Below, piece by piece: positions 1-64,000 of a DNA stretch of 64,000 nucleotides (the stretch's first letter is position 1; every line of letters starts with the position of its first letter). Location: contig JASFQK010000032.1 in the NCBI GenBank assembly GCA_050115495.1, positions 17,769-81,768 on the forward strand, read 5' to 3'. The position numbers and the translations under genes were made by a program. Source of the stretch: Phycisphaerae bacterium (GTDB lineage: Bacteria; Planctomycetota; Phycisphaerae; UBA1845; Fen-1342). The notes below the pieces were generated by a model, which was not told where the DNA came from, ran no database searches, and worked only from the letters and a program-made list of their open reading frames with translations.

Positions 1-69
1 GGGCCGCCCCCGGGGGGCGAGGAACCGCTCCCGCCGGGGGAAGGTCCGCACGAGAGGAGACGCCAACTG

Positions 70-3000
70 ATGCCGGAATCCGGCTCATTGTTTCTGGACT
101 GCCTGGAGCGACGGGTGCTCGTCTTCGACGGGGCCATGGGGACCAGTCTGCACGGCTTCGACCTGCCGCTGAGTGATTATCGCGACCTGGAGAACTGCTC
201 GGAGATCCTGAACGAGACCCGTCCGGACGTGGTCGAGCAGGTGCACCGCGGCTTCCTGGAGGTGGGTTGCGACGCGGTGGAGACGAATACGTTCGGGGCG
301 AACCGGGTGGTGCTGGCCGAGTACGGCCTGGCCGGGCGCGCTTACGAACTGAACGTGACGGCAGCCCGGATCGCCCGGCGGGCGGTCCAGGCGTTCAGCA
401 CGCCGGCTCGGCCGCGGTTCGTGGCGGGGAGCGTCGGACCGGGGACGCGGCTGGTGTCGCTGCGGCAGATCAGCTACGACGACCTGCTGGCCAGCTACAC
501 GGAGCAGATTCGGGGGCTGCTCGACGGCGGCGTGGACGTCGTCCTGATCGAGACGTGCCAGGACATCCTCCAGGCCAAGACGGCCGTGCAGGCGGCCCGG
601 CAGGCGTTCGAGGCGACCGGCCGCGTCGTGCCGCTGATGTGCCAGGTGACGATGGAGAGCACCGGCACGATGCTTGTGGGGACCGACCTGGCCGCCGCCG
701 TCACGGCGCTCGAAGCGTATCCCGAGGTCGCGGTCATCGGGCTGAACTGCGCCACCGGGCCGCAGGAGATGAGCGAGCACATTCGGTACCTGTCGGCGCA
801 TTGCTCGCGACGGCTGAGCGTGCTGCCGAACGCCGGCCTGCCGCAGCTTGTGGACGGCTGCCCGGTGTTTCCGCTGACGCCGAACGAGATGGCCCGCTGG
901 CTGCGCGAGTTCGTCGAGACGGACGGCGTGAACATCGTCGGCGGCTGTTGTGGCACGACGGCTGAGCACCTGGCCGCGATCGTCACCGCCATTGACGGAC
1001 GTGCTCCGGCGGCTCGGCAGCCCGTACACGAGCCGGCCGCCAGCAGCCTCTACCAAAGCGTGACGCTGCGCCAGGATCGCAGCTTCCTGATCGTCGGCGA
1101 ACGGTGCAACTCAAACGGGTCGCGGAAGTTCCGGCGGCTGCTGCTCGAAGGGGACATCGAGAGCATGGTCGCGACGGCCACCGAGCAGGTCGGCGAGGGG
1201 GCGCACGTCCTGGACGTGTGTGTCGACTGCGTCGGCCGCGACGGCGTTCCGGACATGCATCTGGTGATCGACCGTTTCGCCCGCGACGCCCTCGTGCCGC
1301 TCATGCTGGACAGCACGCAGCTCGACGTCATCGAGGCCGGACTCAAGCTGGCCGGCGGCAAGTGCATCGTCAACTCGATCAACCTCGAAGAGGGTGAGGA
1401 GCGCGTGGCCCGCATGGCTCGCCTCCTGCGCCAGTACGGGGCGGCGGTCGTCGCCCTGACCATCGACGAGGACCCGCAGGAAGCCATGGCCAAGACGGCC
1501 GATCGCAAGATCGCCATCGCTAAGCGGCTGCACCGGCTGCTCACCGAAACGCACGGCCTGGCCGAAGAGAACATCTTCTTCGACTGCCTGACGTTCCCGA
1601 TCACGACCGGCAACACAGAAGATCGGCGGCTGGCGTTGGAGACGCTCGACGGTGTCGAGGCCGTCACGCGGGAGCTGCCGAACTGCCAGACCATCCTCGG
1701 CGTGAGCAACGTCAGCTTCGGCCTTCAGCCGGCGGCGCGCGTCGTGCTCAACTCGGTGTTTCTGGCCGAGGCCCGCAATCGCGGCCTGACGGCGGCGATC
1801 GTCCACGCCAGCAAAATCCTGCCGCAGAACCAGATCAGCCCCGAGCGCTGGCAGGCGGCGCTCGATCTGATCTACGACCGCCGGGAACAGGGCGACCCGC
1901 TCGAACGATTCATGGGCCTGTTCGCCGAGGGCGAGCAGCTTGGCCAGCAGCGGCGGATCACCGATTTGCCGATCGAAGACCGGCTGCGGCAGCGGATCAT
2001 CGACGGGCAGCGGGCAGGGCTCGAAGCAGATCTCGACGCCGCCCTCGAAACGTACGGCCCGATCGACATCATCAACGAGTTCCTGCTGGACGGCATGAAG
2101 ACCGTCGGCGAATTGTTCGGCTCCGGGCGGATGCAACTGCCCTTCGTCCTGCGCAGCGCCGAGACGATGAAGGCGGCGGTGTCGCACCTCGAACCGCACA
2201 TGGATCAGGACAAGGCGGTCGAGCGCGGCGCGATCGTTCTGGCCACCGTGCGCGGCGACGTGCACGACATCGGCAAAAACCTCGTCGACATCATCCTCAG
2301 CAACAACGGCTACACCGTGCACAACCTGGGCATCAAGCAGCCCATCGCCCACATCATCGAGGCCATCGACCACTACCAGCCGGACGCTGTCGGGCTGAGC
2401 GGTCTGCTGGTCAAGTCGACGCTGGTGATGCGCGACGACCTGCGCGTGCTCAACGAGCGCGGCATCACGATACCGGTGCTGCTGGGCGGGGCGGCGCTGA
2501 CGCGGCGCTTCGTCGAGGGCGAGTTGCGGTCGATCTACGGCGGGCCGCTGCATTACGCCAAGGACGCGTTCGAGGGGCTCCAGCTCATGGGCAACATCAC
2601 CGGTGCCGCCACCGCCGCGATTGCTGAACAGGAAGTCGAGCCGGTCGCCGATTTCGCCGTGGCGATCACGACGGCGCAGGCGGCGACGGCGGCCACGACG
2701 CGCGACCTGGCCCGCGAGAGCAGCCAGCGCCGCGGTCTGACGGCGGTCGAGGAAATGGCTCCGCCACCCGCCGGTCGCGGTAGTCGTTCGGCGGCGCCCC
2801 CCCACCGTGGCGAGCCGGAGGGGCGCGAGACGGTCACGTACACGCATCCGGTGCCGCAGCCGCCGTTCTGGGGCGACCGCGTCGTCGAGCACATCCCGCT
2901 CAAGGGCGCCCTGGCGTACCTCAATGAGGTCATGCTCTTCCAGGTGCAGTGGCAGTTCCGCAAGCACGGCCGGCCCGCGGACGAGTTCAAGCGGTACATC

Positions 3001-3672
3001 GAGCAGCACGTCCGCCCGATCTATCGCGAGCTCGTCGAACGCTGCACGCGCGAGCAGATCCTGACGCCGCAGGCCGTGTACGGCTACTGGCCGGCAAATT
3101 CCGACGGCGACGATCTGGTTATCTTCAACCCGCCGACGGGGCCGAACGATCCGCCCAGCGCCCACGGTGACGAGCTGTTGCGCTTCACGTTCCCGCGGCA
3201 GCGGCAGCATCCGGGCTGGTGCCTGGCGGATTTCTGGCGGCCGCTGCGCGAAGGCGTGACGGACGTCGCTGCCTTCAGCATCGTGACCGCCGGGCGACGC
3301 GTCTCCGAGGTGGCCACCCTGTGGTTCCACGAGACGCGCTTCCAGGACTACCTGTTCTTGCACGGCCTCGGCGTCGAGGTGGCCGAAGCCCTCGCCGAGT
3401 ACATCCACAAGCAGGTGCGCATCGAGCTGGACGTCGCCCAACACGACGCCCGCGAAATCCGCCGGATCTTCCAGCAGGGTTACCAGGGCAGCCGCTACAG
3501 CTTCGGCTATCCGGCGTGTCCGAACCTCGAGGATCAGGCGCTGCTGATGCCGCTGCTGCGGCCGGGTCGCATCGGCGTGCACCTGAGCGAGGAGTACCAG
3601 CTCGACCCGGAGCAGACGACGAACGCGGTCATTACGTATCATCCGCAGGCGCGGTATTTCAACGTGCGGTAG
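70..3672 (+). CDS. metH: B12-dependent methionine synthase
   Basis: Hcy-binding domain (DGAMGT, GLNC, GGCCGT), pterin domain (IVGERCNSNGS), cobalamin motif GDVHDIGKNLV..GLSGLL, C-terminal activation domain (RYSFGYPACP); SD-like GAGGAG upstream. Confidence 0.97.
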   Translation: MPESGSLFLDCLERRVLVFDGAMGTSLHGFDLPLSDYRDLENCSEILNETRPDVVEQVHRGFLEVGCDAVETNTFGANRVVLAEYGLAGRAYELNVTAARIARRAVQAFSTPARPRFVAGSVGPGTRLVSLRQISYDDLLASYTEQIRGLLDGGVDVVLIETCQDILQAKTAVQAARQAFEATGRVVPLMCQVTMESTGTMLVGTDLAAAVTALEAYPEVAVIGLNCATGPQEMSEHIRYLSAHCSRRLSVLPNAGLPQLVDGCPVFPLTPNEMARWLREFVETDGVNIVGGCCGTTAEHLAAIVTAIDGRAPAARQPVHEPAASSLYQSVTLRQDRSFLIVGERCNSNGSRKFRRLLLEGDIESMVATATEQVGEGAHVLDVCVDCVGRDGVPDMHLVIDRFARDALVPLMLDSTQLDVIEAGLKLAGGKCIVNSINLEEGEERVARMARLLRQYGAAVVALTIDEDPQEAMAKTADRKIAIAKRLHRLLTETHGLAEENIFFDCLTFPITTGNTEDRRLALETLDGVEAVTRELPNCQTILGVSNVSFGLQPAARVVLNSVFLAEARNRGLTAAIVHASKILPQNQISPERWQAALDLIYDRREQGDPLERFMGLFAEGEQLGQQRRITDLPIEDRLRQRIIDGQRAGLEADLDAALETYGPIDIINEFLLDGMKTVGELFGSGRMQLPFVLRSAETMKAAVSHLEPHMDQDKAVERGAIVLATVRGDVHDIGKNLVDIILSNNGYTVHNLGIKQPIAHIIEAIDHYQPDAVGLSGLLVKSTLVMRDDLRVLNERGITIPVLLGGAALTRRFVEGELRSIYGGPLHYAKDAFEGLQLMGNITGAATAAIAEQEVEPVADFAVAITTAQAATAATTRDLARESSQRRGLTAVEEMAPPPAGRGSRSAAPPHRGEPEGRETVTYTHPVPQPPFWGDRVVEHIPLKGALAYLNEVMLFQVQWQFRKHGRPADEFKRYIEQHVRPIYRELVERCTREQILTPQAVYGYWPANSDGDDLVIFNPPTGPNDPPSAHGDELLRFTFPRQRQHPGWCLADFWRPLREGVTDVAAFSIVTAGRRVSEVATLWFHETRFQDYLFLHGLGVEVAEALAEYIHKQVRIELDVAQHDAREIRRIFQQGYQGSRYSFGYPACPNLEDQALLMPLLRPGRIGVHLSEEYQLDPEQTTNAVITYHPQARYFNVR

Positions 3673-3687
3673 ACGGCGGGCGCCTTT

Positions 3688-4170
3688 GTAGCGTCGGCCC
3701 CCCGTGGCCGACGTCGAATGCGGACACGGGCACGATGCGCGTCGTGGCGGCCGACCTCCGCGTCGGCCGTCGAACGGTAACACGCGCACGACGCGGGAGT
3801 GTCCTGGAGGACGATTGAATCAGTCGTCCCTCCGGGACTAGCGCGCGGGAGCGGTCGCGAATCCCAGCACTTCGTGCTGGGCTACAATCAGCCGTGCCTA
3901 CGGCACTTGGATGTGCGCAAGCCGACATTGTTCCCCAGTGACGGGAGTCGGTTGGTAAAGGGCGCATGCACCGGTGGGCAAGCCACCAGTGGCACTCGGC
4001 AGGCCGTGAGCCCTGAACCGGAGTGTGGCATGCTGAAGCCATAGGCGCCGGCATGTCTCGCGCTCGTGGCAGGGAGGATTTGCCCGCGCTGCCCGGGGCA
4101 GGCCGCACACCGAACTGAACGTCGTCCGTCGACGAATGCGCGCACGGGTGGGCAAGCCGCCAGTGGCACC
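3688..4170. repeat. Mosaic REP/BIME-like palindromic repeat cluster
   Basis: GTAG-CGTCGGCCCCCCGTGGCCGACG palindrome; GTCCCTCCGGGAC and CCCAGCACTTCGTGCTGGG hairpins; two copies of GGTGGGCAAGCCRCCAGTGGCAC; GTGTGGCATGCTGAAGCC unit; several of these units recur elsewhere in the window. Confidence 0.8.
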
Positions 4171-4312
4171 CGGCATGACACTTCGAACGGTGGCGGACGG
4201 CTGACAGATTGGTGTCGTTGCGGTTACCATGCGAATTGGTTGGGTCGGTCTGTGAAGGGCAGGCCGGCAGTTGGTTTCTGGCACACTACCGACCGGATGG
4301 GGCCCGGTGTCC

Positions 4313-4852
4313 ATGAGCCGTCAGTTGTTCTCTCGCCGGCCGAAGCTATCCGCGCGGCAGTTGCATCGCCTCGGGGGCATTCTGATCGCCCTGCCCGCAC
4401 TCATCGTGCTCGGTACGGGCTTGCTGCTGCAACTCAAGAAGAGCTGGACGTGGGTGCAGCCGGCGACGGTGCGCGGCACCGACAGCACACCCCGCCTGGA
4501 CTTCGCGGCGATCCTGGCCGTCGCCCGCACCGTCCCCGAGGCGGAAATCGCCGACTGGCCGGATATCGACCGCCTCGACGTGCGGCCCGACCGCGGCATC
4601 GTCAAGGTCCGGGCCCGCAACCACTGGGAGATCCAGATCGACACGGCGACGGGCGATGTTCTGCAAGTCGCCTATCGCCGGAGCGATGTGATCGAGGCGC
4701 TGCACGACGGATCCTGGTTTCACGATGCGGCGCGGCTGTGGATCTTCCTGCCCAGTGGCGTCGTGCTGCTCGGTCTGTGGTTGACCGGCGTCTATCTGTG
4801 GTTTCTGCCGGTCATCAGGCGCCGGCGCGCAGCGCGAGCCGAGAACCCGTAG
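4313..4852 (+). CDS. PepSY-associated TM helix domain membrane protein
   Basis: N-terminal LHRLGG..TM..GTGLLL, central PepSY-like segment (EIQIDTATGDVL), LHDGSWF followed by C-terminal TM; ATG at 4313 chosen. Confidence 0.8.
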   Translation: MSRQLFSRRPKLSARQLHRLGGILIALPALIVLGTGLLLQLKKSWTWVQPATVRGTDSTPRLDFAAILAVARTVPEAEIADWPDIDRLDVRPDRGIVKVRARNHWEIQIDTATGDVLQVAYRRSDVIEALHDGSWFHDAARLWIFLPSGVVLLGLWLTGVYLWFLPVIRRRRAARAENP

Positions 4853-5071
4853 CGCCGGCCCCCCGTGGCCGACGTCGAGTATCAACAAGCGCGCGACGCG
4901 CATCGTAGCGGCCGACCTCCGCGTCGACCGTCGCATGTCAACACGCACCCGACGCGGAAGTATCCTGGAGAGCGGTCGATTCAGTCGTCCCTCCGGGACT
5001 GCGGCGCGGGGACGGTCGCGAATCCCAGCACTGCGTGCTGGGCTACAATCAGCCGTGCCTACGGCACTAGG
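4849..5071. repeat. Second copy of the ~220 bp composite repeat at 3688-3910
   Basis: Collinear, same-length, diverged copy; its GTAG overlaps the stop codon of the PepSY gene. Confidence 0.85.
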
Positions 5072-5247
5072 ACACGCGAGCCCGCAGTGGCACGACGGGG
5101 CGTCGCCTCCGCTTGTTCGTACACAACTTCCGACGTGGCTCCGGTGCGTCCTATGTCGCCGGCTGGTGCGTTTTGGCGAATTTCGTGCTACGTTTGGCGG
5201 CTGCGGTGCCGGCGAGGGCCGGTGCGAGGCTGCCAAGGAGATCCTCC

Positions 5248-7431
5248 GTGTTCAGAACGACCCACATCCGCATCATCCCCCTGCCCGTTCATATTCTGCT
5301 TATCGCCTTCGCCGGCGTGGTGCTGTGCGGCTGCGCGACGCACCGGGGCTTCGACCCGGCGGACTATCCGAAGACGCCGACCGGCGACACGGTCGACGTG
5401 CTGTACGGTGTCAGCGTCGCCGACCCGTACCGCTGGCTGGAAGACGAAGACAGCGACGCCACCAAGGCCTGGGTCGACGCGCAGAATGTGCTCACCGAGC
5501 GCACACTGGCGCCATTTGCCGCCGAACAACAGAAGATTGCCGCCGAGTTGGAGGCTGTTTATGGCGTGGACACGGTGTCGAACCTGTTCCCGCACGGCCG
5601 CCGGTACTTCCTGATGAAACGGGCGGGCCTCGAAAACCACGCGAGGATCTACGTACGCGAAGGCGACTACCGCGGTGAGGACCGGGTGGTGCTCGATCCA
5701 AACACGTTCAGCGAGGACGGCACGGTCGCTCTGGACTGGTGGTTCGCGTCGCCCGACGGCTCGCTGATCGCCTACGGCAAGAGCGCTCACGGCTCCGAGA
5801 AGAGCACGCTGTACATCCGTGACGTCGAGCGCGGCGTGGACCTGCCCGACGCGATCCCGCACACGCAGTATTGCTCCGTGGCCTGGAATGCCGACAGCAC
5901 GGGGTTCTACTACAACCGCTGTCCCGATCCGGCGATGGTGCCGGCGGGCGAGGAGAACTTCCACATGCGGGTGTACTTCCACCGCGCGGGGACCGACGTC
6001 GCCGAGGATCGCTACGTCTGGGGCGAAGGCCGCCCGATCGACGAGGAGCCCCGGCCGTACGCGTCCAGCGACGGTCAATACGTGCTGCTCAACTTCTTCC
6101 GCGACCCGTCGGAGAACGACCTGTTCTTCGGCCGGATGGACAGCACGGAGCCGCTTCAGCCGGTGGCCGCCGGCCTGGGGACGATTACGACCGGCAACGT
6201 GCTCGACGGAACGCTGTTCGTACGCACGAATCACGAGGCGCCGCGTTTCCGCATCTGCGTGGCCGACGTGGCGCAACCGACGCCGGAGCACTGGCGCGAG
6301 CTGATCCCGCAGCAGAAGGGCGTGATCGACGATTTCGGCATCGTCGGCCGGCGGCTGGTGCTGCACGTGACCGAAGATGTGCATTCGCGGCTGCTGGTAT
6401 ACACGCTGGAGGGGCAGCTTGTGGAGGAGGTGCCGCTGCCGGGTGTGGGTACGGTGACGAGCTACCTGCCGGGGATCGGCACGGTGTCGGCGTTCGCAGG
6501 CGGGCTGGAGCGGCCGGAGCTGTTCTACTCGTACTCGTCGTGGGTCGTGCCGACGCAGGTGTGCTGCTATGATCTGGATCGGCAGGAAACGGCAACGCTG
6601 CATCAGCAGGCGTGCCCGGTGGACCTGAGCCGGTACGAGACGAAGCAGGTCTGGTGCACGTCGCGGGACGGGACGCGCGTACCGATGTTCGTCGTGGCCC
6701 GCAAGGACGTGGCCCTCAACGGCGACAACCCGACGCTGCTGTACGGCTACGGCGGCTTCAACAACAGCTTCTTCCCGACCTACCGCCCGCGGATCATCCC
6801 GTTCCTCGAGCGCGGCGGTGTGTGGGTGCTGGCCAACATCCGCGGCGGCGGCGAGTTCGGCCAGGCGTGGCACGATGGCGGCCGGCGCGAGCACAAGCAG
6901 AACTGCTTCGACGATTTCTACGCGGCGGGCGAGAAGCTCATCGAGCTCGGCTACACGAACCCGCACCGGCTGGCCTGCAAGGGCGGCAGTAACGGCGGTC
7001 TGCTCATCGGGGCGGCCGTGACGCAGCGGCCGGACCTGTTCCAGGCGGCGCTGTCGCAGGTGCCGCTGATGGACATGCTCCGCTTCAACCTGTGGGGCAT
7101 GGGGGCGCAGTGGGTGCACGAGTACGGCGACCCGAATGATGCCAAGGAGTTCGCCTGGCTGCGGGCCTACTCGCCCTACCACAACGTGCACGACGGCACC
7201 GACTATCCGGCGACGCTGATCGTCACCGCCGAGGCGGACAACCGCGTCGACACGGCGCACGCGTTCAAGATGACGGCGCGGTTGCAGGCGGCGACGTCGG
7301 GCAACCGGCCGATCCTGCTGCGCTGCGAGCGCAAGGCCGGCCACGGTGCCGGCAAGCCGCTGTCGATGCGCGTGCGCGACCAGAGCGAGGACTGGGCGTT
7401 CCTCATGTGGCAGCTTGGGATGCTGGACTAG
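5248..7431 (+). CDS. Prolyl oligopeptidase (S9A), probable lipoprotein
   Basis: DPYRWLED, YGYGGF, NIRGGGEFG, catalytic GGSNGG, DNRV, GHGAGK; lipobox VLCGC; AAGGAG before GTG 5248. Confidence 0.93.
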   Translation: MFRTTHIRIIPLPVHILLIAFAGVVLCGCATHRGFDPADYPKTPTGDTVDVLYGVSVADPYRWLEDEDSDATKAWVDAQNVLTERTLAPFAAEQQKIAAELEAVYGVDTVSNLFPHGRRYFLMKRAGLENHARIYVREGDYRGEDRVVLDPNTFSEDGTVALDWWFASPDGSLIAYGKSAHGSEKSTLYIRDVERGVDLPDAIPHTQYCSVAWNADSTGFYYNRCPDPAMVPAGEENFHMRVYFHRAGTDVAEDRYVWGEGRPIDEEPRPYASSDGQYVLLNFFRDPSENDLFFGRMDSTEPLQPVAAGLGTITTGNVLDGTLFVRTNHEAPRFRICVADVAQPTPEHWRELIPQQKGVIDDFGIVGRRLVLHVTEDVHSRLLVYTLEGQLVEEVPLPGVGTVTSYLPGIGTVSAFAGGLERPELFYSYSSWVVPTQVCCYDLDRQETATLHQQACPVDLSRYETKQVWCTSRDGTRVPMFVVARKDVALNGDNPTLLYGYGGFNNSFFPTYRPRIIPFLERGGVWVLANIRGGGEFGQAWHDGGRREHKQNCFDDFYAAGEKLIELGYTNPHRLACKGGSNGGLLIGAAVTQRPDLFQAALSQVPLMDMLRFNLWGMGAQWVHEYGDPNDAKEFAWLRAYSPYHNVHDGTDYPATLIVTAEADNRVDTAHAFKMTARLQAATSGNRPILLRCERKAGHGAGKPLSMRVRDQSEDWAFLMWQLGMLD

Positions 7432-7448
7432 CGCCGGCGGGCCGGCAG

Positions 7449-9596
7449 TCAGTTCGCCTTGTGCTCCGTCGTGGGTGCGGCGGTCAGCAGCTTGATGCGG
7501 ATGTGGCGGTACCACACCGGATTGCCGTGGTCCTGGAAGCCGATGTACCCGGAGCGGGGCATGTTCTTGTAGGCTGTCTTGAACTTGTTGGGCGTGCCGT
7601 CGGGGTTCTTCTCCGGCTCGGTCCACTGGTTCAGGTCGACGTCGACGAGGAGTTCACCGTTCATCACGTTCGTGATGTGGCCGCCGCGGCAGGTCAGCAC
7701 AACGTGGTTCCACTCGCCCGGTTTGAAGACGGCGTTGACGCGCGGGGCCATGATGTTGTAGAGGGCGCCGCAATCGTGCTTGTCCACCGTCGGCCGGCCG
7801 TAAGAATCCAGCACCTGGATCTCCTGCCCGGTCTGCACGGGGTCATTGACGTTGGCCGTGCGGAAGAAGATGCCGCTGTTGGCGTCCTTCGGGATGCGGA
7901 ATTCGAGCTCGAGGATGAAATCGCCGAACTGCTCGTCGGTCCAGATGTAACTGCCGCCCTTGCACATCAGCGCGCCGTCGTCGACGACCCAGGTCTCCGG
8001 CTTGCAGTGCCAGCCGGTGAGGTCGCGGCCGTTGAAGAGCTCACGCCATGCTGAGGCAGGCGTCGCCGCGGCCGGCGGTAGCTCGCGGATGGCGATGTTG
8101 CGGAAGCAGAGCTTGCTGCCATGTGACTGGAGCTGGATGTCACCGGTGGGATAGAGCGGCTTGTCGCGCTCCCAGTAATTTTCCAGCGGGACATCGTCGA
8201 CGACGAACTGGTCGTTGAGCGTGACGCTGACGCGGTCGCCGACGAGGCGGATGAGGAACGTGTTCCACTCGCCGACGGGGCGGTCGGCCCGTACGAGCGG
8301 CTTGCTGGGGTGATGCTCGTTGTTGTACAGACCGCCGGAACCCTCGGGGTGTTCGGCCGGATCCCAGATCTGGACCTGCGGCGAGCCGCGGAGATAGATG
8401 CCGCTGTCGCCGCCGGCCTCGATCTTCCAGTCGATTTTCAGCTCGTAGTCGCTGTAGTCGGCGGCGGTGCAGAGGTGGCTGCCCTGGCCGTCGAAGACGA
8501 TGACGCCGTCCTGGACCGACCAGTGCTGCCGCATGTTCTCGTCGGCGATCATTTGAGCGACATTGCGTTCCGCAGGGCTCAGGGTGGCCAGCGCTTTCGG
8601 ATCGCCGGCAAGACCACGCCAGCCGGTCAGATCGCGGCCGTTGAAGAGCGGCTTCCAATCGCCGGTGCTGGCCGGAGCGGCCGCGCTGTGCTGCGCGGAC
8701 GGGGCGGCGTCGGCGAGGAGATCGCCCATCGCGAACTGGATGCCGGCGAGGTAGTGCTGCAGGACTTGCGGCTGCCAGTAGATCTCGTCGCGGTGGCCGA
8801 GCGAGCAGTAGAAGATGCGGCCCTTGCCGTAGTTGCGGACCCACGAGACGGCGAAGTCGCCGTCGGTGCGGTTAATCCCCTGCTTGTCCATGTTCGTGCG
8901 GGTCGCGTCGAGGCTCAGAAGGACGCGCAGGTTCTCGCGCGAGTACGGCTCGCGGAACTGGTAGATCTCGTCGGCGATGACCAGCGGCTGGCCCTTGAAC
9001 ATGGCGACGACCGGATGCTTCGGCTCGTCCACCTTGATCGTCACTTCCTCGTTCCACGGGTGGCCGTTGAAGTAGCCGCCCATCATCTCGCCGAACTCGG
9101 GCCACTTGTAGAAGCAGTCGGTGGCGGCGTGGATGCCGACGAGACCGCCGCCGTTGCGGACGTAGTCGAGCAGGCTCTTCTTGAGTTGCTCGTCACGCTG
9201 ACGGGCTGCGGCCTGCTCGTCGGCGGGGAGCTTGTCGAAGTCCGTCGGCAGGAAGAGCTCACCGGTCGTGTTATTCATGCAGACGGCGTCGAAGCCGGCC
9301 AGCCGTGCGGACGTGAACATCTCGATGTCGTCGCTGACGACCACATCGAACGCGCCGGTCCGGCGGCCGAGGATCTCCATGGTCTGGCTGCACAGCGGGA
9401 TCGAGCTGTGCACGAAGCCGCGACAGAGGGTGAAGACGAGCAGGCGGCGTGGCTTCTGCGGGGTGGCCGGCGCTTTGTCCGGGGCGGCGGCGGTGATCTT
9501 CGCCGTAGCGTCCGCGGGCTGGGCGGCGGCGGTCGCCGATCCTACAACCATGAAACCAGCCACAAGCAGACAAACACTCACGAACTGGCGGAGCAT
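7449..9596 (-). CDS. Secreted ThuA-like domain plus two DUF1080 (3-keto-disaccharide hydrolase-like) domains
   Basis: Signal peptide; ThuA motifs (GIHAATD, GRIFYCSLGH); two copies of LFNGRDLTGW..SGI..GEWN..(LQSHG/FQDHG)..(F/Y)R(N/H)I. Confidence 0.88.
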   Translation of the reverse strand: MLRQFVSVCLLVAGFMVVGSATAAAQPADATAKITAAAPDKAPATPQKPRRLLVFTLCRGFVHSSIPLCSQTMEILGRRTGAFDVVVSDDIEMFTSARLAGFDAVCMNNTTGELFLPTDFDKLPADEQAAARQRDEQLKKSLLDYVRNGGGLVGIHAATDCFYKWPEFGEMMGGYFNGHPWNEEVTIKVDEPKHPVVAMFKGQPLVIADEIYQFREPYSRENLRVLLSLDATRTNMDKQGINRTDGDFAVSWVRNYGKGRIFYCSLGHRDEIYWQPQVLQHYLAGIQFAMGDLLADAAPSAQHSAAAPASTGDWKPLFNGRDLTGWRGLAGDPKALATLSPAERNVAQMIADENMRQHWSVQDGVIVFDGQGSHLCTAADYSDYELKIDWKIEAGGDSGIYLRGSPQVQIWDPAEHPEGSGGLYNNEHHPSKPLVRADRPVGEWNTFLIRLVGDRVSVTLNDQFVVDDVPLENYWERDKPLYPTGDIQLQSHGSKLCFRNIAIRELPPAAATPASAWRELFNGRDLTGWHCKPETWVVDDGALMCKGGSYIWTDEQFGDFILELEFRIPKDANSGIFFRTANVNDPVQTGQEIQVLDSYGRPTVDKHDCGALYNIMAPRVNAVFKPGEWNHVVLTCRGGHITNVMNGELLVDVDLNQWTEPEKNPDGTPNKFKTAYKNMPRSGYIGFQDHGNPVWYRHIRIKLLTAAPTTEHKAN

Positions 9597-9620
9597 GAGG
9601 TTCTCCTGTGCAGTGATACT

Positions 9621-12308
9621 TCAATCGTGGCCGTCCGCGGCGGTCCGGACACCGTCGAGGTGCCCGCCCTGCGGATCGCGAACGCGGAGCGTGGCAGCCC
9701 ACGCGCCGCCGTCGTTACTGACCTTGAGCAACACGTCGTTCCAACCCTGGCGAAGCGTGACGGCAACCTTGTCGTCGCCGCGACCGCAGCTACGAAGGGC
9801 GTTGTTGTTGAGCACGACCTCGCCATTGAGCCAGACTTTGATGCCGTCGTCGCTGCCGAGCTCGAAGCGGGCGTCCTGTTCCTGCGGCGAGTGAAGACGG
9901 GTGGCGAGATAGGCGACCCGGTTGTCGCCGGCGATGCCGTCGTTGCGGCTCAGGTCGATCCGCCAGAAGTCGCCACCGTCGGAAACCGGCTGCTGGCGCC
10001 ATTCGATCGTCGCCGCCGACTCCTCGGGCGGGAAGACGACGTCGAGCAGCTCGTGGCCGGCTTTGCCCTCGCTGAAGTACGGGCCGGCGACGCGCCAATC
10101 GGTGACGAAATCCTCGTATTCTGCGACGCGCTGGCCGGTTTCTGTCGCTCGCTGGCGGACATTATCAGCGGGTGCGGCGGCGAGGACCTTGTCGATCGCG
10201 ACGCGGGCCTCGGCCCAGCCGCCCGGCAGCAAACCGTCGGCGACGGCGAGCAGGGCCATCGCCGCCTCGCCACGCAGTTCCTCGTCGGCGAGATACGGCT
10301 CAAGGACGGCGAGCGTCGCCGGGTCGTGCACGTCACCCACGCGGGCCAGCAGCATCTTGCGCTCGTCGGGCCGGCGGGCGATCTTCAGGCCGGTGTCGTA
10401 GAGCGACAGCATCTGCTCGGCGGTGCGCATGTTGTCCAACGGCACGAGCCGGGCGAAGGCTCGCAAGGCCAGCACGTGGTGCCGCGTGTCCTCGGCCTGC
10501 TCGGCGAGGTGCAGGACATCCTCGGTGGCCGCCGGGTCGGGCCAGTTGCCGAGGGCCTTGTACGCCGCCTCGCGGGCCTCTTCGCGCGTGTCGGTCGTCG
10601 CCGTGCGCAGGGCGGCCATCGTCTCGTCGCCGCCGACGTGGCCGAGCACGCGCAGCAGCGAGCAGTACTGTTCGAGCTTGTCCGGCTGCAGCGCGGCGAG
10701 CAACGGGGCAGCGCCGGCGGTATGGTCGGCGGCGCGGCTGCACGTGGCCGCGAGGGCGTGCTCGATAGCCTCACGCCGAGCTTCGGATTCCGTGCCGGCC
10801 AGCAGGCTCAGCAGCTTGTCCGTGCGACTCTCGTCGCCGAGCATTTCGACGCCGCGCAGCGCTGCGATCGAAACGGCCTCGTCGGCATCGGCGACCTGCG
10901 TGTACATGCGATCGAGCTGGGTGCGGGCCCGCCGATCGGCGAGGACATCGAGCAGCGTGGCGCGAACCGGCGGTGGCGTGTGATCGACGGCTGCGCCGAG
11001 GTGGCGGTCGAAAGACTCACCGGGAATGCGCAGCATGGCCTGGCGGACGGCCTGGACTTCGTCGTCGCTCGGCCCGGTGTGCAGGAAGGTGACGAGGCTA
11101 TTGCCGCCCATCTGGCCGCCGAGCGTGACCACGCCCGCGATCGCGGCGAGGCGGACTTGCGGGTCTTTGTCGCGCAAGGCCTGCGTGACGGCGGGCAGGC
11201 CGTCTTCGTCGCCGCGGCGGGCCAACACGTCGATAATCGCCACGCGTACCGCCGGCGCATCGCCGGGGGACGTCAGCCGTTGGGCGAGGGCCTGCGTGGC
11301 TTCGCGACCGGGCAGCGAAATGGCGGCGTCCGTCGCGCACGCCCGCCGATCGGCGGATTCATCCGTCATCATGGCGAGAATGTCGTCGAGACACGCCGGC
11401 CCTTCGGCGGCGGCGAGACCGTGCAAGGCGGCGCATGGCGTAGACGGATCCGCCGCAGCCGCTTCGTCGTTGAGCAGTTCGCGGAACAGCTCGGCGGCGA
11501 ACGTGTTCTCCCCGACTTCCGCGCCCCGCTGAGCGTAGCGCAGCAGCAACGCCGCAGCTTCGCCCGGCACCACCAGCGTGTCCAGATGCGAGCGGACGGC
11601 CGGCAGCCGCGCCGGCTCGCCCAGTTCGGCGAGCGCCCACAGGGCTGCGGCACGAATGCCGTCGTCCTGCGTATCGAGCTCCGCCTCAAACAGCGTTGCC
11701 GCTTCGGCATCGTGCAGCGCTGCCAGCGCATTGATGAGCCCGACACGCTGGGCGTCGTCAGCGGCGGACAGCGCATCACGCAAAGCCGTCGCCGCCTGCG
11801 GCCGGTTGATGGCGACCAGCGCCCGCGCCGCCGGCTCGCAGAGCGCCGCGTCGTGCAGACACTCGGCGAGGTACGGAACCGCAGTCGCGTCACCGACAAG
11901 CTGAAGCCGGGCGATGAAGAACGTCTTCACCGTGGTCGGGAGGTCGGCAAGCAGGCCGGCGCCCAAAGCCTTGATGACGCGGACGCGCTGCTCGGGCGTG
12001 CCCTGTGACGCGACGTACCACGTCACACCGTTGAGCGCCATGCGGAGTTTCGTGTCATCGCCGATGCCGGGCGCGACGAGCATGTCGCAAAGCTGGGCCA
12101 GGTCGCCGACTTCGAGACTCGCCAGCGCCTCGCCGAATTCGGCGGGATCGTTGGCATTGTCGAACTCGATGCGGGCGAGGATCGCATCCAGGTTGTCCGA
12201 CTGAGCGAACGTTGCCGCCGGCCCGCAGATGACGAGCAGCAACCCGGCGACGCCAGCGAACGTCAGCCCGAGGCGACGGTGAATCAACGGCAGATGGTTC
12301 GTGTTCAT
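9621..12308 (-). CDS. Secreted HEAT-repeat protein with C-terminal beta-sandwich (PA14-like) domain
   Basis: Signal-like N-terminus, many L..D....VR.AA..AL repeats, C-terminal GSDDGIKVWLNG; GGAGGAG SD before ATG 12308. Confidence 0.8.
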   Translation of the reverse strand: MNTNHLPLIHRRLGLTFAGVAGLLLVICGPAATFAQSDNLDAILARIEFDNANDPAEFGEALASLEVGDLAQLCDMLVAPGIGDDTKLRMALNGVTWYVASQGTPEQRVRVIKALGAGLLADLPTTVKTFFIARLQLVGDATAVPYLAECLHDAALCEPAARALVAINRPQAATALRDALSAADDAQRVGLINALAALHDAEAATLFEAELDTQDDGIRAAALWALAELGEPARLPAVRSHLDTLVVPGEAAALLLRYAQRGAEVGENTFAAELFRELLNDEAAAADPSTPCAALHGLAAAEGPACLDDILAMMTDESADRRACATDAAISLPGREATQALAQRLTSPGDAPAVRVAIIDVLARRGDEDGLPAVTQALRDKDPQVRLAAIAGVVTLGGQMGGNSLVTFLHTGPSDDEVQAVRQAMLRIPGESFDRHLGAAVDHTPPPVRATLLDVLADRRARTQLDRMYTQVADADEAVSIAALRGVEMLGDESRTDKLLSLLAGTESEARREAIEHALAATCSRAADHTAGAAPLLAALQPDKLEQYCSLLRVLGHVGGDETMAALRTATTDTREEAREAAYKALGNWPDPAATEDVLHLAEQAEDTRHHVLALRAFARLVPLDNMRTAEQMLSLYDTGLKIARRPDERKMLLARVGDVHDPATLAVLEPYLADEELRGEAAMALLAVADGLLPGGWAEARVAIDKVLAAAPADNVRQRATETGQRVAEYEDFVTDWRVAGPYFSEGKAGHELLDVVFPPEESAATIEWRQQPVSDGGDFWRIDLSRNDGIAGDNRVAYLATRLHSPQEQDARFELGSDDGIKVWLNGEVVLNNNALRSCGRGDDKVAVTLRQGWNDVLLKVSNDGGAWAATLRVRDPQGGHLDGVRTAADGHD

Positions 12309-12321
12309 CCGCTCCTCCGCT

Positions 12322-13611
12322 TTACAGATGCCACGGGGCCCGCATGGGCACCGCGACCAGTCGGTTGGCCTGTTCGTCATTCTCGAACCGCTCGTTCACG
12401 GGGTCGTACGCGAGGCGCCGCCCGAGTCGAATGGCGGCCGCCGCCAGATTGACCAGCGTGCAGGAGCGATGGGCAGCCTCCTCGTTGCCGCCGGCCTTCT
12501 GCCGCGTCTTCAGGGCGGTCTCGAAATCGAGCAGCGACGGCGGATCGGCGATACCGGCGAGCTGCTCGAACAGCCCGGCCGGCTCGGTACGGTAGTTGTC
12601 GAACACCTTGCCGTTGGGCCCCTCGATGAACGGCTTGCCAGCGGGCTCCGGGTCGCCCCATTCGCCGCTGGTGAGGATGATCGTGTCGCCGTCGGCGTAG
12701 CGCATCGTCACCGATTCCCACATGCCGACCGCGTCCGGATGCGAGGGCCACGGGGCAACCGCGGAGACCTCGACCGGGCTGGTGTCGTCCTTGCCGAGCA
12801 CGTACTGGACCGGGTCGAGGTAGTGCTGGCCCATATCGGTCAGGCCGCCGCCGTCGTAATCCCAGTAGCCGCGGAAGGTCTGGTGCACGCGGTGCGGGTG
12901 GTATGGCTTGAACTGGGCCGGCCCGAGCCACATGTCGTAGTCGAGGTTCTCGGGGACCAGTTGCGGCGTCAGGTTGGGCCGCCCGCTCCACTCGGCGACC
13001 TTCCAGTTAAAGCCCTGCACGCGACCGATACGGACGGTCAGCGGCCGGCCGAGCAGCCCGCTGCGCACCAACTTCCACAGCATCTTCGACGCCCCGTAGT
13101 GATACAGGTTTCCGAAGCGGGAGTGCGTATTGACCTGGAGCACGCGGCCGCAGCGGCGGACCGTGTCGGCGTAGGCCCGGCCCTCGGCGATCGTGTGCGA
13201 GAACGGCTTCTCGGTCATGATGTCGAAGCCGGCCCGGGCGGCGGCGATGCCCATCAGGGCGTGCCAGTGCGGCGGTGTGGCGATGTGGATGGTGTCGATG
13301 TCCGTGCGGTCGAGCACGCGGCGCCAGTCGCTGTACGCCTTGCACTCGCCGCCGGCCTTCTTCATCGCCCGGTCGAGGTGGCGCTGGTCGACGTCGCAGA
13401 CGGCGAGCGTACGGGCCGGCTCGCCCTTCACGTTCTCCGTGACGTGGCCGGCCATGCCCATGCCGCCGGTCCCGATGACCGCGCGGGTGATGACCTCACT
13501 GGGTGCGGTGCAGCGCGGCCCGCCGAGCACGTGCCGCGGCACGATATAGAACACGGTCCCGGCGGTGATCGCCCTGCCGAGGAAGCCGCGCCGGCTGATC
13601 TTGTTGGCCAT
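12322..13611 (-). CDS. Tat-exported Gfo/Idh/MocA oxidoreductase
   Basis: SRRGFL twin-arginine signal, IGTGGMG, ATPPHWH, EKP, DMWLGPA, DMGQHYLD. Confidence 0.92.
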   Translation of the reverse strand: MANKISRRGFLGRAITAGTVFYIVPRHVLGGPRCTAPSEVITRAVIGTGGMGMAGHVTENVKGEPARTLAVCDVDQRHLDRAMKKAGGECKAYSDWRRVLDRTDIDTIHIATPPHWHALMGIAAARAGFDIMTEKPFSHTIAEGRAYADTVRRCGRVLQVNTHSRFGNLYHYGASKMLWKLVRSGLLGRPLTVRIGRVQGFNWKVAEWSGRPNLTPQLVPENLDYDMWLGPAQFKPYHPHRVHQTFRGYWDYDGGGLTDMGQHYLDPVQYVLGKDDTSPVEVSAVAPWPSHPDAVGMWESVTMRYADGDTIILTSGEWGDPEPAGKPFIEGPNGKVFDNYRTEPAGLFEQLAGIADPPSLLDFETALKTRQKAGGNEEAAHRSCTLVNLAAAAIRLGRRLAYDPVNERFENDEQANRLVAVPMRAPWHL

Positions 13612-13704
13612 GTGGATACCTCACGCCCCCGATCGGTTCCATTACCGAACGCGGTGGCCATGGTAGCGAGCAGCACGCCGGTGTGAAAGCGGGGTGCGGC
13701 GCCG

Positions 13705-14655
13705 TCAGCCGGAGCCGCCGGCCGCGGCGAGTGAAGCGAACAGGTCGCCGTAGGCGTGCAGCCGGGGCCCGTCCGCCGACTCGACGAGTTGCAGCGCGGA
13801 GCTGCCCGGCCGCCGGCGGCAGACGTCGTCGGCCTCCGTCGGCGAAAGGACCATGAAGGCGGTGGAGAGGGCGTCGGCGAAGGCGCCGGTCGGCGCGTGG
13901 GCCCAGGCGCCCAGAATACCCGTCGCCGGCTTCTCCGAACGCGGGTCGATGATGTGCCGGCCGTGCAGCAGCGCGCCCGAGCCGCTGAGCGCACCGGTGG
14001 TCAGGCGGATCGACCCAAGCGTCTTCGCCGGATCGGTGGGGTCACGCACGGCCACGGTCCAGACGGACGCGTCGGCGGGCGGGCCGATGATGCAGGCCGT
14101 GCTCTGACCGGAGTGCAGCAGGGCCCGCTCGATGGACCAGTCGCCCAGCACCGCAGCCGCCCGGTCGAGGGCATAGCCCTTGCCGATGCCACCCAGATCG
14201 ACGACCACCCCCTCCTCCCGGCGGACGACCGCCCGCTGGACCGGGTCGATGCCCAGCAGCCGCATACCGACCTTCACGGGCCGGCTGGCTGGGGCGCTGC
14301 TCGCGTGCAGCAACCCGCCGACGGTGACATCGAACGCACCGTTCGTGTCTTCACAAAGCTGGGCGGCGAGCGTGAGGCATTCGAGCAACTCGACGCCGAC
14401 ACGCAGCGGCTGGCCAGCGGGCGTGGCGTTCAGCCGGGCCACGTCGCTGTGCGGGATGAAGCGGCTGAGCTCCTGCTCGACGCGATCAACTTCCTCGAAG
14501 GCGGCGTGGGCGGCCTGATGGGCGTAGCCGGCCTCTCCGCCGACGATGCACAGCCCCCACTCGCAGGCCATCGCGTCGTGCGTGAAGCTGTGCCGCGGGC
14601 CGGGAGCGGTCGCCGGGGCGATGTCGAGGGCCGGCGGTCGTGGGGCGTCACTCAT
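13705..14655 (-). CDS. apbE: FAD:protein FMN transferase (ApbE family)
   Basis: AMACEW, LSRF..SDV.RLN, GAFDVTVG, DLGGIGKGYALD, HIIDPR, ADALSTA. Confidence 0.88.
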   Translation of the reverse strand: MSDAPRPPALDIAPATAPGPRHSFTHDAMACEWGLCIVGGEAGYAHQAAHAAFEEVDRVEQELSRFIPHSDVARLNATPAGQPLRVGVELLECLTLAAQLCEDTNGAFDVTVGGLLHASSAPASRPVKVGMRLLGIDPVQRAVVRREEGVVVDLGGIGKGYALDRAAAVLGDWSIERALLHSGQSTACIIGPPADASVWTVAVRDPTDPAKTLGSIRLTTGALSGSGALLHGRHIIDPRSEKPATGILGAWAHAPTGAFADALSTAFMVLSPTEADDVCRRRPGSSALQLVESADGPRLHAYGDLFASLAAAGGSG

Positions 14656-14659
14656 GGGG

Positions 14660-16213
14660 TTAGTCCGACGGGCGGCTGGCGGCGGCGGTCTCGGCGACCA
14701 CGAAGGCCGCGTACACGTCACGCCGAACGTAGACGACCAGCGTCTCGTCGCGGCGGAGTCCATAGTAGCGGGGCACGTCGCACGTGTCGCCGAGCAGTGG
14801 GTCGAGCTGGTCAGCGAAGCGGCTGCTGGCGATGACGACGCCCGCTCCGGTGCCCACGCCGGCGGGCACATCCTCCCAGTAGCCCACGTGCTCGTGATGA
14901 CGCAGGTACCACGGCAGCGGCCAGCAGTTCGGCACGATGACGTGGATCACGAGCGGCTGGTCGGCCGGCTGCGTGCGGGCCAGGCGGTCGATGTAGCCGG
15001 TGAGCTTGAGGACGTCGGAGACGGGGTGGGCGTAGACGTAGGGGTTGCGGGGGTCGTTGGTGAAGCGGCCGTCGGCGCGGACGGTCTGCACGCCGAGGTG
15101 GGCGATGCCGACGGTCAGCAGCACGAGCACGACCGCCAAGCGAGCGAAGCCGGCGCCGGCGAGGCGGATGAGTGTCGCGGCGCCGAAGCCGGCGAGCAGG
15201 ATCATGCCGTGCAGGAAGCCAAGCAGGCACCAGGGTGTCTTGTAGGGGATCACCGCGTACGCCGCGGTCAGGAGCACGGTGTACACCGCGATGAACAGCG
15301 GCAGTCGGCTCGTCGCCCGGCGGCACCAGGCGGCGACGGCGCCGATGAGCGCCAGCAGCAGGATGAGCCCCTCGCTCCACGCCGGCGCCGGAGCGTAGCG
15401 CGTGTATGCCAGCAGGCTCAGGTAGTAATTCCAGGGGTGGATGTGCTGGCTGCCTCCGGCGCGGCTGAAGTAGGTGGCGAAGGTGCGCCAGGCGTCCAGT
15501 GGGCCGCGCGGGTTGGTGAAGAACCCGGAAAGCAGCGTCGCCGAAACCGCGACAGCGGCGAGCAGTGTCGCGATCAGCAGTGCAAGACTCGGTCGGCGTG
15601 GCACGGCCATCGTGCCGCGCGGCCGGCAGAACACGGTCACGACCAGAGCCGCAGCCAGTGCTCCCCAGGCGATGACGCACGTTTCCTTCGTCGCCTGCAT
15701 GAACCCGAGCCCGGCACCGGCCAGCAGCAGCCAGCCGGCGCGTCCCGAGCGCACATAGCGCCAGCCGGCGGCCAGCACCAGCATGGTGAAGAAGACGAGC
15801 AGCGTCTCCTGGATGTAGTAGCGGCTGTAGAAGGCCATGGCCGGCGAGACCGCGGTCAGCACGCCCGCCAGCACCGCCGCCCCGCGGCCGAGTCCGTCGC
15901 CCACCAGGAGCAGCAGCAGTACCAGCCCGACGCCGAACAGCACGGGGACCAGGCGGAACATGGCCATCGACGTGTCGCGCCAGTCGTGCGCCCCGCTCAG
16001 CCAGGCCGCCGGCAGCGCGAAGTAGTAGATCGTCGGCCCGTGGTACTCGTGCGGGTCGTAGACGTAGCGCCCGGTCGTCAGCAGCTCATTGAACTTGTAG
16101 GCGTGGACCGCCTCGTCCGTGTGCACGTAACGCCGGTCCAGTTGCGGCAGCCGCAGGGCCAGCGCCCCGACGGCGACGAGGACGAGCACCGCGGCTGCGA
16201 GCCGGGCCGGCAT
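14660..16213 (-). CDS. GT-C fold membrane glycosyltransferase, TIGR03663/Agl23-like
   Basis: HTDEAVH, YDPHEYHGP, SRYYIQE, ATKE, YKTPW motifs; about 11 TM helices. Confidence 0.78.
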   Translation of the reverse strand: MPARLAAAVLVLVAVGALALRLPQLDRRYVHTDEAVHAYKFNELLTTGRYVYDPHEYHGPTIYYFALPAAWLSGAHDWRDTSMAMFRLVPVLFGVGLVLLLLLVGDGLGRGAAVLAGVLTAVSPAMAFYSRYYIQETLLVFFTMLVLAAGWRYVRSGRAGWLLLAGAGLGFMQATKETCVIAWGALAAALVVTVFCRPRGTMAVPRRPSLALLIATLLAAVAVSATLLSGFFTNPRGPLDAWRTFATYFSRAGGSQHIHPWNYYLSLLAYTRYAPAPAWSEGLILLLALIGAVAAWCRRATSRLPLFIAVYTVLLTAAYAVIPYKTPWCLLGFLHGMILLAGFGAATLIRLAGAGFARLAVVLVLLTVGIAHLGVQTVRADGRFTNDPRNPYVYAHPVSDVLKLTGYIDRLARTQPADQPLVIHVIVPNCWPLPWYLRHHEHVGYWEDVPAGVGTGAGVVIASSRFADQLDPLLGDTCDVPRYYGLRRDETLVVYVRRDVYAAFVVAETAAASRPSD

Positions 16214-16218
16214 GGCGG

Positions 16219-16962
16219 CTACTTCGGCGGCTTGCCGTAGATGTCGACCTCGGTGTAGTGGTTCTGATCGTCGGCCGTGCTGCCGTTGCTGTACAGCCGA
16301 ATGTAACGGGCCACCACACCCTTGGCGTCGATCAGCTTGCCTTCGAACGTCTCCCAGTACTCGTATTCCTTGCCGAGGCCGAGGCCGGACGAGTTGTCGT
16401 GGTCGTTGTTGAAGACGGTGCGGACGTTGGTGATGAAGTCCTCATCGTCGGCGACCTGCACCACGACGTCGTGGTAGACGCGGGCGGTGGAGTGATAGTG
16501 CCAGATGAGGACGGCCTGGATGGCGACCTTCTTCTTGAGGTCGATCTGCACCCACTGCCGGCCGGGGCCGAGCTCGACGTAGCTGCCTTCGTTGGCCTCG
16601 CGGTCGCCGTCGGTGACGCACTTGATCGCCCCGATGATCGGCTCGTTGTCGCTGGCCGTGACGGGCATGCCGCGGGAAACGAGCACCGTACCCGGCGGGA
16701 CCATCAGGTCGGGACGCGGGCCCTTGCGCGGCGGCTCGAGACGCGTGCCGGGCGGGACGTTCTCCGGCGTACCCTTGAAAGCGGGCTTGGGCAGCTTCAG
16801 TTCGAGCGGCACGAGGTCGCCGGCGGGCTTCTTGTCCTGCTTGGCGGCGTCGGCCGTGTTAGGCTTCGTCTCCTGCGTGACGGCGGGGGCGCCGCTCCAC
16901 AGCAGCAGGGTCAGCAGGCCCGAAAGGCAGGCGAGCATCTTGCAGTTGCAGCGGTGGGTCAT
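16219..16962 (-). CDS. Secreted discoidin/F5-8 type C-like domain protein
   Basis: Signal peptide; TDGD, QWVQIDL, ARYIRLYSNG, EVDIYG pattern. Confidence 0.65.
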   Translation of the reverse strand: MTHRCNCKMLACLSGLLTLLLWSGAPAVTQETKPNTADAAKQDKKPAGDLVPLELKLPKPAFKGTPENVPPGTRLEPPRKGPRPDLMVPPGTVLVSRGMPVTASDNEPIIGAIKCVTDGDREANEGSYVELGPGRQWVQIDLKKKVAIQAVLIWHYHSTARVYHDVVVQVADDEDFITNVRTVFNNDHDNSSGLGLGKEYEYWETFEGKLIDAKGVVARYIRLYSNGSTADDQNHYTEVDIYGKPPK

Positions 16963-19028
16963 GTCGATCTTCCTTCATTCGTCAGCCGCCGGGCCCAGAG
17001 CGAGACCAGCGTATGCAACACCATAACGGCGGCGAAACACCAGGCCGCCGTCGCGTGGATCTCCGTGAGGGCGTGCTGATCCTCGGTGCCGAAGACGGGC
17101 AGCATCGCCACCAGCATCGCCGACATGAGCACCAGGCCCAGAACCACGCCCGGCCAGAACATCAATCGTTGTCCGCGGGTCAGACCGGCGGCCGCCGGCC
17201 CAGGACCGAATCGGCAGCGCGGCGCCCATTGCAGCACCGTGCCCGTGAAACCCAGGGTGAACAGGCCGGCGCCGGACATGTGCGCCAGCAGGAGCCAGCC
17301 TTCCATCTCACCGACGATCGGCCGGATGACCAGCGCCGTCGCGAACTGCACCAGCGCGCCGAGAATGGCCGCATAATGGAAAAGCCGCTCGTAGAGGCTG
17401 AAGCCGCGTCGCGTGGGCGGCTCGCCGCGGAAGCCCTGCAATACGTAGCGCACCAGCACGAGCGCAATCAGCGCGGCGCAGACCAACCCGAAGACCTTGA
17501 ACACCGGCCGCACGGTGAAGCCCAGCGCCCAGATGCGGGCCTCGGCTTCATCGTCGCCGCGAAAGGCCGTCATGCTGACCGGCTTGCCGTCGGCGCCGAT
17601 GACCTGGCCGAAGAAGACGGCGCCGTCCTCGGCGTGGCAATCGGTGCAATCGCCGATGCCCAGCGATTGCGACGCCGGCCGCACGTTGTGCGCCAGCGAC
17701 CAGCGGTACGGCTGGAGGTCGCTGCTGCCCGCGTACCAGACCATGCGCTGTGGGGCGATCCGCCCGTCCGACTGCTGGGCGAAGACCGGGCCGAGGATCA
17801 GCGGCGGATCGTCGTTCGTGCGATCGCGCGAGGCCAGGCCGAGGCCGTGGGCCAGCGCCGTCTGGAACTGCTGGAGCTTCAGCCGGGGCAGCGGGCCCGA
17901 GTGACACGCCGTGCAGGTCAGCTTGTCGAAGTGCACGGGCGGCAGACCGCGGTGCTCGGGGTGCGGTGCGCCGTAGCGCCCGCCGAGCGAGACGTCGGGA
18001 TCGTCCGGATCGGGCGTGCCCAGGTGACAGCCGGCGCACGAGTACGCCGCCAGGGCCGGCATGCCGCGATCGGCCGCTTCGCCGTCGTAGCCGCGGACGG
18101 TGGCGTGGTCGATGGTATTGCGGTGGCAGTCGACGCAAAGCAGGCCGGCGGCCAGGTGCACGTCACGCGTGCTGAGCAGGTCCGACTCGGCGTCGATCCC
18201 CACCTCACGCACCGTGTGGCAGAACAGGCAGCGCTCGTTCGGCACGCGGCGGGTCACGTCGAAGAAGACGCGGTCGTCGGGATCGAAGCGCGTTCGGTCC
18301 CAGACCAGTCGCGGACCGGCCTGCTCGGGGTAGTCGGGATTGGGCGGGGCAAGCGGGTCCCAGTCGTCCGGCGCCTTGCGGGCCTCGCCACGCACGACGG
18401 CCAGGCCAAGGGCCGCGGTCGGCGCCCACTTGAAGTTCTGCACCTCGATCTGCTGGGCCGCGACGGCGGGGTCGTGCTGCTGGCCGGTGCTGTGGCAGAA
18501 GAGGCAGTCGATTTCGAGCTGTGATGAAATGTGCCAGCGAACGGACTCGGGAGCGGCGTTGATCTCTGCGGCCGTCGGCGCGCCGTAGCCGCCGCCGGGC
18601 GTATGGTGGCCGAAGCGCAGGACGAACTGCCAGTCGGTCATTCCTGCCGCCGCCGGGGTCTGCGTTCCCGGCCAACCGCGGCCGGAGATGGGCCAGACGG
18701 CGCCCGTCTCGCGATCGACGAGGAACCACGGCTCGCCCGGGCGACCGGGCAACGCGCCGTGCGGCTCGTTGAAGTGCCAGCCGCTGCTGATGGCCGAGTA
18801 GTCGTGACACTTGCCGCAGGTGGCTCGCGGCGAATAGGGGCCGGCGGTCTCGTCCGTCGGGTCGATGGCCGCCCCGTCCTCGTCGTACAGCGTGATGCGG
18901 TGCACGTACGGTGCGTCGCTGTCCGTGCGTAGCGTCTGGGGGGGCTCGGCCAGGTCGGCGGCGAAGACCCAGCCCGTGGCGAGCAGTCCGCAGATCAACG
19001 GCAGCAGCGCAGCAGGCTGGCGGGGCAC
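16959..19028 (-). CDS. Multiheme cytochrome c (7 CxxCH) fused to a C-terminal cytochrome b-like membrane domain
   Basis: CGKCH, CLFCH x2, CVDCH, CAGCH, CTACH, CTDCH; signal peptide; ~5 C-terminal TM helices with His in ERLFH, LAHM, EIHA, VLHT. Confidence 0.85.
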   Translation of the reverse strand: MPRQPAALLPLICGLLATGWVFAADLAEPPQTLRTDSDAPYVHRITLYDEDGAAIDPTDETAGPYSPRATCGKCHDYSAISSGWHFNEPHGALPGRPGEPWFLVDRETGAVWPISGRGWPGTQTPAAAGMTDWQFVLRFGHHTPGGGYGAPTAAEINAAPESVRWHISSQLEIDCLFCHSTGQQHDPAVAAQQIEVQNFKWAPTAALGLAVVRGEARKAPDDWDPLAPPNPDYPEQAGPRLVWDRTRFDPDDRVFFDVTRRVPNERCLFCHTVREVGIDAESDLLSTRDVHLAAGLLCVDCHRNTIDHATVRGYDGEAADRGMPALAAYSCAGCHLGTPDPDDPDVSLGGRYGAPHPEHRGLPPVHFDKLTCTACHSGPLPRLKLQQFQTALAHGLGLASRDRTNDDPPLILGPVFAQQSDGRIAPQRMVWYAGSSDLQPYRWSLAHNVRPASQSLGIGDCTDCHAEDGAVFFGQVIGADGKPVSMTAFRGDDEAEARIWALGFTVRPVFKVFGLVCAALIALVLVRYVLQGFRGEPPTRRGFSLYERLFHYAAILGALVQFATALVIRPIVGEMEGWLLLAHMSGAGLFTLGFTGTVLQWAPRCRFGPGPAAAGLTRGQRLMFWPGVVLGLVLMSAMLVAMLPVFGTEDQHALTEIHATAAWCFAAVMVLHTLVSLWARRLTNEGRST

Positions 19029-19081
19029 GCGACCTCCTTTGTGCTCATCTCCGGGCGACGACCGGCGGCAGCGCCGGGCCG

Positions 19082-20437
19082 CTAGACGCGGAATTCCTCG
19101 GGGCGGAAGACGTATCGCTGACCCGAAGCGACGGCCTCGTTGGCCTTCAGCACCGACACGCAGACCTCGTAGGCCACGTCGGCCGGGCAGTTCAGCTTCG
19201 TCTTGCCGCGGATCGAGTCGAAGAAGTTCTCCAGGTGCAACTGGTGCGGCGGCTTGGCCGCCTGCTCGAGCATCGCCTGGGCCTCGGGTGTCTTCTGGCC
19301 TTCGGGCGTGAGCGTCTCGCCGATCTTCAGCTCGATGGCGTCGCGGCCCATCTCCTCGACCTTCTCCGCCTCATCTTCCCACTCGCGCTTCTTGGCCGTC
19401 TGCTCGCGGAAGACGCGGCCGACGCGTGCGTCCTCGGAGATGTCCAGCGAACCTTCGTCGCCCATGAACGTCTCGAAGAAGCCGCCGTGGCTGGTCGTGT
19501 TCAGCACCTGATAGAAGCCGCGGACGGGGCCGGCGGGGGTCTCGTACTCGTAGATGGCCAGGACGTTGTCGTACCAGTCGCGGCCTTCATAGCCGGTGTA
19601 GTAGTCCAGCCCGCCGCTGGCCAGCACGGCCTTGGGCGGGGTCTTCAGGAACCAGTTGAACACGTCGACCTGGTGCGAGCCGAGGTCGGCCATCGGGCCG
19701 CCCGAGAACTTCCGATACCAGCGCCAGTTGCGGAAGGCGTCCATCGTGTCGTAGCCGAAGCGCTTCAGCGTGTCGGCGTCGAGCTCCTTGCCCTCGGGCC
19801 AGCCGAGCTCGAACAACTGGGCGCGGTTCCACTGCCCCTCGCAGTGCGTGATGCGGCCCAGGATCTTGTCCTTCTCGATCATCTTCAGGGCGTGGAAATA
19901 ACGCGGGTTGCTGCGGCGCTGGTGGCCGATCTGGAGCAGCTTACCCGTCTCGCGCATCGTGCGCACCATGCTCGCCGCCCCTTCGAGCGTGTTCGACATT
20001 TCCTTTTCGCAGTACACGTGCCGCCCGGCCTTCAGGCAGGCGTTGGCGTGCTCGGCGTGCATCCAGTCGGGCGTGGCCACGATCACCGCGTCGAGGTTCT
20101 TCTCCTTGTCGAGCATCTCGCGGTAGTCTTCGTAGACGTTCACCGGCTGGTCGTACTTCTTCAGGATGTTCGCCGCGTAGTTCTGGTGGTAAGGCCAGAT
20201 GTCGCAGACGGCGATGAAGCGTACGTTCGGGATCTTCAGGCACTTGGTCAGCAGGAAGCGTCCCTGGCTGCCCGGACCGATGATGGCGATCGCCAGCTCG
20301 TCCTCTTTCTTCGCCGGTGCCGTGGCTTCCTGGGCCCAGGTGGGCACGGCGGCCAGCAGGCCGGCGGCAGCGGCCGACTGCACGAACTCGCGACGGGTGA
20401 TGGTGTTCTTCTTCCGGGGTGAGTCTGGTTGGTGCAT
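19082..20437 (-). CDS. Tat-exported Gfo/Idh/MocA oxidoreductase
   Basis: TRREFV signal, IGPGSQG, ATPDWMH, YCEKEM, QIGHQRRS, DLGSHQVD. Confidence 0.92.
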   Translation of the reverse strand: MHQPDSPRKKNTITRREFVQSAAAAGLLAAVPTWAQEATAPAKKEDELAIAIIGPGSQGRFLLTKCLKIPNVRFIAVCDIWPYHQNYAANILKKYDQPVNVYEDYREMLDKEKNLDAVIVATPDWMHAEHANACLKAGRHVYCEKEMSNTLEGAASMVRTMRETGKLLQIGHQRRSNPRYFHALKMIEKDKILGRITHCEGQWNRAQLFELGWPEGKELDADTLKRFGYDTMDAFRNWRWYRKFSGGPMADLGSHQVDVFNWFLKTPPKAVLASGGLDYYTGYEGRDWYDNVLAIYEYETPAGPVRGFYQVLNTTSHGGFFETFMGDEGSLDISEDARVGRVFREQTAKKREWEDEAEKVEEMGRDAIELKIGETLTPEGQKTPEAQAMLEQAAKPPHQLHLENFFDSIRGKTKLNCPADVAYEVCVSVLKANEAVASGQRYVFRPEEFRV

Positions 20438-20620
20438 GAGAAACCTCGAAGTCGAGCGCTGATACTGACCACGGACAACAGCCGATCCCGGATACTGTAT
20501 CGGCGCCCGGCGCGGGACGTCAATTCACTTCTGGTGGAGCGGCGGCTCCCGGTTTGCCCACGCCGCGCTTCGCCGCTAGGCTGCACCGCCTGACGGCACA
20601 CGAGCCATTGGCGACGTCGT

Positions 20621-21409
20621 ATGGATCCACGCCAACCACCGCCAAAACCCGACAGCTCGCACAGCGGACCCGCTCCCGGCTCGGAAGGCCGGCCGGCGTT
20701 ATCGGTCGTCATCCCCGCCTACAACGAGGCCGGCCGCATCGGCCCGACGCTCACTCGCCTGCGCGAGTACTTCGCCGCCCGGGCCCTGCCCGCCGAGATC
20801 ATCGTCGTCGACGACGGCAGCAGGGACGACACCGCCGGCGTCGTCACCCGAGCACAGTCCGGGCCGCCGCCGATCGTCCTCCTGCACAACGACCGCAACC
20901 GCGGCAAGGGCTACAGCGTTCGGCGGGGCGTGCAGCAGGCGCGGGGCGACGCGGTGCTGCTGTGTGACGCCGACCTGTCCACGCCCATCGAGGAGCTGGA
21001 GAAGCTCGAACAGGCTCTGGCCGCCGGCTGCGACGTGGCCATCGGCTCGCGCGACCTGCCGGACTCCCGGCTGGATCCGCCGCAGCCGTTGCTTCGCCGC
21101 TGGCTGGCGAGGGCATTTCGCACCATGCGCCGCCAACTGCTGCTGCCCGACGTCCGCGACACGCAGTGCGGATTCAAGCTCTTCCGTGGCCCGGCAGCGG
21201 CGGACATCTTCGCCCGCCAGACCGTCGACGGCTGGCTCTTCGATTGCGAAGTCCTGGGCCTGGCCGAGCGGCTGGGTTATCGGCTCGGCGAAGTCGGCAT
21301 CATCTGGCGGAACCACCCCGACAGCCGCGTGAATGCCTCACGCGAGATGCTGACCGCCCTACCCGCGCTGCTGGCCATCTGCCGGCGGCTCCGGCACGTG
21401 AAGCGATAG
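20621..21409 (+). CDS. GT2 polyprenol-phosphate glycosyltransferase (Dol-P-Glc synthase-like)
   Basis: SVVIPAYNE, VDDGSRD, NRGKGYSV, DADLS, DTQCGFKLF, FDCEVL. Confidence 0.9.
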   Translation: MDPRQPPPKPDSSHSGPAPGSEGRPALSVVIPAYNEAGRIGPTLTRLREYFAARALPAEIIVVDDGSRDDTAGVVTRAQSGPPPIVLLHNDRNRGKGYSVRRGVQQARGDAVLLCDADLSTPIEELEKLEQALAAGCDVAIGSRDLPDSRLDPPQPLLRRWLARAFRTMRRQLLLPDVRDTQCGFKLFRGPAAADIFARQTVDGWLFDCEVLGLAERLGYRLGEVGIIWRNHPDSRVNASREMLTALPALLAICRRLRHVKR

Positions 21410-21427
21410 TCCGGGGTGCTGTCGGCA

Positions 21428-21600
21428 CTCAACGTCGGCCACGGGGGGCGAGTTTGGGGATTAATCCCGGTGGGTCGGGCGTCCCGCCCGACATTCGTTG
21501 ATTTAGAGGCCAAGACGGCAGGCGAGATGCCTGCCCCACCCAGTCTTGGGGATAGGCTCTCAACCTCGGCCGACGCTACGGCCGAGTCGGCGCCGTGGTA
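21428..21600. repeat. REP-like palindromes between convergent genes
   Basis: Inverted partial copy of the GTAG repeat (ACGTCGGCCACGGGGGG), GTGGGTCGGGCGTCCCGCCCGAC and GGCAGGCGAGATGCCTGCCCCAC hairpins. Confidence 0.6.
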
Positions 21601-21640
21601 CGCCCGACGATGCCATCTCCGGCTCAAGGCTCAAGGCTAC

Positions 21641-23038
21641 CTAGAGCTTCTCGATCTGCTCGCCAGCGGCCTTGCTGTTCTCCCGGAAGAGCGCCCAGAA
21701 CGTGATGGCCACAACTCCGGCCATGATGCACGGGATCAGCCAGATGGTCTGCCAGTCCCTGGCCGCAAGTAGCAACTGAGCGGCTTGCGACCATTCGTTC
21801 CACAGCGCATCGGAGGTTGCTGCAGTCGCGGCGATGGCCCGTTCACGCAGACCGTTGGCCACGTCCAACAACGAATCACGAGTCGCCGATGTCAGCGTGT
21901 TGACGATCATGCCTACTAGCTGCGCCCCGATCAGCATGCCCAGGCCCTGCGTGATGAGTACGAGCAGGCCCTGGGCCTGGCCGCGGATCTTCGCGCTGGC
22001 CTGCTTGTCCACGTAAATGAATCCGGTAACGAAGAAGAAGTCGTAGCAGATGCCGTGGAGCAGAATCCCGCTGAAGATCATCCAAGTTACACCACTGGAA
22101 GCCGCGGCAGCAAACAGACCATAGCGCAACACCCAAGCGAACATGCCGATCAGCAGCATCCATTTCACGCCCAGCCGCATGAAGAACAGCGGCATGAGCA
22201 GCATGAAGACCACTTCGGTTATCTGGCCGAACAACATGCTCGACGCGGGGAAGCGGAAGCCGGCTGCGTTGGCGTAGATCGGGGCGCAGTTGTAGTAAGC
22301 CGCCAGCGGAATGCAGATCAGGAAGGAACTGATGATGAAGACCGAGAACGAGCGTCTCTTCATCAACACCAGGGCGTCAAGCCCGAGAATGTCGCGTACC
22401 GAGACGGTTCTACCTTTGGCCGGCGGCGGCGTGTGCGGCAGCAGCAAGCTGAACACACCGAGCAGGATCGCCGCGCCGCCCGCCACGTAGAATTGCTCGG
22501 CCCCCATATCCGCCTTCAGCCACCTGCTGACGACGAAATTGGCGACGATCCAGCCTGCCGTGCCGAACACACGCACGATCGGGAACTGCTTTTCTCGGTG
22601 GGTCAGGTTATGGAAGGCCAGCGTGTTCGTCAGTCCGAGCGTGGGCATGTAGAACAGCATGTGCAGCAGCAGAATCGCAGTGAACGGCCAGTGCGAGCCG
22701 CCCTCGGCCGGTGTCAGGAACGGGGCGACGATCAGCGCTGCGCCGCCCAGCACGTGCATGGCGCACAGCACGCGCTCGGTCGCGAAGAACCGGTCGGCGA
22801 TCATGCCGAGGAAGAATGGGCTGATGATGGCTGCGATCGGGCCGACCGTGTACGCCCAGTGGCTTGCGTCGCTCATGTTGTGGGCGCCCATGTAGTTGCC
22901 CACGGTGACGTACCAGGCCCCCCAGACGAAGAACTCCAGGAACATCATGATCGACAGGCGTGTCGTCACCAGCGCCGGCTTGCCCGCGCCGGGGGTTTGG
23001 ACCGAACCCGGCTCGAGGCCTTCCGCGAACTCACTCAT
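21641..23038 (-). CDS. NupG/XapB-like nucleoside:H+ symporter (MFS)
   Basis: RLSIMMFLEFFVWGAW, ADRFF, RVFGTAGWI, LPHTPP, GQITEV, LHGICYDFFF. Confidence 0.88.
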   Translation of the reverse strand: MSEFAEGLEPGSVQTPGAGKPALVTTRLSIMMFLEFFVWGAWYVTVGNYMGAHNMSDASHWAYTVGPIAAIISPFFLGMIADRFFATERVLCAMHVLGGAALIVAPFLTPAEGGSHWPFTAILLLHMLFYMPTLGLTNTLAFHNLTHREKQFPIVRVFGTAGWIVANFVVSRWLKADMGAEQFYVAGGAAILLGVFSLLLPHTPPPAKGRTVSVRDILGLDALVLMKRRSFSVFIISSFLICIPLAAYYNCAPIYANAAGFRFPASSMLFGQITEVVFMLLMPLFFMRLGVKWMLLIGMFAWVLRYGLFAAAASSGVTWMIFSGILLHGICYDFFFVTGFIYVDKQASAKIRGQAQGLLVLITQGLGMLIGAQLVGMIVNTLTSATRDSLLDVANGLRERAIAATAATSDALWNEWSQAAQLLLAARDWQTIWLIPCIMAGVVAITFWALFRENSKAAGEQIEKL

Positions 23039-23223
23039 GCTTCGTCATCCTTCTCAGGGGGCAGGGAACGTCCAGGCAGGGCCCCATCCTAGCGACCCGG
23101 CCGGCGGGCGTCACGGGGTCCGTGCCGCGGTTTGACCGACCTGCGGGGAAGTCGTACATTGCCCCTGCCTTCCGCCGAACCGTCCGCGGTCGAAGGCAAT
23201 TTTCAGGAGAAAGGGTGGCACAG

Positions 23224-24777
23224 ATGAACAAAGGTCGACTGTTCGTCGGGAGCTGTCTGTCCCTGATATCCACGTCGGTCTGCTTCGGCGTGGTCGGGGC
23301 GATCATGGGAGCGCTGAAGCAGGAATTCGTCCTCAGCAACGAGCAGGTGGGCTGGATCGGCGGCGCCGCCATCTGGGGCTTCACCGTGTCCATCTTCATC
23401 CTGGGGCCGTTCTGCAACGTGCTGGGCATGCGCAACCTGCTGTACTTCGCCATGGTCTGCCACGCGGGCGGCACATTGCTGATGATCAGCGCCAACGGCT
23501 ACTGGATGCTGTTCTGCGGGGCGCTGGTACTGGCCCTGGGCAACGGCACGGTGGAGGCCGTCTGCAACCCGCTGGTCGCCACGCTCTATCCCGACCAGAA
23601 GACCAAGAAGCTGAACCAGTTCCACATGTGGTTCCCCGGCGGCATCGTGATCGGCGCCGTCGCCTCCTACCTGCTCGACAAGGTGGGGCTGCCGAGCTGG
23701 CAGCTCAAGCTCGGCCTGATCCTCATCCCCACCGTGCTCTACGGCATCACGTTCATCGGGCAGCGCTTCCCGGCCACCGAGCGGGCCCAGTCGGGCGTGT
23801 CCTTCGGCGGCATGATCGCCGCCGCCCTGACCCGGCCGCTGTTCATCATCCTGCTGGTCTGCATGTGCATCACCGCCTCGATCGAGCTCGGCCCCAATCG
23901 CTGGGTCAGCGCCGTGCTCGAATCCGGCGGCATCCCCGGCATCCTGGTCCTGGCCTACATCAGTGGCCTGATGGCCGTGCTGCGCTTCAACGCCGGCCCG
24001 ATCGTCCACCGCCTCTCGCCGACCGGGATCCTGGTCGGCTCGGCGATCCTGGCTGGCGTCGGCCTGTACTGGCTGAGCTACGCCGAGACGTCGGCGATGG
24101 CTTTCGCCTCGGCGACGGTGTTCGCCGTCGGCGTCTGCTACTTCTGGCCGACGATGCTAGGCGTAACTTCCGAGCGCGTGCCGAAAAGCGGCGAGCTTGG
24201 CCTGGCCCTGATGGGCGGCATGGGCATGTTGATCGTGGGCGTGGTGACTGCCCCGCAGATGGGCCGCATCGCCGACGGCTACCTGCATGAGCAGTTGGTC
24301 GCCCACAAGGACGCCACCGTAGCGGCGCTGACCCAGGTCGTCGACACCTACCCCGCGCTCGCCGAGAAAGAGCAGGAGCCGTTCCGCAGTGAGATCCTCG
24401 GCGTTGTGACCGGACCCAAGGACCACGCGGAGGCGGGGGCCCGCAGCGTGCTCAATGCAGCGAAGACCGGTACGTTGCCCGAGGGCCTCACGGCCGAGGT
24501 GCTGCGCGCCGCCCAGAAGAACGCCCCGAACAATGAACAAGGCAAAGCCGTTGTCAAGCAGATCGGCAAGGTGCTTCTGCCGGCCGACAACTACGGCGGG
24601 CGGATGTCCTTCCGCTATGTGGCCGGCTTCTCGATCGTGATCATCGTGGTCTTTGGTGTGCTCTACCTGCGCGACCGGGCCGCCGGCGGCTACAAGGCCG
24701 AGGCGATCGCGGCGGGAGGGACTCCACCGGCCGAGGAGCCGCCGCCGGCCGAGCAGCCCCCATCGGCTGAGGCATAG
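23224..24777 (+). CDS. MFS transporter with a large extramembrane insert
   Basis: GNGTVEAVCNPLVA, FHMWFPGGIVIG, FWPTMLG; about 12 TM helices; AGGAGA upstream. Confidence 0.85.
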   Translation: MNKGRLFVGSCLSLISTSVCFGVVGAIMGALKQEFVLSNEQVGWIGGAAIWGFTVSIFILGPFCNVLGMRNLLYFAMVCHAGGTLLMISANGYWMLFCGALVLALGNGTVEAVCNPLVATLYPDQKTKKLNQFHMWFPGGIVIGAVASYLLDKVGLPSWQLKLGLILIPTVLYGITFIGQRFPATERAQSGVSFGGMIAAALTRPLFIILLVCMCITASIELGPNRWVSAVLESGGIPGILVLAYISGLMAVLRFNAGPIVHRLSPTGILVGSAILAGVGLYWLSYAETSAMAFASATVFAVGVCYFWPTMLGVTSERVPKSGELGLALMGGMGMLIVGVVTAPQMGRIADGYLHEQLVAHKDATVAALTQVVDTYPALAEKEQEPFRSEILGVVTGPKDHAEAGARSVLNAAKTGTLPEGLTAEVLRAAQKNAPNNEQGKAVVKQIGKVLLPADNYGGRMSFRYVAGFSIVIIVVFGVLYLRDRAAGGYKAEAIAAGGTPPAEEPPPAEQPPSAEA

Positions 24778-24798
24778 CCGGCCGCGGACACCGGGAGC

Positions 24799-26433
24799 AT
24801 GGCCCGCCCCCAGACCCAGACCAGCACGGTACCGCCCACACAGCCACACCGCTGGCCCTGTGGTCGCATCGCCGTGGGCATCCTCCTCGTCGCCGGGCTG
24901 TGGCATGGGGCGATCGCCCTGACCATGCCCTGCATCTCCCGCGATAGCGTGACTTTCTGCTGGTACGCCCGCGACCTCGGCGAGCAGGGATTGGCCCACC
25001 TGCGCGGCGAGAATGCCGCGCAACATCCCCTCATGCCGGCGGCGGTGCTGGCCGCCCAGCGCCTGGCCCGCTGCTGCGGGGCTCCGGACACGCCCATGAC
25101 GTGGCAACGGAGCGGGCAGGCGGTCTCGTGGCTGGCCGGTATGGCCGTCGTGGTCCTGGCCGGGGCGATCACGCACCGCTTCGTCCGCCGACTGGAGCTG
25201 CCCATCGACACCGGCCTGGCGGCCTGCGCGGCGATGGTCCTGGCGATGGTCCTGCCGCTGAACGTGTGGCTGTCGGCGGAGATCATGTCGGACGAGCTTC
25301 ACCTGGCCCTGTACCTGTGGGGGGCGTGGACCCTGCTCCGGCTCGACAGCGTGCGAGCGGCGGCGACCTGCGGCGTCGCCGGCGGACTGGCTTTCCTGAC
25401 CCGACCGGAGGGCATCGTCGTGGCCCTGGCAGGTCTGGCCGGGATGGTGCCCGATCGCGCGACGCCCTGGCGCCGGCGCGGCGTACGAGCGGCCGCCCTG
25501 CTCGCCGGCTTCCTCGTCTGTGCTGTGCCGTACTGGTCGGTCGTCGGCACGCTGTCGTCGAAGAAGAACCCGCTGGACTGGCTGAAGAGCAGCGACGTCG
25601 CCCTGGAGCTGCCCGCTGAGGCACCTCTGCTGGCCGCCGACGAGACCGCTTTCGACGCGCCGGCCTCCGCCACCGTGAGCCTGGCACGCCTGGACACGCA
25701 GAAGCGGGGTTGGTACGCCCTCGTGCCCTACGCGCTGTACCAGCTCTTCCGGGCCGGACGGGTAGTGATTCCGTTGCTGGCTATCGGACCGCTGTTGAAC
25801 CTGCGGCGACGGCTGCTGTGGCCGCCACTGGCCGGCGTGTCGGCCTGTATCGCCGGCCACTTCACGCTGACGCTGCTGCTGCTGCACCGCTATCACTACC
25901 TCGGTCAGCGGCACATGCTGGTCATCGTCATGCTGCTGGTTCCGCCGGCGGCGGTGCTGCTGGCCCGGCTGGTATCGCTGGCCCGCGAGCGGCGATCGGT
26001 GGGCTGGCTGGCACCCGTAATCCTGGCCGTGCTCTCACTGGCGGCGTACGCCCTGCCGGTGCCCAACCGCAGCGCCCGCTATCTGGCGACGGCGGCCGAC
26101 TGGCTCCGGCAGCACGACCCGGACATCGCCACCAAGCGCATCATGACCGCCAGCAGCGAGCGGCGGATCGTCTTCTACACCGATGCCCGCTGGGTGTACT
26201 GGTACGACCTGCCCGGCGACACGGTGCTGCCGCGCGAGCTGCTCCTGGGCGAGCGGCCGGATTACCTCGCGCTCAGCGTGGGCGAGGGCTTCGAGGTAGC
26301 CGGCAACGATGCCGTCGCCGAGCTGCTGCACAGCGACCCGGAGATAGCCCCCCACGTGCAGCTCCTCCACACCTGGCCGGCCAGCGAGAAGAGCACGTTG
26401 CAGTTATATGCCCTTGACTGGTCGGAGCCGTAG
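24799..26433 (+). CDS. GT-C (family 39-like) membrane glycosyltransferase
   Basis: SRDS early loop, QHPL, MSDE, LAFLTRPEG, RHML; multiple TM helices then a soluble C-terminal domain. Confidence 0.65.
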   Translation: MARPQTQTSTVPPTQPHRWPCGRIAVGILLVAGLWHGAIALTMPCISRDSVTFCWYARDLGEQGLAHLRGENAAQHPLMPAAVLAAQRLARCCGAPDTPMTWQRSGQAVSWLAGMAVVVLAGAITHRFVRRLELPIDTGLAACAAMVLAMVLPLNVWLSAEIMSDELHLALYLWGAWTLLRLDSVRAAATCGVAGGLAFLTRPEGIVVALAGLAGMVPDRATPWRRRGVRAAALLAGFLVCAVPYWSVVGTLSSKKNPLDWLKSSDVALELPAEAPLLAADETAFDAPASATVSLARLDTQKRGWYALVPYALYQLFRAGRVVIPLLAIGPLLNLRRRLLWPPLAGVSACIAGHFTLTLLLLHRYHYLGQRHMLVIVMLLVPPAAVLLARLVSLARERRSVGWLAPVILAVLSLAAYALPVPNRSARYLATAADWLRQHDPDIATKRIMTASSERRIVFYTDARWVYWYDLPGDTVLPRELLLGERPDYLALSVGEGFEVAGNDAVAELLHSDPEIAPHVQLLHTWPASEKSTLQLYALDWSEP

Positions 26434-26622
26434 CGGCGGCGAAGTTGCGATGCGGGCCCTTATCGTCCGGCTCATGGCATGGTAGAGTATGCACCAGTCA
26501 GGGGCGGCCGCTCGCCGGTGTGTGTCGGCGTTCGACCGATTCGAGGGAGTGTGCAGCGGTTACCGCACAGCCGGATCGCGTTTGTCGCTCTTCGGCCGCA
26601 GCGGTGCTTATGGAGTTAACAC

Positions 26623-27828
26623 ATGCGCCCAATGAAGTCGTTTCTGACGATCCTGGCCCTTTCCAGCATGATGCTGCTTGTGGTCCCGACCCTGGCCGGT
26701 GACCTGCCCAGCGATATTGAGCGGCTGGCGGCGGACAAGATCCCGCACGTCAAAGCGCCCGCGAAGATCGCTGGCGACCAGCAGCCGCTCCGTATCAAGG
26801 TGCTGGTGCTCGATTTCAACCCGTGGATTCCCGGCAAGCTGCATTCGCCGGACGATCCGAACGCGGCGCCGAAGGGCCTGCGTGAGGTGGGCGGCTGGAA
26901 CGATCCCCTGCCGCTCGTGACCGGTTACATGCAGGATCTCTGTGACGCCAGCGGCGGCTACGTGCAGTTCGAGATCGCCGACTGGCTCGTCGTCCGCCGG
27001 TTCCAGCAAAAGACGGACGGCTTCATGTACACGCCGGAGACGTACATGGAAGCGCTGCGTCAGGGCGTGTTCAAGGCGGAGTCCTGGCACAAGCCGGACG
27101 GCATCGACTACCCGCACATGTGCAAGGAGTTCGACGTGTACAAGCGCGTCGAGTCGGGCGAGATCGACGAGGTCTGGATGCTCGGGTTGCCGTACTTCGG
27201 CTACTGGGAGTCGTGCATGGTCGGCAAGGGCGCCTTCGAGGTGAACGGCGGCGTCTACGGCGATGTGCCCTGCCAGCGCCGCTTCGTGGTCATGGGCTTC
27301 AACATGGAGCGCGGCGTCGCCGAGATGATCCACGACCTCTGCCACCGCACTGAGGCGACGATGTCGCGGGTCTACGGCGGCTGGGAAGTGGACAAGCTCA
27401 CCAGCAACTGGGCACGTTTCGCCGCCAATCAGACGCAGTCCGGCACGGCCGCCGTCGGCACGTGCCACTATCCGCCCAACGCCGAGCGCGACTACGACTA
27501 CGCCAACAAGACGGCCGTGACCAGCACCGCCGACGACTGGCTGACGTACCCGGAGCTGACCGGCCGCCAGCGCGAGTTCAGTTGCGAAGAGTGGAAGTCG
27601 CCCTACAAGGATCGCGACGGCAACCCCGACTATCACCGCAACTACATGAACTGGTGGTTCACGCACCTGCCCAAGGCCCCCGGCGTCAACGCCGACGGCC
27701 GGCTGAACAACTGGTGGGAGTACGTCTTCAACTTCAACGCGTTCGACGAGCGCGGCAAGCCGCTGCCCGACGCCGAGCCGGCCAAGGACGCGAAGACCCA
27801 AAAGGACGGCCTCCGCCGCCCGGCGTAG
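26623..27828 (+). CDS. Secreted hypothetical protein (possible metallopeptidase-like fold)
   Basis: Signal peptide, strong codon bias, EMIHDLCH motif. Confidence 0.7.
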   Translation: MRPMKSFLTILALSSMMLLVVPTLAGDLPSDIERLAADKIPHVKAPAKIAGDQQPLRIKVLVLDFNPWIPGKLHSPDDPNAAPKGLREVGGWNDPLPLVTGYMQDLCDASGGYVQFEIADWLVVRRFQQKTDGFMYTPETYMEALRQGVFKAESWHKPDGIDYPHMCKEFDVYKRVESGEIDEVWMLGLPYFGYWESCMVGKGAFEVNGGVYGDVPCQRRFVVMGFNMERGVAEMIHDLCHRTEATMSRVYGGWEVDKLTSNWARFAANQTQSGTAAVGTCHYPPNAERDYDYANKTAVTSTADDWLTYPELTGRQREFSCEEWKSPYKDRDGNPDYHRNYMNWWFTHLPKAPGVNADGRLNNWWEYVFNFNAFDERGKPLPDAEPAKDAKTQKDGLRRPA

Positions 27829-27838
27829 CATCCAGTCC

Positions 27839-28041
27839 GTAGCGTCCAACCTCCGTGTCGAACGCCGAAGAACGCCCGATTCGCGTCGTAGCGTCGGCCC
27901 CCCGTGGCCGACGTCGAATGGTAGCGTCCGCGCTCCGTACCGGACGTCCTCGGTGTGTGGCATGCTGAAGCCGAAGGCGCCGGCATGTCTGCCACTCTCG
28001 CAGACACGTTCATGCCGGCGCTTGTGCTTCGGCATGCCACA
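27839..28041. repeat. REP-like cluster including an inverted pair (REPIN-like)
   Basis: Three GTAG-palindrome units; GTGTGGCATGCTGAAGCC..GCCGGCATG at ~27956 with an inverted copy ending at 28041. Confidence 0.8.
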
Positions 28042-28057
28042 CTTCGCTATCACGCCC

Positions 28058-28582
28058 TCATCGCGCTGCGGCGTTGGGATATCGCCCCGCCGCGTGCACG
28101 GCGCCCAGCCGCACGTAGCTCTCCACCACGCGCGTCAGGTACTTGCGATCCGTCTCGTTCACCTCGCGCATGACTCGCGCCGGGATCCCGACCACGAGTT
28201 GCCCGTCCGGCACGATCATTCCCGGCGGCACGACGGCCCCCGCCGCCACGATGCACCCCGCCCCCACTTCCGCATCGTCCAGCACGATCGCGCCGGTGCC
28301 GATCAGGCTCCCGGCTCCGACCCGCCGGCAATGCACCACGGCCCGGTGCCCAATCGACACCTCGTCCGCGATCTCCAGCGGCACGTCCTTCTTCGTGTGG
28401 ATGATCGCCCCATCCTGCACGTTGACCCGCCGGCCGATGCGGATCGGCGACACATCGCCGCGAATGACGACCTGGTGCATGACGGTGCACCCGTCGCCGA
28501 AGATGACATCCCCGCCGACGTACGCGGTCGGGGCCAGATAGACGTTTTCGCCCAAGACGGGCAGCGTGCGTTCATTTTCCAT
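28058..28582 (-). CDS. Gamma carbonic anhydrase family protein
   Basis: Hexapeptide repeats, RGDV, NVQDGAIIH, IGHRAVVH. Confidence 0.92.
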   Translation of the reverse strand: MENERTLPVLGENVYLAPTAYVGGDVIFGDGCTVMHQVVIRGDVSPIRIGRRVNVQDGAIIHTKKDVPLEIADEVSIGHRAVVHCRRVGAGSLIGTGAIVLDDAEVGAGCIVAAGAVVPPGMIVPDGQLVVGIPARVMREVNETDRKYLTRVVESYVRLGAVHAAGRYPNAAAR

Positions 28583-28681
28583 GGGGATATGATACCGGTG
28601 CGGACCCGGGCGTTCGACGCGGCGGCCCGCGGGAGTGTCGTTGTGAGCGTTTGCACGCCAATATCGCGCAGCCGCCGCCAG

Positions 28682-29014
28682 TTGGCGACAGAATTGACGC
28701 TGGCGCTACTCGCTCTGCTACTCGCCGGCGTGAGCGGCTGTTCGCACGTCATCACGCAGACCACGCCCTATTTCAAGGACGGCCCATCGCAGCTCGAACC
28801 GCCACAGGGCGAGCTCGAGAAGGGCACCCACGTCCTGGTCCTCGGCAAGGAAGGCACGTACTCGCGCGTCCTGACGCTCGGCGGCGTGAACGCGTACGTC
28901 TGGGACGGTGCCCTGCGCTCGATCTGGGCCAAGGAAGCGGAGCCGGAAGACCCGCGAGCCGCCCGCGAGCGCAAGCGCCGCGAGGCGGAAGCCGCCGCCA
29001 GGTCCAAGGACTAG
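28682..29014 (+). CDS. Small lipoprotein with SH3-like domain (start uncertain)
   Basis: Lipobox LAGVSGC; GPSQ..PQGEL.KGT.V.VLG.EG.Y.RV..G...YV pattern. Confidence 0.6.
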   Translation: MATELTLALLALLLAGVSGCSHVITQTTPYFKDGPSQLEPPQGELEKGTHVLVLGKEGTYSRVLTLGGVNAYVWDGALRSIWAKEAEPEDPRAARERKRREAEAAARSKD

Positions 29015-29165
29015 CCGCCCGCCGCGAGGTGCCCGTCCCCCTTTTTCGCGCAAACGCCCTCCGCTCACGCTGCCTGTGGCGATCCCCCAAAAATCGTGCT
29101 AAATTGCCCCTCGCGACGAACGAGCCGCGCCTGTACCACGACCACAACCAACCGTACCGGAACCC

Positions 29166-30524
29166 ATGGGGCAGACCGCCTTCATCCTGATCGTCACCGA
29201 TAAGCGAGCCGAGGCGGCCAGTCTGCGCGACGTTCTGCGCGAACAGCACGGCCACTCGTGCAACGCCGTCGCCACCCTGCCCGAGGCCCTGGCCTCGATC
29301 CGGCAGCGGGCCCCGGACACCGTCGTCGCCGGCGCCGAGGTGGCCGGCCAGCCCACGACGGCGGCTCTCATCGACCTGCTGGACGGTCTCGCCCCGGACG
29401 CCGGTCTCGTCTCCATCGGCCACGTCGGCCCCCTGCCGCCTGCTCGGCACATCGATGTCGAGGCGGTGCCGGCCGACCTGTCGGCGGCGGACCTCGTGCA
29501 GCGCGTCGTCCGCGCCGCCGACCGGGCCGTGGCCCGCCGCGAGGACCGCCTCCTCAAGCAGACGCTCGACGAGCACGCCTACGAAGCCTTCGAGGGCATC
29601 ATCGGCACCACGCCACAGATGACCCGCATCATCGAGCGCATCAAGAAAGCCGCCCGCAACAAGCTCACCGTGCTCATCCTCGGTGAGACCGGCACCGGTA
29701 AGGACCTCATTGCCGAGGCCATTCATCGCCAATCCGACCGGGCTCGCAAGCCGATGAAGTCGGTCAACTGCGCCGGCCTCAACGAAAACCTGCTCGAAAG
29801 CGAGCTGTTCGGCCACGTGAAGGGGGCCTTCACCGGCGCGGTCAGCGATCGCAAAGGCTACTTCGTCGCGGCCGACGGCGGCACGCTGTTCCTCGACGAG
29901 ATCGGGGACATGCCGCTGCCGATGCAGGCCAAGTTGCTCCGCGTGCTCGAACGCCGGGAGGTGACGCCCGTCGGCTCGACCGAGGTCTTGCGCGTGGACG
30001 TCCGCGTCATCGCCGCCACCAACGCCGACCTCTTCCAGCGCGTCGAGGACAGGGAGTTCCGCGAGGACCTGTACTACCGCCTGAAGCAGTGGGTCATCGA
30101 CGTTCCGCCGCTGCGAGAGCGCCGACAAGACATCCCGATCCTGGCGATGCACTTCCTCCGGCGGGCGAACGAGGCCCACGGGCTGTCGGTCCCGGGCATC
30201 TCGCACGAGGCCATGGGCCTGCTGGCCAAGCACTTCTGGCCGGGCAACGTCCGAGAAATCGCCAACCTGGTCGAATCCCTCGCCGTCGAGGCCGAAAACC
30301 GCCGAATCGAGGCCGACGACCTCCCCGAAGCCATCCGCGGGTCGCGTGACCTGGTCCCCGTCGGCGGAACGGGCATGGTCGGCCTGACGATGGCCCAGGT
30401 CGAGCGGCTGATGATCGAGAAGACGCTGCTGGCCACGGGCGGGAACCGAGAGCAGGCCGCGAAGATGCTGGATATCGGGACGCGAACGCTCTACCGCAAG
30501 ATCAAGGAATACGGCCTGCAATGA
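29166..30524 (+). CDS. Sigma-54 enhancer-binding protein (NtrC family) with degenerate receiver domain
   Basis: GETGTGKD, ESELFGHVKGAFTGA, LFLDEIGD, WPGNVRE, Fis-type HTH. Confidence 0.93.
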   Translation: MGQTAFILIVTDKRAEAASLRDVLREQHGHSCNAVATLPEALASIRQRAPDTVVAGAEVAGQPTTAALIDLLDGLAPDAGLVSIGHVGPLPPARHIDVEAVPADLSAADLVQRVVRAADRAVARREDRLLKQTLDEHAYEAFEGIIGTTPQMTRIIERIKKAARNKLTVLILGETGTGKDLIAEAIHRQSDRARKPMKSVNCAGLNENLLESELFGHVKGAFTGAVSDRKGYFVAADGGTLFLDEIGDMPLPMQAKLLRVLERREVTPVGSTEVLRVDVRVIAATNADLFQRVEDREFREDLYYRLKQWVIDVPPLRERRQDIPILAMHFLRRANEAHGLSVPGISHEAMGLLAKHFWPGNVREIANLVESLAVEAENRRIEADDLPEAIRGSRDLVPVGGTGMVGLTMAQVERLMIEKTLLATGGNREQAAKMLDIGTRTLYRKIKEYGLQ

Positions 30525-30676
30525 CCGTGGCCGCCCTCGGCCTATAATATCGTTACCACAACGCAGCAACGGCTGTCTTCGCGAGGCAGAGCCGGTTACG
30601 TCCTCTCTCCCCTTTCCGCCGCCGCCGGCAATCACCGGCCCGGACCAGCGTTAGGCCCTGAGGAGCGCCGAGTATC

Positions 30677-31252
30677 GTGAAGGGCGGCGACCTGGATGCA
30701 ATCGTTCGACGGGCCTGTCGCCGCGACCCGGAAGCTCTGAGCGCTCTGGTGGAGATGTACAATGCGCGGGTGTTCGGCTTGTTGTATCGACTGGTTGGCT
30801 CCCGCGATGTCGCCGAAGAGCTGTTGCAGGAGACGTTCCTCCGCGTCGTCCGGACGATTGACCGGTATGAGCACAAGGGCAGATTCGAGTCGTGGCTGTT
30901 CCGGATCGCGGCGAATCTGGCTCGTGACCGCGCACGGTCCGGTCAACGCCGGGGAACGATGGCTTCGCTCGCCGGAGACGACCTGGACGAGGGCGACGTG
31001 GCGGATGTCGGAAGCGGTTCCGGCAGTATCGACCCGCACGAGCGGGCAGTGGCCCGCGAGGATCAGATGCACCTGAGCGAGCGACTGGAGCTGCTTTCCG
31101 CGCCCGAGCGCGAGATTCTCATGCTCCGGCACTACGCTGACATGACGTTTCCGGAAATCGCCGACCTGCTCGGCGTTCCGCTTGGAACAGCGCTAGCCCG
31201 GGCACACCGGGCCCTGAAGCGGTTACGACGCGGGTTTGATGTTGAGGAATAG
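30677..31252 (+). CDS. ECF sigma-70 factor
   Basis: AEELLQETFL, FESWLFRIAAN, region 4 EIADLLGVPLGT. Confidence 0.92.
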   Translation: MKGGDLDAIVRRACRRDPEALSALVEMYNARVFGLLYRLVGSRDVAEELLQETFLRVVRTIDRYEHKGRFESWLFRIAANLARDRARSGQRRGTMASLAGDDLDEGDVADVGSGSGSIDPHERAVAREDQMHLSERLELLSAPEREILMLRHYADMTFPEIADLLGVPLGTALARAHRALKRLRRGFDVEE

Positions 31253-31261
31253 GGTAAGGCC

Positions 31262-31693
31262 ATGACGCGGCCGTTGAGTGAGCTCGAGCGCCTCGTGGAA
31301 CGGGAGATGGACGTGCTGGCCGAACTGCCGGCGGCGCCGCCCTCTCCTGACGCCCTGCGCCGAACGCACGCTCTCGTCCGCGATGAGGCGTTGCGGTTGG
31401 GGGCGCCCGCCCGACGCCGACCTGAAGTGGTGCGCTGGCTGGGGACAGCGGCGTCGGTTCTGCTGGCGATCGGCCTCGGCGGAGTGCTGTCGCGGTCACC
31501 GACACCTTCGACGCCGCTCCCCGATGAAGATCTGCTGGACGTCTGGGCCGAGGCGGTCTCAGACACGAGCGACCGGCTGGCCTTCCTCACGGACGACGGC
31601 TGGATGCTCGAAGCGGCGGGCGACGCGAACGGCGACAGCGACACGTACATTGAGCTGCTGGACGCCTCGTTCGATCAGCTCGGCTCTCTCTAA
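31262..31693 (+). CDS. Putative single-TM anti-sigma factor
   Basis: Immediately after the ECF gene; RW..AASVLLAIG TM segment. Confidence 0.6.
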   Translation: MTRPLSELERLVEREMDVLAELPAAPPSPDALRRTHALVRDEALRLGAPARRRPEVVRWLGTAASVLLAIGLGGVLSRSPTPSTPLPDEDLLDVWAEAVSDTSDRLAFLTDDGWMLEAAGDANGDSDTYIELLDASFDQLGSL

Positions 31694-31706
31694 GGGCGAG
31701 ATACGG

Positions 31707-32669
31707 ATGATCGGTAACCACACGCAGAAGCTCGCCATGCTCCCCTGGCTCCTCGCCGTGCTGCTCCTGTGCCTGCCCGGCACACCCACGGCACGCGCCC
31801 AGGAACCGACCAGCCAGCCGGAGACCGAGCGCAGCGACCCGGGCCGTCGGCCTCGCCATCGCGACAGCGAGCGCGGCCGGCCCCGCGATCAGCATGAGCG
31901 CCCCGAGGGCGACGAACACCGCGGCCCACCGCCCGATGGCAAGCACGGTCCGCGCTGGCCGTACATGCTGCTTGAGCCGGCTCCCGAAGACCGCGGCCCG
32001 CTCCAACCCGGCGAGGCCGAGGAGCTGCGGGCGTTCGTCGCCAAGGAGATGCCCCGGCTCAACCGTTTGCTCGACCGCATCGAGGAGAAGAGCCCCAAGG
32101 CCCTCAGTCACGGTTCGGCCCGACTCATCGCCCGCCTGCGGCAACTGCGGCGGATTCACGCCGAGGATCCCGAACTCGCCGAGCTCATCGCCCGGCACGC
32201 GGGGAATCTGTTCAGCCTCGAGATGCTCCGGCGGGGCGTCCAACGATTGCCCGAAGACCAGCAGGAACCGCTGCTGAACCAGATGCGGACCTACCTGGCC
32301 GACAACATCGACATCGAGGCCCAGGTCCTGGAGCGCTGGGCGAACAAGTTCGAGACCAACCGTGACGCGTTCGTGCAGCGGCGTGTCGCCGACCTGACCG
32401 GCCCCGACGCCGACCTCAGCGCCGAGCCGGCCCGCATCCGCGAAGCCGTCGAGAAAGTGCTCGCCGAAACCGACGCGACGCAGCAAGTGGCGCTCAAGGC
32501 CGCGCTAACGGACCTGCTCACCAAGCAAGCCGACAAGCGGATCGCCACCATGCGTGAGCAGGTGCGGCGTCTGCGCGACGAGGCTGCCGACGAGGTGGAT
32601 CGCCGACTCGAGCACATGAGCCGCAAGCGTGAGCGCGGCCCGCGCCGCGAACGTCCACCGCGGCCGTGA
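31707..32669 (+). CDS. Secreted helical protein (Spy/CpxP-like context)
   Basis: Signal peptide (ARA-Q), Arg/Pro/Gly-rich linker, coiled coils; third gene of the ECF unit. Confidence 0.55.
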   Translation: MIGNHTQKLAMLPWLLAVLLLCLPGTPTARAQEPTSQPETERSDPGRRPRHRDSERGRPRDQHERPEGDEHRGPPPDGKHGPRWPYMLLEPAPEDRGPLQPGEAEELRAFVAKEMPRLNRLLDRIEEKSPKALSHGSARLIARLRQLRRIHAEDPELAELIARHAGNLFSLEMLRRGVQRLPEDQQEPLLNQMRTYLADNIDIEAQVLERWANKFETNRDAFVQRRVADLTGPDADLSAEPARIREAVEKVLAETDATQQVALKAALTDLLTKQADKRIATMREQVRRLRDEAADEVDRRLEHMSRKRERGPRRERPPRP

Positions 32670-32708
32670 TCCCGGTGCTATCCCTGGATTTTTCCCCCGG
32701 TCGCCCGG

Positions 32709-35255
32709 CTATTCCATCGGGAACTCGGCGGCTTCGTCGGCTTCTTCGCGGTCGCGTTGTGACCGGGCGGCCTGCCACTCCTCTTTGGTGACGATGACCT
32801 CGCGGGCCTGGCTGCCCTTGTACTCGCCGACGATACCGGCTTCGTACATCTGGTCGATCAGGCGGGAGGCGCGGCCGTAGCCGATCGTGAGCCGCCGCTG
32901 GAGCAGGCTGACCGAGCCGCGACCGGTCTCGATGACCGCGTCGACCGCCTGGTCGAAGAGCTCGTCGCGCTCGCCCGTCGTCGCCGCCCCGGCACCCGGC
33001 ATGCGCACCAGGTCCGGATGGAAATCCGGGGTGCGTTGCTCGCGGCAGTGCTTCACGACGCTGCGCATCTCCTCATCGCTGATGAAGGTCCCCTGGGCCC
33101 GCAGCAGCTTCGACGTGCCCGGGGCGAGGAAGAGCATGTCCCCCTGCCCCATCAGCGTCTCGCCGCCGTTCTGATCGAGCACGATGCGTGAATCGAGCCG
33201 CGAGGAGACGCGGAAGGCGATGCGGCAGGGCAGGTTCGACTTGATGAGGCCGGTGACGACGTTGGCCTGCGGGCGCTGGGTCGAGACGATCAGGTGAATG
33301 CCGACCGCCCGGCTCTTCTGGGCGATCCGGCACAGGTTGAACTCGACCTCCTTGGCCGAGGTCATCATCAGGTCGGCCAGCTCGTCGATGATGATCACGA
33401 TGTAGGGCAAGTGCAGCGGGATGCGGGCGAGCTCCTCGTCGCTGGCGATGCTCATCCGCTCCTTCAGCCCGTCGCGGCCGAGCCGGTTGTAGGCGCGAAT
33501 CTCCCGCACGCCGGCTTCGGCCAGCAGGGCGTAGCGCTCGTCCATCAGCCCCGTCGCCCATTCGAGGATGCCCTCGGCCTTGGCCGCCTCGGTAACGATC
33601 GGGCACATCAGGTGCGGGATGTCCTTGAACCCGGCCAGCTCGACCATCTTCGGGTCGACCAGGATCATGTTCACTTCGGAAGGCGACCGCGTGAGCAGCA
33701 TCGACAGAATGATGCTGTTGACGCAGATGCTCTTGCCCGAGCCAGTCGTGCCGGCGATGAGCAGGTGCGGCATGCGGGTCAGGTCGCTGATGAGCGGCTG
33801 GCCGGAGGCGTCCTTGCCGAGGTACAACGGCAAGGCGAGATTGTCGGTCCGCCGGCCGCTCAGCTCCATGATGTCCCGCAGGCGGACCTTCTCCTTGTCG
33901 GTGTTGGGCACCTCGATGCCGATGGTGTTCTTGCCCGGGAGCGGGGCGACGACGCGCACCGCCGGTGCCTTCAGCGCCCGGGCGATGTCGTTGGAGAGCG
34001 AGGCGATCTGACTGACCTTGACGCCGGGGGACAGCTTCAGCTCGAAGACGGTGATCACGGGGCCGGTCTCGATGGCGACCACCTGGACGCCCACGCGGAA
34101 CTCGTTCAGCGTCTGTTCGAGGATGTACGCCTTCTCGCGACAGAGGACCTCGATCGCCGACTTGTCCATCGGGACGGGCGGTTCCAGCAGCTCCAGGGCC
34201 GGCAACTCGTAGTCGTCGTCCTCCGGGAGCGGTGCCGGTCGTCGCGTGCGCCGTCCGCCCGCAGCCCCCGCGCCCTTGCCGGCGGGCGCCTGGACCTCGG
34301 CGTGCGCCACGACCGGAGCAGCAGCGAAGCCGCTCTCGTCCACATCGCGGGCCGGGGCTTCGTCCGCCAGCCGCTTCTTCGCGGCGTCGAACGTAAGTTG
34401 CCGTGGTGGCTCGACTTCGACGGGCTCCTCCTCTTCGGCCTCATCCTCTTCCGCTTCGACCTCTTCGTCGACTTCTTCCTCTTCCTCCGGTTCTTCCTCT
34501 TCTTCCTCTTCGAGCTCCTCAGGCTTTGCGACGGTCTTCTTCTTCCTCCTGGGGGCTGCGATCTCCTCCTCGGCGGGCTCCTGCCGTCCGTTGCCGGTCA
34601 GGCCGCGCGACAGCACGGTAACACCGGTGGCCACACCCGAGGCGACGGCCGCACCGGTCTTGGCCACGGCTTCACCGCCGCGGGCTAGGACCGGGATCGA
34701 CCGCCGGGATGTCCAGCCGAGCCAGCGGACCAGCCGCACCAACAGCTCGTCCGCCGCCAGCAGCAACCCGACAATCAGGGCGCAGCTCAGCACGATATGC
34801 GTGCCGGCGATGCGGAGCTGGGCCCGGCAGAACGGGCCGACGGCCGCCCCCAAGACCCCGCCCGGACCCGTCATCAGGTACTTGTCCGAGGGCGACACGA
34901 GCAGCGCCCCCCACGTGCACACGGCGGCGGTCACCAGGACCACGCCCAGGGCCCGCAACGCCGGATCACGTACCGGTACCTGTCGCGGCCAGGCCACCGC
35001 CATGAGGGTCAGCAGCCCCAGCAGGGCGTACGTGCCGATGCCCAGGTAATAGAAGAGGTAATAAGCGATCCAGGCCCCGGTGGAGCCGCAGAGGTTGCTC
35101 ACACCCCCATCGGGGTTGAGCTGCCAGACGCTGCTCGCGGGCGGATCCCCCGTACTAAAACTGAGCACGCAGACCCACAGGAACAAGGCCGCGAGCCCGC
35201 GAATCGTCGTGAGGCAGAATCGAAGCGCCACGCGGCGCTCAACGCTCTGGGCCAT
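32709..35255 (-). CDS. ftsK: DNA translocase FtsK/SpoIIIE
   Basis: N-terminal TM domain, acidic linker, PHLLIAGTTGSGKS, DPKMVEL, IIDELADLMM, AQKSRAVGIH, gamma domain SLLQRRLTIGYGRA. Confidence 0.96.
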   Translation of the reverse strand: MAQSVERRVALRFCLTTIRGLAALFLWVCVLSFSTGDPPASSVWQLNPDGGVSNLCGSTGAWIAYYLFYYLGIGTYALLGLLTLMAVAWPRQVPVRDPALRALGVVLVTAAVCTWGALLVSPSDKYLMTGPGGVLGAAVGPFCRAQLRIAGTHIVLSCALIVGLLLAADELLVRLVRWLGWTSRRSIPVLARGGEAVAKTGAAVASGVATGVTVLSRGLTGNGRQEPAEEEIAAPRRKKKTVAKPEELEEEEEEEPEEEEEVDEEVEAEEDEAEEEEPVEVEPPRQLTFDAAKKRLADEAPARDVDESGFAAAPVVAHAEVQAPAGKGAGAAGGRRTRRPAPLPEDDDYELPALELLEPPVPMDKSAIEVLCREKAYILEQTLNEFRVGVQVVAIETGPVITVFELKLSPGVKVSQIASLSNDIARALKAPAVRVVAPLPGKNTIGIEVPNTDKEKVRLRDIMELSGRRTDNLALPLYLGKDASGQPLISDLTRMPHLLIAGTTGSGKSICVNSIILSMLLTRSPSEVNMILVDPKMVELAGFKDIPHLMCPIVTEAAKAEGILEWATGLMDERYALLAEAGVREIRAYNRLGRDGLKERMSIASDEELARIPLHLPYIVIIIDELADLMMTSAKEVEFNLCRIAQKSRAVGIHLIVSTQRPQANVVTGLIKSNLPCRIAFRVSSRLDSRIVLDQNGGETLMGQGDMLFLAPGTSKLLRAQGTFISDEEMRSVVKHCREQRTPDFHPDLVRMPGAGAATTGERDELFDQAVDAVIETGRGSVSLLQRRLTIGYGRASRLIDQMYEAGIVGEYKGSQAREVIVTKEEWQAARSQRDREEADEAAEFPME

Positions 35256-35431
35256 GGAGAACCATCCTTGATTCTTCCCGTGCCCGTCCTCCTGCTCGGG
35301 CCTCTTTCCAGAGCGAGTATAACAGATGTCGCGTAATGGCGTCGAGTTGGATAATGTACGCGTCTGCGGTGCCGCACGGCGCGACGGCGCGGCGGCGGCG
35401 CCCGGGGTACTCGTCGGCAGGCCCAAGTCCC

Positions 35432-36268
35432 ATGCGCACAAGCAACGCTGCCATCCGATCGCTGGGCGCCATCGGGGCCCAGGCTACGGCCCTGCTGGCC
35501 GGCTTCGGGCACTTCTGGACGTTCGGGGCGAGCGCCGCAGCTTACGCTCCACTGGACATGTGCACGCTGCGCGGCTGGCGGCGATTCCTGCCGCAGTGCT
35601 TCTACATCGGCACGCGCTCGGTACCGGTCATCATGCTGACCGGCGCGTTCGTGGGCATGGTGCTGATCGTGCAGGGCTGGGACCAGTTCGACGCCGCCGG
35701 CCTGACCGACCGCCTGGGGGCGATCGTGAACATCTCGGTGGCGGCGGAGCTCGGCCCGGTGCTGGCCGGGGTGATGCTGGCGGGCCGCGTCGGCGGGGCA
35801 CTGACCGCCGAACTCGGCACGATGAACGTCACCGAGCAGCTACTGGCCCTGCGATCAATGGGGGCGGATCCGATTCGCTTCCTGGTCACGCCGCGGTTCC
35901 TGGCCTGTCTGCTGCTGGCGCCGCTGCTGACGGCCTACGCTGACCTGATGGGCGCCCTGGGGGCGTGGCTCATCTTCTCCGGCGTGAAGGGTGGCGCCTC
36001 GGCGCCGTTCTGGAGCTACTCGGCCGAGATCGTCGAGATGTGGGACCTGTGCACCGGGATGATCAAGGCGATCTTCTTCGGCGGGGCGATCGGCCTGGTC
36101 AGTTGCTACCGGGGATTTCATTGCCGGCCGGGAGCCCAGGGCGTCGGCCAGGCCTGCACCGAGGCTTTCGTCATCAGCTTCATGTCGATCCTGGTGCTGG
36201 ACCTGTTTATCAACTTCGTCATGAACGGGCTGTACACCGCGTGGTACGGCTTCCGGTCGCTGATCTAG
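35432..36268 (+). CDS. mlaE: MlaE-family ABC permease
   Basis: ELGPVLAGVMLAGRVGGALTAELGTMNVTEQ, DPIRFLVTPR. Confidence 0.92.
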   Translation: MRTSNAAIRSLGAIGAQATALLAGFGHFWTFGASAAAYAPLDMCTLRGWRRFLPQCFYIGTRSVPVIMLTGAFVGMVLIVQGWDQFDAAGLTDRLGAIVNISVAAELGPVLAGVMLAGRVGGALTAELGTMNVTEQLLALRSMGADPIRFLVTPRFLACLLLAPLLTAYADLMGALGAWLIFSGVKGGASAPFWSYSAEIVEMWDLCTGMIKAIFFGGAIGLVSCYRGFHCRPGAQGVGQACTEAFVISFMSILVLDLFINFVMNGLYTAWYGFRSLI

Positions 36269-36280
36269 CCGGAGACGAGC

Positions 36281-37069
36281 GTGGTTGAAGTCGCCGACCC
36301 GATCATCGAGCTTCGCCGACTGAGCAAGTCGTTCGGCGCGCAGCGCGTGCTGGACGACGTGGACCTGCGCATCGAGCGCGGACAGACGACGGTGATCATC
36401 GGCCGCTCGGGTACGGGCAAAAGCGTGCTGCTCAAGCACATCGTGGGGTTGCTGCGGCCGGATCGGGGTGAGGTTTACTTCGCCGGCCAGCGGGTGGACC
36501 AGCTCGGCGAGCGGCAGTTCGTGCCCATTCGCCGGCAGATCAGCTTCGTCTTTCAGCTCAACGCCCTGTTCGATTCGATGAGCGTCGCCGAGAACGTCGC
36601 CTTTCCGATGATGGAGAACAGCGCGGCGCCGCTTCGGCGGCGGGAGATCATGGCGCTGGCCTCGCGGCGGCTGGAGATGGTCGGACTGGCCGGGTTCGAG
36701 GACAAGCGGCCGGCGGACCTGTCGGGCGGCGAGAAGAAGCGCGTGGCCGTGGCGCGGGCCATCGCCATGGAGCCGCCGCCGAAGGTCATCCTGTACGACG
36801 AGCCCACCGCCGGGCTCGACCCGCAGCGCAGCGACGTGATCAACCGATTGATCCGGCAGTTGCAGCAGGACGTGGGCGTGACCGGGATCGTGGTGACGCA
36901 CGACATGCGGCTGGCGACGGACGTGGGTCACCGCATTCTGATGTTGTGGAACGGCCGCTTCATCGCCGACGGCACGCCGGCGCAGCTCCAGCAAACGCGG
37001 AACGAGCACGTGCGGCGGTTCATCGAGGGTCAGGCGGAGCCTGAGGATATTCACACCCTGACATCCTGA
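36281..37069 (+). CDS. mlaF: MlaF-family ABC ATPase
   Basis: GRSGTGKS, FQLNALFDSM, LSGGEKKRV, LYDEPTAGLDP; follows mlaE. Confidence 0.9.
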   Translation: MVEVADPIIELRRLSKSFGAQRVLDDVDLRIERGQTTVIIGRSGTGKSVLLKHIVGLLRPDRGEVYFAGQRVDQLGERQFVPIRRQISFVFQLNALFDSMSVAENVAFPMMENSAAPLRRREIMALASRRLEMVGLAGFEDKRPADLSGGEKKRVAVARAIAMEPPPKVILYDEPTAGLDPQRSDVINRLIRQLQQDVGVTGIVVTHDMRLATDVGHRILMLWNGRFIADGTPAQLQQTRNEHVRRFIEGQAEPEDIHTLTS

Positions 37070-37241
37070 ACTCACTCACGGATCACACCATTCACAGTCG
37101 CCCGGGAGCCCGCCGGGCGAGATTTGCTTCGGACACCGGCTATCGGCAAGACTTGCCTGTCTGATAAAAACAGGTCGACAAACAGCCAAACGCAGATCTT
37201 CTCGCGCGGGCCGAAAAATCTTCGCGACTTGCCGAATTCAA

Positions 37242-37270
37242 GCAAGTTTTATGGGCAATCCGACCGATAG
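37242..37270 (+). promoter_or_regulatory. Possible sigma-28 (FliA) promoter of flgM
   Basis: GCAAGTTT..ACCGATAG resembles TAAAGTTT-N11-GCCGATAA, but the spacer is 1-2 nt too long. Confidence 0.35.
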
Positions 37271-37289
37271 AGCCTTTAGAGCGAGTGGG

Positions 37290-37370
37290 GCCGGTGCAGA
37301 CTGACAGCCGACGGAGCGGTCAGCAGTCCACCGGCAACTGACGATCCCGACATTCAGGGAGGAACGTCGG
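37290..37370 (+). promoter_or_regulatory. Two leader hairpins with ANGGA hexaloops (putative CsrA sites)
   Basis: GCCG-ACGGAG-CGGT inside a longer GCCGGTG/CACCGGC stem; CCGAC.TTC-AGGGAG-GAA.GTCGG. Confidence 0.5.
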
Positions 37371-37429
37371 CCGACACGGGCTGTGTTTTATGCGCGCCGT
37401 GGCGCGCGACTGGAAGGCTGTAGTCTGCC

Positions 37430-37708
37430 ATGTTGGAAATTGCCCCCCATACAAACCGCACCGTAAACCCGGCTCTGTCGGGTGTTGTGCCCAACCAGAA
37501 CCCCAAGGCGCAGGCGCCCGCCGCATCGCCCGAACAGAGCGATCGCGTCGAGCTGTCCGAGGCGGCCCGCACGTATGAGGCCGACAGCGCCGCGGATGTC
37601 CGTATCCGCGACCTGCGGGCTCAGATCGCCGCCGACGAGTACATCACGGACGACATGCTGGACGTTGTCGTCGACCGCCTGCACGAGGAGCTGTTCGGCA
37701 AGGCCTAA
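37430..37708 (+). CDS. flgM: Anti-sigma-28 factor FlgM
   Basis: 92 aa; DRVELSEAA and RIRDLRAQIAADEY..LD.VVDRL match the FlgM C-terminal pattern. Confidence 0.72.
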   Translation: MLEIAPHTNRTVNPALSGVVPNQNPKAQAPAASPEQSDRVELSEAARTYEADSAADVRIRDLRAQIAADEYITDDMLDVVVDRLHEELFGKA

Positions 37709-37720
37709 GCCGGCCGCCGT

Positions 37721-38113
37721 TCAGCGTGGTTCGCGACGACGGCGCCGCTGCGCCGCCTCGTATTGGGCCACGATCGTCGAGCGCATCCCCCCGCGCGGAT
37801 TCCAGTCCGTCTGCACGAGCAGCCGGCGCGGCCGCAGCGCGGCGACCAGATCGTCGAGGATCCGGTTCGTCAGCGCCTCGTAGAACGCGCCTTCGTCGCG
37901 GTACGCCTGGAAGTACAGCTTCAGGCTCTTGAGCTCGACGCAGAGCTTGTCGGGCGTGTACTCGATGGTCACCGTGCCGAAGTCGGGTTGCCCGGTCAGG
38001 GGACAGCGGCTGGTGAACTCCGGCGCCACGTGTCGGATCACGTAGTCACGCCCGGGGCTGGGGTTATCGAACGTCGCCAGCACTGTCTTGTTCGCTTTGG
38101 CCACGGCGGGCAC
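37721..38113 (-). CDS. queF: PreQ0 (7-cyano-7-deazaguanine) reductase
   Basis: PEFTSRCPLTGQPDFG, VELKSLKLY, PRGG; CAGGAG before GTG. Confidence 0.95.
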   Translation of the reverse strand: MPAVAKANKTVLATFDNPSPGRDYVIRHVAPEFTSRCPLTGQPDFGTVTIEYTPDKLCVELKSLKLYFQAYRDEGAFYEALTNRILDDLVAALRPRRLLVQTDWNPRGGMRSTIVAQYEAAQRRRRREPR

Positions 38114-38374
38114 CTCCTGCGCCGCACGGTCCTCGCGGCCGCCACGCCGACGGCCGGCAGGATTCCGGCTGCCCGTAGTGTAGTGCGCCGGCGGGAGGCG
38201 GAAAGGAGCACACCTCGCCCCGCAGGCGAACTCCGCGCAACGTCCGCGCGAAGAATAGCCCCGCGTCCGCGAATTCCCTCTTGGGCAGCCATCGCGCGCG
38301 CTGGGCTGTAAGCCTTCGTAAGACGCGTCGTTTTTCTAATTCCGTTACTCGCTGGAGCGATTACACTTAAGGTG

Positions 38375-38785
38375 ATGGAAGGTACCGGCGGCGGCATTCT
38401 GGGACGCCTCGGCGAGAAGGTGCTCGGCTGGATCGCCCTGGCGCTGATCGTCGCCCTCGGTTTCGGGCTCTACAAGATCGGCGCCCCAGGTCGGCAAGCA
38501 CTCTGGGGGGCCATCTGGCGTACCAGTCTATGGGTGGCCGTGGTCGGCGCCCTGCCCTGGACGATCCGCCTGTTCATTCGGCGGATCCTGGAGCTGAGCT
38601 CGAACTGGGCCGGCGTGGCCGTAATTGGCTCCTACGTCGTGCTCGACGCCCTGCTGGGCGTCATCCTGCTGAACGGGTTTCCCGCCGGCGGGTGGGGCTG
38701 GTTGCTGACATTGGCCGCCCTGGCCCTCGCCGGCACGTATAATTTTCTGGTGGCGGAGTACCTGTCCGAGCAAACCGGCCTCTGA
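38375..38785 (+). CDS. 4-TM membrane protein, first gene of ESCRT-like cluster
   Basis: Four hydrophobic segments; TACACT -10-like hexamer 7 nt before ATG. Confidence 0.7.
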   Translation: MEGTGGGILGRLGEKVLGWIALALIVALGFGLYKIGAPGRQALWGAIWRTSLWVAVVGALPWTIRLFIRRILELSSNWAGVAVIGSYVVLDALLGVILLNGFPAGGWGWLLTLAALALAGTYNFLVAEYLSEQTGL

Positions 38786-38829
38786 GCGGCGTCGTGCCGC
38801 CAGAGCCGGGGATGGATGGACGGCGAGAC

Positions 38830-39891
38830 ATGACCAAGTATCAGGCGGGTATGCGGATCAGCGAATACGTGCTGGAGAACTGCATCGGCTCCGGTACGTT
38901 CGGGGAGGTTTGGCAGGCCCGGCACCACGTCTGGGACAGCGAGCACGTCGCGGTCAAACTGCCGACCGAGCCGGAATACGTTCGTTACTTGCAGCGCGAG
39001 GGCGTGGTCGTTCACGGACTGCGCCACGCGAACATCATCCGCGTCATTGGCTTCGACCCCTTCGCCGAGAATCCGTACCTGGTCATGGAGCTCGTCCGCG
39101 GCCCGTCGCTACGGCAGGTGATCGACGAGCACCCCACCGGTCTGTCGATCGACGTCACGCTCTGCGTGCTCCGCGGCCTGCTGCGGGCCATGGAAGCCGC
39201 CCACGCCGGCGGCGTCCTGCACCGCGACCTCAAGCCCGGCAACGTCCTGCTCGACCTCAACGAGCGCCCCATCGAGGAGCTGACCGTCGACGACGTGAAG
39301 ATCGGTGACTTCGGCCTCGGCGTGAAGAACGCCGAGTCGCTGCGCTCCATCGCCCAGTCCGCCTCGCTGGCCCGCGAGGACCAGTTGGTAGGCACGCTGG
39401 CGTACATGGCCTCCGAGGTGCGCGACGGCGACCTGAAGCCCGACGCCCGGAGCGATCTGTACTCCGTCGGCGTTGTCCTGTTCGAAATGCTCACCGGTGA
39501 GCGGCCGGCCGGCGCCGAGCTGCCCAGCACGGTCCGGGCCCAGACGCCCCCCGGGCTGGACGAGGTATTCCGCCGGCTGTACGCCCGGCACGACCGCCGA
39601 TACGAGAATGCCCGGGCGGTGCTGGACGATCTGGACGCGCGGTTGACCGTGAAGCGTCCATCTGTGGTGATGGTGCCGCCACCGCCGCCGCCGCGGCTGG
39701 GTGTGGTGGGCAAGCCCGACTACTGCCCGCGGTGTCAGCACGTGGTGGGTCCGGACGATCAATTCTGCACGCAGTGCCGGTACCAGTTGGTGCCGCACGT
39801 GCGGCGCTGCCCGTCGTGCGACGGCTATCCGGGGCTGCACGACCGCTTCTGCATCTTCTGCGGCGCAGCGCTGCCGGACGAGGAGGAGTAG
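38830..39891 (+). CDS. Hanks-type Ser/Thr kinase with C-terminal double zinc ribbon
   Basis: IGSGTFGEV, VAVK, HRDLKPGN, DFG, GTLAYM, SDLYSVG; poly-Pro linker; four CxxC pairs. Confidence 0.93.
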   Translation: MTKYQAGMRISEYVLENCIGSGTFGEVWQARHHVWDSEHVAVKLPTEPEYVRYLQREGVVVHGLRHANIIRVIGFDPFAENPYLVMELVRGPSLRQVIDEHPTGLSIDVTLCVLRGLLRAMEAAHAGGVLHRDLKPGNVLLDLNERPIEELTVDDVKIGDFGLGVKNAESLRSIAQSASLAREDQLVGTLAYMASEVRDGDLKPDARSDLYSVGVVLFEMLTGERPAGAELPSTVRAQTPPGLDEVFRRLYARHDRRYENARAVLDDLDARLTVKRPSVVMVPPPPPPRLGVVGKPDYCPRCQHVVGPDDQFCTQCRYQLVPHVRRCPSCDGYPGLHDRFCIFCGAALPDEEE

Positions 39892-39897
39892 CGTCCC

Positions 39898-40185
39898 GTG
39901 CTGCTGGCGGACAGCGTCATCCTGATCGTCTTCGGGTTGCTGTTGATCGGCATCATCGGGTTCTTCTTCATGTCGGTGGTGCTGGTGACCCGCTTCTTCC
40001 GCTTCGTGTTCCGACTGATGGCCGGCACGGGGCGGCCTCCGGTGCCGCCGATGCCGACGAAGCCAGTCCGCACCACGCCCTGCCCGGCCGAGCGCTGCGG
40101 CAACCCGAACCCGGTCGGAGCGCAGTACTGCGCCCGCTGCGGGCGACCCCTGGCCCGCGAGGCTGATCTCGATGCCTATGGATGA
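39898..40185 (+). CDS. Membrane-anchored zinc-ribbon protein
   Basis: N-terminal TM; CPAERC..N...AQYCARCG; GAGGAGG upstream; overlaps next gene. Confidence 0.72.
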   Translation: MLLADSVILIVFGLLLIGIIGFFFMSVVLVTRFFRFVFRLMAGTGRPPVPPMPTKPVRTTPCPAERCGNPNPVGAQYCARCGRPLAREADLDAYG

Positions 40186-41620
40186 GCGCAGCCGGCTGCG
40201 ACAGTTCGAGGAGCATTTCCACCAGCAACTGCGGACCCGCGCCGCCACGCTTCTGCGCGGCGCCCTGCCGGCCGACCGCCTCATCATCGAAGCCATGCCC
40301 GACGGCGTCGACACCGTGCGGGCCACGCTGACCCGGCTCGAACGCTACGACCGCGACCTCGTCGAGCAACTCCCCGGCACGCGCACCGTGCAACTCCGCT
40401 TTCGGCGGAACGTGCTGGGCGGTCTGCTGTCGCGACCGGTGGCCCGGGTGCGGGCGCAGATGCTCGCTCCGCTCGAAGCCCTGGTCAGCGGAGAGGCCGT
40501 CGGCCCGATCGGTCGCGAGGCCGTCCTCGACGCCCTCGCCCGCTACGAGCTGATGCCGCGCAGCGAGCGTCCCACCGCGGTCATCTTCGCCAGCGCCACC
40601 GGCTTCACGCCCGAGGCGAAAGCCCTGGTCAGCGTCCCCGGCCCAGCCCGCCTGATCCTGATGAACGGGCGTGACGACGGCGGCTGGGACGTGGTCATGC
40701 CCGACGCCGTGCGCAGCGGACCCTGGGCGCGGCTGCTCGAGTTCGAATCGCAGGACGACCGCTTGCAGCGTTTGCGGTATCATCTGGACAAAAGCGCCAC
40801 GTTGCTCGATTCGCGGGGCATCTCGATCGCCGAACTGGCCGAGCAGACCGGGCTGTCCCCCGAGCAAACCGAGGCCCTGATCCGCAAGGCCTGCCGGCTG
40901 GACTCGCGTCTGCTGACCGTGGTACATGAGAACAGGGTCCATGTATGTCGCAGCCCCCTGAGCGATGAGAACAACGCCATGAGTATCTGGAGCCGAATCC
41001 GCCGGTTGTTGCGGCTCAAGCCCACCGCCGCCGAGCAGGTACGCACCCTGACGGTGCAGCGTGTGGCCCTGGAGCAGCAGCGTCACGAGGTGGATCAGAG
41101 GATCAGGGCGCTCGAGGCGGAGGAGTTGCAGGCCGTCCAGAGCGGTGCCGCCGCCAAGAGCAACGCCGAGCGCAAGCAGATCGCCGGACGGCTGGTGCGG
41201 GTGCGGCGTGACCTGCGCCGCGTGCGCTCGCAGGCCACCGTCTTCAGCCAGCAGATCGACATCCTGGGCACGCATATCCACAACCTGACGCTGGCCGAGC
41301 AGGGCCGGCGGCTGGAGCTGCCCAAGGCCGAGGAGCTGACCCGTCAGGCCGCGGAGGCCGAGCAGGTCGTCAGCGAGTTGGCCGCCAACGCCGAGTTGGC
41401 CGCCGGCATCGAGGTCGGAGCCACCACGCCGGAGATGGAAGAGGAGGAGGCCGCGATCATGGCGGAGTTCGCCCAGGTCGCCGCCGAGTCCGCTCCCGCG
41501 GCACCGGCGGCCGAAGCGACGCCCGCCGCGCCGGCCCCGGCCGAGGAGCAGCGCGCCCCGGCGGCAAAGGCCCCACCGTCCGCCGAAAACAAGGAGAAGG
41601 CCGGGCCCGAGATGGGCTAA
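40172..41620 (+). CDS. Fusion: alpha/beta domain + winged-helix-like domain + ESCRT-III/Snf7-like helical domain
   Basis: GISIAELAEQTGLSPEQ HTH; then MSIWSRIRRLL amphipathic helix, basic helical hairpin and acidic C-terminal helices (EMEEEEAAIMAEF). Confidence 0.65.
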   Translation: MPMDERSRLRQFEEHFHQQLRTRAATLLRGALPADRLIIEAMPDGVDTVRATLTRLERYDRDLVEQLPGTRTVQLRFRRNVLGGLLSRPVARVRAQMLAPLEALVSGEAVGPIGREAVLDALARYELMPRSERPTAVIFASATGFTPEAKALVSVPGPARLILMNGRDDGGWDVVMPDAVRSGPWARLLEFESQDDRLQRLRYHLDKSATLLDSRGISIAELAEQTGLSPEQTEALIRKACRLDSRLLTVVHENRVHVCRSPLSDENNAMSIWSRIRRLLRLKPTAAEQVRTLTVQRVALEQQRHEVDQRIRALEAEELQAVQSGAAAKSNAERKQIAGRLVRVRRDLRRVRSQATVFSQQIDILGTHIHNLTLAEQGRRLELPKAEELTRQAAEAEQVVSELAANAELAAGIEVGATTPEMEEEEAAIMAEFAQVAAESAPAAPAAEATPAAPAPAEEQRAPAAKAPPSAENKEKAGPEMG

Positions 41621-41647
41621 GCGGGCCGCAGGAGAGCAGGCGAGGCC

Positions 41648-42256
41648 ATGAACTTCTTCACCTGGCTGACCACGAAGCGCAAGACCCTGGCGACGATGAC
41701 GCTCACCGAGCTGCGCGCCCAGGAGATGATGCTCGAAAACGAGCGCAACCGGATGCAGACGCGCGTCACCAAGCTCGCTCGCGAGAAGCAGCAGATCATC
41801 GACCGCGGCGCCAAGGAGAAGACGCCCGAGCTGCGCCGCACCTTCGCCCAGCAATACGACCTGCTGCACACCGAGCAGATGATGCTCGCCCGCCACCTGA
41901 ACATCCGCAGCAAGGAGTACCTCACCGTCGCCCGGCTGCGCATGCTCCGCGAGAACACGCAGCGGGCCGGCGTGGGCACCAGCGCCCGCACGCTCATCCG
42001 CGAGGGCGACCTGGCCGTCATCGAGCGCCTCATCGAAAACGACCGCGTCTCCACCGAGGTCTACCAGGAGCGGCTCGACGAGATCCTGCGCCTCGGCCAG
42101 GAGGCGGACGAGGCCACGGCCGGCGTCTCCCCTGCCGCCGGCGAACTGCTCAAGATCTGGAACGACATGGATGCCGGACTGATCAAGGACACCGACGCCG
42201 CCTTCGACGAGGCCGAACGGCGCGTCCGCGAGCGCGAGAAGGCCGCCGACGCCTGA
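41648..42256 (+). CDS. ESCRT-III/Snf7-like protein
   Basis: 202 aa, all helical; MNFFTWL amphipathic start; basic N-half, acidic C-half. Confidence 0.65.
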   Translation: MNFFTWLTTKRKTLATMTLTELRAQEMMLENERNRMQTRVTKLAREKQQIIDRGAKEKTPELRRTFAQQYDLLHTEQMMLARHLNIRSKEYLTVARLRMLRENTQRAGVGTSARTLIREGDLAVIERLIENDRVSTEVYQERLDEILRLGQEADEATAGVSPAAGELLKIWNDMDAGLIKDTDAAFDEAERRVREREKAADA

Positions 42257-42279
42257 CCCGCCACCTGCCGGAGATCACC

Positions 42280-42888
42280 ATGGGCCTGTTCAAGTCCAAA
42301 GAAGAACGCCGGATGGAACGCGATATGAAGATCCGCCAGGGCATCCGGCGGATCGAGAAGGCCATCGCCGAGCAGAACAAGTTCACGGATGAGTTCGTCA
42401 AGAACGCCCGGCAGGCCCGGCAGATCGGCGACATGGCGTCGTACCAGTTCGTTCGCAACTCGCTGAAGAAGACGGCCACGATCAAGAAGCTGCTCGAACG
42501 GCAGCTCCTGGCCGTCAAGAACGCCCTGCTCATCAAGCGCCAGGCCGAGGCCGGCGCCGATTTCGCCCAGGCCATGAGCACCATGGCCTCCGAGGTGAGC
42601 CGCCTCTACGGCGACACCGACCTCGTGAAGACGCAAATGGACTGGGAAAAGGCCATGATGCAGTCGCAGTCGATGGAGGAGCGCATGCAGATGTTCCTCG
42701 ACTCGATCGAGGAAGGGGCGGCGGCCGACGTGCGTGCCGCCGCGAGCGAGGCCATCTCCGACGAGGAGATCGACCGCATGATCGAGGCCGAGGAGCAGGT
42801 CGAGGACGCCCGCGAGGCTCAGCAGATGAGTGCCCTCCGTGCCGAGCTCGCCCAGCTCAAGAATCCCGGTGCGAAGGAAACCAAGTAA
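42280..42888 (+). CDS. ESCRT-III (Snf7/Vps2/CdvB-like) protein
   Basis: 202 aa; MGLFKSK start; ARQARQIGD hairpin turn; Met-rich helices; SDEEIDRMI helix; C-terminal LRAELAQLK MIM1-like motif. Confidence 0.75.
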   Translation: MGLFKSKEERRMERDMKIRQGIRRIEKAIAEQNKFTDEFVKNARQARQIGDMASYQFVRNSLKKTATIKKLLERQLLAVKNALLIKRQAEAGADFAQAMSTMASEVSRLYGDTDLVKTQMDWEKAMMQSQSMEERMQMFLDSIEEGAAADVRAAASEAISDEEIDRMIEAEEQVEDAREAQQMSALRAELAQLKNPGAKETK

Positions 42889-42925
42889 CCGCGGCCGGCC
42901 ACGCCCCGCGGGGTGGACGACAGAC

Positions 42926-43108
42926 ATGAGCGACTACGACGAACGACAATGGGGTGGCTTGCCGGCCCTGGGCCTGCTGGCGCTGGCCACGGCCCTGGCC
43001 TGGCTCTTCACCAACCCCTACCTGGGCTTCGTGATCGTCTTTGCCAGCGGCGTCGCCGTGCTGGCCGCCGTCGATTTCCTCCGGCGGCGCTCGCGGCCGC
43101 GTTCATAG
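42926..43108 (+). CDS. Small 2-TM membrane protein
   Basis: 60 aa, two hydrophobic helices then an Arg-rich tail; fills the gap within the operon. Confidence 0.6.
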   Translation: MSDYDERQWGGLPALGLLALATALAWLFTNPYLGFVIVFASGVAVLAAVDFLRRRSRPRS

Positions 43109-43171
43109 AACCGAGGTTCGTCCGCGCGGCGGGCCTTCCCGGCGCGGTCTTTGCGGAGCAGGGCGGGCAAC

Positions 43172-44296
43172 ATGGCTGCAACTTTCGCCACGTTCAAGCG
43201 ACTCAAGGACAAGGGCTTGACCGCCCTCAAGCAGGGTGACTACGTCACCGCCCGCCCCTACCTCATCCAGGCCGCCGAGTGCATGATCGAGATCGCCGAG
43301 GAGAACCGCGACGCGACGCAGCGTGCCGAACAGGAAGCCTACGCCCGCGAGCTGATCGATCTCGCCAAGGACTGCTCGCGCCGCTCGCGCGAGGGTGGCG
43401 GCGGCGGCCGTACCGGCGACCGCGCCCGTGAAGATGAAGAAGGCGGCGCGAGCGCCGACGACTGGATCGTCCGCGAGAAGCCCAATATCCACTTCACCGA
43501 CATCGCAGGTCTGGAAGACGTCAAGGAAGAGATCTACCTCAAGATGATCTACCCCTTCCGCCATCCGGAACTGGCGCAGCACTACGGCATCGACACCGGC
43601 GGCGGCCTGCTGCTCTACGGCCCGCCCGGCACCGGCAAGACCATGATCGCCAAGGCCGTGGCCTGCGAGGTCGAGGCCACCATGTTCGTCATCAGCCCGG
43701 CCCAGATCATGAGCAAGTGGGTCGGCGAGGCCGAGCAGAACGTCCGCAAGCTGTTCGAGGCCGCCAAGGATGAAGAGAAGAGCGTCATCTTCATCGACGA
43801 GATCGAGGCGCTCGTGCCGGCCCGCCGCCGATCCGACTCGACCGTCATGCAACGTGTCGTGCCGCAGATCCTCCAGGAGCTCGAGGGGTTCGACCGCCGG
43901 GCGGGGCGGGCCCTGATGTTCATGGGGGCGACGAACGAGCCGTGGAGCCTCGACCGGGCGGTGATGCGGCCCGGGCGCTTCGACTCCCGCGTGTACGTTC
44001 CGCTGCCCGATCCGGCGGCCCGCTTCAAGCTGTTCGAGATCTACCTCGGCAAGCGGCCCCTGGAAGACGACGTCGATTTCGCGGCCCTCGTCGAGCAAAC
44101 CAACGGCTACAGCGGGGCCGACATCAAGGCCATCTGCACGCGTTCGGCAACTCGTCCGTTTTTGGAATCGGTTGGCGGCGCCGAACCACGTAAAATTAAT
44201 ATGGCGGACGTGCGGGAGACGATCGGCGAAGTTCTGCCGTCCGTCAGCTCGAAGGACTGCCAGAAGTACGAGGAGTGGGCGGCCACGATGGGCTGA
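43172..44296 (+). CDS. Vps4/CdvC-like AAA+ ATPase with N-terminal MIT-like domain
   Basis: Three-helix N-domain, linker, EKPNIHFTDIAGLEDVK, GPPGTGKT, SKWVGE, IFIDE, GATNEPWSLD, GYSGADI, PSVS..D..KYEEW C-terminal helix. Confidence 0.85.
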   Translation: MAATFATFKRLKDKGLTALKQGDYVTARPYLIQAAECMIEIAEENRDATQRAEQEAYARELIDLAKDCSRRSREGGGGGRTGDRAREDEEGGASADDWIVREKPNIHFTDIAGLEDVKEEIYLKMIYPFRHPELAQHYGIDTGGGLLLYGPPGTGKTMIAKAVACEVEATMFVISPAQIMSKWVGEAEQNVRKLFEAAKDEEKSVIFIDEIEALVPARRRSDSTVMQRVVPQILQELEGFDRRAGRALMFMGATNEPWSLDRAVMRPGRFDSRVYVPLPDPAARFKLFEIYLGKRPLEDDVDFAALVEQTNGYSGADIKAICTRSATRPFLESVGGAEPRKINMADVRETIGEVLPSVSSKDCQKYEEWAATMG

Positions 44297-44325
44297 ACTC
44301 CCGTCAGGTATACGGAGGACGAGCC

Positions 44326-44688
44326 ATGCCACGACAACCGGTTCGCGACGTGCCGGGTCTGCGGCGATGCCCGTCCCCTACCTGCGATGGCCTGAACCCG
44401 GCGCGGGCCCGCTACTGCGGGCAGTGCGGATGTGCGCTGTACCGGCCGCCGGCCGCGGTCGCGCGCCAGGCGCCGATCAGCGCCGGCGTCGCGTATGGGC
44501 TGTGGGCGCTGTGTTTGGCCGGGGCGGCGGGGATCCACCGCTTCTACCTCGGCCGGTACGTCACCGGGGCCGTTTGGCTGCTGACCTGGGGTCTGCTGGG
44601 CGTTGGATCGTTCTTCGACCTGTTCCTGATCCCCGGCATGGTCGAGAAGCAGAATCGCGATTGGGCGGCGGCGGGCTGGACGAACTGA
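44326..44688 (+). CDS. Zinc-ribbon + TM2 domain membrane protein
   Basis: CPSPTC..N...ARYCGQCG; GIHRFYLGR..G..WLLTWG..G...DLFLIP; GGAGG upstream. Confidence 0.85.
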   Translation: MPRQPVRDVPGLRRCPSPTCDGLNPARARYCGQCGCALYRPPAAVARQAPISAGVAYGLWALCLAGAAGIHRFYLGRYVTGAVWLLTWGLLGVGSFFDLFLIPGMVEKQNRDWAAAGWTN

Positions 44689-44719
44689 GGCCGCCGCGCC
44701 GGAAGGAGCGAATCGCCGA

Positions 44720-46483
44720 ATGAGCCGCAGCATCGTGGAACGTCTGGCCGACGAACACCTGGTGGCTCTTGCCGCCGCCGGGGACGCGTGGCCGCGCGCC
44801 CTGCTTTCGACCACGCCGGTGCCCGACGGCTGGCTGGCGCTGGTCGAACGCCGCGACGGCGGCCGCCGGCTCGTTCCCGCCGGCGAGGATCCGGCGGCGG
44901 AGCGCGGCGATCGACTACTGCTCGTGCGCGATCGGTCGCTCACGGTGCCGCTGCACCTCGCGGAGGTACGCACCGCTTCGGGACACGCCGTGTCGGCTAC
45001 GGTGGAGATCGTCCTCCGCTGGCAGGGCCGCGATGATGATGTCGCCGCTCTGGGCCGCTCGCTGCTGGTCGGCGACGAGCTCACCCTGGATCAACTGGCC
45101 CGGGCCGTCGATGATGGCGGCGGGCGCGCAACACTGCTCGCCTTCATTCGCGAGCGTGGCGCCGTCGACCTCGTGCACGAGGATTGCAGTGCCGACCTGC
45201 TCGCCGTCCTGCGCGAGGGGTTCAAGCGCTTCCTGTTTTCGAGCGGGGCGACGCTCGAACGGCTGGCCGTGGCACGCTTTGCGAGTCCGGCACTCGCCGA
45301 AGAGGAGACGCTCCGCCGCGAGACGGCCGCCCACGTCGAGCGGATCAAAGCCCACGAGATGGTGCAACAGGCTGCGCTCGCCGCCACGCAGCGCCGCCTC
45401 GAAGGGCTCAGCGGCATCTTCACTCAGCTTCAGTCCGCCGCCGGCGGCGACGAGCGCATGCAGTGGCACGACCTGCTGCCCGCCCTCTCGCCCGGCGATC
45501 GTGGTCGCCTGCTCGAAAACCTGTGGCGCATCACACCCGACCGCTATACCGCCACTGCAATCGTGGTCGTCGCCGGCCAGGAATGCCTGTGGCTCGCCCC
45601 GGCGCCGCCACACGATATAACGCGTCGCGTGACACTCGCCGAAAGTCTAGGCGGTGTGCGCTCGGTGGCGTTCTGTTCGCAGCGCAACTGGCTGCTGGTC
45701 GGTGCGGCACGTGGCGTGTGGGCCCTGGCGGCTGACAGCGGCGAAACGCAGGGTTGCTTCGAAGTGCCCGACGCGCCGGCGCCACGCACGGGCTTCAACG
45801 CGATCGCGGTCGCCGGCGACGTGCTCTACGCGACGCACTCGCAGCTTGGCTGCTGGCGTTGGCCGCTGGCGGAGCCGGACAAGGCCGAATGTCTGCTCGC
45901 TCCGGCGGACGGTCAGCCTCGCGCGGTCCGCGCCGTCACGGCCACTGACGACGGTCGCATCCTATTCGCGACCGATCAGACCGTGCAGCTCTACGACCCG
46001 GCCGCCGGCAGCGTCACGGCGCTCGCCGACGCGGGCGACACGATCCACAGCCTGGCCACGATCGAGCAGCACGTGTTCATCGGTACGGCTGACGGCCGCA
46101 TCCTCCAATGCGCTCTGGACGGCGGCGGCGAGCACCGCGTCGTGCACCGCGCCCGACACGCCATCGAGTCCATCCAACCCCGCCGCTGGAACGACCTGAT
46201 CGAGCTCGTCATGCCCGCGGGGATCGAGGGCATCGCCGGCGTGTTCTGTGGCGAGGGTCTGGTAGGCCGGCTGATGTCCGCGGCAATACCGATCCGCCGG
46301 GCGTGGGCATGCGACGACCTGGTTACGGGACTGACCACCGCTCGCGACCGCCTCATCGTGCTGAACGCGAATCTACCCGACGTCACGCCGCGCGAAGTGG
46401 CCATCGCCCGCGAGACCGGCCACTCGGTGCAGGACGCCTGCCTGATCGTCGCGGAACAAGCTGAACCGGAAGACCGCACATGA
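44720..46483 (+). CDS. SPFH/Band-7-like N-domain + coiled coil + beta-propeller protein
   Basis: VPDGWLALV start, VRTASGHAVSATVEIVLRW strand pattern, helical region, WD40-like blades (VRSVAF, VRAVTAT, IHSLAT, VFIGTADGRI). Confidence 0.55.
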   Translation: MSRSIVERLADEHLVALAAAGDAWPRALLSTTPVPDGWLALVERRDGGRRLVPAGEDPAAERGDRLLLVRDRSLTVPLHLAEVRTASGHAVSATVEIVLRWQGRDDDVAALGRSLLVGDELTLDQLARAVDDGGGRATLLAFIRERGAVDLVHEDCSADLLAVLREGFKRFLFSSGATLERLAVARFASPALAEEETLRRETAAHVERIKAHEMVQQAALAATQRRLEGLSGIFTQLQSAAGGDERMQWHDLLPALSPGDRGRLLENLWRITPDRYTATAIVVVAGQECLWLAPAPPHDITRRVTLAESLGGVRSVAFCSQRNWLLVGAARGVWALAADSGETQGCFEVPDAPAPRTGFNAIAVAGDVLYATHSQLGCWRWPLAEPDKAECLLAPADGQPRAVRAVTATDDGRILFATDQTVQLYDPAAGSVTALADAGDTIHSLATIEQHVFIGTADGRILQCALDGGGEHRVVHRARHAIESIQPRRWNDLIELVMPAGIEGIAGVFCGEGLVGRLMSAAIPIRRAWACDDLVTGLTTARDRLIVLNANLPDVTPREVAIARETGHSVQDACLIVAEQAEPEDRT

Positions 46484-47172
46484 CCACGCACACACGCACC
46501 ACGCTCGCTCGCACGATCGACCACACGCTGCTGAAGCCCGAGGCGACGGCGGCGCAGATCGACTGCCTCTGCGATGAATGCCGCGAGTTCAATTTCTACG
46601 CCGCCTGCGTGAACCCCGTGTGGGTGGCTCGCTGCGTCGAGCGTCTGGCCGGCAGCGGCACGTGTGTGGCCAGCGTGGTCGGCTTCCCCCTCGGTGCTAC
46701 GACGCCCGCGGCCAAGGCGCTCGAAGCCCGCCTGGCCGTCGAGCAGGGTGCGGCCGAAGTGGACATGGTGGTCAACCTCGGGGCGCTGATCGCCGGCGAA
46801 GAGGCGACGGTCGCCGAGGACATCGCCGCCGTCGTCGAGGCCGCCCGCGGGGCCAACCCGCACGCCCTGGTGAAAGTGATCCTCGAGACGCGGGCGCTGA
46901 CGGACGAGCAGATCATCCTCGGCTGCCGCTGCGCGGTGGAGGCCGGGGCCCATTTCGTGAAGACGTCGACCGGTTTTCACGCCGGCGGCGGGGCGACGGT
47001 TGAGCACGTGGCCCTGCTCCACAAGCACGCCGGCAATCTGGGTGTCAAAGCAGCGGGGGGCATCCGCGACCTGCCCACGGCACAGGCTATGTTGGCCGCC
47101 GGCGCTACGCGGCTCGGCATGTCGGCCAGCATCGCCGTCGTCGAAGCCCTGCCCGCCGAGCCGGGAGGGTAG
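46480..47172 (+). CDS. deoC: Deoxyribose-phosphate aldolase
   Basis: IDHTLLKP, VGFPLG, EVDMV, KVILET, FVKTSTGF, VKAAGGIR. Confidence 0.96.
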   Translation: MTTHTRTTLARTIDHTLLKPEATAAQIDCLCDECREFNFYAACVNPVWVARCVERLAGSGTCVASVVGFPLGATTPAAKALEARLAVEQGAAEVDMVVNLGALIAGEEATVAEDIAAVVEAARGANPHALVKVILETRALTDEQIILGCRCAVEAGAHFVKTSTGFHAGGGATVEHVALLHKHAGNLGVKAAGGIRDLPTAQAMLAAGATRLGMSASIAVVEALPAEPGG

Positions 47173-47546
47173 TGATGGCCTACGCCCGTCAATGTGATCG
47201 CTGTCGGCGGGTGGTGGCCCCGCGTGGCAACCTCAACGCCCGCTACTGCCCGTACTGCGGCGCACAGCTCAGTGGCGCCCCGGTCGAAATGCCCAGCTCG
47301 TCCGGCACGACACCGGATTTCGCTGGGGCGGCCGCGGCCGTCGCCGTGGTCTGCGGCGTGCTCTCCCTTCTTCTGCCCGGCGTCGGCGTCTTCCCGGCCA
47401 TCATCGCCATCGGCTTCGGCGCTCAGACCGTCCGCCGCGCCACCAGCCTGCCCGGCCAGCCCGGTATCGGGGCGGGTCGCGCCGGCGTCGTCCTGGGCAT
47501 CATCGGTCTCGTCGTCCAGTTGCTGGTCTGTTCCCGCCTGGCCTGA
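47172..47546 (+). CDS. Zinc-ribbon + DUF4190-like membrane protein
   Basis: CDRC..NARYCPYCG; two TM helices ending in G.G...AGVVLGIIG. Confidence 0.75.
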   Translation: MMAYARQCDRCRRVVAPRGNLNARYCPYCGAQLSGAPVEMPSSSGTTPDFAGAAAAVAVVCGVLSLLLPGVGVFPAIIAIGFGAQTVRRATSLPGQPGIGAGRAGVVLGIIGLVVQLLVCSRLA

Positions 47547-47746
47547 GCAGCTCAGTCCTGCAACCGTCCTCCACGGAGGGGACCACGACGGACGCGCGGT
47601 TGAACCGCACGAGTGCACTTCGCTACACTTGTCGTGTGAGGGGTCAGGTTGTGAAGTCGCCCCGAACCGAACAAACGCGTCTGACGCGACCACGTGGCCG
47701 CGTGAGGGGACGGTGTTGATCGGCGGAGCCTGGCGAGACGCGACCA

Positions 47747-49444
47747 GTGAGAACGGGCGGGTGCGCTACGTCCGCGGAACGCGGGGGACGGAGAAACCTT
47801 GCAGATAGCGCCGGCCAGCCGCGCGTCGCCCACCTTCGCGCCAACCGTGACACGGCGACACCGAAGCCTCGCGTTCGACTCAGCGGTATCCGTCCGGCGG
47901 CGGCGCGCCGCTCCCTCTCTCATGTGACCTTGCTGCTCTGCGGCCTGCAAGGCATCTACGCGCTGCTGTTCATCTGGCGCTCCAGTGTGGTCGTCACCAG
48001 GCAGCGGTATTTCTGCCTGTTCGACGACGCCCTCATTTCGATGCGCTACGCCCGGCACCTAGCCGAGGGACACGGGTTGGTGTGGAAGATCGGCGAACAC
48101 GTCGAGGGATTCTCCAACCTAGCGTGGACGCTGGTGATGGCCCTGCTGCACCTGCCCGGATTGGGGCCCAGCCACACGTGCCTGCTTACGCAACTGCTGG
48201 GCATCCCGATGCTGTGGTGCTGCGTGTGGGCCACGTACCGTCTGTGCAATGCGTTTCGGTTGCTGCCCCGCCCGGCGCTGATTGCGATCGTGCTGTGCGT
48301 CACATACTACAACTTGCTGTATTTCAGTCTGATGGGCATGGAGACGGCAGCGCTTTGCTTCGTCGTCACCATGGCTCTGGCGTCCGCGGTGTGGGCGCTG
48401 CGCGAGCGACGAGGCCGCCTTGCCCCCTACGTCTGGTTCATGTGGGCCGTGCTGTTGCATGCCGACGCCGTGCTACTGACCTGTTGGACGGCGAGCTGGA
48501 TGCTCCTGCGCGTCCGTCAGCAGCGTTGGCGACCGGTCGTCGGGCTGGCTCTCGTCAGCGTCACTCTCGGTTTGCAGGCATGGTGGCGCCGCGTGTATTA
48601 CGGCGACTGGATGCCCAACACGTACTACCTCAAGATGACCGGCTGGCCGCTCGCGGACCGCCTCTTGGCCGGCGTGGACAATTCGGCGATCAGCCTGCTA
48701 ACGATGGCCGTGCCGCTCGGGCTGAGTCTGTGGGCGCTGCTTGGACGCCGGCGGCGCATTGCCGCCTTCCTGATCGGGGCGTTCTGCCTGTCCTTCGCGT
48801 TCCAGGTCTACGTCGGCGGCGATGCCTGGCCGCTGAACCGCTTCCTCATTCCGACCACGCCGGCGCTGTTCGTGGCGGCCGCGGCCGGCATACGCGGCAT
48901 AGTCCGCGATATGCTGCCTCGGCGCCACGGCGGACGATTGCCGCTGGGAGTCCTGGCCGCCGTCTGCCTGCTGGCGATCAACGGGATCCACTGGGACCAT
49001 ATCGTCCTGTTGGCCCAGCCGCAGATGGTGGGCGACAACGCCATGAACGTGCGTCTCTGGAAAGCCATTGAGCGTGTCGCAGATGACGATGCCTGTATCG
49101 GCGTCGGTTATGCGGGGTTGCTGCCGTACTTCTCGGACCGGAACTGCGTCGATCTGCTGGGCAAGTGCGAGCGTCACGTCGCCCGCACCACGGCACGGGC
49201 GGACAGCTACCTGCCCGGCCACAACAAGAGGGACACGCCGTACATCCTGGCCACCTACCGACCTGACATCCTCATCCACTACGAGTCGGCGGGCGTCCGC
49301 CCCGACTACTTTCCGGTCACCGTGGACGTCGACGGCATCGAGCAGATCTTCCTCGTCCATCATCGCACCTCCCACGTCCACGGGGGACGCCGCCTGCGCT
49401 GGAGCGATCGCGCCGAGTTTGTAACGCTCCCGCTGTCACCGTAG
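47747..49444 (+). CDS. GT-C membrane glycosyltransferase (AftB-like N-terminal motif); start uncertain
   Basis: [59 protein letters not shown]. Confidence 0.7.
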
Positions 49445-49499
49445 GGCCGTCGCGTCCGCACCAGCCCCGCCGCGCGAAGGCCACTCCGCCAGCGAATCC

Positions 49500-49508
49500 T
49501 GCTATAAT
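49500..49508 (+). promoter_or_regulatory. Extended -10 promoter element of hutU
   Basis: TGCTATAAT matches TGnTATAAT, about 35 nt upstream of the start. Confidence 0.6.
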
Positions 49509-49544
49509 CGCCCCACGATCCGTAGCGATCCAAGGAGAATGTCG

Positions 49545-51212
49545 ATGGCGTCTGTAACCGCCGGTGCCCGCACCGTTCGTGCCCCCCGCGGCACGCAGCG
49601 CACTTGCAAGGGCTGGCAGCAGGAAGCCGCCCTGCGTATGCTCATGAACAACCTCGACCCCGACGTTGCCGAGCAGCCCGACGAGCTCATCGTCTACGGC
49701 GGCAGCGGCCGGGCGGCCCGCTCGTGGCCCGACTTCGACCGCATCGTCGCCACGCTCCAGCGGCTCGAAAACGACGAGACCATGCTGGTGCAGTCCGGCC
49801 GGGCCGTCGGCGTGATCAAGACGAACCCCGACGCCCCGCGCGTCCTCATCAGCAACTCGATGCTCGTGCCGAAGTGGGCCACCTGGGACGAATTCCGCCG
49901 ACTCGAAGCCCTCGGCCTGACCATGTACGGCCAGATGACCGCCGGCAGTTGGATCTACATCGGCACGCAGGGCATTCTCCAGGGCACCTACGAGTGCTTT
50001 GCCGCCGCCGCCAACCAGCACTTCGGCGGCTCGCTCAGGAACCGGCTGGTCGTCACCGGCGGGCTGGGCGGTATGGGCGGGGCCCAGCCGCTCGCGGCGA
50101 CGTTCAACGAGGCGACGTTCCTCGCCGCCGAGGTCGACCGCGCCCGCATCGAACGCCGCCTCAAGACGCGCTACCTCGACCGCATGACCGAGAGCCTCGA
50201 CGAGGCGATCGACTGGGCGCTCAAGGCCCGCCAGGCCGGGCAGGCGGTTTCCATCGGCTGGCTCGGCAACATCGCCGACCTGCTCGCCGAGCTGATCAAG
50301 CGCAAGATCACGCCGGACGTGCTCACCGATCAGACCTCGGCGCACGACGCCCTCAACGGCTACGTCCCCAACGGCATGACCTACGACGCCGCTCTCGCTC
50401 TGCGAGCCAAGGACCCCGAGCGCTACAGCAAGGAGTCCTACCGCACGATGGCCGAGCACATGCGGGCCATGCTCACGCTCCAGGAGCGCGGGGCCATCAC
50501 GTTCGACTACGGCAACAACCTCCGCGGCCAGGCTCAACTGGCCGGCGTCGAGAACGCCTTCGACGTCATCGGCTTCGTGCCGCTCTTCATCCGCCCGCTG
50601 TTCTGCGAAGGCTCGGGCCCGTTCCGCTGGTGTGCCATCTCCGGCGACCCGAAGGACATCGCCGCCACGGACGAAGCCGTCCTGGCCACCTTCCCCGAAG
50701 AGCAAGCCCTCTGCCGCTGGATCCGCATGGCCCGCGAGAAGGTCGCCTTTCAGGGTCTGCCCTGCCGCATCTGCTGGCTCAAGTACGGCCAGCGGGCCCG
50801 CATGGGCCTGGTCTTCAACGAGCTCGTCCGCTCGGATAAGGTCTCGGCCCCCATCGTCATCGGCCGCGACCACCTCGACTGCGGCTCGGTCGCCTCGCCC
50901 AACCGCGAGACCGAAGGCATGAAGGACGGTTCCGACGCCATCGCCGACTGGCCCATGCTCAACGCCATGGCCAACGTCGCCTGCGGCGCGTCGTGGGTTT
51001 CGATCCACCACGGCGGCGGCGTAGGCATCGGCTACTCGCTCCACGCCGGCATGGTCATCGTGGCCGACGGCACCGCGGAGGCCGACCGCCGACTCCAGCG
51101 CGTGCTGACCACCGATCCGGCGACGGGCGTCTTCCGCCACGCCGACGCCGGCTACGACCTGGCCATCGAGGTCGCCCGCAGCAAGGGCGTGGACGTCCCC
51201 GGCCTCGCGTAA
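49545..51212 (+). CDS. hutU: Urocanate hydratase
   Basis: [66 protein letters not shown]. Confidence 0.97.
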
Positions 51213-51245
51213 GGCCGCAAGACCCCCGGTCATTCCCACACATGC

Positions 51246-51290
51246 AAAACGGGCCCGCCACCAGTCGTGGCGGGCCCGCTTGTTTTCTCT
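51246..51290. terminator. Bidirectional intrinsic terminator
   Basis: AAAA-CGGGCCCGCCAC-cagtc-GTGGCGGGCCCG-CTTGTTTT between convergent genes. Confidence 0.8.
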
Positions 51291-51325
51291 AACACGGACC
51301 GGCGGTCACCGGCCCGGCCGCGACG

Positions 51326-54300
51326 CTAGTCGTTGTCGCCGCGACCGTACAGGATGTACACCTCGCCGGAGTCAACGCGGCCGCTCGGATCGGCGAGCAT
51401 CGCGCTGATGGCGTAGTCGTCGTTGCCGTCGCCGTCGATGTCGCCCAGAGCCGCCACGCCGCGTGAGTACGCCGCGAACGAATAGCCCGGATCCGACGGA
51501 TACGTGCCGGCGAAGGTCTTGCTTCCGCCGCCGGCGCGGTCACCCGCGACGCGACCGACGAACTTAACGCCCGGCAGGTCGACCGTGCCCACTTCGGCGA
51601 GTTCCTGCTCGCCGACGAGATCAGCCGAACCGTAGATCAGGTAGACGGCGCCCTTGCCGCCTTCAGCACCCGGAGCGGCGATGAGCACGTCGCCGTACCC
51701 GTCGCCATCCACGTCGCCGACGCCGGCGACGTTCGCCCCGGCCATGTCATCCGCGGCCTCGCCGACAAAGCGAACCGCTTCGGCATTCGCGTCGGACAGC
51801 ATCTCGGCCACCGTCCAGCCGCCGGAGGGGCTCTCCAGGAACTGCGAGCCGAAGATGATGACGACTTCGCCGGTGTAGCCACCGGTGACGGCGTTGCCGT
51901 CCGGGCTGCCGACGATCACGTCGTCGTAGCCGTCGTGGTTGAAGTCACCCGCCGAGTCGAAGACGCGGGCTAGGTTCTGGCCGGCCGACGTGCCCTGGAG
52001 CATGACACCCTTCAGGCGCGACGGGTCGCTCGGCGACTTGGCCAGGTTCTCCAGCAGGTAGTCACCCTCCAGGCCCTGTCCGCGGCCGTAGACGATGAAG
52101 ATCGAGCCGACGGCCTGGCCGGAGAAGGTCACGGTTGCCGGTTCACCCGGGGCACCCGGCGTCACCACGGTCTGCCGCACGTTCGTCGAGCCGACCGCGA
52201 AGTCGCGGATGCCGTCACCGTCCACATCGCCCAGAGCCCGCACGTACGAAATCGTCGCATCGCTATGCGGCCCAACGATCTGCGGCGTTCGGTCCATGTA
52301 GTAACCGGCGGTGCCGGTCACGTACGGCGTGTAGCCGGTAATCCTGCTCGCATCGAGCACGCTGGCCGAGGAGCCCTCGACGCAGTCGTTACCGTCGAAC
52401 TCGAAGAGCTCCGGATCGCCGTAGTTCCCGCGGATCGAGCCGATCGTTTCGATGATGTACTGGTGCGGCACGGGCATAGTGTAGTCGGTGCGGCTGGGGA
52501 TCTCGGTGTCGACGTTCGGGTAGGTCAGCCGGACGATCTCGGGCGGGTCGTTCTCGTCCTCGCCCGGGATCTCGCGCGTGCCGGGCTCGACCCAGAGCTG
52601 GGCCCGGTTCGGCCCGTTGCCGACGCGCACGTCGGTCCGCAACTGGTACACGACGCCCGCGGCGACGCGGTCGGCGTCCAGGCTGGGCACGTCCTCGCGC
52701 AGCGCGGTGCGCTGCGGCGAGGCGATGTACAGCCAGCGGCCGTCCGACGCCACGGTCGTGCCGAAGCGGTCATCCACCGACTGACCGAGGACACGAGCCC
52801 CGACCGACGTCGGCGGAAGCGTCACACCACCGACGCTGTGGGACCGCGGGCTGCCCACGGTCGCCCGACCGTAGAAACCGGTCCAGGCGCTGATCGGCGG
52901 CATGCCCGCCACCACCACCCAGGACGGAGTGCAGGCCACAGTCGTGCCCGGCAAAGGAACCGGGACGAGCGGGCAGGCCGTGTCGCTACCCCACACAAAC
53001 CAGCGGTTGGTCACTTCGCAGCCGTCCGGGTCACCGTCGTAGTCGTTGTCTTCACAAGGCGCGACATCCAGCGGCAACTGCGCCGTAAAGATGGAGGCAT
53101 TGGTCAACGGAGGATCAGCAACAACAGTCGTCCAAGGCATCTGGAACCCACCGGGTCCCTGGTGGCAGCTCTCTCACCCCCCGCCTAGCCATACATCCCA
53201 GGCTACAACCCAGGATTGGTACTCCGTCTCGTCGGGATTCTCCCCGATGCCGCCGCAGTCGTCACAGCCCTCCTCACACGGAACGTCGGGATCCTCGCCG
53301 CCGCACACGCACCCTTCAGGCGTTTCCTCGATGCAGTCCTCGCAGCCGAAGAACCCGGCTGGATTCGGATACAGGTCGCGCATGTACATGGCCAGTGACG
53401 GGCGCACCATGAAGTCGAACATCTCGCCGACCTCGTGCAGGTCGAGCACGCGGTCGAACTTGCGCGTCAGCGTCCCGGAATCCTGCAGCATCTCGTTGTG
53501 GCTGGACACGATGACGATGCCGCCACGCGCGAACTGCACCTGGTCCGGCACCCACGCCCCGCTGTTGTAATCGATGGCGTCGAACTCGAACCGGCCCATC
53601 CCGTTGACGTCCGCGACCAGTTCGGGGTGCTGGTAGGGAACGCCTTCCACGAAGGCCGGTGACTCCAGCGTCAGCGACTCGACGCGCGGGAAGCTGAACA
53701 CGAGCTCGGCCAGGTTGTCGCCGTCCATGTCGGGCACGACGGCGATGTCGGACAAGCCCTCGGTGTAGTTGGTGTTCTGGGGCACGCGGATGCCGCGGAA
53801 CGTCACGCCCGGAATCGTCGTGCCCGTCGAGTTGAGGTACTTGATCCCGTGCAACCGCTGTCCCGGGTTGCCGTAGATCATGTACGCCTCGCCCCAGCCC
53901 TGGCCCTGGAACCCGCTCAGGTTCGGCTTGCCGTAACGCGCCCCGATCAGCAGCTCACTGGCCCCGTCGCCGGTCATGTCCGGCACGCTGACCATCGAAC
54001 TGCCCGCCAGGTCGTTGAAGTTGAACCCTTGCAGGATCGCCCCGTGAATGCTGCTCGTCAGCTTGCTGAGCGGGAACTCGCCCACCAGACGATCCGTCAG
54101 CCGCAGGCGGACGAAGCCGCCGCTGTCTCGCGGTGCGTAGAACTTCACCGGCGGATCGATGCCGTCGGAGATCATGACATAGTAGTAGTACTTGCCCAGC
54201 GGAGCCGTCGCCAGCACGACCGGGAAGGTGTGCAGCCCGGCCGTCACGCCGGCCTCCACGAACGTCACTTCGTTGCCGCTCAGCGGCACCGTGTCCGGAT

Positions 54301-55096
54301 CCAGCAGCACCGTCACCGTATGCGGCGAGGTGTCATCCGTCGTCAGGCTGACCTCCCAGATCCCTTCGCGGGTGACCAGGTGGTCCTTCTGATCCGCCAC
54401 GCCGCCCTGCGGCCCGGCGCCGATCCAGGTAGCCACCGGGGGCTGGGCGTCGATCGTCACCGTGCCGGCCGCGTAGCCGATGGCCGTCATATCGCCCGTG
54501 GTCCGGATGCGGATGCCCAGCACGAACCGGCCGTAGTCGTTCGTCACCAGGCCGGCGTTCACCAGCGCCTGCGTGCCGAAGGTGTACGTGTTCACGCCCT
54601 CCGCCGCCGCTACCGCCGGTATCTGGACGTACACCGGGTCGCCGTCCGGGGCCCGGTCGGCGTTGTCGTCCCGGGCCACGACGATTTCGGTCTGGGCCAC
54701 GGACGTCCGGTAATCCAAGGCGAGGTTGAACACGATGTTGACCGCGCCCGGCGGACGAACCGTCACGGCGTCAAACGGCGACGTGAAGCCCAGGTAGGCG
54801 TTCCCGCCACCCGTCTCGTCCTCCGGGGTCGTGCCATCCCCCGTGTCGGGGTTCTGCTGCTCCCCCTGGTTTTCCTCCCCTTCCTCGTCCTCGCCGTCGA
54901 GCGGCGGGGGCGGGATCGGGCGGTCGTCTCCGCTCGTGTCCGTGGACGAGTCATCCTGGTTGACCGTCGACGGGTCCTCGTCGTCCGCTGTCGTCGCGGG
55001 CTGCTGCTGCACTGGACAGCCGCCCAGCAACGTGATACTTAGCAGACCAGTTACGAGCACGGACAGGAACAAGTATCGGGAGCACCGTGCTAACAT
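51326..55096 (-). CDS. FG-GAP (integrin-alpha-like) repeat lipoprotein with in-frame UGA at 53174-53176 (selenoprotein/readthrough or pseudogene)
   Basis: ORFs 53174-55096 and 51326-53140 share one frame, separated only by a TGA; lipobox LLGGC; repeats DMTGDG, DMDGDN, GDVDGDG, GDFNHDG, GDIDGDG with G.VY.IYG. Confidence 0.78.
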
Positions 55097-55356
55097 GCTT
55101 GGGAACCTCCGTTACTTCGGGGTAGCTACAATCCGGCCGTCATCACCGGATGATTTCGGCTGTTTCCCCCTGCCACTTAGGCACACTTCGACATCCTAGA
55201 TCGGCGCAGGTGTCGAGTCAACGGGAAGTCTGAGTCGGCCGCTCCACCGGCCTGGACGCAAGCAGCCGCCACGAGGAGAAATGCAATATCGGCCGCCGTG
55301 CCGCCCCCGGATGTTTCCGGCCCGTAGGAATGACCCAGCTTCGAAAGGACCAGAAT

Positions 55357-56658
55357 GTGAGTACGATTCGCCCGTTCACCGCCATCCGCTACGCCGCGTC
55401 CCAGGCCCCCCGAGGCGACCTCTCCACCCGCCTCGCCCCGCCCTACGATATTCTCGATCAGAGCGACAAAGAGCGGCTGCTCGCCGCCGACCCGCTGAAT
55501 TTCGTCAAGATCGACCTCCCGCACGTCCCCCCCAAATCCGCCGGCCCGGACAGCGTTTACCGGGCCTCGCGGCAGACGCTCGACGCCTGGCTGGCCGACG
55601 GCACCATGCTCCGCGACCCCCAGCCCATGCTCTACGCCTACCACCAGAAATTCCAGCATGAGGGCCGCGATTACACGCGCCGCATGCTCTTCGCCCGACT
55701 CCGCCTCGAACCCTTCGGCACCGGCACCGTCTTCCCCCACGAGCAGACCTTCGGCGGCCCCAAGGAAGACCGCCTCGCCCTGACCAAGGCCACCCAGGCC
55801 AACCTGAGCCCGATTTTCGGCCTCTTCGAGGACGCGGCCAACGAGGTCAGCGACCGCCTCGAGGCCGCTCTGCCCGAGAAACGCCTGTGCTGCGGCCGCG
55901 TGCCCGGCACGGACGTGGACAACCTGTTGTGGGGTATCAGCGACTCGGACACCATCAATGCCGTCCAGAAGCTGCTTCAGCCCAAGCCGATCTTCATCGC
56001 CGACGGGCATCACCGCTACGGCACCGGCCTCCTGTACCGCGACTGGCTCACCCAGCAGGAGGGTGCCCTGCCCGATGAGCACCCCGCCAACTACGTCCTC
56101 GCCGTCCTTTGTGCGATGGAGGATTCCGGGTTGCTCATCCTGCCGACGCATCGCGTTCTGCCCGGCGTGAAAGCTACCGCCGACATCTTCCAGGCCGATC
56201 CGCAGGTCGAAGTCAGCAAAATGGGCGTCACGGACCCCGCCGAAGCGGTCCGCGCCCTCGCCGCGTTCGGTCCCCAGGCCGTCGCGTGCTACGATCCGGC
56301 CACCAAGAGCTACTCGGCGCTGCGGCCCTGCAAGCCGGAGATCCTCGACGCTCTCGAGCCCGAGCACAGCCCCGCGTGGCGCCGGCTCGGCCTCGCTTTC
56401 CTGCACGCCTACCTACTCGACCGCCTGGTCACGCCCAAGCTCTGTGGTGGCCAGGCCCCGACCATTCAGTACATTAAGGCCGCCGAACCGGCGGTCGACA
56501 CGGCCCGCGAGACCAGCGGCGTCGCTTTCCTCATGCAGCCCACGACGATGGAAGAGATGCGCGGCGTGTGCAGCGCCGGCGATCTGATGCCGCAGAAGAG
56601 CACCTACTTCAACCCGAAACTGGCCAGCGGCCTGGTAGTGAACCCACTGCGGGCGTAA
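55357..56658 (+). CDS. DUF1015 family protein
   Basis: APPYD, PHEQT, IADGHHRY, ILPTHR, MPQKSTYFNPK; AAAGGA before GTG. Confidence 0.9.
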   Translation: MSTIRPFTAIRYAASQAPRGDLSTRLAPPYDILDQSDKERLLAADPLNFVKIDLPHVPPKSAGPDSVYRASRQTLDAWLADGTMLRDPQPMLYAYHQKFQHEGRDYTRRMLFARLRLEPFGTGTVFPHEQTFGGPKEDRLALTKATQANLSPIFGLFEDAANEVSDRLEAALPEKRLCCGRVPGTDVDNLLWGISDSDTINAVQKLLQPKPIFIADGHHRYGTGLLYRDWLTQQEGALPDEHPANYVLAVLCAMEDSGLLILPTHRVLPGVKATADIFQADPQVEVSKMGVTDPAEAVRALAAFGPQAVACYDPATKSYSALRPCKPEILDALEPEHSPAWRRLGLAFLHAYLLDRLVTPKLCGGQAPTIQYIKAAEPAVDTARETSGVAFLMQPTTMEEMRGVCSAGDLMPQKSTYFNPKLASGLVVNPLRA

Positions 56659-56718
56659 CGCCTCGCCGAAAGCGCGATGTTCGCTGAATAACAGAGCAAC
56701 CGGCGGGCGGAACTTGCC

Positions 56719-57678
56719 CTACGGGTTCTGCCCCGCCGGGAACAGTTCATCGATTTGCGTGAGGTCGCTGGGCGTCAACTCGACGCCCACGGCCCCCACG
56801 TTTTCCTCGATCTGCTCCGGCTGGCTGGCGCCGATGATCACGCTGCTGACTGCCTCCCGCTCCAGTAACCAGGCGAGCGCCAACTGCGCCAGCGTCAGCC
56901 CATGCTTCTCGGCGATCGGCCGTAGCCGCTCCACACGCTGAGCCAGCGCCGGGTCGATCTCCTTGAGGAACACGTTCATTCGCTTGTCGGCCGCCCGGCT
57001 GCCCGTCGGCGCGTCGCCGCCGCTGTACTTGCCAGTCAGCACGCCCTGCTTGAGCGGGCTCCAGACGACCATGCCCAGGCCTTTCTCCAGGCACATCCGC
57101 TGCACGCCGTTCGTCTCCACGCGCCGCGCTGCAAGGCTGTATTCCGGCTGGTTTGACACGGGCAGCGAAGCGTTCAACTCGAAGCCGCAATCGCACGCCT
57201 GCTCGATGGCGCTGGCCGGCCACTCGCTCACGCCCCAGTACAGGACCTTCCCCTGCCGCACGAGGTCGTCCATCGCCCGCACCGTCTCGTGGATCTCGAC
57301 CTCCTCGTCCAGGCGATGACACTGGTACAGGTCGACGTAGTCGGTCCGCAGCCGCTTCAGCGAAGCGTGAGCGCTTTCGAAGATGTGCTTGCGCGACAGC
57401 CCCCTGTCATTAACCCGATCGCTCATCGGGAAGTAGACCTTGGTCGCCAGTACGATATCCCGCCTGCGGAACTCGGCCAGCTCCCGCCCGTAGCACTCCT
57501 CCGCCGACCCGAGGGCGTACACGTCCGCGGTATCGAAGAAGTTGATGCCGAGGTCGAACGCCCGGCGGATGCAGGCCCGGGCGACGTCCGCGGCCACGCC
57601 CCCGCCATATGTGAGCCAACTGCCCAGGCCGATCTCGGACACCTTGACGCCGGCCTTGCCCAATCTGCGGTAGTTCAT
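56719..57678 (-). CDS. Aldo/keto reductase (Kv-beta-like)
   Basis: LGSWLT, FFDTADVY, GLSRKHI, DLYQCHR, WSPL.QGVLTGKY. Confidence 0.93.
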   Translation of the reverse strand: MNYRRLGKAGVKVSEIGLGSWLTYGGGVAADVARACIRRAFDLGINFFDTADVYALGSAEECYGRELAEFRRRDIVLATKVYFPMSDRVNDRGLSRKHIFESAHASLKRLRTDYVDLYQCHRLDEEVEIHETVRAMDDLVRQGKVLYWGVSEWPASAIEQACDCGFELNASLPVSNQPEYSLAARRVETNGVQRMCLEKGLGMVVWSPLKQGVLTGKYSGGDAPTGSRAADKRMNVFLKEIDPALAQRVERLRPIAEKHGLTLAQLALAWLLEREAVSSVIIGASQPEQIEENVGAVGVELTPSDLTQIDELFPAGQNP

Positions 57679-57864
57679 GGTACTCCCACCTCTCGCCCCA
57701 ATACCGGCGTTCGCCTGCTCGCCGCCGGCTAACGATAGTCGCCCGACCCGCGGGCGGCAACGCGCCAAGGCGTGGCCGCGGAAAGTGCGTGAGATATCGG
57801 ACCACGAACCCCCAAGGACTGCCCGGTGCCCGCCGGGCGGTGTCCGGAATGAACTGCCCGTCCG

Positions 57865-58206
57865 CTACGTCTCAGATAACCCGCGCTTGGCCGCGTCGAC
57901 GTAGGCCTCGAACGACTTCAACCACGCCTCGAAGTCATCCGCCTGCTGACCCTTGAAGCCCTGCTCCATCGTGGAGGCCAAGGTGCTAAGGTCCGGATAA
58001 CCGTAAGACCCACTCGCTCCCTTCAGCCGGTGAGCAAGCATGGCCAACTGGTCCCAGTCCAGGGCGGCGAAGGCCTGGCGGAGCTCCTCCAGCCGGCGCG
58101 GCAGGCCCTCCACGAACTCCTCCACGATGTCGCGCAGGTCCGCGTCATCCTGGAGCAGGTGCGAAAAGAGCTGCTCGGGAATCGGAGTCTGTGGCGGCTG
58201 CTCCAT
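57865..58206 (-). CDS. Stand-alone Hpt (histidine phosphotransfer) protein
   Basis: LAHRLKGASGSYG motif; CAGGAG SD. Confidence 0.88.
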   Translation of the reverse strand: MEQPPQTPIPEQLFSHLLQDDADLRDIVEEFVEGLPRRLEELRQAFAALDWDQLAMLAHRLKGASGSYGYPDLSTLASTMEQGFKGQQADDFEAWLKSFEAYVDAAKRGLSET

Positions 58207-58434
58207 CGAACGCACTCCTGTCCAACCCCATCGCGTGGCGCTGCACCGGCGGCGACAGGACCGTACCGCCGCCCCCGCAGTGCAGGGCCACTCCGGGTTG
58301 ATCGGCGCGATGTCCGCCGGGGAGTGGTTAGGGTCGGACAAAATTTCCGCGACCCGAAGCACGCCGGCGCCGATGGTTCGTAGTTGAGCTAGAATGCCGC
58401 CCGCTGAACTCCGTTGCGTGCCAGGAGGCGCCCC

Positions 58435-60264
58435 GTGTGCGGAATCGTTGCCTATATCGGACACCGGAATGCCAGCCCTATCCTTATCGAGGGCCTGAAA
58501 AGACTTGAATATCGCGGTTATGACTCCGCGGGGCTCGCGGTCATCCGGGACGACCGCCTGGTCATCCGGCGGGCTGTTGGCCGCATTTCCGCCCTCGAAT
58601 CGAAGGTGGATCCCGAGACCGACGGCGCCACGCTGGGTATGGCCCATACGCGCTGGGCGACGCACGGTGCCCCCAGCGAGATCAACGCCCACCCGCAATG
58701 TGACGGCTCGGGGCGGCTGGCGCTGGTGCACAACGGCATCATCGAGAACTACGCCGCCCTGTCGGCCTACCTCAAGGGCGAGGGCGTCGAGTTCGAGTCG
58801 GAGACCGACACCGAGGTCCTGGCCAAGCTGGTCGGCCACCTGTACGAGGGCAACCTGGCCGACGCCGTCCGCCGGGCCCTGAACGAGGTCCGCGGCACCT
58901 TCGGCATCGCCGTCATCCACGCCGATGAGCCCGACGTCGTGGTCGGCGCCCGGCGGGGCAGCCCGCTCATCGTGGGCATCGGCAAGGACGAGTACGTCCT
59001 CGCCTCCGACGCCTCGGCCATCGTGCAGCACACACCGCAGGTGATCTACCTCGAAGACAACGAGATCGCCGTCATCCGCCGCGACACCGGCCTGCGCACC
59101 ATGACCCTCGACGCCGCCCCCGTGCGCAAGGAGGTGAGCGAGCTCGAAATGACCATCGAGCAGCTCGAACTCGGCGGGCACAAGCACTTCATGGCCAAGG
59201 AGATTTTCGAACAGCCGGAGGCCATGCGCAACTGCCTGCGCGGTCGCATCGATCTCACCGACGGCCGGGTCATCCTCGGCGGCCTGACCTCCGTCGCGCG
59301 CGAGCTGGCGCGCTGCAAGCGCATCATCCTCACCGCCTGCGGCACGGCCTGGCACGCCGGCCTGGTCGGCGAATTCCTCTTCGAGGATATGGCCCGCATC
59401 CCCTGCGAGGTCGAATACGGCAGCGAGTTCCGCTACCGCAACCCGATCATCGACGACCGCACCGTCGTGCTGGCCATCTCGCAGTCGGGTGAAACGGCTG
59501 ACACGCTGGCGGCCCTGCGCGAGGCCCGCGAACGCGGTGCCCTGGCCCTCGGCATCGTCAACGCCGTCGGCTCCACCATCGCCCGCGAGACCGACGCCGG
59601 CGTCTACCTCCACGTGGGCCCCGAGATCGGCGTCGCCTCGACCAAGGCCTTCCTCGGACAGCTCATGGTCCTCTCGCTCATGGCGGCGAACCTCGGCCGC
59701 CGGCGGCACATGAGCCAGTCCGACTGCCAGGAGTACCTCGAAGCACTGGACCAGATTCCCGAGGCCATCGACCAGGCCCTGAAGCTCTCCGATCGCACGT
59801 ACGACATCGCCAGCCGCTTCATCGACGCCAACAACTGGCTGTATCTCGGCCGCGGCCTGCAATACCCGATCGCCCTCGAAGGCGCCCTGAAGCTCAAGGA
59901 AATCAGCTACATCCACGCCGAGGGGCTGCCCGCCGCCGAGATGAAGCACGGGCCCATCGCCCTCATCAGCCAGGACATGCCCGTCGTCATCATCGCCCAG
60001 CGCGACCACCTCTACGAAAAGGTGGTCAGCAACATCGAGCAGGTGCGCAGCCGCGGCGGGCACGTGATCGCCATCGCCACCGACGGCGACCGCGACATCC
60101 AGCGCCTCGCCGAAGACGTGCTCTACGTCCCGGACGTTCCCGAGCCGCTGCAACCGTTCGTCACGGTGATCCCCCTGCAACTGCTGGCCTATCACGCCGC
60201 CGTGCTGCGCGGTTGTGACGTGGACAAGCCGCGGAACCTGGCTAAATCGGTGACGGTGGAATAG
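58435..60264 (+). CDS. glmS: Glutamine-fructose-6-phosphate aminotransferase
   Basis: N-terminal CGIV, LEYRGYDSAG, HTRWATHG, SQSGETADT, PRNLAKSVTVE; AGGAGG SD. Confidence 0.98.
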   Translation: MCGIVAYIGHRNASPILIEGLKRLEYRGYDSAGLAVIRDDRLVIRRAVGRISALESKVDPETDGATLGMAHTRWATHGAPSEINAHPQCDGSGRLALVHNGIIENYAALSAYLKGEGVEFESETDTEVLAKLVGHLYEGNLADAVRRALNEVRGTFGIAVIHADEPDVVVGARRGSPLIVGIGKDEYVLASDASAIVQHTPQVIYLEDNEIAVIRRDTGLRTMTLDAAPVRKEVSELEMTIEQLELGGHKHFMAKEIFEQPEAMRNCLRGRIDLTDGRVILGGLTSVARELARCKRIILTACGTAWHAGLVGEFLFEDMARIPCEVEYGSEFRYRNPIIDDRTVVLAISQSGETADTLAALREARERGALALGIVNAVGSTIARETDAGVYLHVGPEIGVASTKAFLGQLMVLSLMAANLGRRRHMSQSDCQEYLEALDQIPEAIDQALKLSDRTYDIASRFIDANNWLYLGRGLQYPIALEGALKLKEISYIHAEGLPAAEMKHGPIALISQDMPVVIIAQRDHLYEKVVSNIEQVRSRGGHVIAIATDGDRDIQRLAEDVLYVPDVPEPLQPFVTVIPLQLLAYHAAVLRGCDVDKPRNLAKSVTVE

Positions 60265-60274
60265 CCCCCGGCGC

Positions 60275-60562
60275 TCAGTCCCCGGCCTCGCAGGTGACCG
60301 TCAGCCCGCAAGAGGCGAACTGCTCGACGTACAGCTCCGCCCGCTCGCGGTGCGTCACCAGCAGCAGGCTCTGGCCATTCTCGTGCGCCTCGAGCGTCCG
60401 CTCGACCGCATCGCGCTCCCCCAGGTTGGTCAGCCGGAGAATCGTCAGGATCACGTGGTCGATCGAGTTGACGTCGTCGTTGTGCAGGATGACCCGGTAC
60501 GGCGGCAATTGCTGCACCGCTTGCTGCGCTTCCAGTTCCGGCTGTGCCGCTGATCCACCCAT
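60275..60562 (-). CDS. clpS: ATP-dependent Clp protease adaptor ClpS
   Basis: PPYRVILHNDDVN, EAHENG, ERAE. Confidence 0.9.
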   Translation of the reverse strand: MGGSAAQPELEAQQAVQQLPPYRVILHNDDVNSIDHVILTILRLTNLGERDAVERTLEAHENGQSLLLVTHRERAELYVEQFASCGLTVTCEAGD

Positions 60563-60868
60563 CCGTCCGTTCCCTTCACACCCATGGCCCGAATGATCGC
60601 ACTCCACTACTCCTATTATAACCCACCGGCCGGTGATCCGGGCGCCTGACAAAACCGCCGGCGGGCGGCGGAAAACGACGGACTGACTCCACTGCGGAAG
60701 GTCCGAAGAGCAACCGCAGCGGCTCGGCGCGCGGTACCGGCCCGCATTTTCGGCCGCCCCGTATGCGAAATGCCGGCGGCAACCGTGGCACGTCGCCCGG
60801 CAATCCGGCTAGAATGCCCTCCCGCGTCCGGTGGACGCGGTTGGCCTTGTAGATCGGGAGTACGACTG

Positions 60869-61960
60869 ATGACCAGCCCTCGTTGCGCCCTGCTTCTGGC
60901 GGCCCTGCTCGCCTTCGCCGGCACGCTCCGGGCCCAGGAGCCGGCGACCACGCTCGAAAACCTGCAGACCCGAAGCGCCCTGACCGACGAGGACCGCGCC
61001 GCCCTGCAACAGTGGCTCGGCCAGCGGATCGCCAACGTCGTCGGCGCCGACGCCCTGGTCGCCCAGGGTGCTAACACGCAGCTTCGCGAGGCGTACAAGG
61101 GCACCGACGCCTTCAAGGAAGGCTACGTCGCCGCCTGCCTCGAAGCGGTCAGCTCCGCCTACCAGAAAGCACCGCCCCTGTCGGCGGCTCGCCTGCTCAG
61201 TCTCGTCGCCCACTTTGACGACCTGCGCGGCCTCAATCTGTTCATCGAAGCCCTCGGCGACGACCGCGCCGCCGTCCGGGCCACCGCCGCCATCGCCCTG
61301 CGCCGCCTCCAGCCCAAGCTCGCCGGCGACGCCGCGGCTTGCGGAACCGTCCTGGCCGCCCTGAAGACAGCGGGTGGGAAGGAATCGTCCGGCGAGACGC
61401 TGCGTCTGATCTACGCCGCCATGAACTACAGCGGTGTCACGCCCGCCACGAACCTCCGGGCCAGTGCCCAGGCGATCCTGAACGTGCTCGAAGAGCGAGC
61501 CAAGCTGTACACGGGCTCGAGCGTCCGCGCTGAGGGAGCCGATCTGGCCGTTTTGTGCCATAACGAGACGCTGCGCGGCGCGTTCGATGAGGCCGAGCGC
61601 AAGCGTTACGCGATCGTCCTGGCCAAGCTGCTGCATCACGGCGTCGAGCGCTACGCCACCGGCGAGATGCCGCTCGGCAAGGTGCGTGACCGGTCCGCCG
61701 GCCCCGACGCCATCGCCCTGCGTAACGATACCGAACTGCTCATCCGCGAGACGGAGGAGCAACTGGTCAAGCTGCTGGCTCTGGAGCAGGCCCCGCAGGT
61801 CACCGAGAAGATGCTCCGCGCCGACCGCACCGAGATGGTCATCGAGCTCGGCAAGTGGCTGCCCATTTTCAAGGACAAGCTCGGCGTCGACCTCCCGCCG
61901 CTGAACGCCCCCCCGCCCGATGAGTCCGAGGAAGGCCCCGAAGAATCCCCCGAGCCGTAG
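60869..61960 (+). CDS. Secreted HEAT-repeat hypothetical protein
   Basis: Signal peptide (LRA-Q); ALGDDRAAVRATAAIAL repeat. Confidence 0.7.
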   Translation: MTSPRCALLLAALLAFAGTLRAQEPATTLENLQTRSALTDEDRAALQQWLGQRIANVVGADALVAQGANTQLREAYKGTDAFKEGYVAACLEAVSSAYQKAPPLSAARLLSLVAHFDDLRGLNLFIEALGDDRAAVRATAAIALRRLQPKLAGDAAACGTVLAALKTAGGKESSGETLRLIYAAMNYSGVTPATNLRASAQAILNVLEERAKLYTGSSVRAEGADLAVLCHNETLRGAFDEAERKRYAIVLAKLLHHGVERYATGEMPLGKVRDRSAGPDAIALRNDTELLIRETEEQLVKLLALEQAPQVTEKMLRADRTEMVIELGKWLPIFKDKLGVDLPPLNAPPPDESEEGPEESPEP

Positions 61961-62910
61961 CGCCGCCGGCCCCCGCCGATGTAGCGTTCGGGCTCCGCAC
62001 CGGACGTCGTTGGGGAGCCGTCAGCCGTCAGCCATCAGCCGTCAGCTACAAGCCGTGAGCCTTGAGCCCTGAGCCCTGAGCCGGAGGCAGCCCCTTCGGC
62101 TCCACTCAGAGTGCCGAGGCAGCGGAGCGGTCGGGGGCCGATCGCCCTCCCTCTGCTCCTTTGCTTCTCAGCCCCTTTGCCCCTGCATCGCAGCTTGCTC
62201 GTGGGCCGAGGACGCGTATTCGGTTGTCAAAGATCCGCTCCGGTGCTGCGCTGAGTGACCGCGAGGGTGCGGTTCCGTGCAGGCAGCCGTGTCCTGGCGT
62301 TCGCCGATGCGAGCGACGTCCTCTGAGCACCATCGCCGTGTTCACCGAGGTGAACGGTCGTCGCCGGTCGACGTCGGCCACGGGGGGCCGACGCTACGAG
62401 CCGACGATGATCGGCAAGGTGCTCCGCCGACGCACGGGTCACGAGACGATCGGTCTTCGGGGTTTGGTCGCCGACCACACGAGCCTCTCGGTTCGTGCTA
62501 CAACGTTTCGATCGACGTCCTGGCTCCGAAGACCGAGGGTCCGTCAAGGCGGGCCCGGGAACTGCGTGAGCACGTGAAAGATAGACGCGCTTCGGGAGAG
62601 AGGCAAAGGGGAATTCTAGGAATGCTAGGTTCTGGCGGATTCTGGCGGGTTCTGTCGCGTATTGGCGGGTTGGCGGGGCACGGGCAAGGCAACACGGCGT
62701 GGCGTAGCGGCCGGTCTCCGTGCTGGCCGTCTTTGGAGAGCCATCAGCCATCAGCCATCAGCCATCAGCCGTCAGCTATCGGCTATCAGCCTTGAGCCGG
62801 AGTGTGGCATGCTGAAGCCTTAGGCGCCGGCATGTCTTTCGTCGTTCCGTAGCAGCCGGCCTCGGTGCCGGCCGTCCCGTAGCGTCGGCCCCCGCAGCCG
62901 ACGTCGGACG
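61957..62910. repeat. Repeat-rich intergenic region: GTAG REP units, two heptamer tandem arrays, an octamer array
   Basis: (AGCCRTC)n-like arrays at 62016-62085 and 62739-62801; CYCCTYTG-like array ~62146-62187; REP copies at 62368-62397 (inverted) and 62879-62907; GTGTGGCATGCTGAAGCC at ~62802. Confidence 0.85.
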
Positions 62911-62938
62911 AATTCGCGATTGGCGGGCACGGGTCGTC

Positions 62939-63580
62939 CTATGTTTGTCGATTCGCACGTTTGCGGCGGGTTGATCTCCTGGTGGAGGTGGAGGGCGGTG
63001 GGGCAGGTTGTCGGCGGGGCAGGAGGGTGGCGAGGAGGCGGGGGAGCCAGGCGCGCGGCGGCGGCTGGGGGTGGTTGGTGGGAGGCGACGCCGGTTGGCG
63101 GCCGTTTTGCTTCCAGATGGCATAGCGCTGCGTGAAATACTGGCCGGCGGCGAAGACGATTCGCCGGGCGAGGCCGGTCCAGGCGTCGTCGGTTACGCCG
63201 TAATGGCTGCCTCGGGCGGTGGCGACGCTGTAGACGTATTGCAGAAGCTCGTTCTCGTCGGGATCGACGAAGCCGGCGTCCAGCAAGCAGCGGCGGTGCG
63301 TGCGGAACGCCGTTCCGGCCTGGACGCGTTCGCGGAGCGGGGGATCGGTGCAGCCGGGCAGGTCGCGGCGGATGGTGCAGGCGATGCTGACGATGAGGGC
63401 TTCGAGGGCGGCGCGGGCCTCGTTGATGGCGGCGTGGCTATGACCGTCGGCGGCGGTGGCGTCGGATTGGCGAAGATGGTAGGCCATCGTCGGCAGGTCG
63501 AGTTCGGGGTGTGGCTGGAGATCGGAGAGCAACGCCGTCAGAGCGAAGGCGTGCGGTTGGTGCGTGGTCGGTGTGGTCAT
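62939..63580 (-). CDS. Hypothetical protein, possible HEPN/Abi-C-like helical domain
   Basis: AGAGGA SD; AINEARAALEAL helix and later ARGSH motif. Confidence 0.5.
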   Translation of the reverse strand: MTTPTTHQPHAFALTALLSDLQPHPELDLPTMAYHLRQSDATAADGHSHAAINEARAALEALIVSIACTIRRDLPGCTDPPLRERVQAGTAFRTHRRCLLDAGFVDPDENELLQYVYSVATARGSHYGVTDDAWTGLARRIVFAAGQYFTQRYAIWKQNGRQPASPPTNHPQPPPRAWLPRLLATLLPRRQPAPPPSTSTRRSTRRKRANRQT

Positions 63581-63664
63581 GGTGTTCGTCCTCTGCTGCG
63601 ATGGACTTCTCCGGTTCGGCGAGGGATTGGGCGGACACGGCCCGCCCTGCACGGGCTTCGCTCA

Positions 63665-64000
63665 TCACTCATCTTCTCGGGTATCTTCGGGTTCCAGGGG
63701 GGTGCTGACGCCGCCCCCTTTCCGGATCTGTGCCCAGCGTTCCTGCCACCACGTCGGCAGCGGACCGCAGTCGATCTCCACGATCCCCGGCCGCACGATC
63801 AGTTCGTCCAGACACTCGGCGACGACGTTCAACAAGCCAGACTCGTACCTGGCCTCCCGGTTCAGGTACTCGTGCCACCAGGTCGACAGCTTCTTCGGTC
63901 GGATGCGTTTCACTTCGGGGATTTGCTGGAGGATGTCGGGGGCGTTGAGTCGGTGCAGGCACTCGGTCAACACGCTGACGACCGTTCCGCGCTCGACGCC
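63665..64000 (-). CDS. Hypothetical protein, 5' truncated by the window edge
   Basis: Reading frame is open to position 64000. Confidence 0.5.
   Translation of the reverse strand, partial: GVERGTVVSVLTECLHRLNAPDILQQIPEVKRIRPKKLSTWWHEYLNREARYESGLLNVVAECLDELIVRPGIVEIDCGPLPTWWQERWAQIRKGGGVSTPLEPEDTREDE

Follow-up and report, generated by a model that had tools for sequence, protein, structure and literature searches.

In the described ESCRT systems, the MIT domain of the AAA ATPase Vps4 binds the tails of ESCRT-III proteins, and the Vps4 hexamer pulls these tails through its pore loops (PMC5039278 and PMC4686814, in excerpt). Vps4 belongs with katanin and spastin to the AAA proteins' meiotic clade, whose members carry an additional arginine immediately preceding the arginine finger (PMC5039278, in excerpt). 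Makarova 2024 searched archaea and eukaryotes and states, in the excerpted text, that the pairing of ESCRT-III with Vps4 is confined to them (PMC10936438/PMC11188069). Its supplement labels genes on a plasmid of Thermococcus peptonophilus as Vps4, arCOG09748, arCOG08177, a kinase, and three Snf7-family proteins, and lists WP_062390961 as the ESCRT-III protein arCOG07402 and WP_062390970 as arCOG09748 (PMC10936438).

Vps4-like ATPases with a MIT domain have been reported in bacteria, Planctomycetes included (Ravi 2024, PMC11237479, in excerpt). The example given there, Opitutus ACB74714, has a TPR+6TM partner, and snf7 is stated to be displaced; the excerpts also describe membrane-anchored Snf7 with tandem AAA modules and contain no bacterial operon of soluble Snf7 with MIT-Vps4 (PMC11237479). 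Bacterial PSP loci typically include Band-7 and zinc-ribbon partners (PMC11237479, Table S3), and PspA-type repair in other bacteria works without Vps4 (PMC7619361, in excerpt). The available text of Liu 2021 does not mention planctomycetes, and no description of a Planctomycetota operon with ESCRT-III and Vps4 was found in a literature search that covered few subscription journals.

This report concerns a window of 64,000 nucleotides (the whole stretch of DNA that was analysed) from a Phycisphaerae bacterium, in which a MIT-AAA ATPase, here called AAA2, is encoded downstream of three ESCRT-III-like proteins. Recent reviews deny bacteria such an ESCRT machine, and the combination of genes in this operon contradicts the published statements. 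Its components are known, and Vps4-like ATPases had already been noted in bacteria. As judged from sequence, bacteria of this class, in whose order FtsZ was not found in the genomes searched, are likely to run an ESCRT membrane-remodelling machine. The operon offers a candidate system, open to experiment, for remodelling membranes and possibly for dividing in bacteria without detected FtsZ.

Organization of the Operon

The ATPase gene lies in a co-directional cluster that extends from position 38372 to beyond 46483. Its genes and the two ATPase regions discussed below are as follows; counts refer to 46 loci that are the genome matches of E3c, all from Planctomycetota and mostly from Phycisphaerae, many of them incomplete.

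38372..38785, + strand: conserved hydrophobic protein of 137 aa, no known family and no Pfam match; first gene of the cluster; 31 of 46 loci
38794..39891, + strand: Ser/Thr kinase with a C-terminal double zinc ribbon (Pfam Pkinase, DZR); start possibly the ATG at 38812; 38 of 46 loci
39898..40185, + strand: small protein of 95 aa with a hydrophobic helix and a zinc ribbon (Pfam Zn_Ribbon_1); 19 of 46 loci
40172..41620, + strand: fusion protein P0004, 482 aa, with an arCOG09748-like globular domain, a winged helix, and an ESCRT-III-like C-terminal half (E3a); 41 of 46 loci
41648..42256, + strand: ESCRT-III-like protein E3b (P0003, 202 aa), no Pfam match; 43 of 46 loci
42280..42888, + strand: ESCRT-III protein E3c (P0002, 202 aa), arCOG07402 homologue by hhalign
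42926..43108, + strand: hydrophobic protein of 60 aa at a variable position after E3c and before the ATPase; 1 of 46 loci
43172..44296, + strand: MIT-AAA ATPase AAA2 (P0001, 374 aa), a single AAA module of the PW...RPGRF type, ATG start; 32 of 46 loci
43184..43399, + strand: MIT domain of AAA2, three predicted helices, residues 5-76 (AF2, VIA, hhalign)
43967..43984, + strand: RPGRFD in AAA2's second region of homology, classical-type arginine spacing, residues 266-271
44326..44688, + strand: membrane protein with a zinc ribbon and a TM2 domain (Pfam TM2, 45 bits against a cut-off of 27.9)
44720..46483, + strand: protein of 587 aa, probably with an SPFH/Band-7-like N-terminal half and a beta-propeller; 24 of 46 loci

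The gene order is kept across the 46 loci, and 25 of the 32 loci that reach at least 6.5 kb downstream carry the ATPase. A part related to the C-terminus of the 137-aa protein is found in larger proteins of three other loci (L058, L062, and L063). The window copy of the propeller protein has weak WD40-type Pfam matches only; among six scanned relatives, Band_7 is over the cut-off in L063 and under it in L060. A PspC gene is inserted between E3b and E3c in at least 5 of the 46 loci (L038-L041 and L044, picked by eye); the operon in the window has no such insertion. Neither a sigma-70 promoter nor a convincing plus-strand terminator was recognised between 37700 and 47800. In one wetland RNA run, contigs that differ in no letter lie over parts of the cluster, 44078-44401 among them, with no contig over 47284-49000; these contigs come from one study, which possibly used the source sample, are available as contigs only, and are no proof of transcription. 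The RNA run X2 contains a small share, mostly from other organisms, and provides no evidence.

Toxin-antitoxin pairs insert between genes of the cluster. For the core itself, a mobile defence island is unlikely: it is single-copy and lineage-wide, and its G+C content is like that of the rest of the window.

ESCRT-III-like Proteins and the Archaeal Locus

By sequence comparison, the operon and the euryarchaeal Main-clade ESCRT locus appear to be homologous. The decisive link is the match to the named Thermococcus locus. An alignment of E3c matches T. peptonophilus WP_062390961 (arCOG07402) with an hhalign probability of 97.9% (E 6e-13), and the N-terminal half of P0004 matches WP_062390970 (arCOG09748) at 87.9% (E 3e-6, 137 columns). 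Atlas structures give TM scores of 0.55-0.58 with archaeal clusters and 0.34-0.40 with Mrr-like nucleases; P0004 also has weak HTH and Snf7 Pfam matches, and its parts are separate genes in other Planctomycetota. E3b weakly matches the two Thermococcus Snf7-family genes of the pair arCOG09747/09749 (E 2e-6 and 8e-5, phmmer against a set of 24 sequences), and it is on such pairwise scores that E3b and the fused E3a are assigned.

E3c has 2,503 protein matches and is 79-91% conserved within the order. Pfam finds nothing in the window's E3c itself; among 38 relatives, it finds Snf7 in nine (best E 4e-5) and PspA_IM30 in none at E<=0.1. In a Foldseek search with the E3c model, ranks 1-5 are CHMP2A/3, CdvB, and Snf7, but at E 0.075-0.27, with nothing at E<=0.001. 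In the VIA search, unrelated helical hairpins lead (Z<=9.2), Asgard ESCRT-IIIB stands at rank 5, and Snf7 is found at ranks 12-13. Among the Atlas neighbours, Snf7 stands at 13%, and the E3c alignment, searched as a profile against the PDB, gave no matches. A distant E3c used as a plasmid query found no match on plasmids. The three neighbours, whose tails the first-pass annotation had named as candidate partners of the N-domain, are ESCRT-III-like: E3c and the winged-helix protein match proteins of an archaeal ESCRT locus, and Snf7 is recognised in the nine relatives.

Like the window, the Main-clade locus (T. peptonophilus WP_062390972-WP_062390961) has an arCOG09748-like winged-helix protein, a kinase, and a MIT-AAA ATPase in a similar order; its third ESCRT-III gene (arCOG07402) is matched in the window operon, and its two adjacent Snf7-family genes are matched weakly. 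In contrast to the archaeal locus, the bacterial operon has its winged-helix protein fused to ESCRT-III and carries in addition SPFH-propeller, TM2, and zinc-ribbon proteins, sometimes with PspC. The ATPases also differ, the Main-clade Vps4 reading SRF and YFGE whereas the window ATPase reads RPGR and WVGE. In the window's cluster, no gene was recognised as arCOG08177 (Cas2-like + DUF3568) or as PP2C.

Motifs of the ATPase

A single AAA module and a series of motifs had been described for the first-pass annotation, and all are present in the 374-aa reading frame, as read directly and by Pfam. The N-domain (residues 1-76) and a Gly/acidic linker (about 73-97), both read from the translation, are followed by the entry motif EKPN (102-105), the Walker A motif GPPGTGKT (150-157), the pore loop KWVGE (182-186), the Walker B motif FIDE (207-210), ATNEPWSLD (253-261), and the C-terminal helix motif PSVSSKDCQKYEEW (356-369). 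Pfam places AAA at 146-278 and AAA_lid_3 at 300-330, one AAA module in all, and Vps4_C at 338-374 (23.5 bits against a cut-off of 21.3); Vps4_C also matches 28 of 32 AAA2 relatives at E<=0.05. The beta-domain insertion of eukaryotic VPS4 is missing, as had been claimed: the stretch between the SGAD motif and the C-terminus has 61 residues in AAA2, compared with 106-108 in two eukaryotic Vps4 proteins and 78 in the Thermococcus Vps4. Crenarchaeal Vps4 is likewise without the beta-domain (PMC4686814, in excerpt).

AAA2 has in common with Vps4/CdvC the MIT domain, the linker, one AAA module, the C-terminal helix, an aromatic-hydrophobic pore loop, the PW of ATNxPW, and ESCRT-III neighbours. Both elements of the working definition of Vps4 in Makarova 2024, a MIT domain at the N-terminus and ESCRT genes nearby, are found in AAA2, the MIT domain being predicted. 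The description of all of these motifs as Vps4-like was nonetheless overstated. The D2 module of p97/Cdc48 aligns to AAA2 with the entry motif (E.P.V), the arginine motif (RPGRLD; RPGR(F/L)D with FtsH and PAN included), and the SVS..D..KYE helix in common, and WVG(E/K) is the pore loop of three of eight Cdc48 D2 rows; EKPN, RPGR, and the C-terminal helix are therefore not markers of Vps4, and the Vps4_C-type helix is not Vps4-specific. The PW of ATNxPW, on the other hand, is found in 16/16 AAA2 rows of the tree and in the Vps4 and katanin groups, and in 0/16 Cdc48 domains. At the level of sequence motifs, only the predicted MIT domain and this PW set AAA2 apart from Cdc48. Cdc48/p97 combines a pair of AAA modules with an N-domain that is a double-psi barrel; AAA2 has one module and a MIT domain instead of the barrel.

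The second region of homology reads RPGRFD, as first noted, with R266-P267-G268-R269 kept in 32/32 aligned relatives and therefore no sequencing accident. RPGR is also found in 16/16 AAA2 rows of the tree, which therefore do not have the additional arginine next to the arginine finger that marks the meiotic clade. The arginines of Vps4/CdvC are generally adjacent, whereas those of AAA2 are spaced, and AAA2 falls in a clade of its own. The proposed contrast with an RRF motif of Vps4 and CdvC is valid only in part: RRF is not universal, the Thermococcus Vps4 and the related ATPase AAA1 (see below) both read SRF and so likewise have no adjacent extra arginine, and the agreement of the TACK and eukaryotic references with the adjacent-arginine criterion is circular, these references having been fetched by the RRF motif. 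Among NCBIfam models, CdvC scores best with AAA2 (245.9 bits), followed by CDC48 (233.7) and PAN (229.9). The CdvC score falls short of the 650-bit cut-off of NF041006, which eukaryotic Vps4 (243-248 bits) and most TACK rows also fail.

The Predicted MIT Domain

By fold and by profile, the N-domain of AAA2 is a predicted MIT domain. An AF2 model made with a 32-sequence alignment has helices at residues 5-20, 24-44, and 48-76 (pLDDT 90.5), in agreement with the three-helix domain of about 70 residues described earlier. In a VIA search of this model against 48,161 chains, the best match is the MIT domain of katanin p60 (Z 12.3, rmsd 1.5, 78 aligned), followed by those of MITD1 (Z 11.8, rmsd 1.7, 73 aligned) and VPS4A (Z 11.5, rmsd 1.2, 70 aligned), and then by yeast Vps4 (Z 11.4) and archaeal CdvC (10.8). 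Helical bundles below Z 13 may be generic in such a search, and the TPR-type protein AtNASP ties with the MIT matches (Z 11.4, rmsd 2.6). Foldseek gives nothing at E<=0.001 for the N-domain; its best 30 matches are mostly MIT domains, with TMq up to 0.85.

Profile comparison by hhalign gives 94% to the N-domains of AAA1, 93% to euryarchaeal Vps4, 83% to eukaryotic Vps4, and 56% to TACK CdvC, with two helical controls below 0.2%. Pfam MIT is not among the matches listed for AAA2 or for the N-domains of its 32 relatives, and weak TPR matches are found instead. A TPR reading of the domain was rejected: the TPR matches span only residues 15-36, and the N-termini of seven related ATPases, a presumed TPR control, score 0.17%. 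With the best three VIA matches all MIT domains and the profiles in support, the MIT bundle of the first-pass annotation stands.

Phylogeny of the AAA Module

The main tree contains 77 AAA modules in 274 columns (LG+C20 PMSF, with FtsH of genome G000 as root). Its rows were chosen by hand (78, then 77 after the long-branched P0137 D2 was dropped, then 40), with most near-identical relatives left out, and it is without Asgard Vps4, PAN, or spastin rows. The TACK CdvC, eukaryotic Vps4, and katanin-like references are from metagenome contigs and were labelled from sequence features and HMM scores, one of the labelled references being over the CdvC cut-off; the euryarchaeal Vps4 and two Cdc48 proteins are from named plasmids, and six more Cdc48-like proteins were labelled by architecture.

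In the 77-row tree, AAA1, the ATPase of Chlorohelix, and the Vps4 proteins of Thermococcus and halophiles form one clade (support 100/99). Bacteria and archaea are sisters within it, and the tree therefore gives no direction of transfer. AAA2 falls elsewhere: its PW-RPGR clade (30 rows, 96/91) contains Planctomycetota proteins, tandem AAA proteins, and an ATPase of Streptomyces, but most of its members have no taxon record, so that "bacterial" holds for the named ones only. This clade and all Vps4 groups are split from Cdc48 and FtsH with support of 87/86 (77 rows) and 98/93 (40 rows), and with 77 rows it stands in an open fork with TACK and with Main plus eukaryotes.

AU tests, in which the groups were named after the trees had been seen, reject a grouping of AAA2 with AAA1 and Chlorohelix (p 2e-24) and of AAA2 with Cdc48 D2 (p-AU 4.5e-5, four D2 rows); they do not reject one clade of all RRF/SRF proteins with the AAA2 clade as sister (p 0.39), or the PW-RPGR clade with Main/AAA1 (p 0.16) or with TACK (p 0.21). 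An origin of AAA2 by in-operon duplication of AAA1 is thus rejected. An origin of the module from Cdc48 D2, suggested by the best PDB matches, is rejected as well; the PDB scores that favour it are inflated by tandem modules. A scan of viral contigs for the Vps4 motif gave no matches.

AAA2 is thus, on this placement, related to Vps4, yet it is not the operon's archaeal-type Vps4. The maximum-likelihood tree that had been proposed as a check places it with Vps4, across the split from Cdc48 and FtsH, but does not fix the deep order among the Vps4 clades, on which the value of AAA2 for the origin of ESCRT depends. Of the earlier wording, "early-branching or archaeal-derived", the first half is compatible with the tests, whereas AAA2 is nested in no sampled archaeal clade. 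The archaeal-type Vps4 of this operon is another gene, AAA1, which was found neither in the window genome nor in the class.

Two ATPases in Planctomycetota

The layout of the operon in other Planctomycetota is winged-helix protein, E3a, E3b, [AAA1], E3c, AAA2, SPFH/propeller protein, and kinase. It was surveyed by a search of 61 genomes of the phylum with the CdvC model, from which 12 regions were fetched. Eleven loci with E3 genes were compared (L046, L057-L063, L066, L067, and the window); L064 and L065, with the ATPase only, were set aside, as was L068, which has an ATPase, a propeller, and kinases and is broken by a contig end. AAA2, of the window's RPGR type, is present in 11/11 of these loci, and AAA1, reading SRF and mostly (Y/F)FGE, in seven (L046, L058-60, L062, L063, and L067). 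On a plasmid of Chlorohelix allophototropha (Chloroflexota), two E3-like genes are accompanied by a kinase and an ATPase of the AAA1 type. In the class, AAA1 was not found in 301 genomes (one query, E<=1e-60, six candidates scored per genome); the control was positive in 4/4 genomes whose locus has AAA1 and negative in one whose locus is without it. A profile search of G000 (92% complete) also failed to find AAA1, its matches being AAA2, FtsH, and two weaker ones.

Many Planctomycetota thus appear to keep two operon ATPases, a Main-clade Vps4 and the RPGR type. The class appears to keep the RPGR type only, in which case a non-orthologous MIT-ATPase would do the job of Vps4 alone. Two non-orthologous MIT-ATPases in one ESCRT operon, of which the non-canonical one persists, raise the questions of what purpose the adjacent-arginine motif of Vps4 serves and whether there was more than one recruitment of an ESCRT motor.

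Distribution and Co-occurrence

E3c is present in 104 of 121 genomes of the order, with 27/27, 27/27, and 25/26 in three families but 12/26 in the family f57; in several families of the order, nearly every genome has the system, as a single copy. Across the class, E3c is found in 89 of 301 genomes, confined to the order, f63 (40/48), and f65 (1/2), and it was not found in the other 212, complete ones such as G001 included. In a sample of 301 genomes across the phylum, it is present in 58.

The AAA2 MIT profile matches 90 of the 301 class genomes. Both genes are found in 88, E3c only in one, the MIT domain only in two (one of them G323), and neither in 210, so that 88 of the 91 genomes with either have both, a figure in which related genomes are not independent counts and which reflects few lineage-level events. 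The co-occurrence holds where the genes lie megabases apart (G248, G293, and G141), and in f63 the two are usually unlinked.

This pattern bears on whether AAA2 could be a general unfoldase of the broad PW-RPGR family, AAA1 having been the true motor and the E3 proteins being now motorless like PspA. That clade does hold tandem and membrane-anchored AAA proteins and a TPR-linked Streptomyces ATPase beside which no ESCRT-III was seen, AAA2 is often unlinked from E3c, and in genome G059 it has no E3 genes within 14 kb. G059, however, carries E3c on another contig, and co-occurrence in the class persists even without linkage. The MIT domain of AAA2 is also closest to those of AAA1 and the Main clade, and it is AAA2, not AAA1, that accompanies the E3 genes in every locus compared. 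A general unfoldase is accordingly very unlikely.

Proposed Role at the Membrane

On balance, AAA2, a single-ring AAA ATPase with a predicted MIT domain, probably disassembles and recycles polymers of the three upstream ESCRT-III-like proteins, most likely in repairing or reshaping the inner membrane under envelope stress. A motor role is supported by the Walker A and B motifs, pore loop, and arginine finger, all intact in AAA2. A stress role is suggested by the PspC insertions, the Band-7 and TM2 partners, and the scarcity of PspA, which is over the cut-off in 3 of 41 genomes of the order and not in G000. The operon resembles bacterial PSP systems (PspA/Vipp1, PspC, and Band-7) in its ESCRT-III superfamily polymer, its Band-7 and zinc-ribbon partners, and the PspC gene of some loci; E3c differs in being Snf7-type rather than PspA-type and in coming with a MIT-ATPase. 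Because PspA-type repair needs no Vps4, a stress role leaves the retention of the ATPase unexplained.

Planctomycetes have extensive inner membranes, with a possible link to a vesicle or sorting role, and the same machine could bud vesicles or sort membrane proteins in a phosphorylation-dependent way. Sorting has been proposed for the archaeal Main clade, and the Main and Meth_adaptin loci have parallels to the kinase (kept in 38 of 46 loci), winged-helix protein, and SPFH partner (PMC11188069, in excerpt); cargo reception is a possible function of the propeller. However, the reading frames and Pfam matches of the window's cluster include no phosphatase, FHA, or adaptin-like gene, the PspC insertions point to stress sensing, and the archaeal function is itself a prediction. 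Such a role is unlikely here.

In cell division, the ESCRT-III polymer would constrict and cut the septum, like Cdv in Sulfolobales, in place of the missing FtsZ, which was not found in 41/41 genomes of the order with a control positive in 13/14. The single copy, near-universality in three families, and high conservation of E3c are consistent with division, as are the wetland RNA contigs over parts of the operon, within the limits given above. Yet the genomes in which E3c was not found, 14 of 26 in f57 and most of the class, divide too, so this is not a general planctomycete division machine, and an essential part in division is made less likely by the scattered losses within the order. The operon has no gene recognised as CdvA-like, and the homologous Thermococcus locus has been proposed for protein sorting, not division (PMC11188069, in excerpt). 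Division is therefore doubtful, though worth weighing. More far-reaching, and decidedly unlikely, is that the whole FtsZ-less order divides or shapes its inner membranes with archaeal-type ESCRT-III and a MIT-ATPase that survives as sister to all Vps4 proteins, with the ancestral, Cdc48-type RPGR finger; if true, division by ESCRT would be described from bacteria for the first time, and the ATPase would be a still-living stage of the Cdc48-to-Vps4 transition.

Under the preferred reading, recycling of the polymers at a stressed inner membrane, the SPFH-propeller, TM2, and zinc-ribbon membrane proteins would mark the membrane site, and the winged-helix fusion would seed a copolymer of E3a, E3b, and E3c. 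The MIT domain of AAA2 would bind a C-terminal helix, for which the LxxxLxxLK tail of E3c is the best candidate, and the hexamer would thread the tail through the W183-V184 pore loop and pull subunits out, with regulation by the operon kinase. The RPGR spacing could still supply the arginine finger, as in p97 and FtsH. Different tail preferences of AAA1 and AAA2, if true, would explain the coexistence of the two ATPases. The C-terminal helix of E3c (LRAELxxLK in the window) resembles MIM1, although in the window's lineage it has Glu at the Arg position of MIM1; the tails of E3b and E3a do not look like MIM1. In some distant relatives, the conserved end helix of E3c reads RLDALR or RLKKLE.

A plasmid-borne system in the Chloroflexota

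An ESCRT-like system is present in a second bacterial phylum, the Chloroflexota. Plasmid NZ_CP128401.1 of Candidatus Chlorohelix allophototropha encodes two ESCRT-III-like proteins together with a Ser/Thr kinase and a Vps4 of the Main-clade type, with the SRF motif (L192:1-4655). This carrier is possibly culturable.

Domain architecture of the ATPase and winged-helix proteins

In P0131, P0137, P0146, P0195, and P0223, a MIT-like N-domain precedes two AAA modules (tandem MIT-AAA-AAA), the first of which is close to AAA2, the MIT-AAA ATPase of the window. The N-terminal half of P0004, the winged-helix fusion protein, is a globular domain (window 40172-40900) with an ASATGF motif and a weak likeness to Mrr-type restriction-nuclease folds (TM 0.34-0.40); Makarova 2024 (PMC10936438/PMC11188069) describes the globular domain of the arCOG09748-like winged-helix protein as lacking a structural match. 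In one family (L046:1004-2599, L062, L063), the arCOG09748-like protein has a MerR-type HTH added at its N-terminus, a feature that suggests coupling to transcription.

Gene insertion between core genes

Toxin-antitoxin-like genes, MNT-HEPN pairs and 23S-IVP four-helix-bundle genes among them, are concentrated in the slots between operon core genes, which form hot spots for them (L001-L045; e.g., L006:6200-6947 and L001:6504-6911). These inserts differ in every genome and, among the ORFs listed for these loci, are always co-directional. Short duplicated pieces of the ATPase 5' end or the 3' end of the ESCRT-III gene E3c flank inserted genes (G089, G104, G209; L037:9694-9861; L019:8324-8428), hinting at insertion via duplication of operon sequence.

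Two distant Planctomycetota loci have an AmmeMemoRadiSam/MEMO1-like gene, recognized by eye, between ATPase and kinase (L053:604-1482, L054:524-1441).

Genes flanking the operon

Upstream of the operon is a housekeeping context, named by eye except for the FlgM-like gene (weak Pfam match), which had the greatest RNA-contig depth of all in RNA run X1:

32709-35441, minus strand, FtsK-like translocase
35336-37069, plus strand, MlaE/MlaF-like ABC pair
37430-37708, plus strand, FlgM-like gene
37721-38113, minus strand, QueF-like gene

Downstream genes were also named by eye, and the FG-GAP-repeat sequence appears to be split over two ORFs:

47747-49444, membrane glycosyltransferase-like gene
49539-51212, urocanate hydratase-like gene
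51326-55096, minus strand, FG-GAP-repeat lipoprotein-like ORFs
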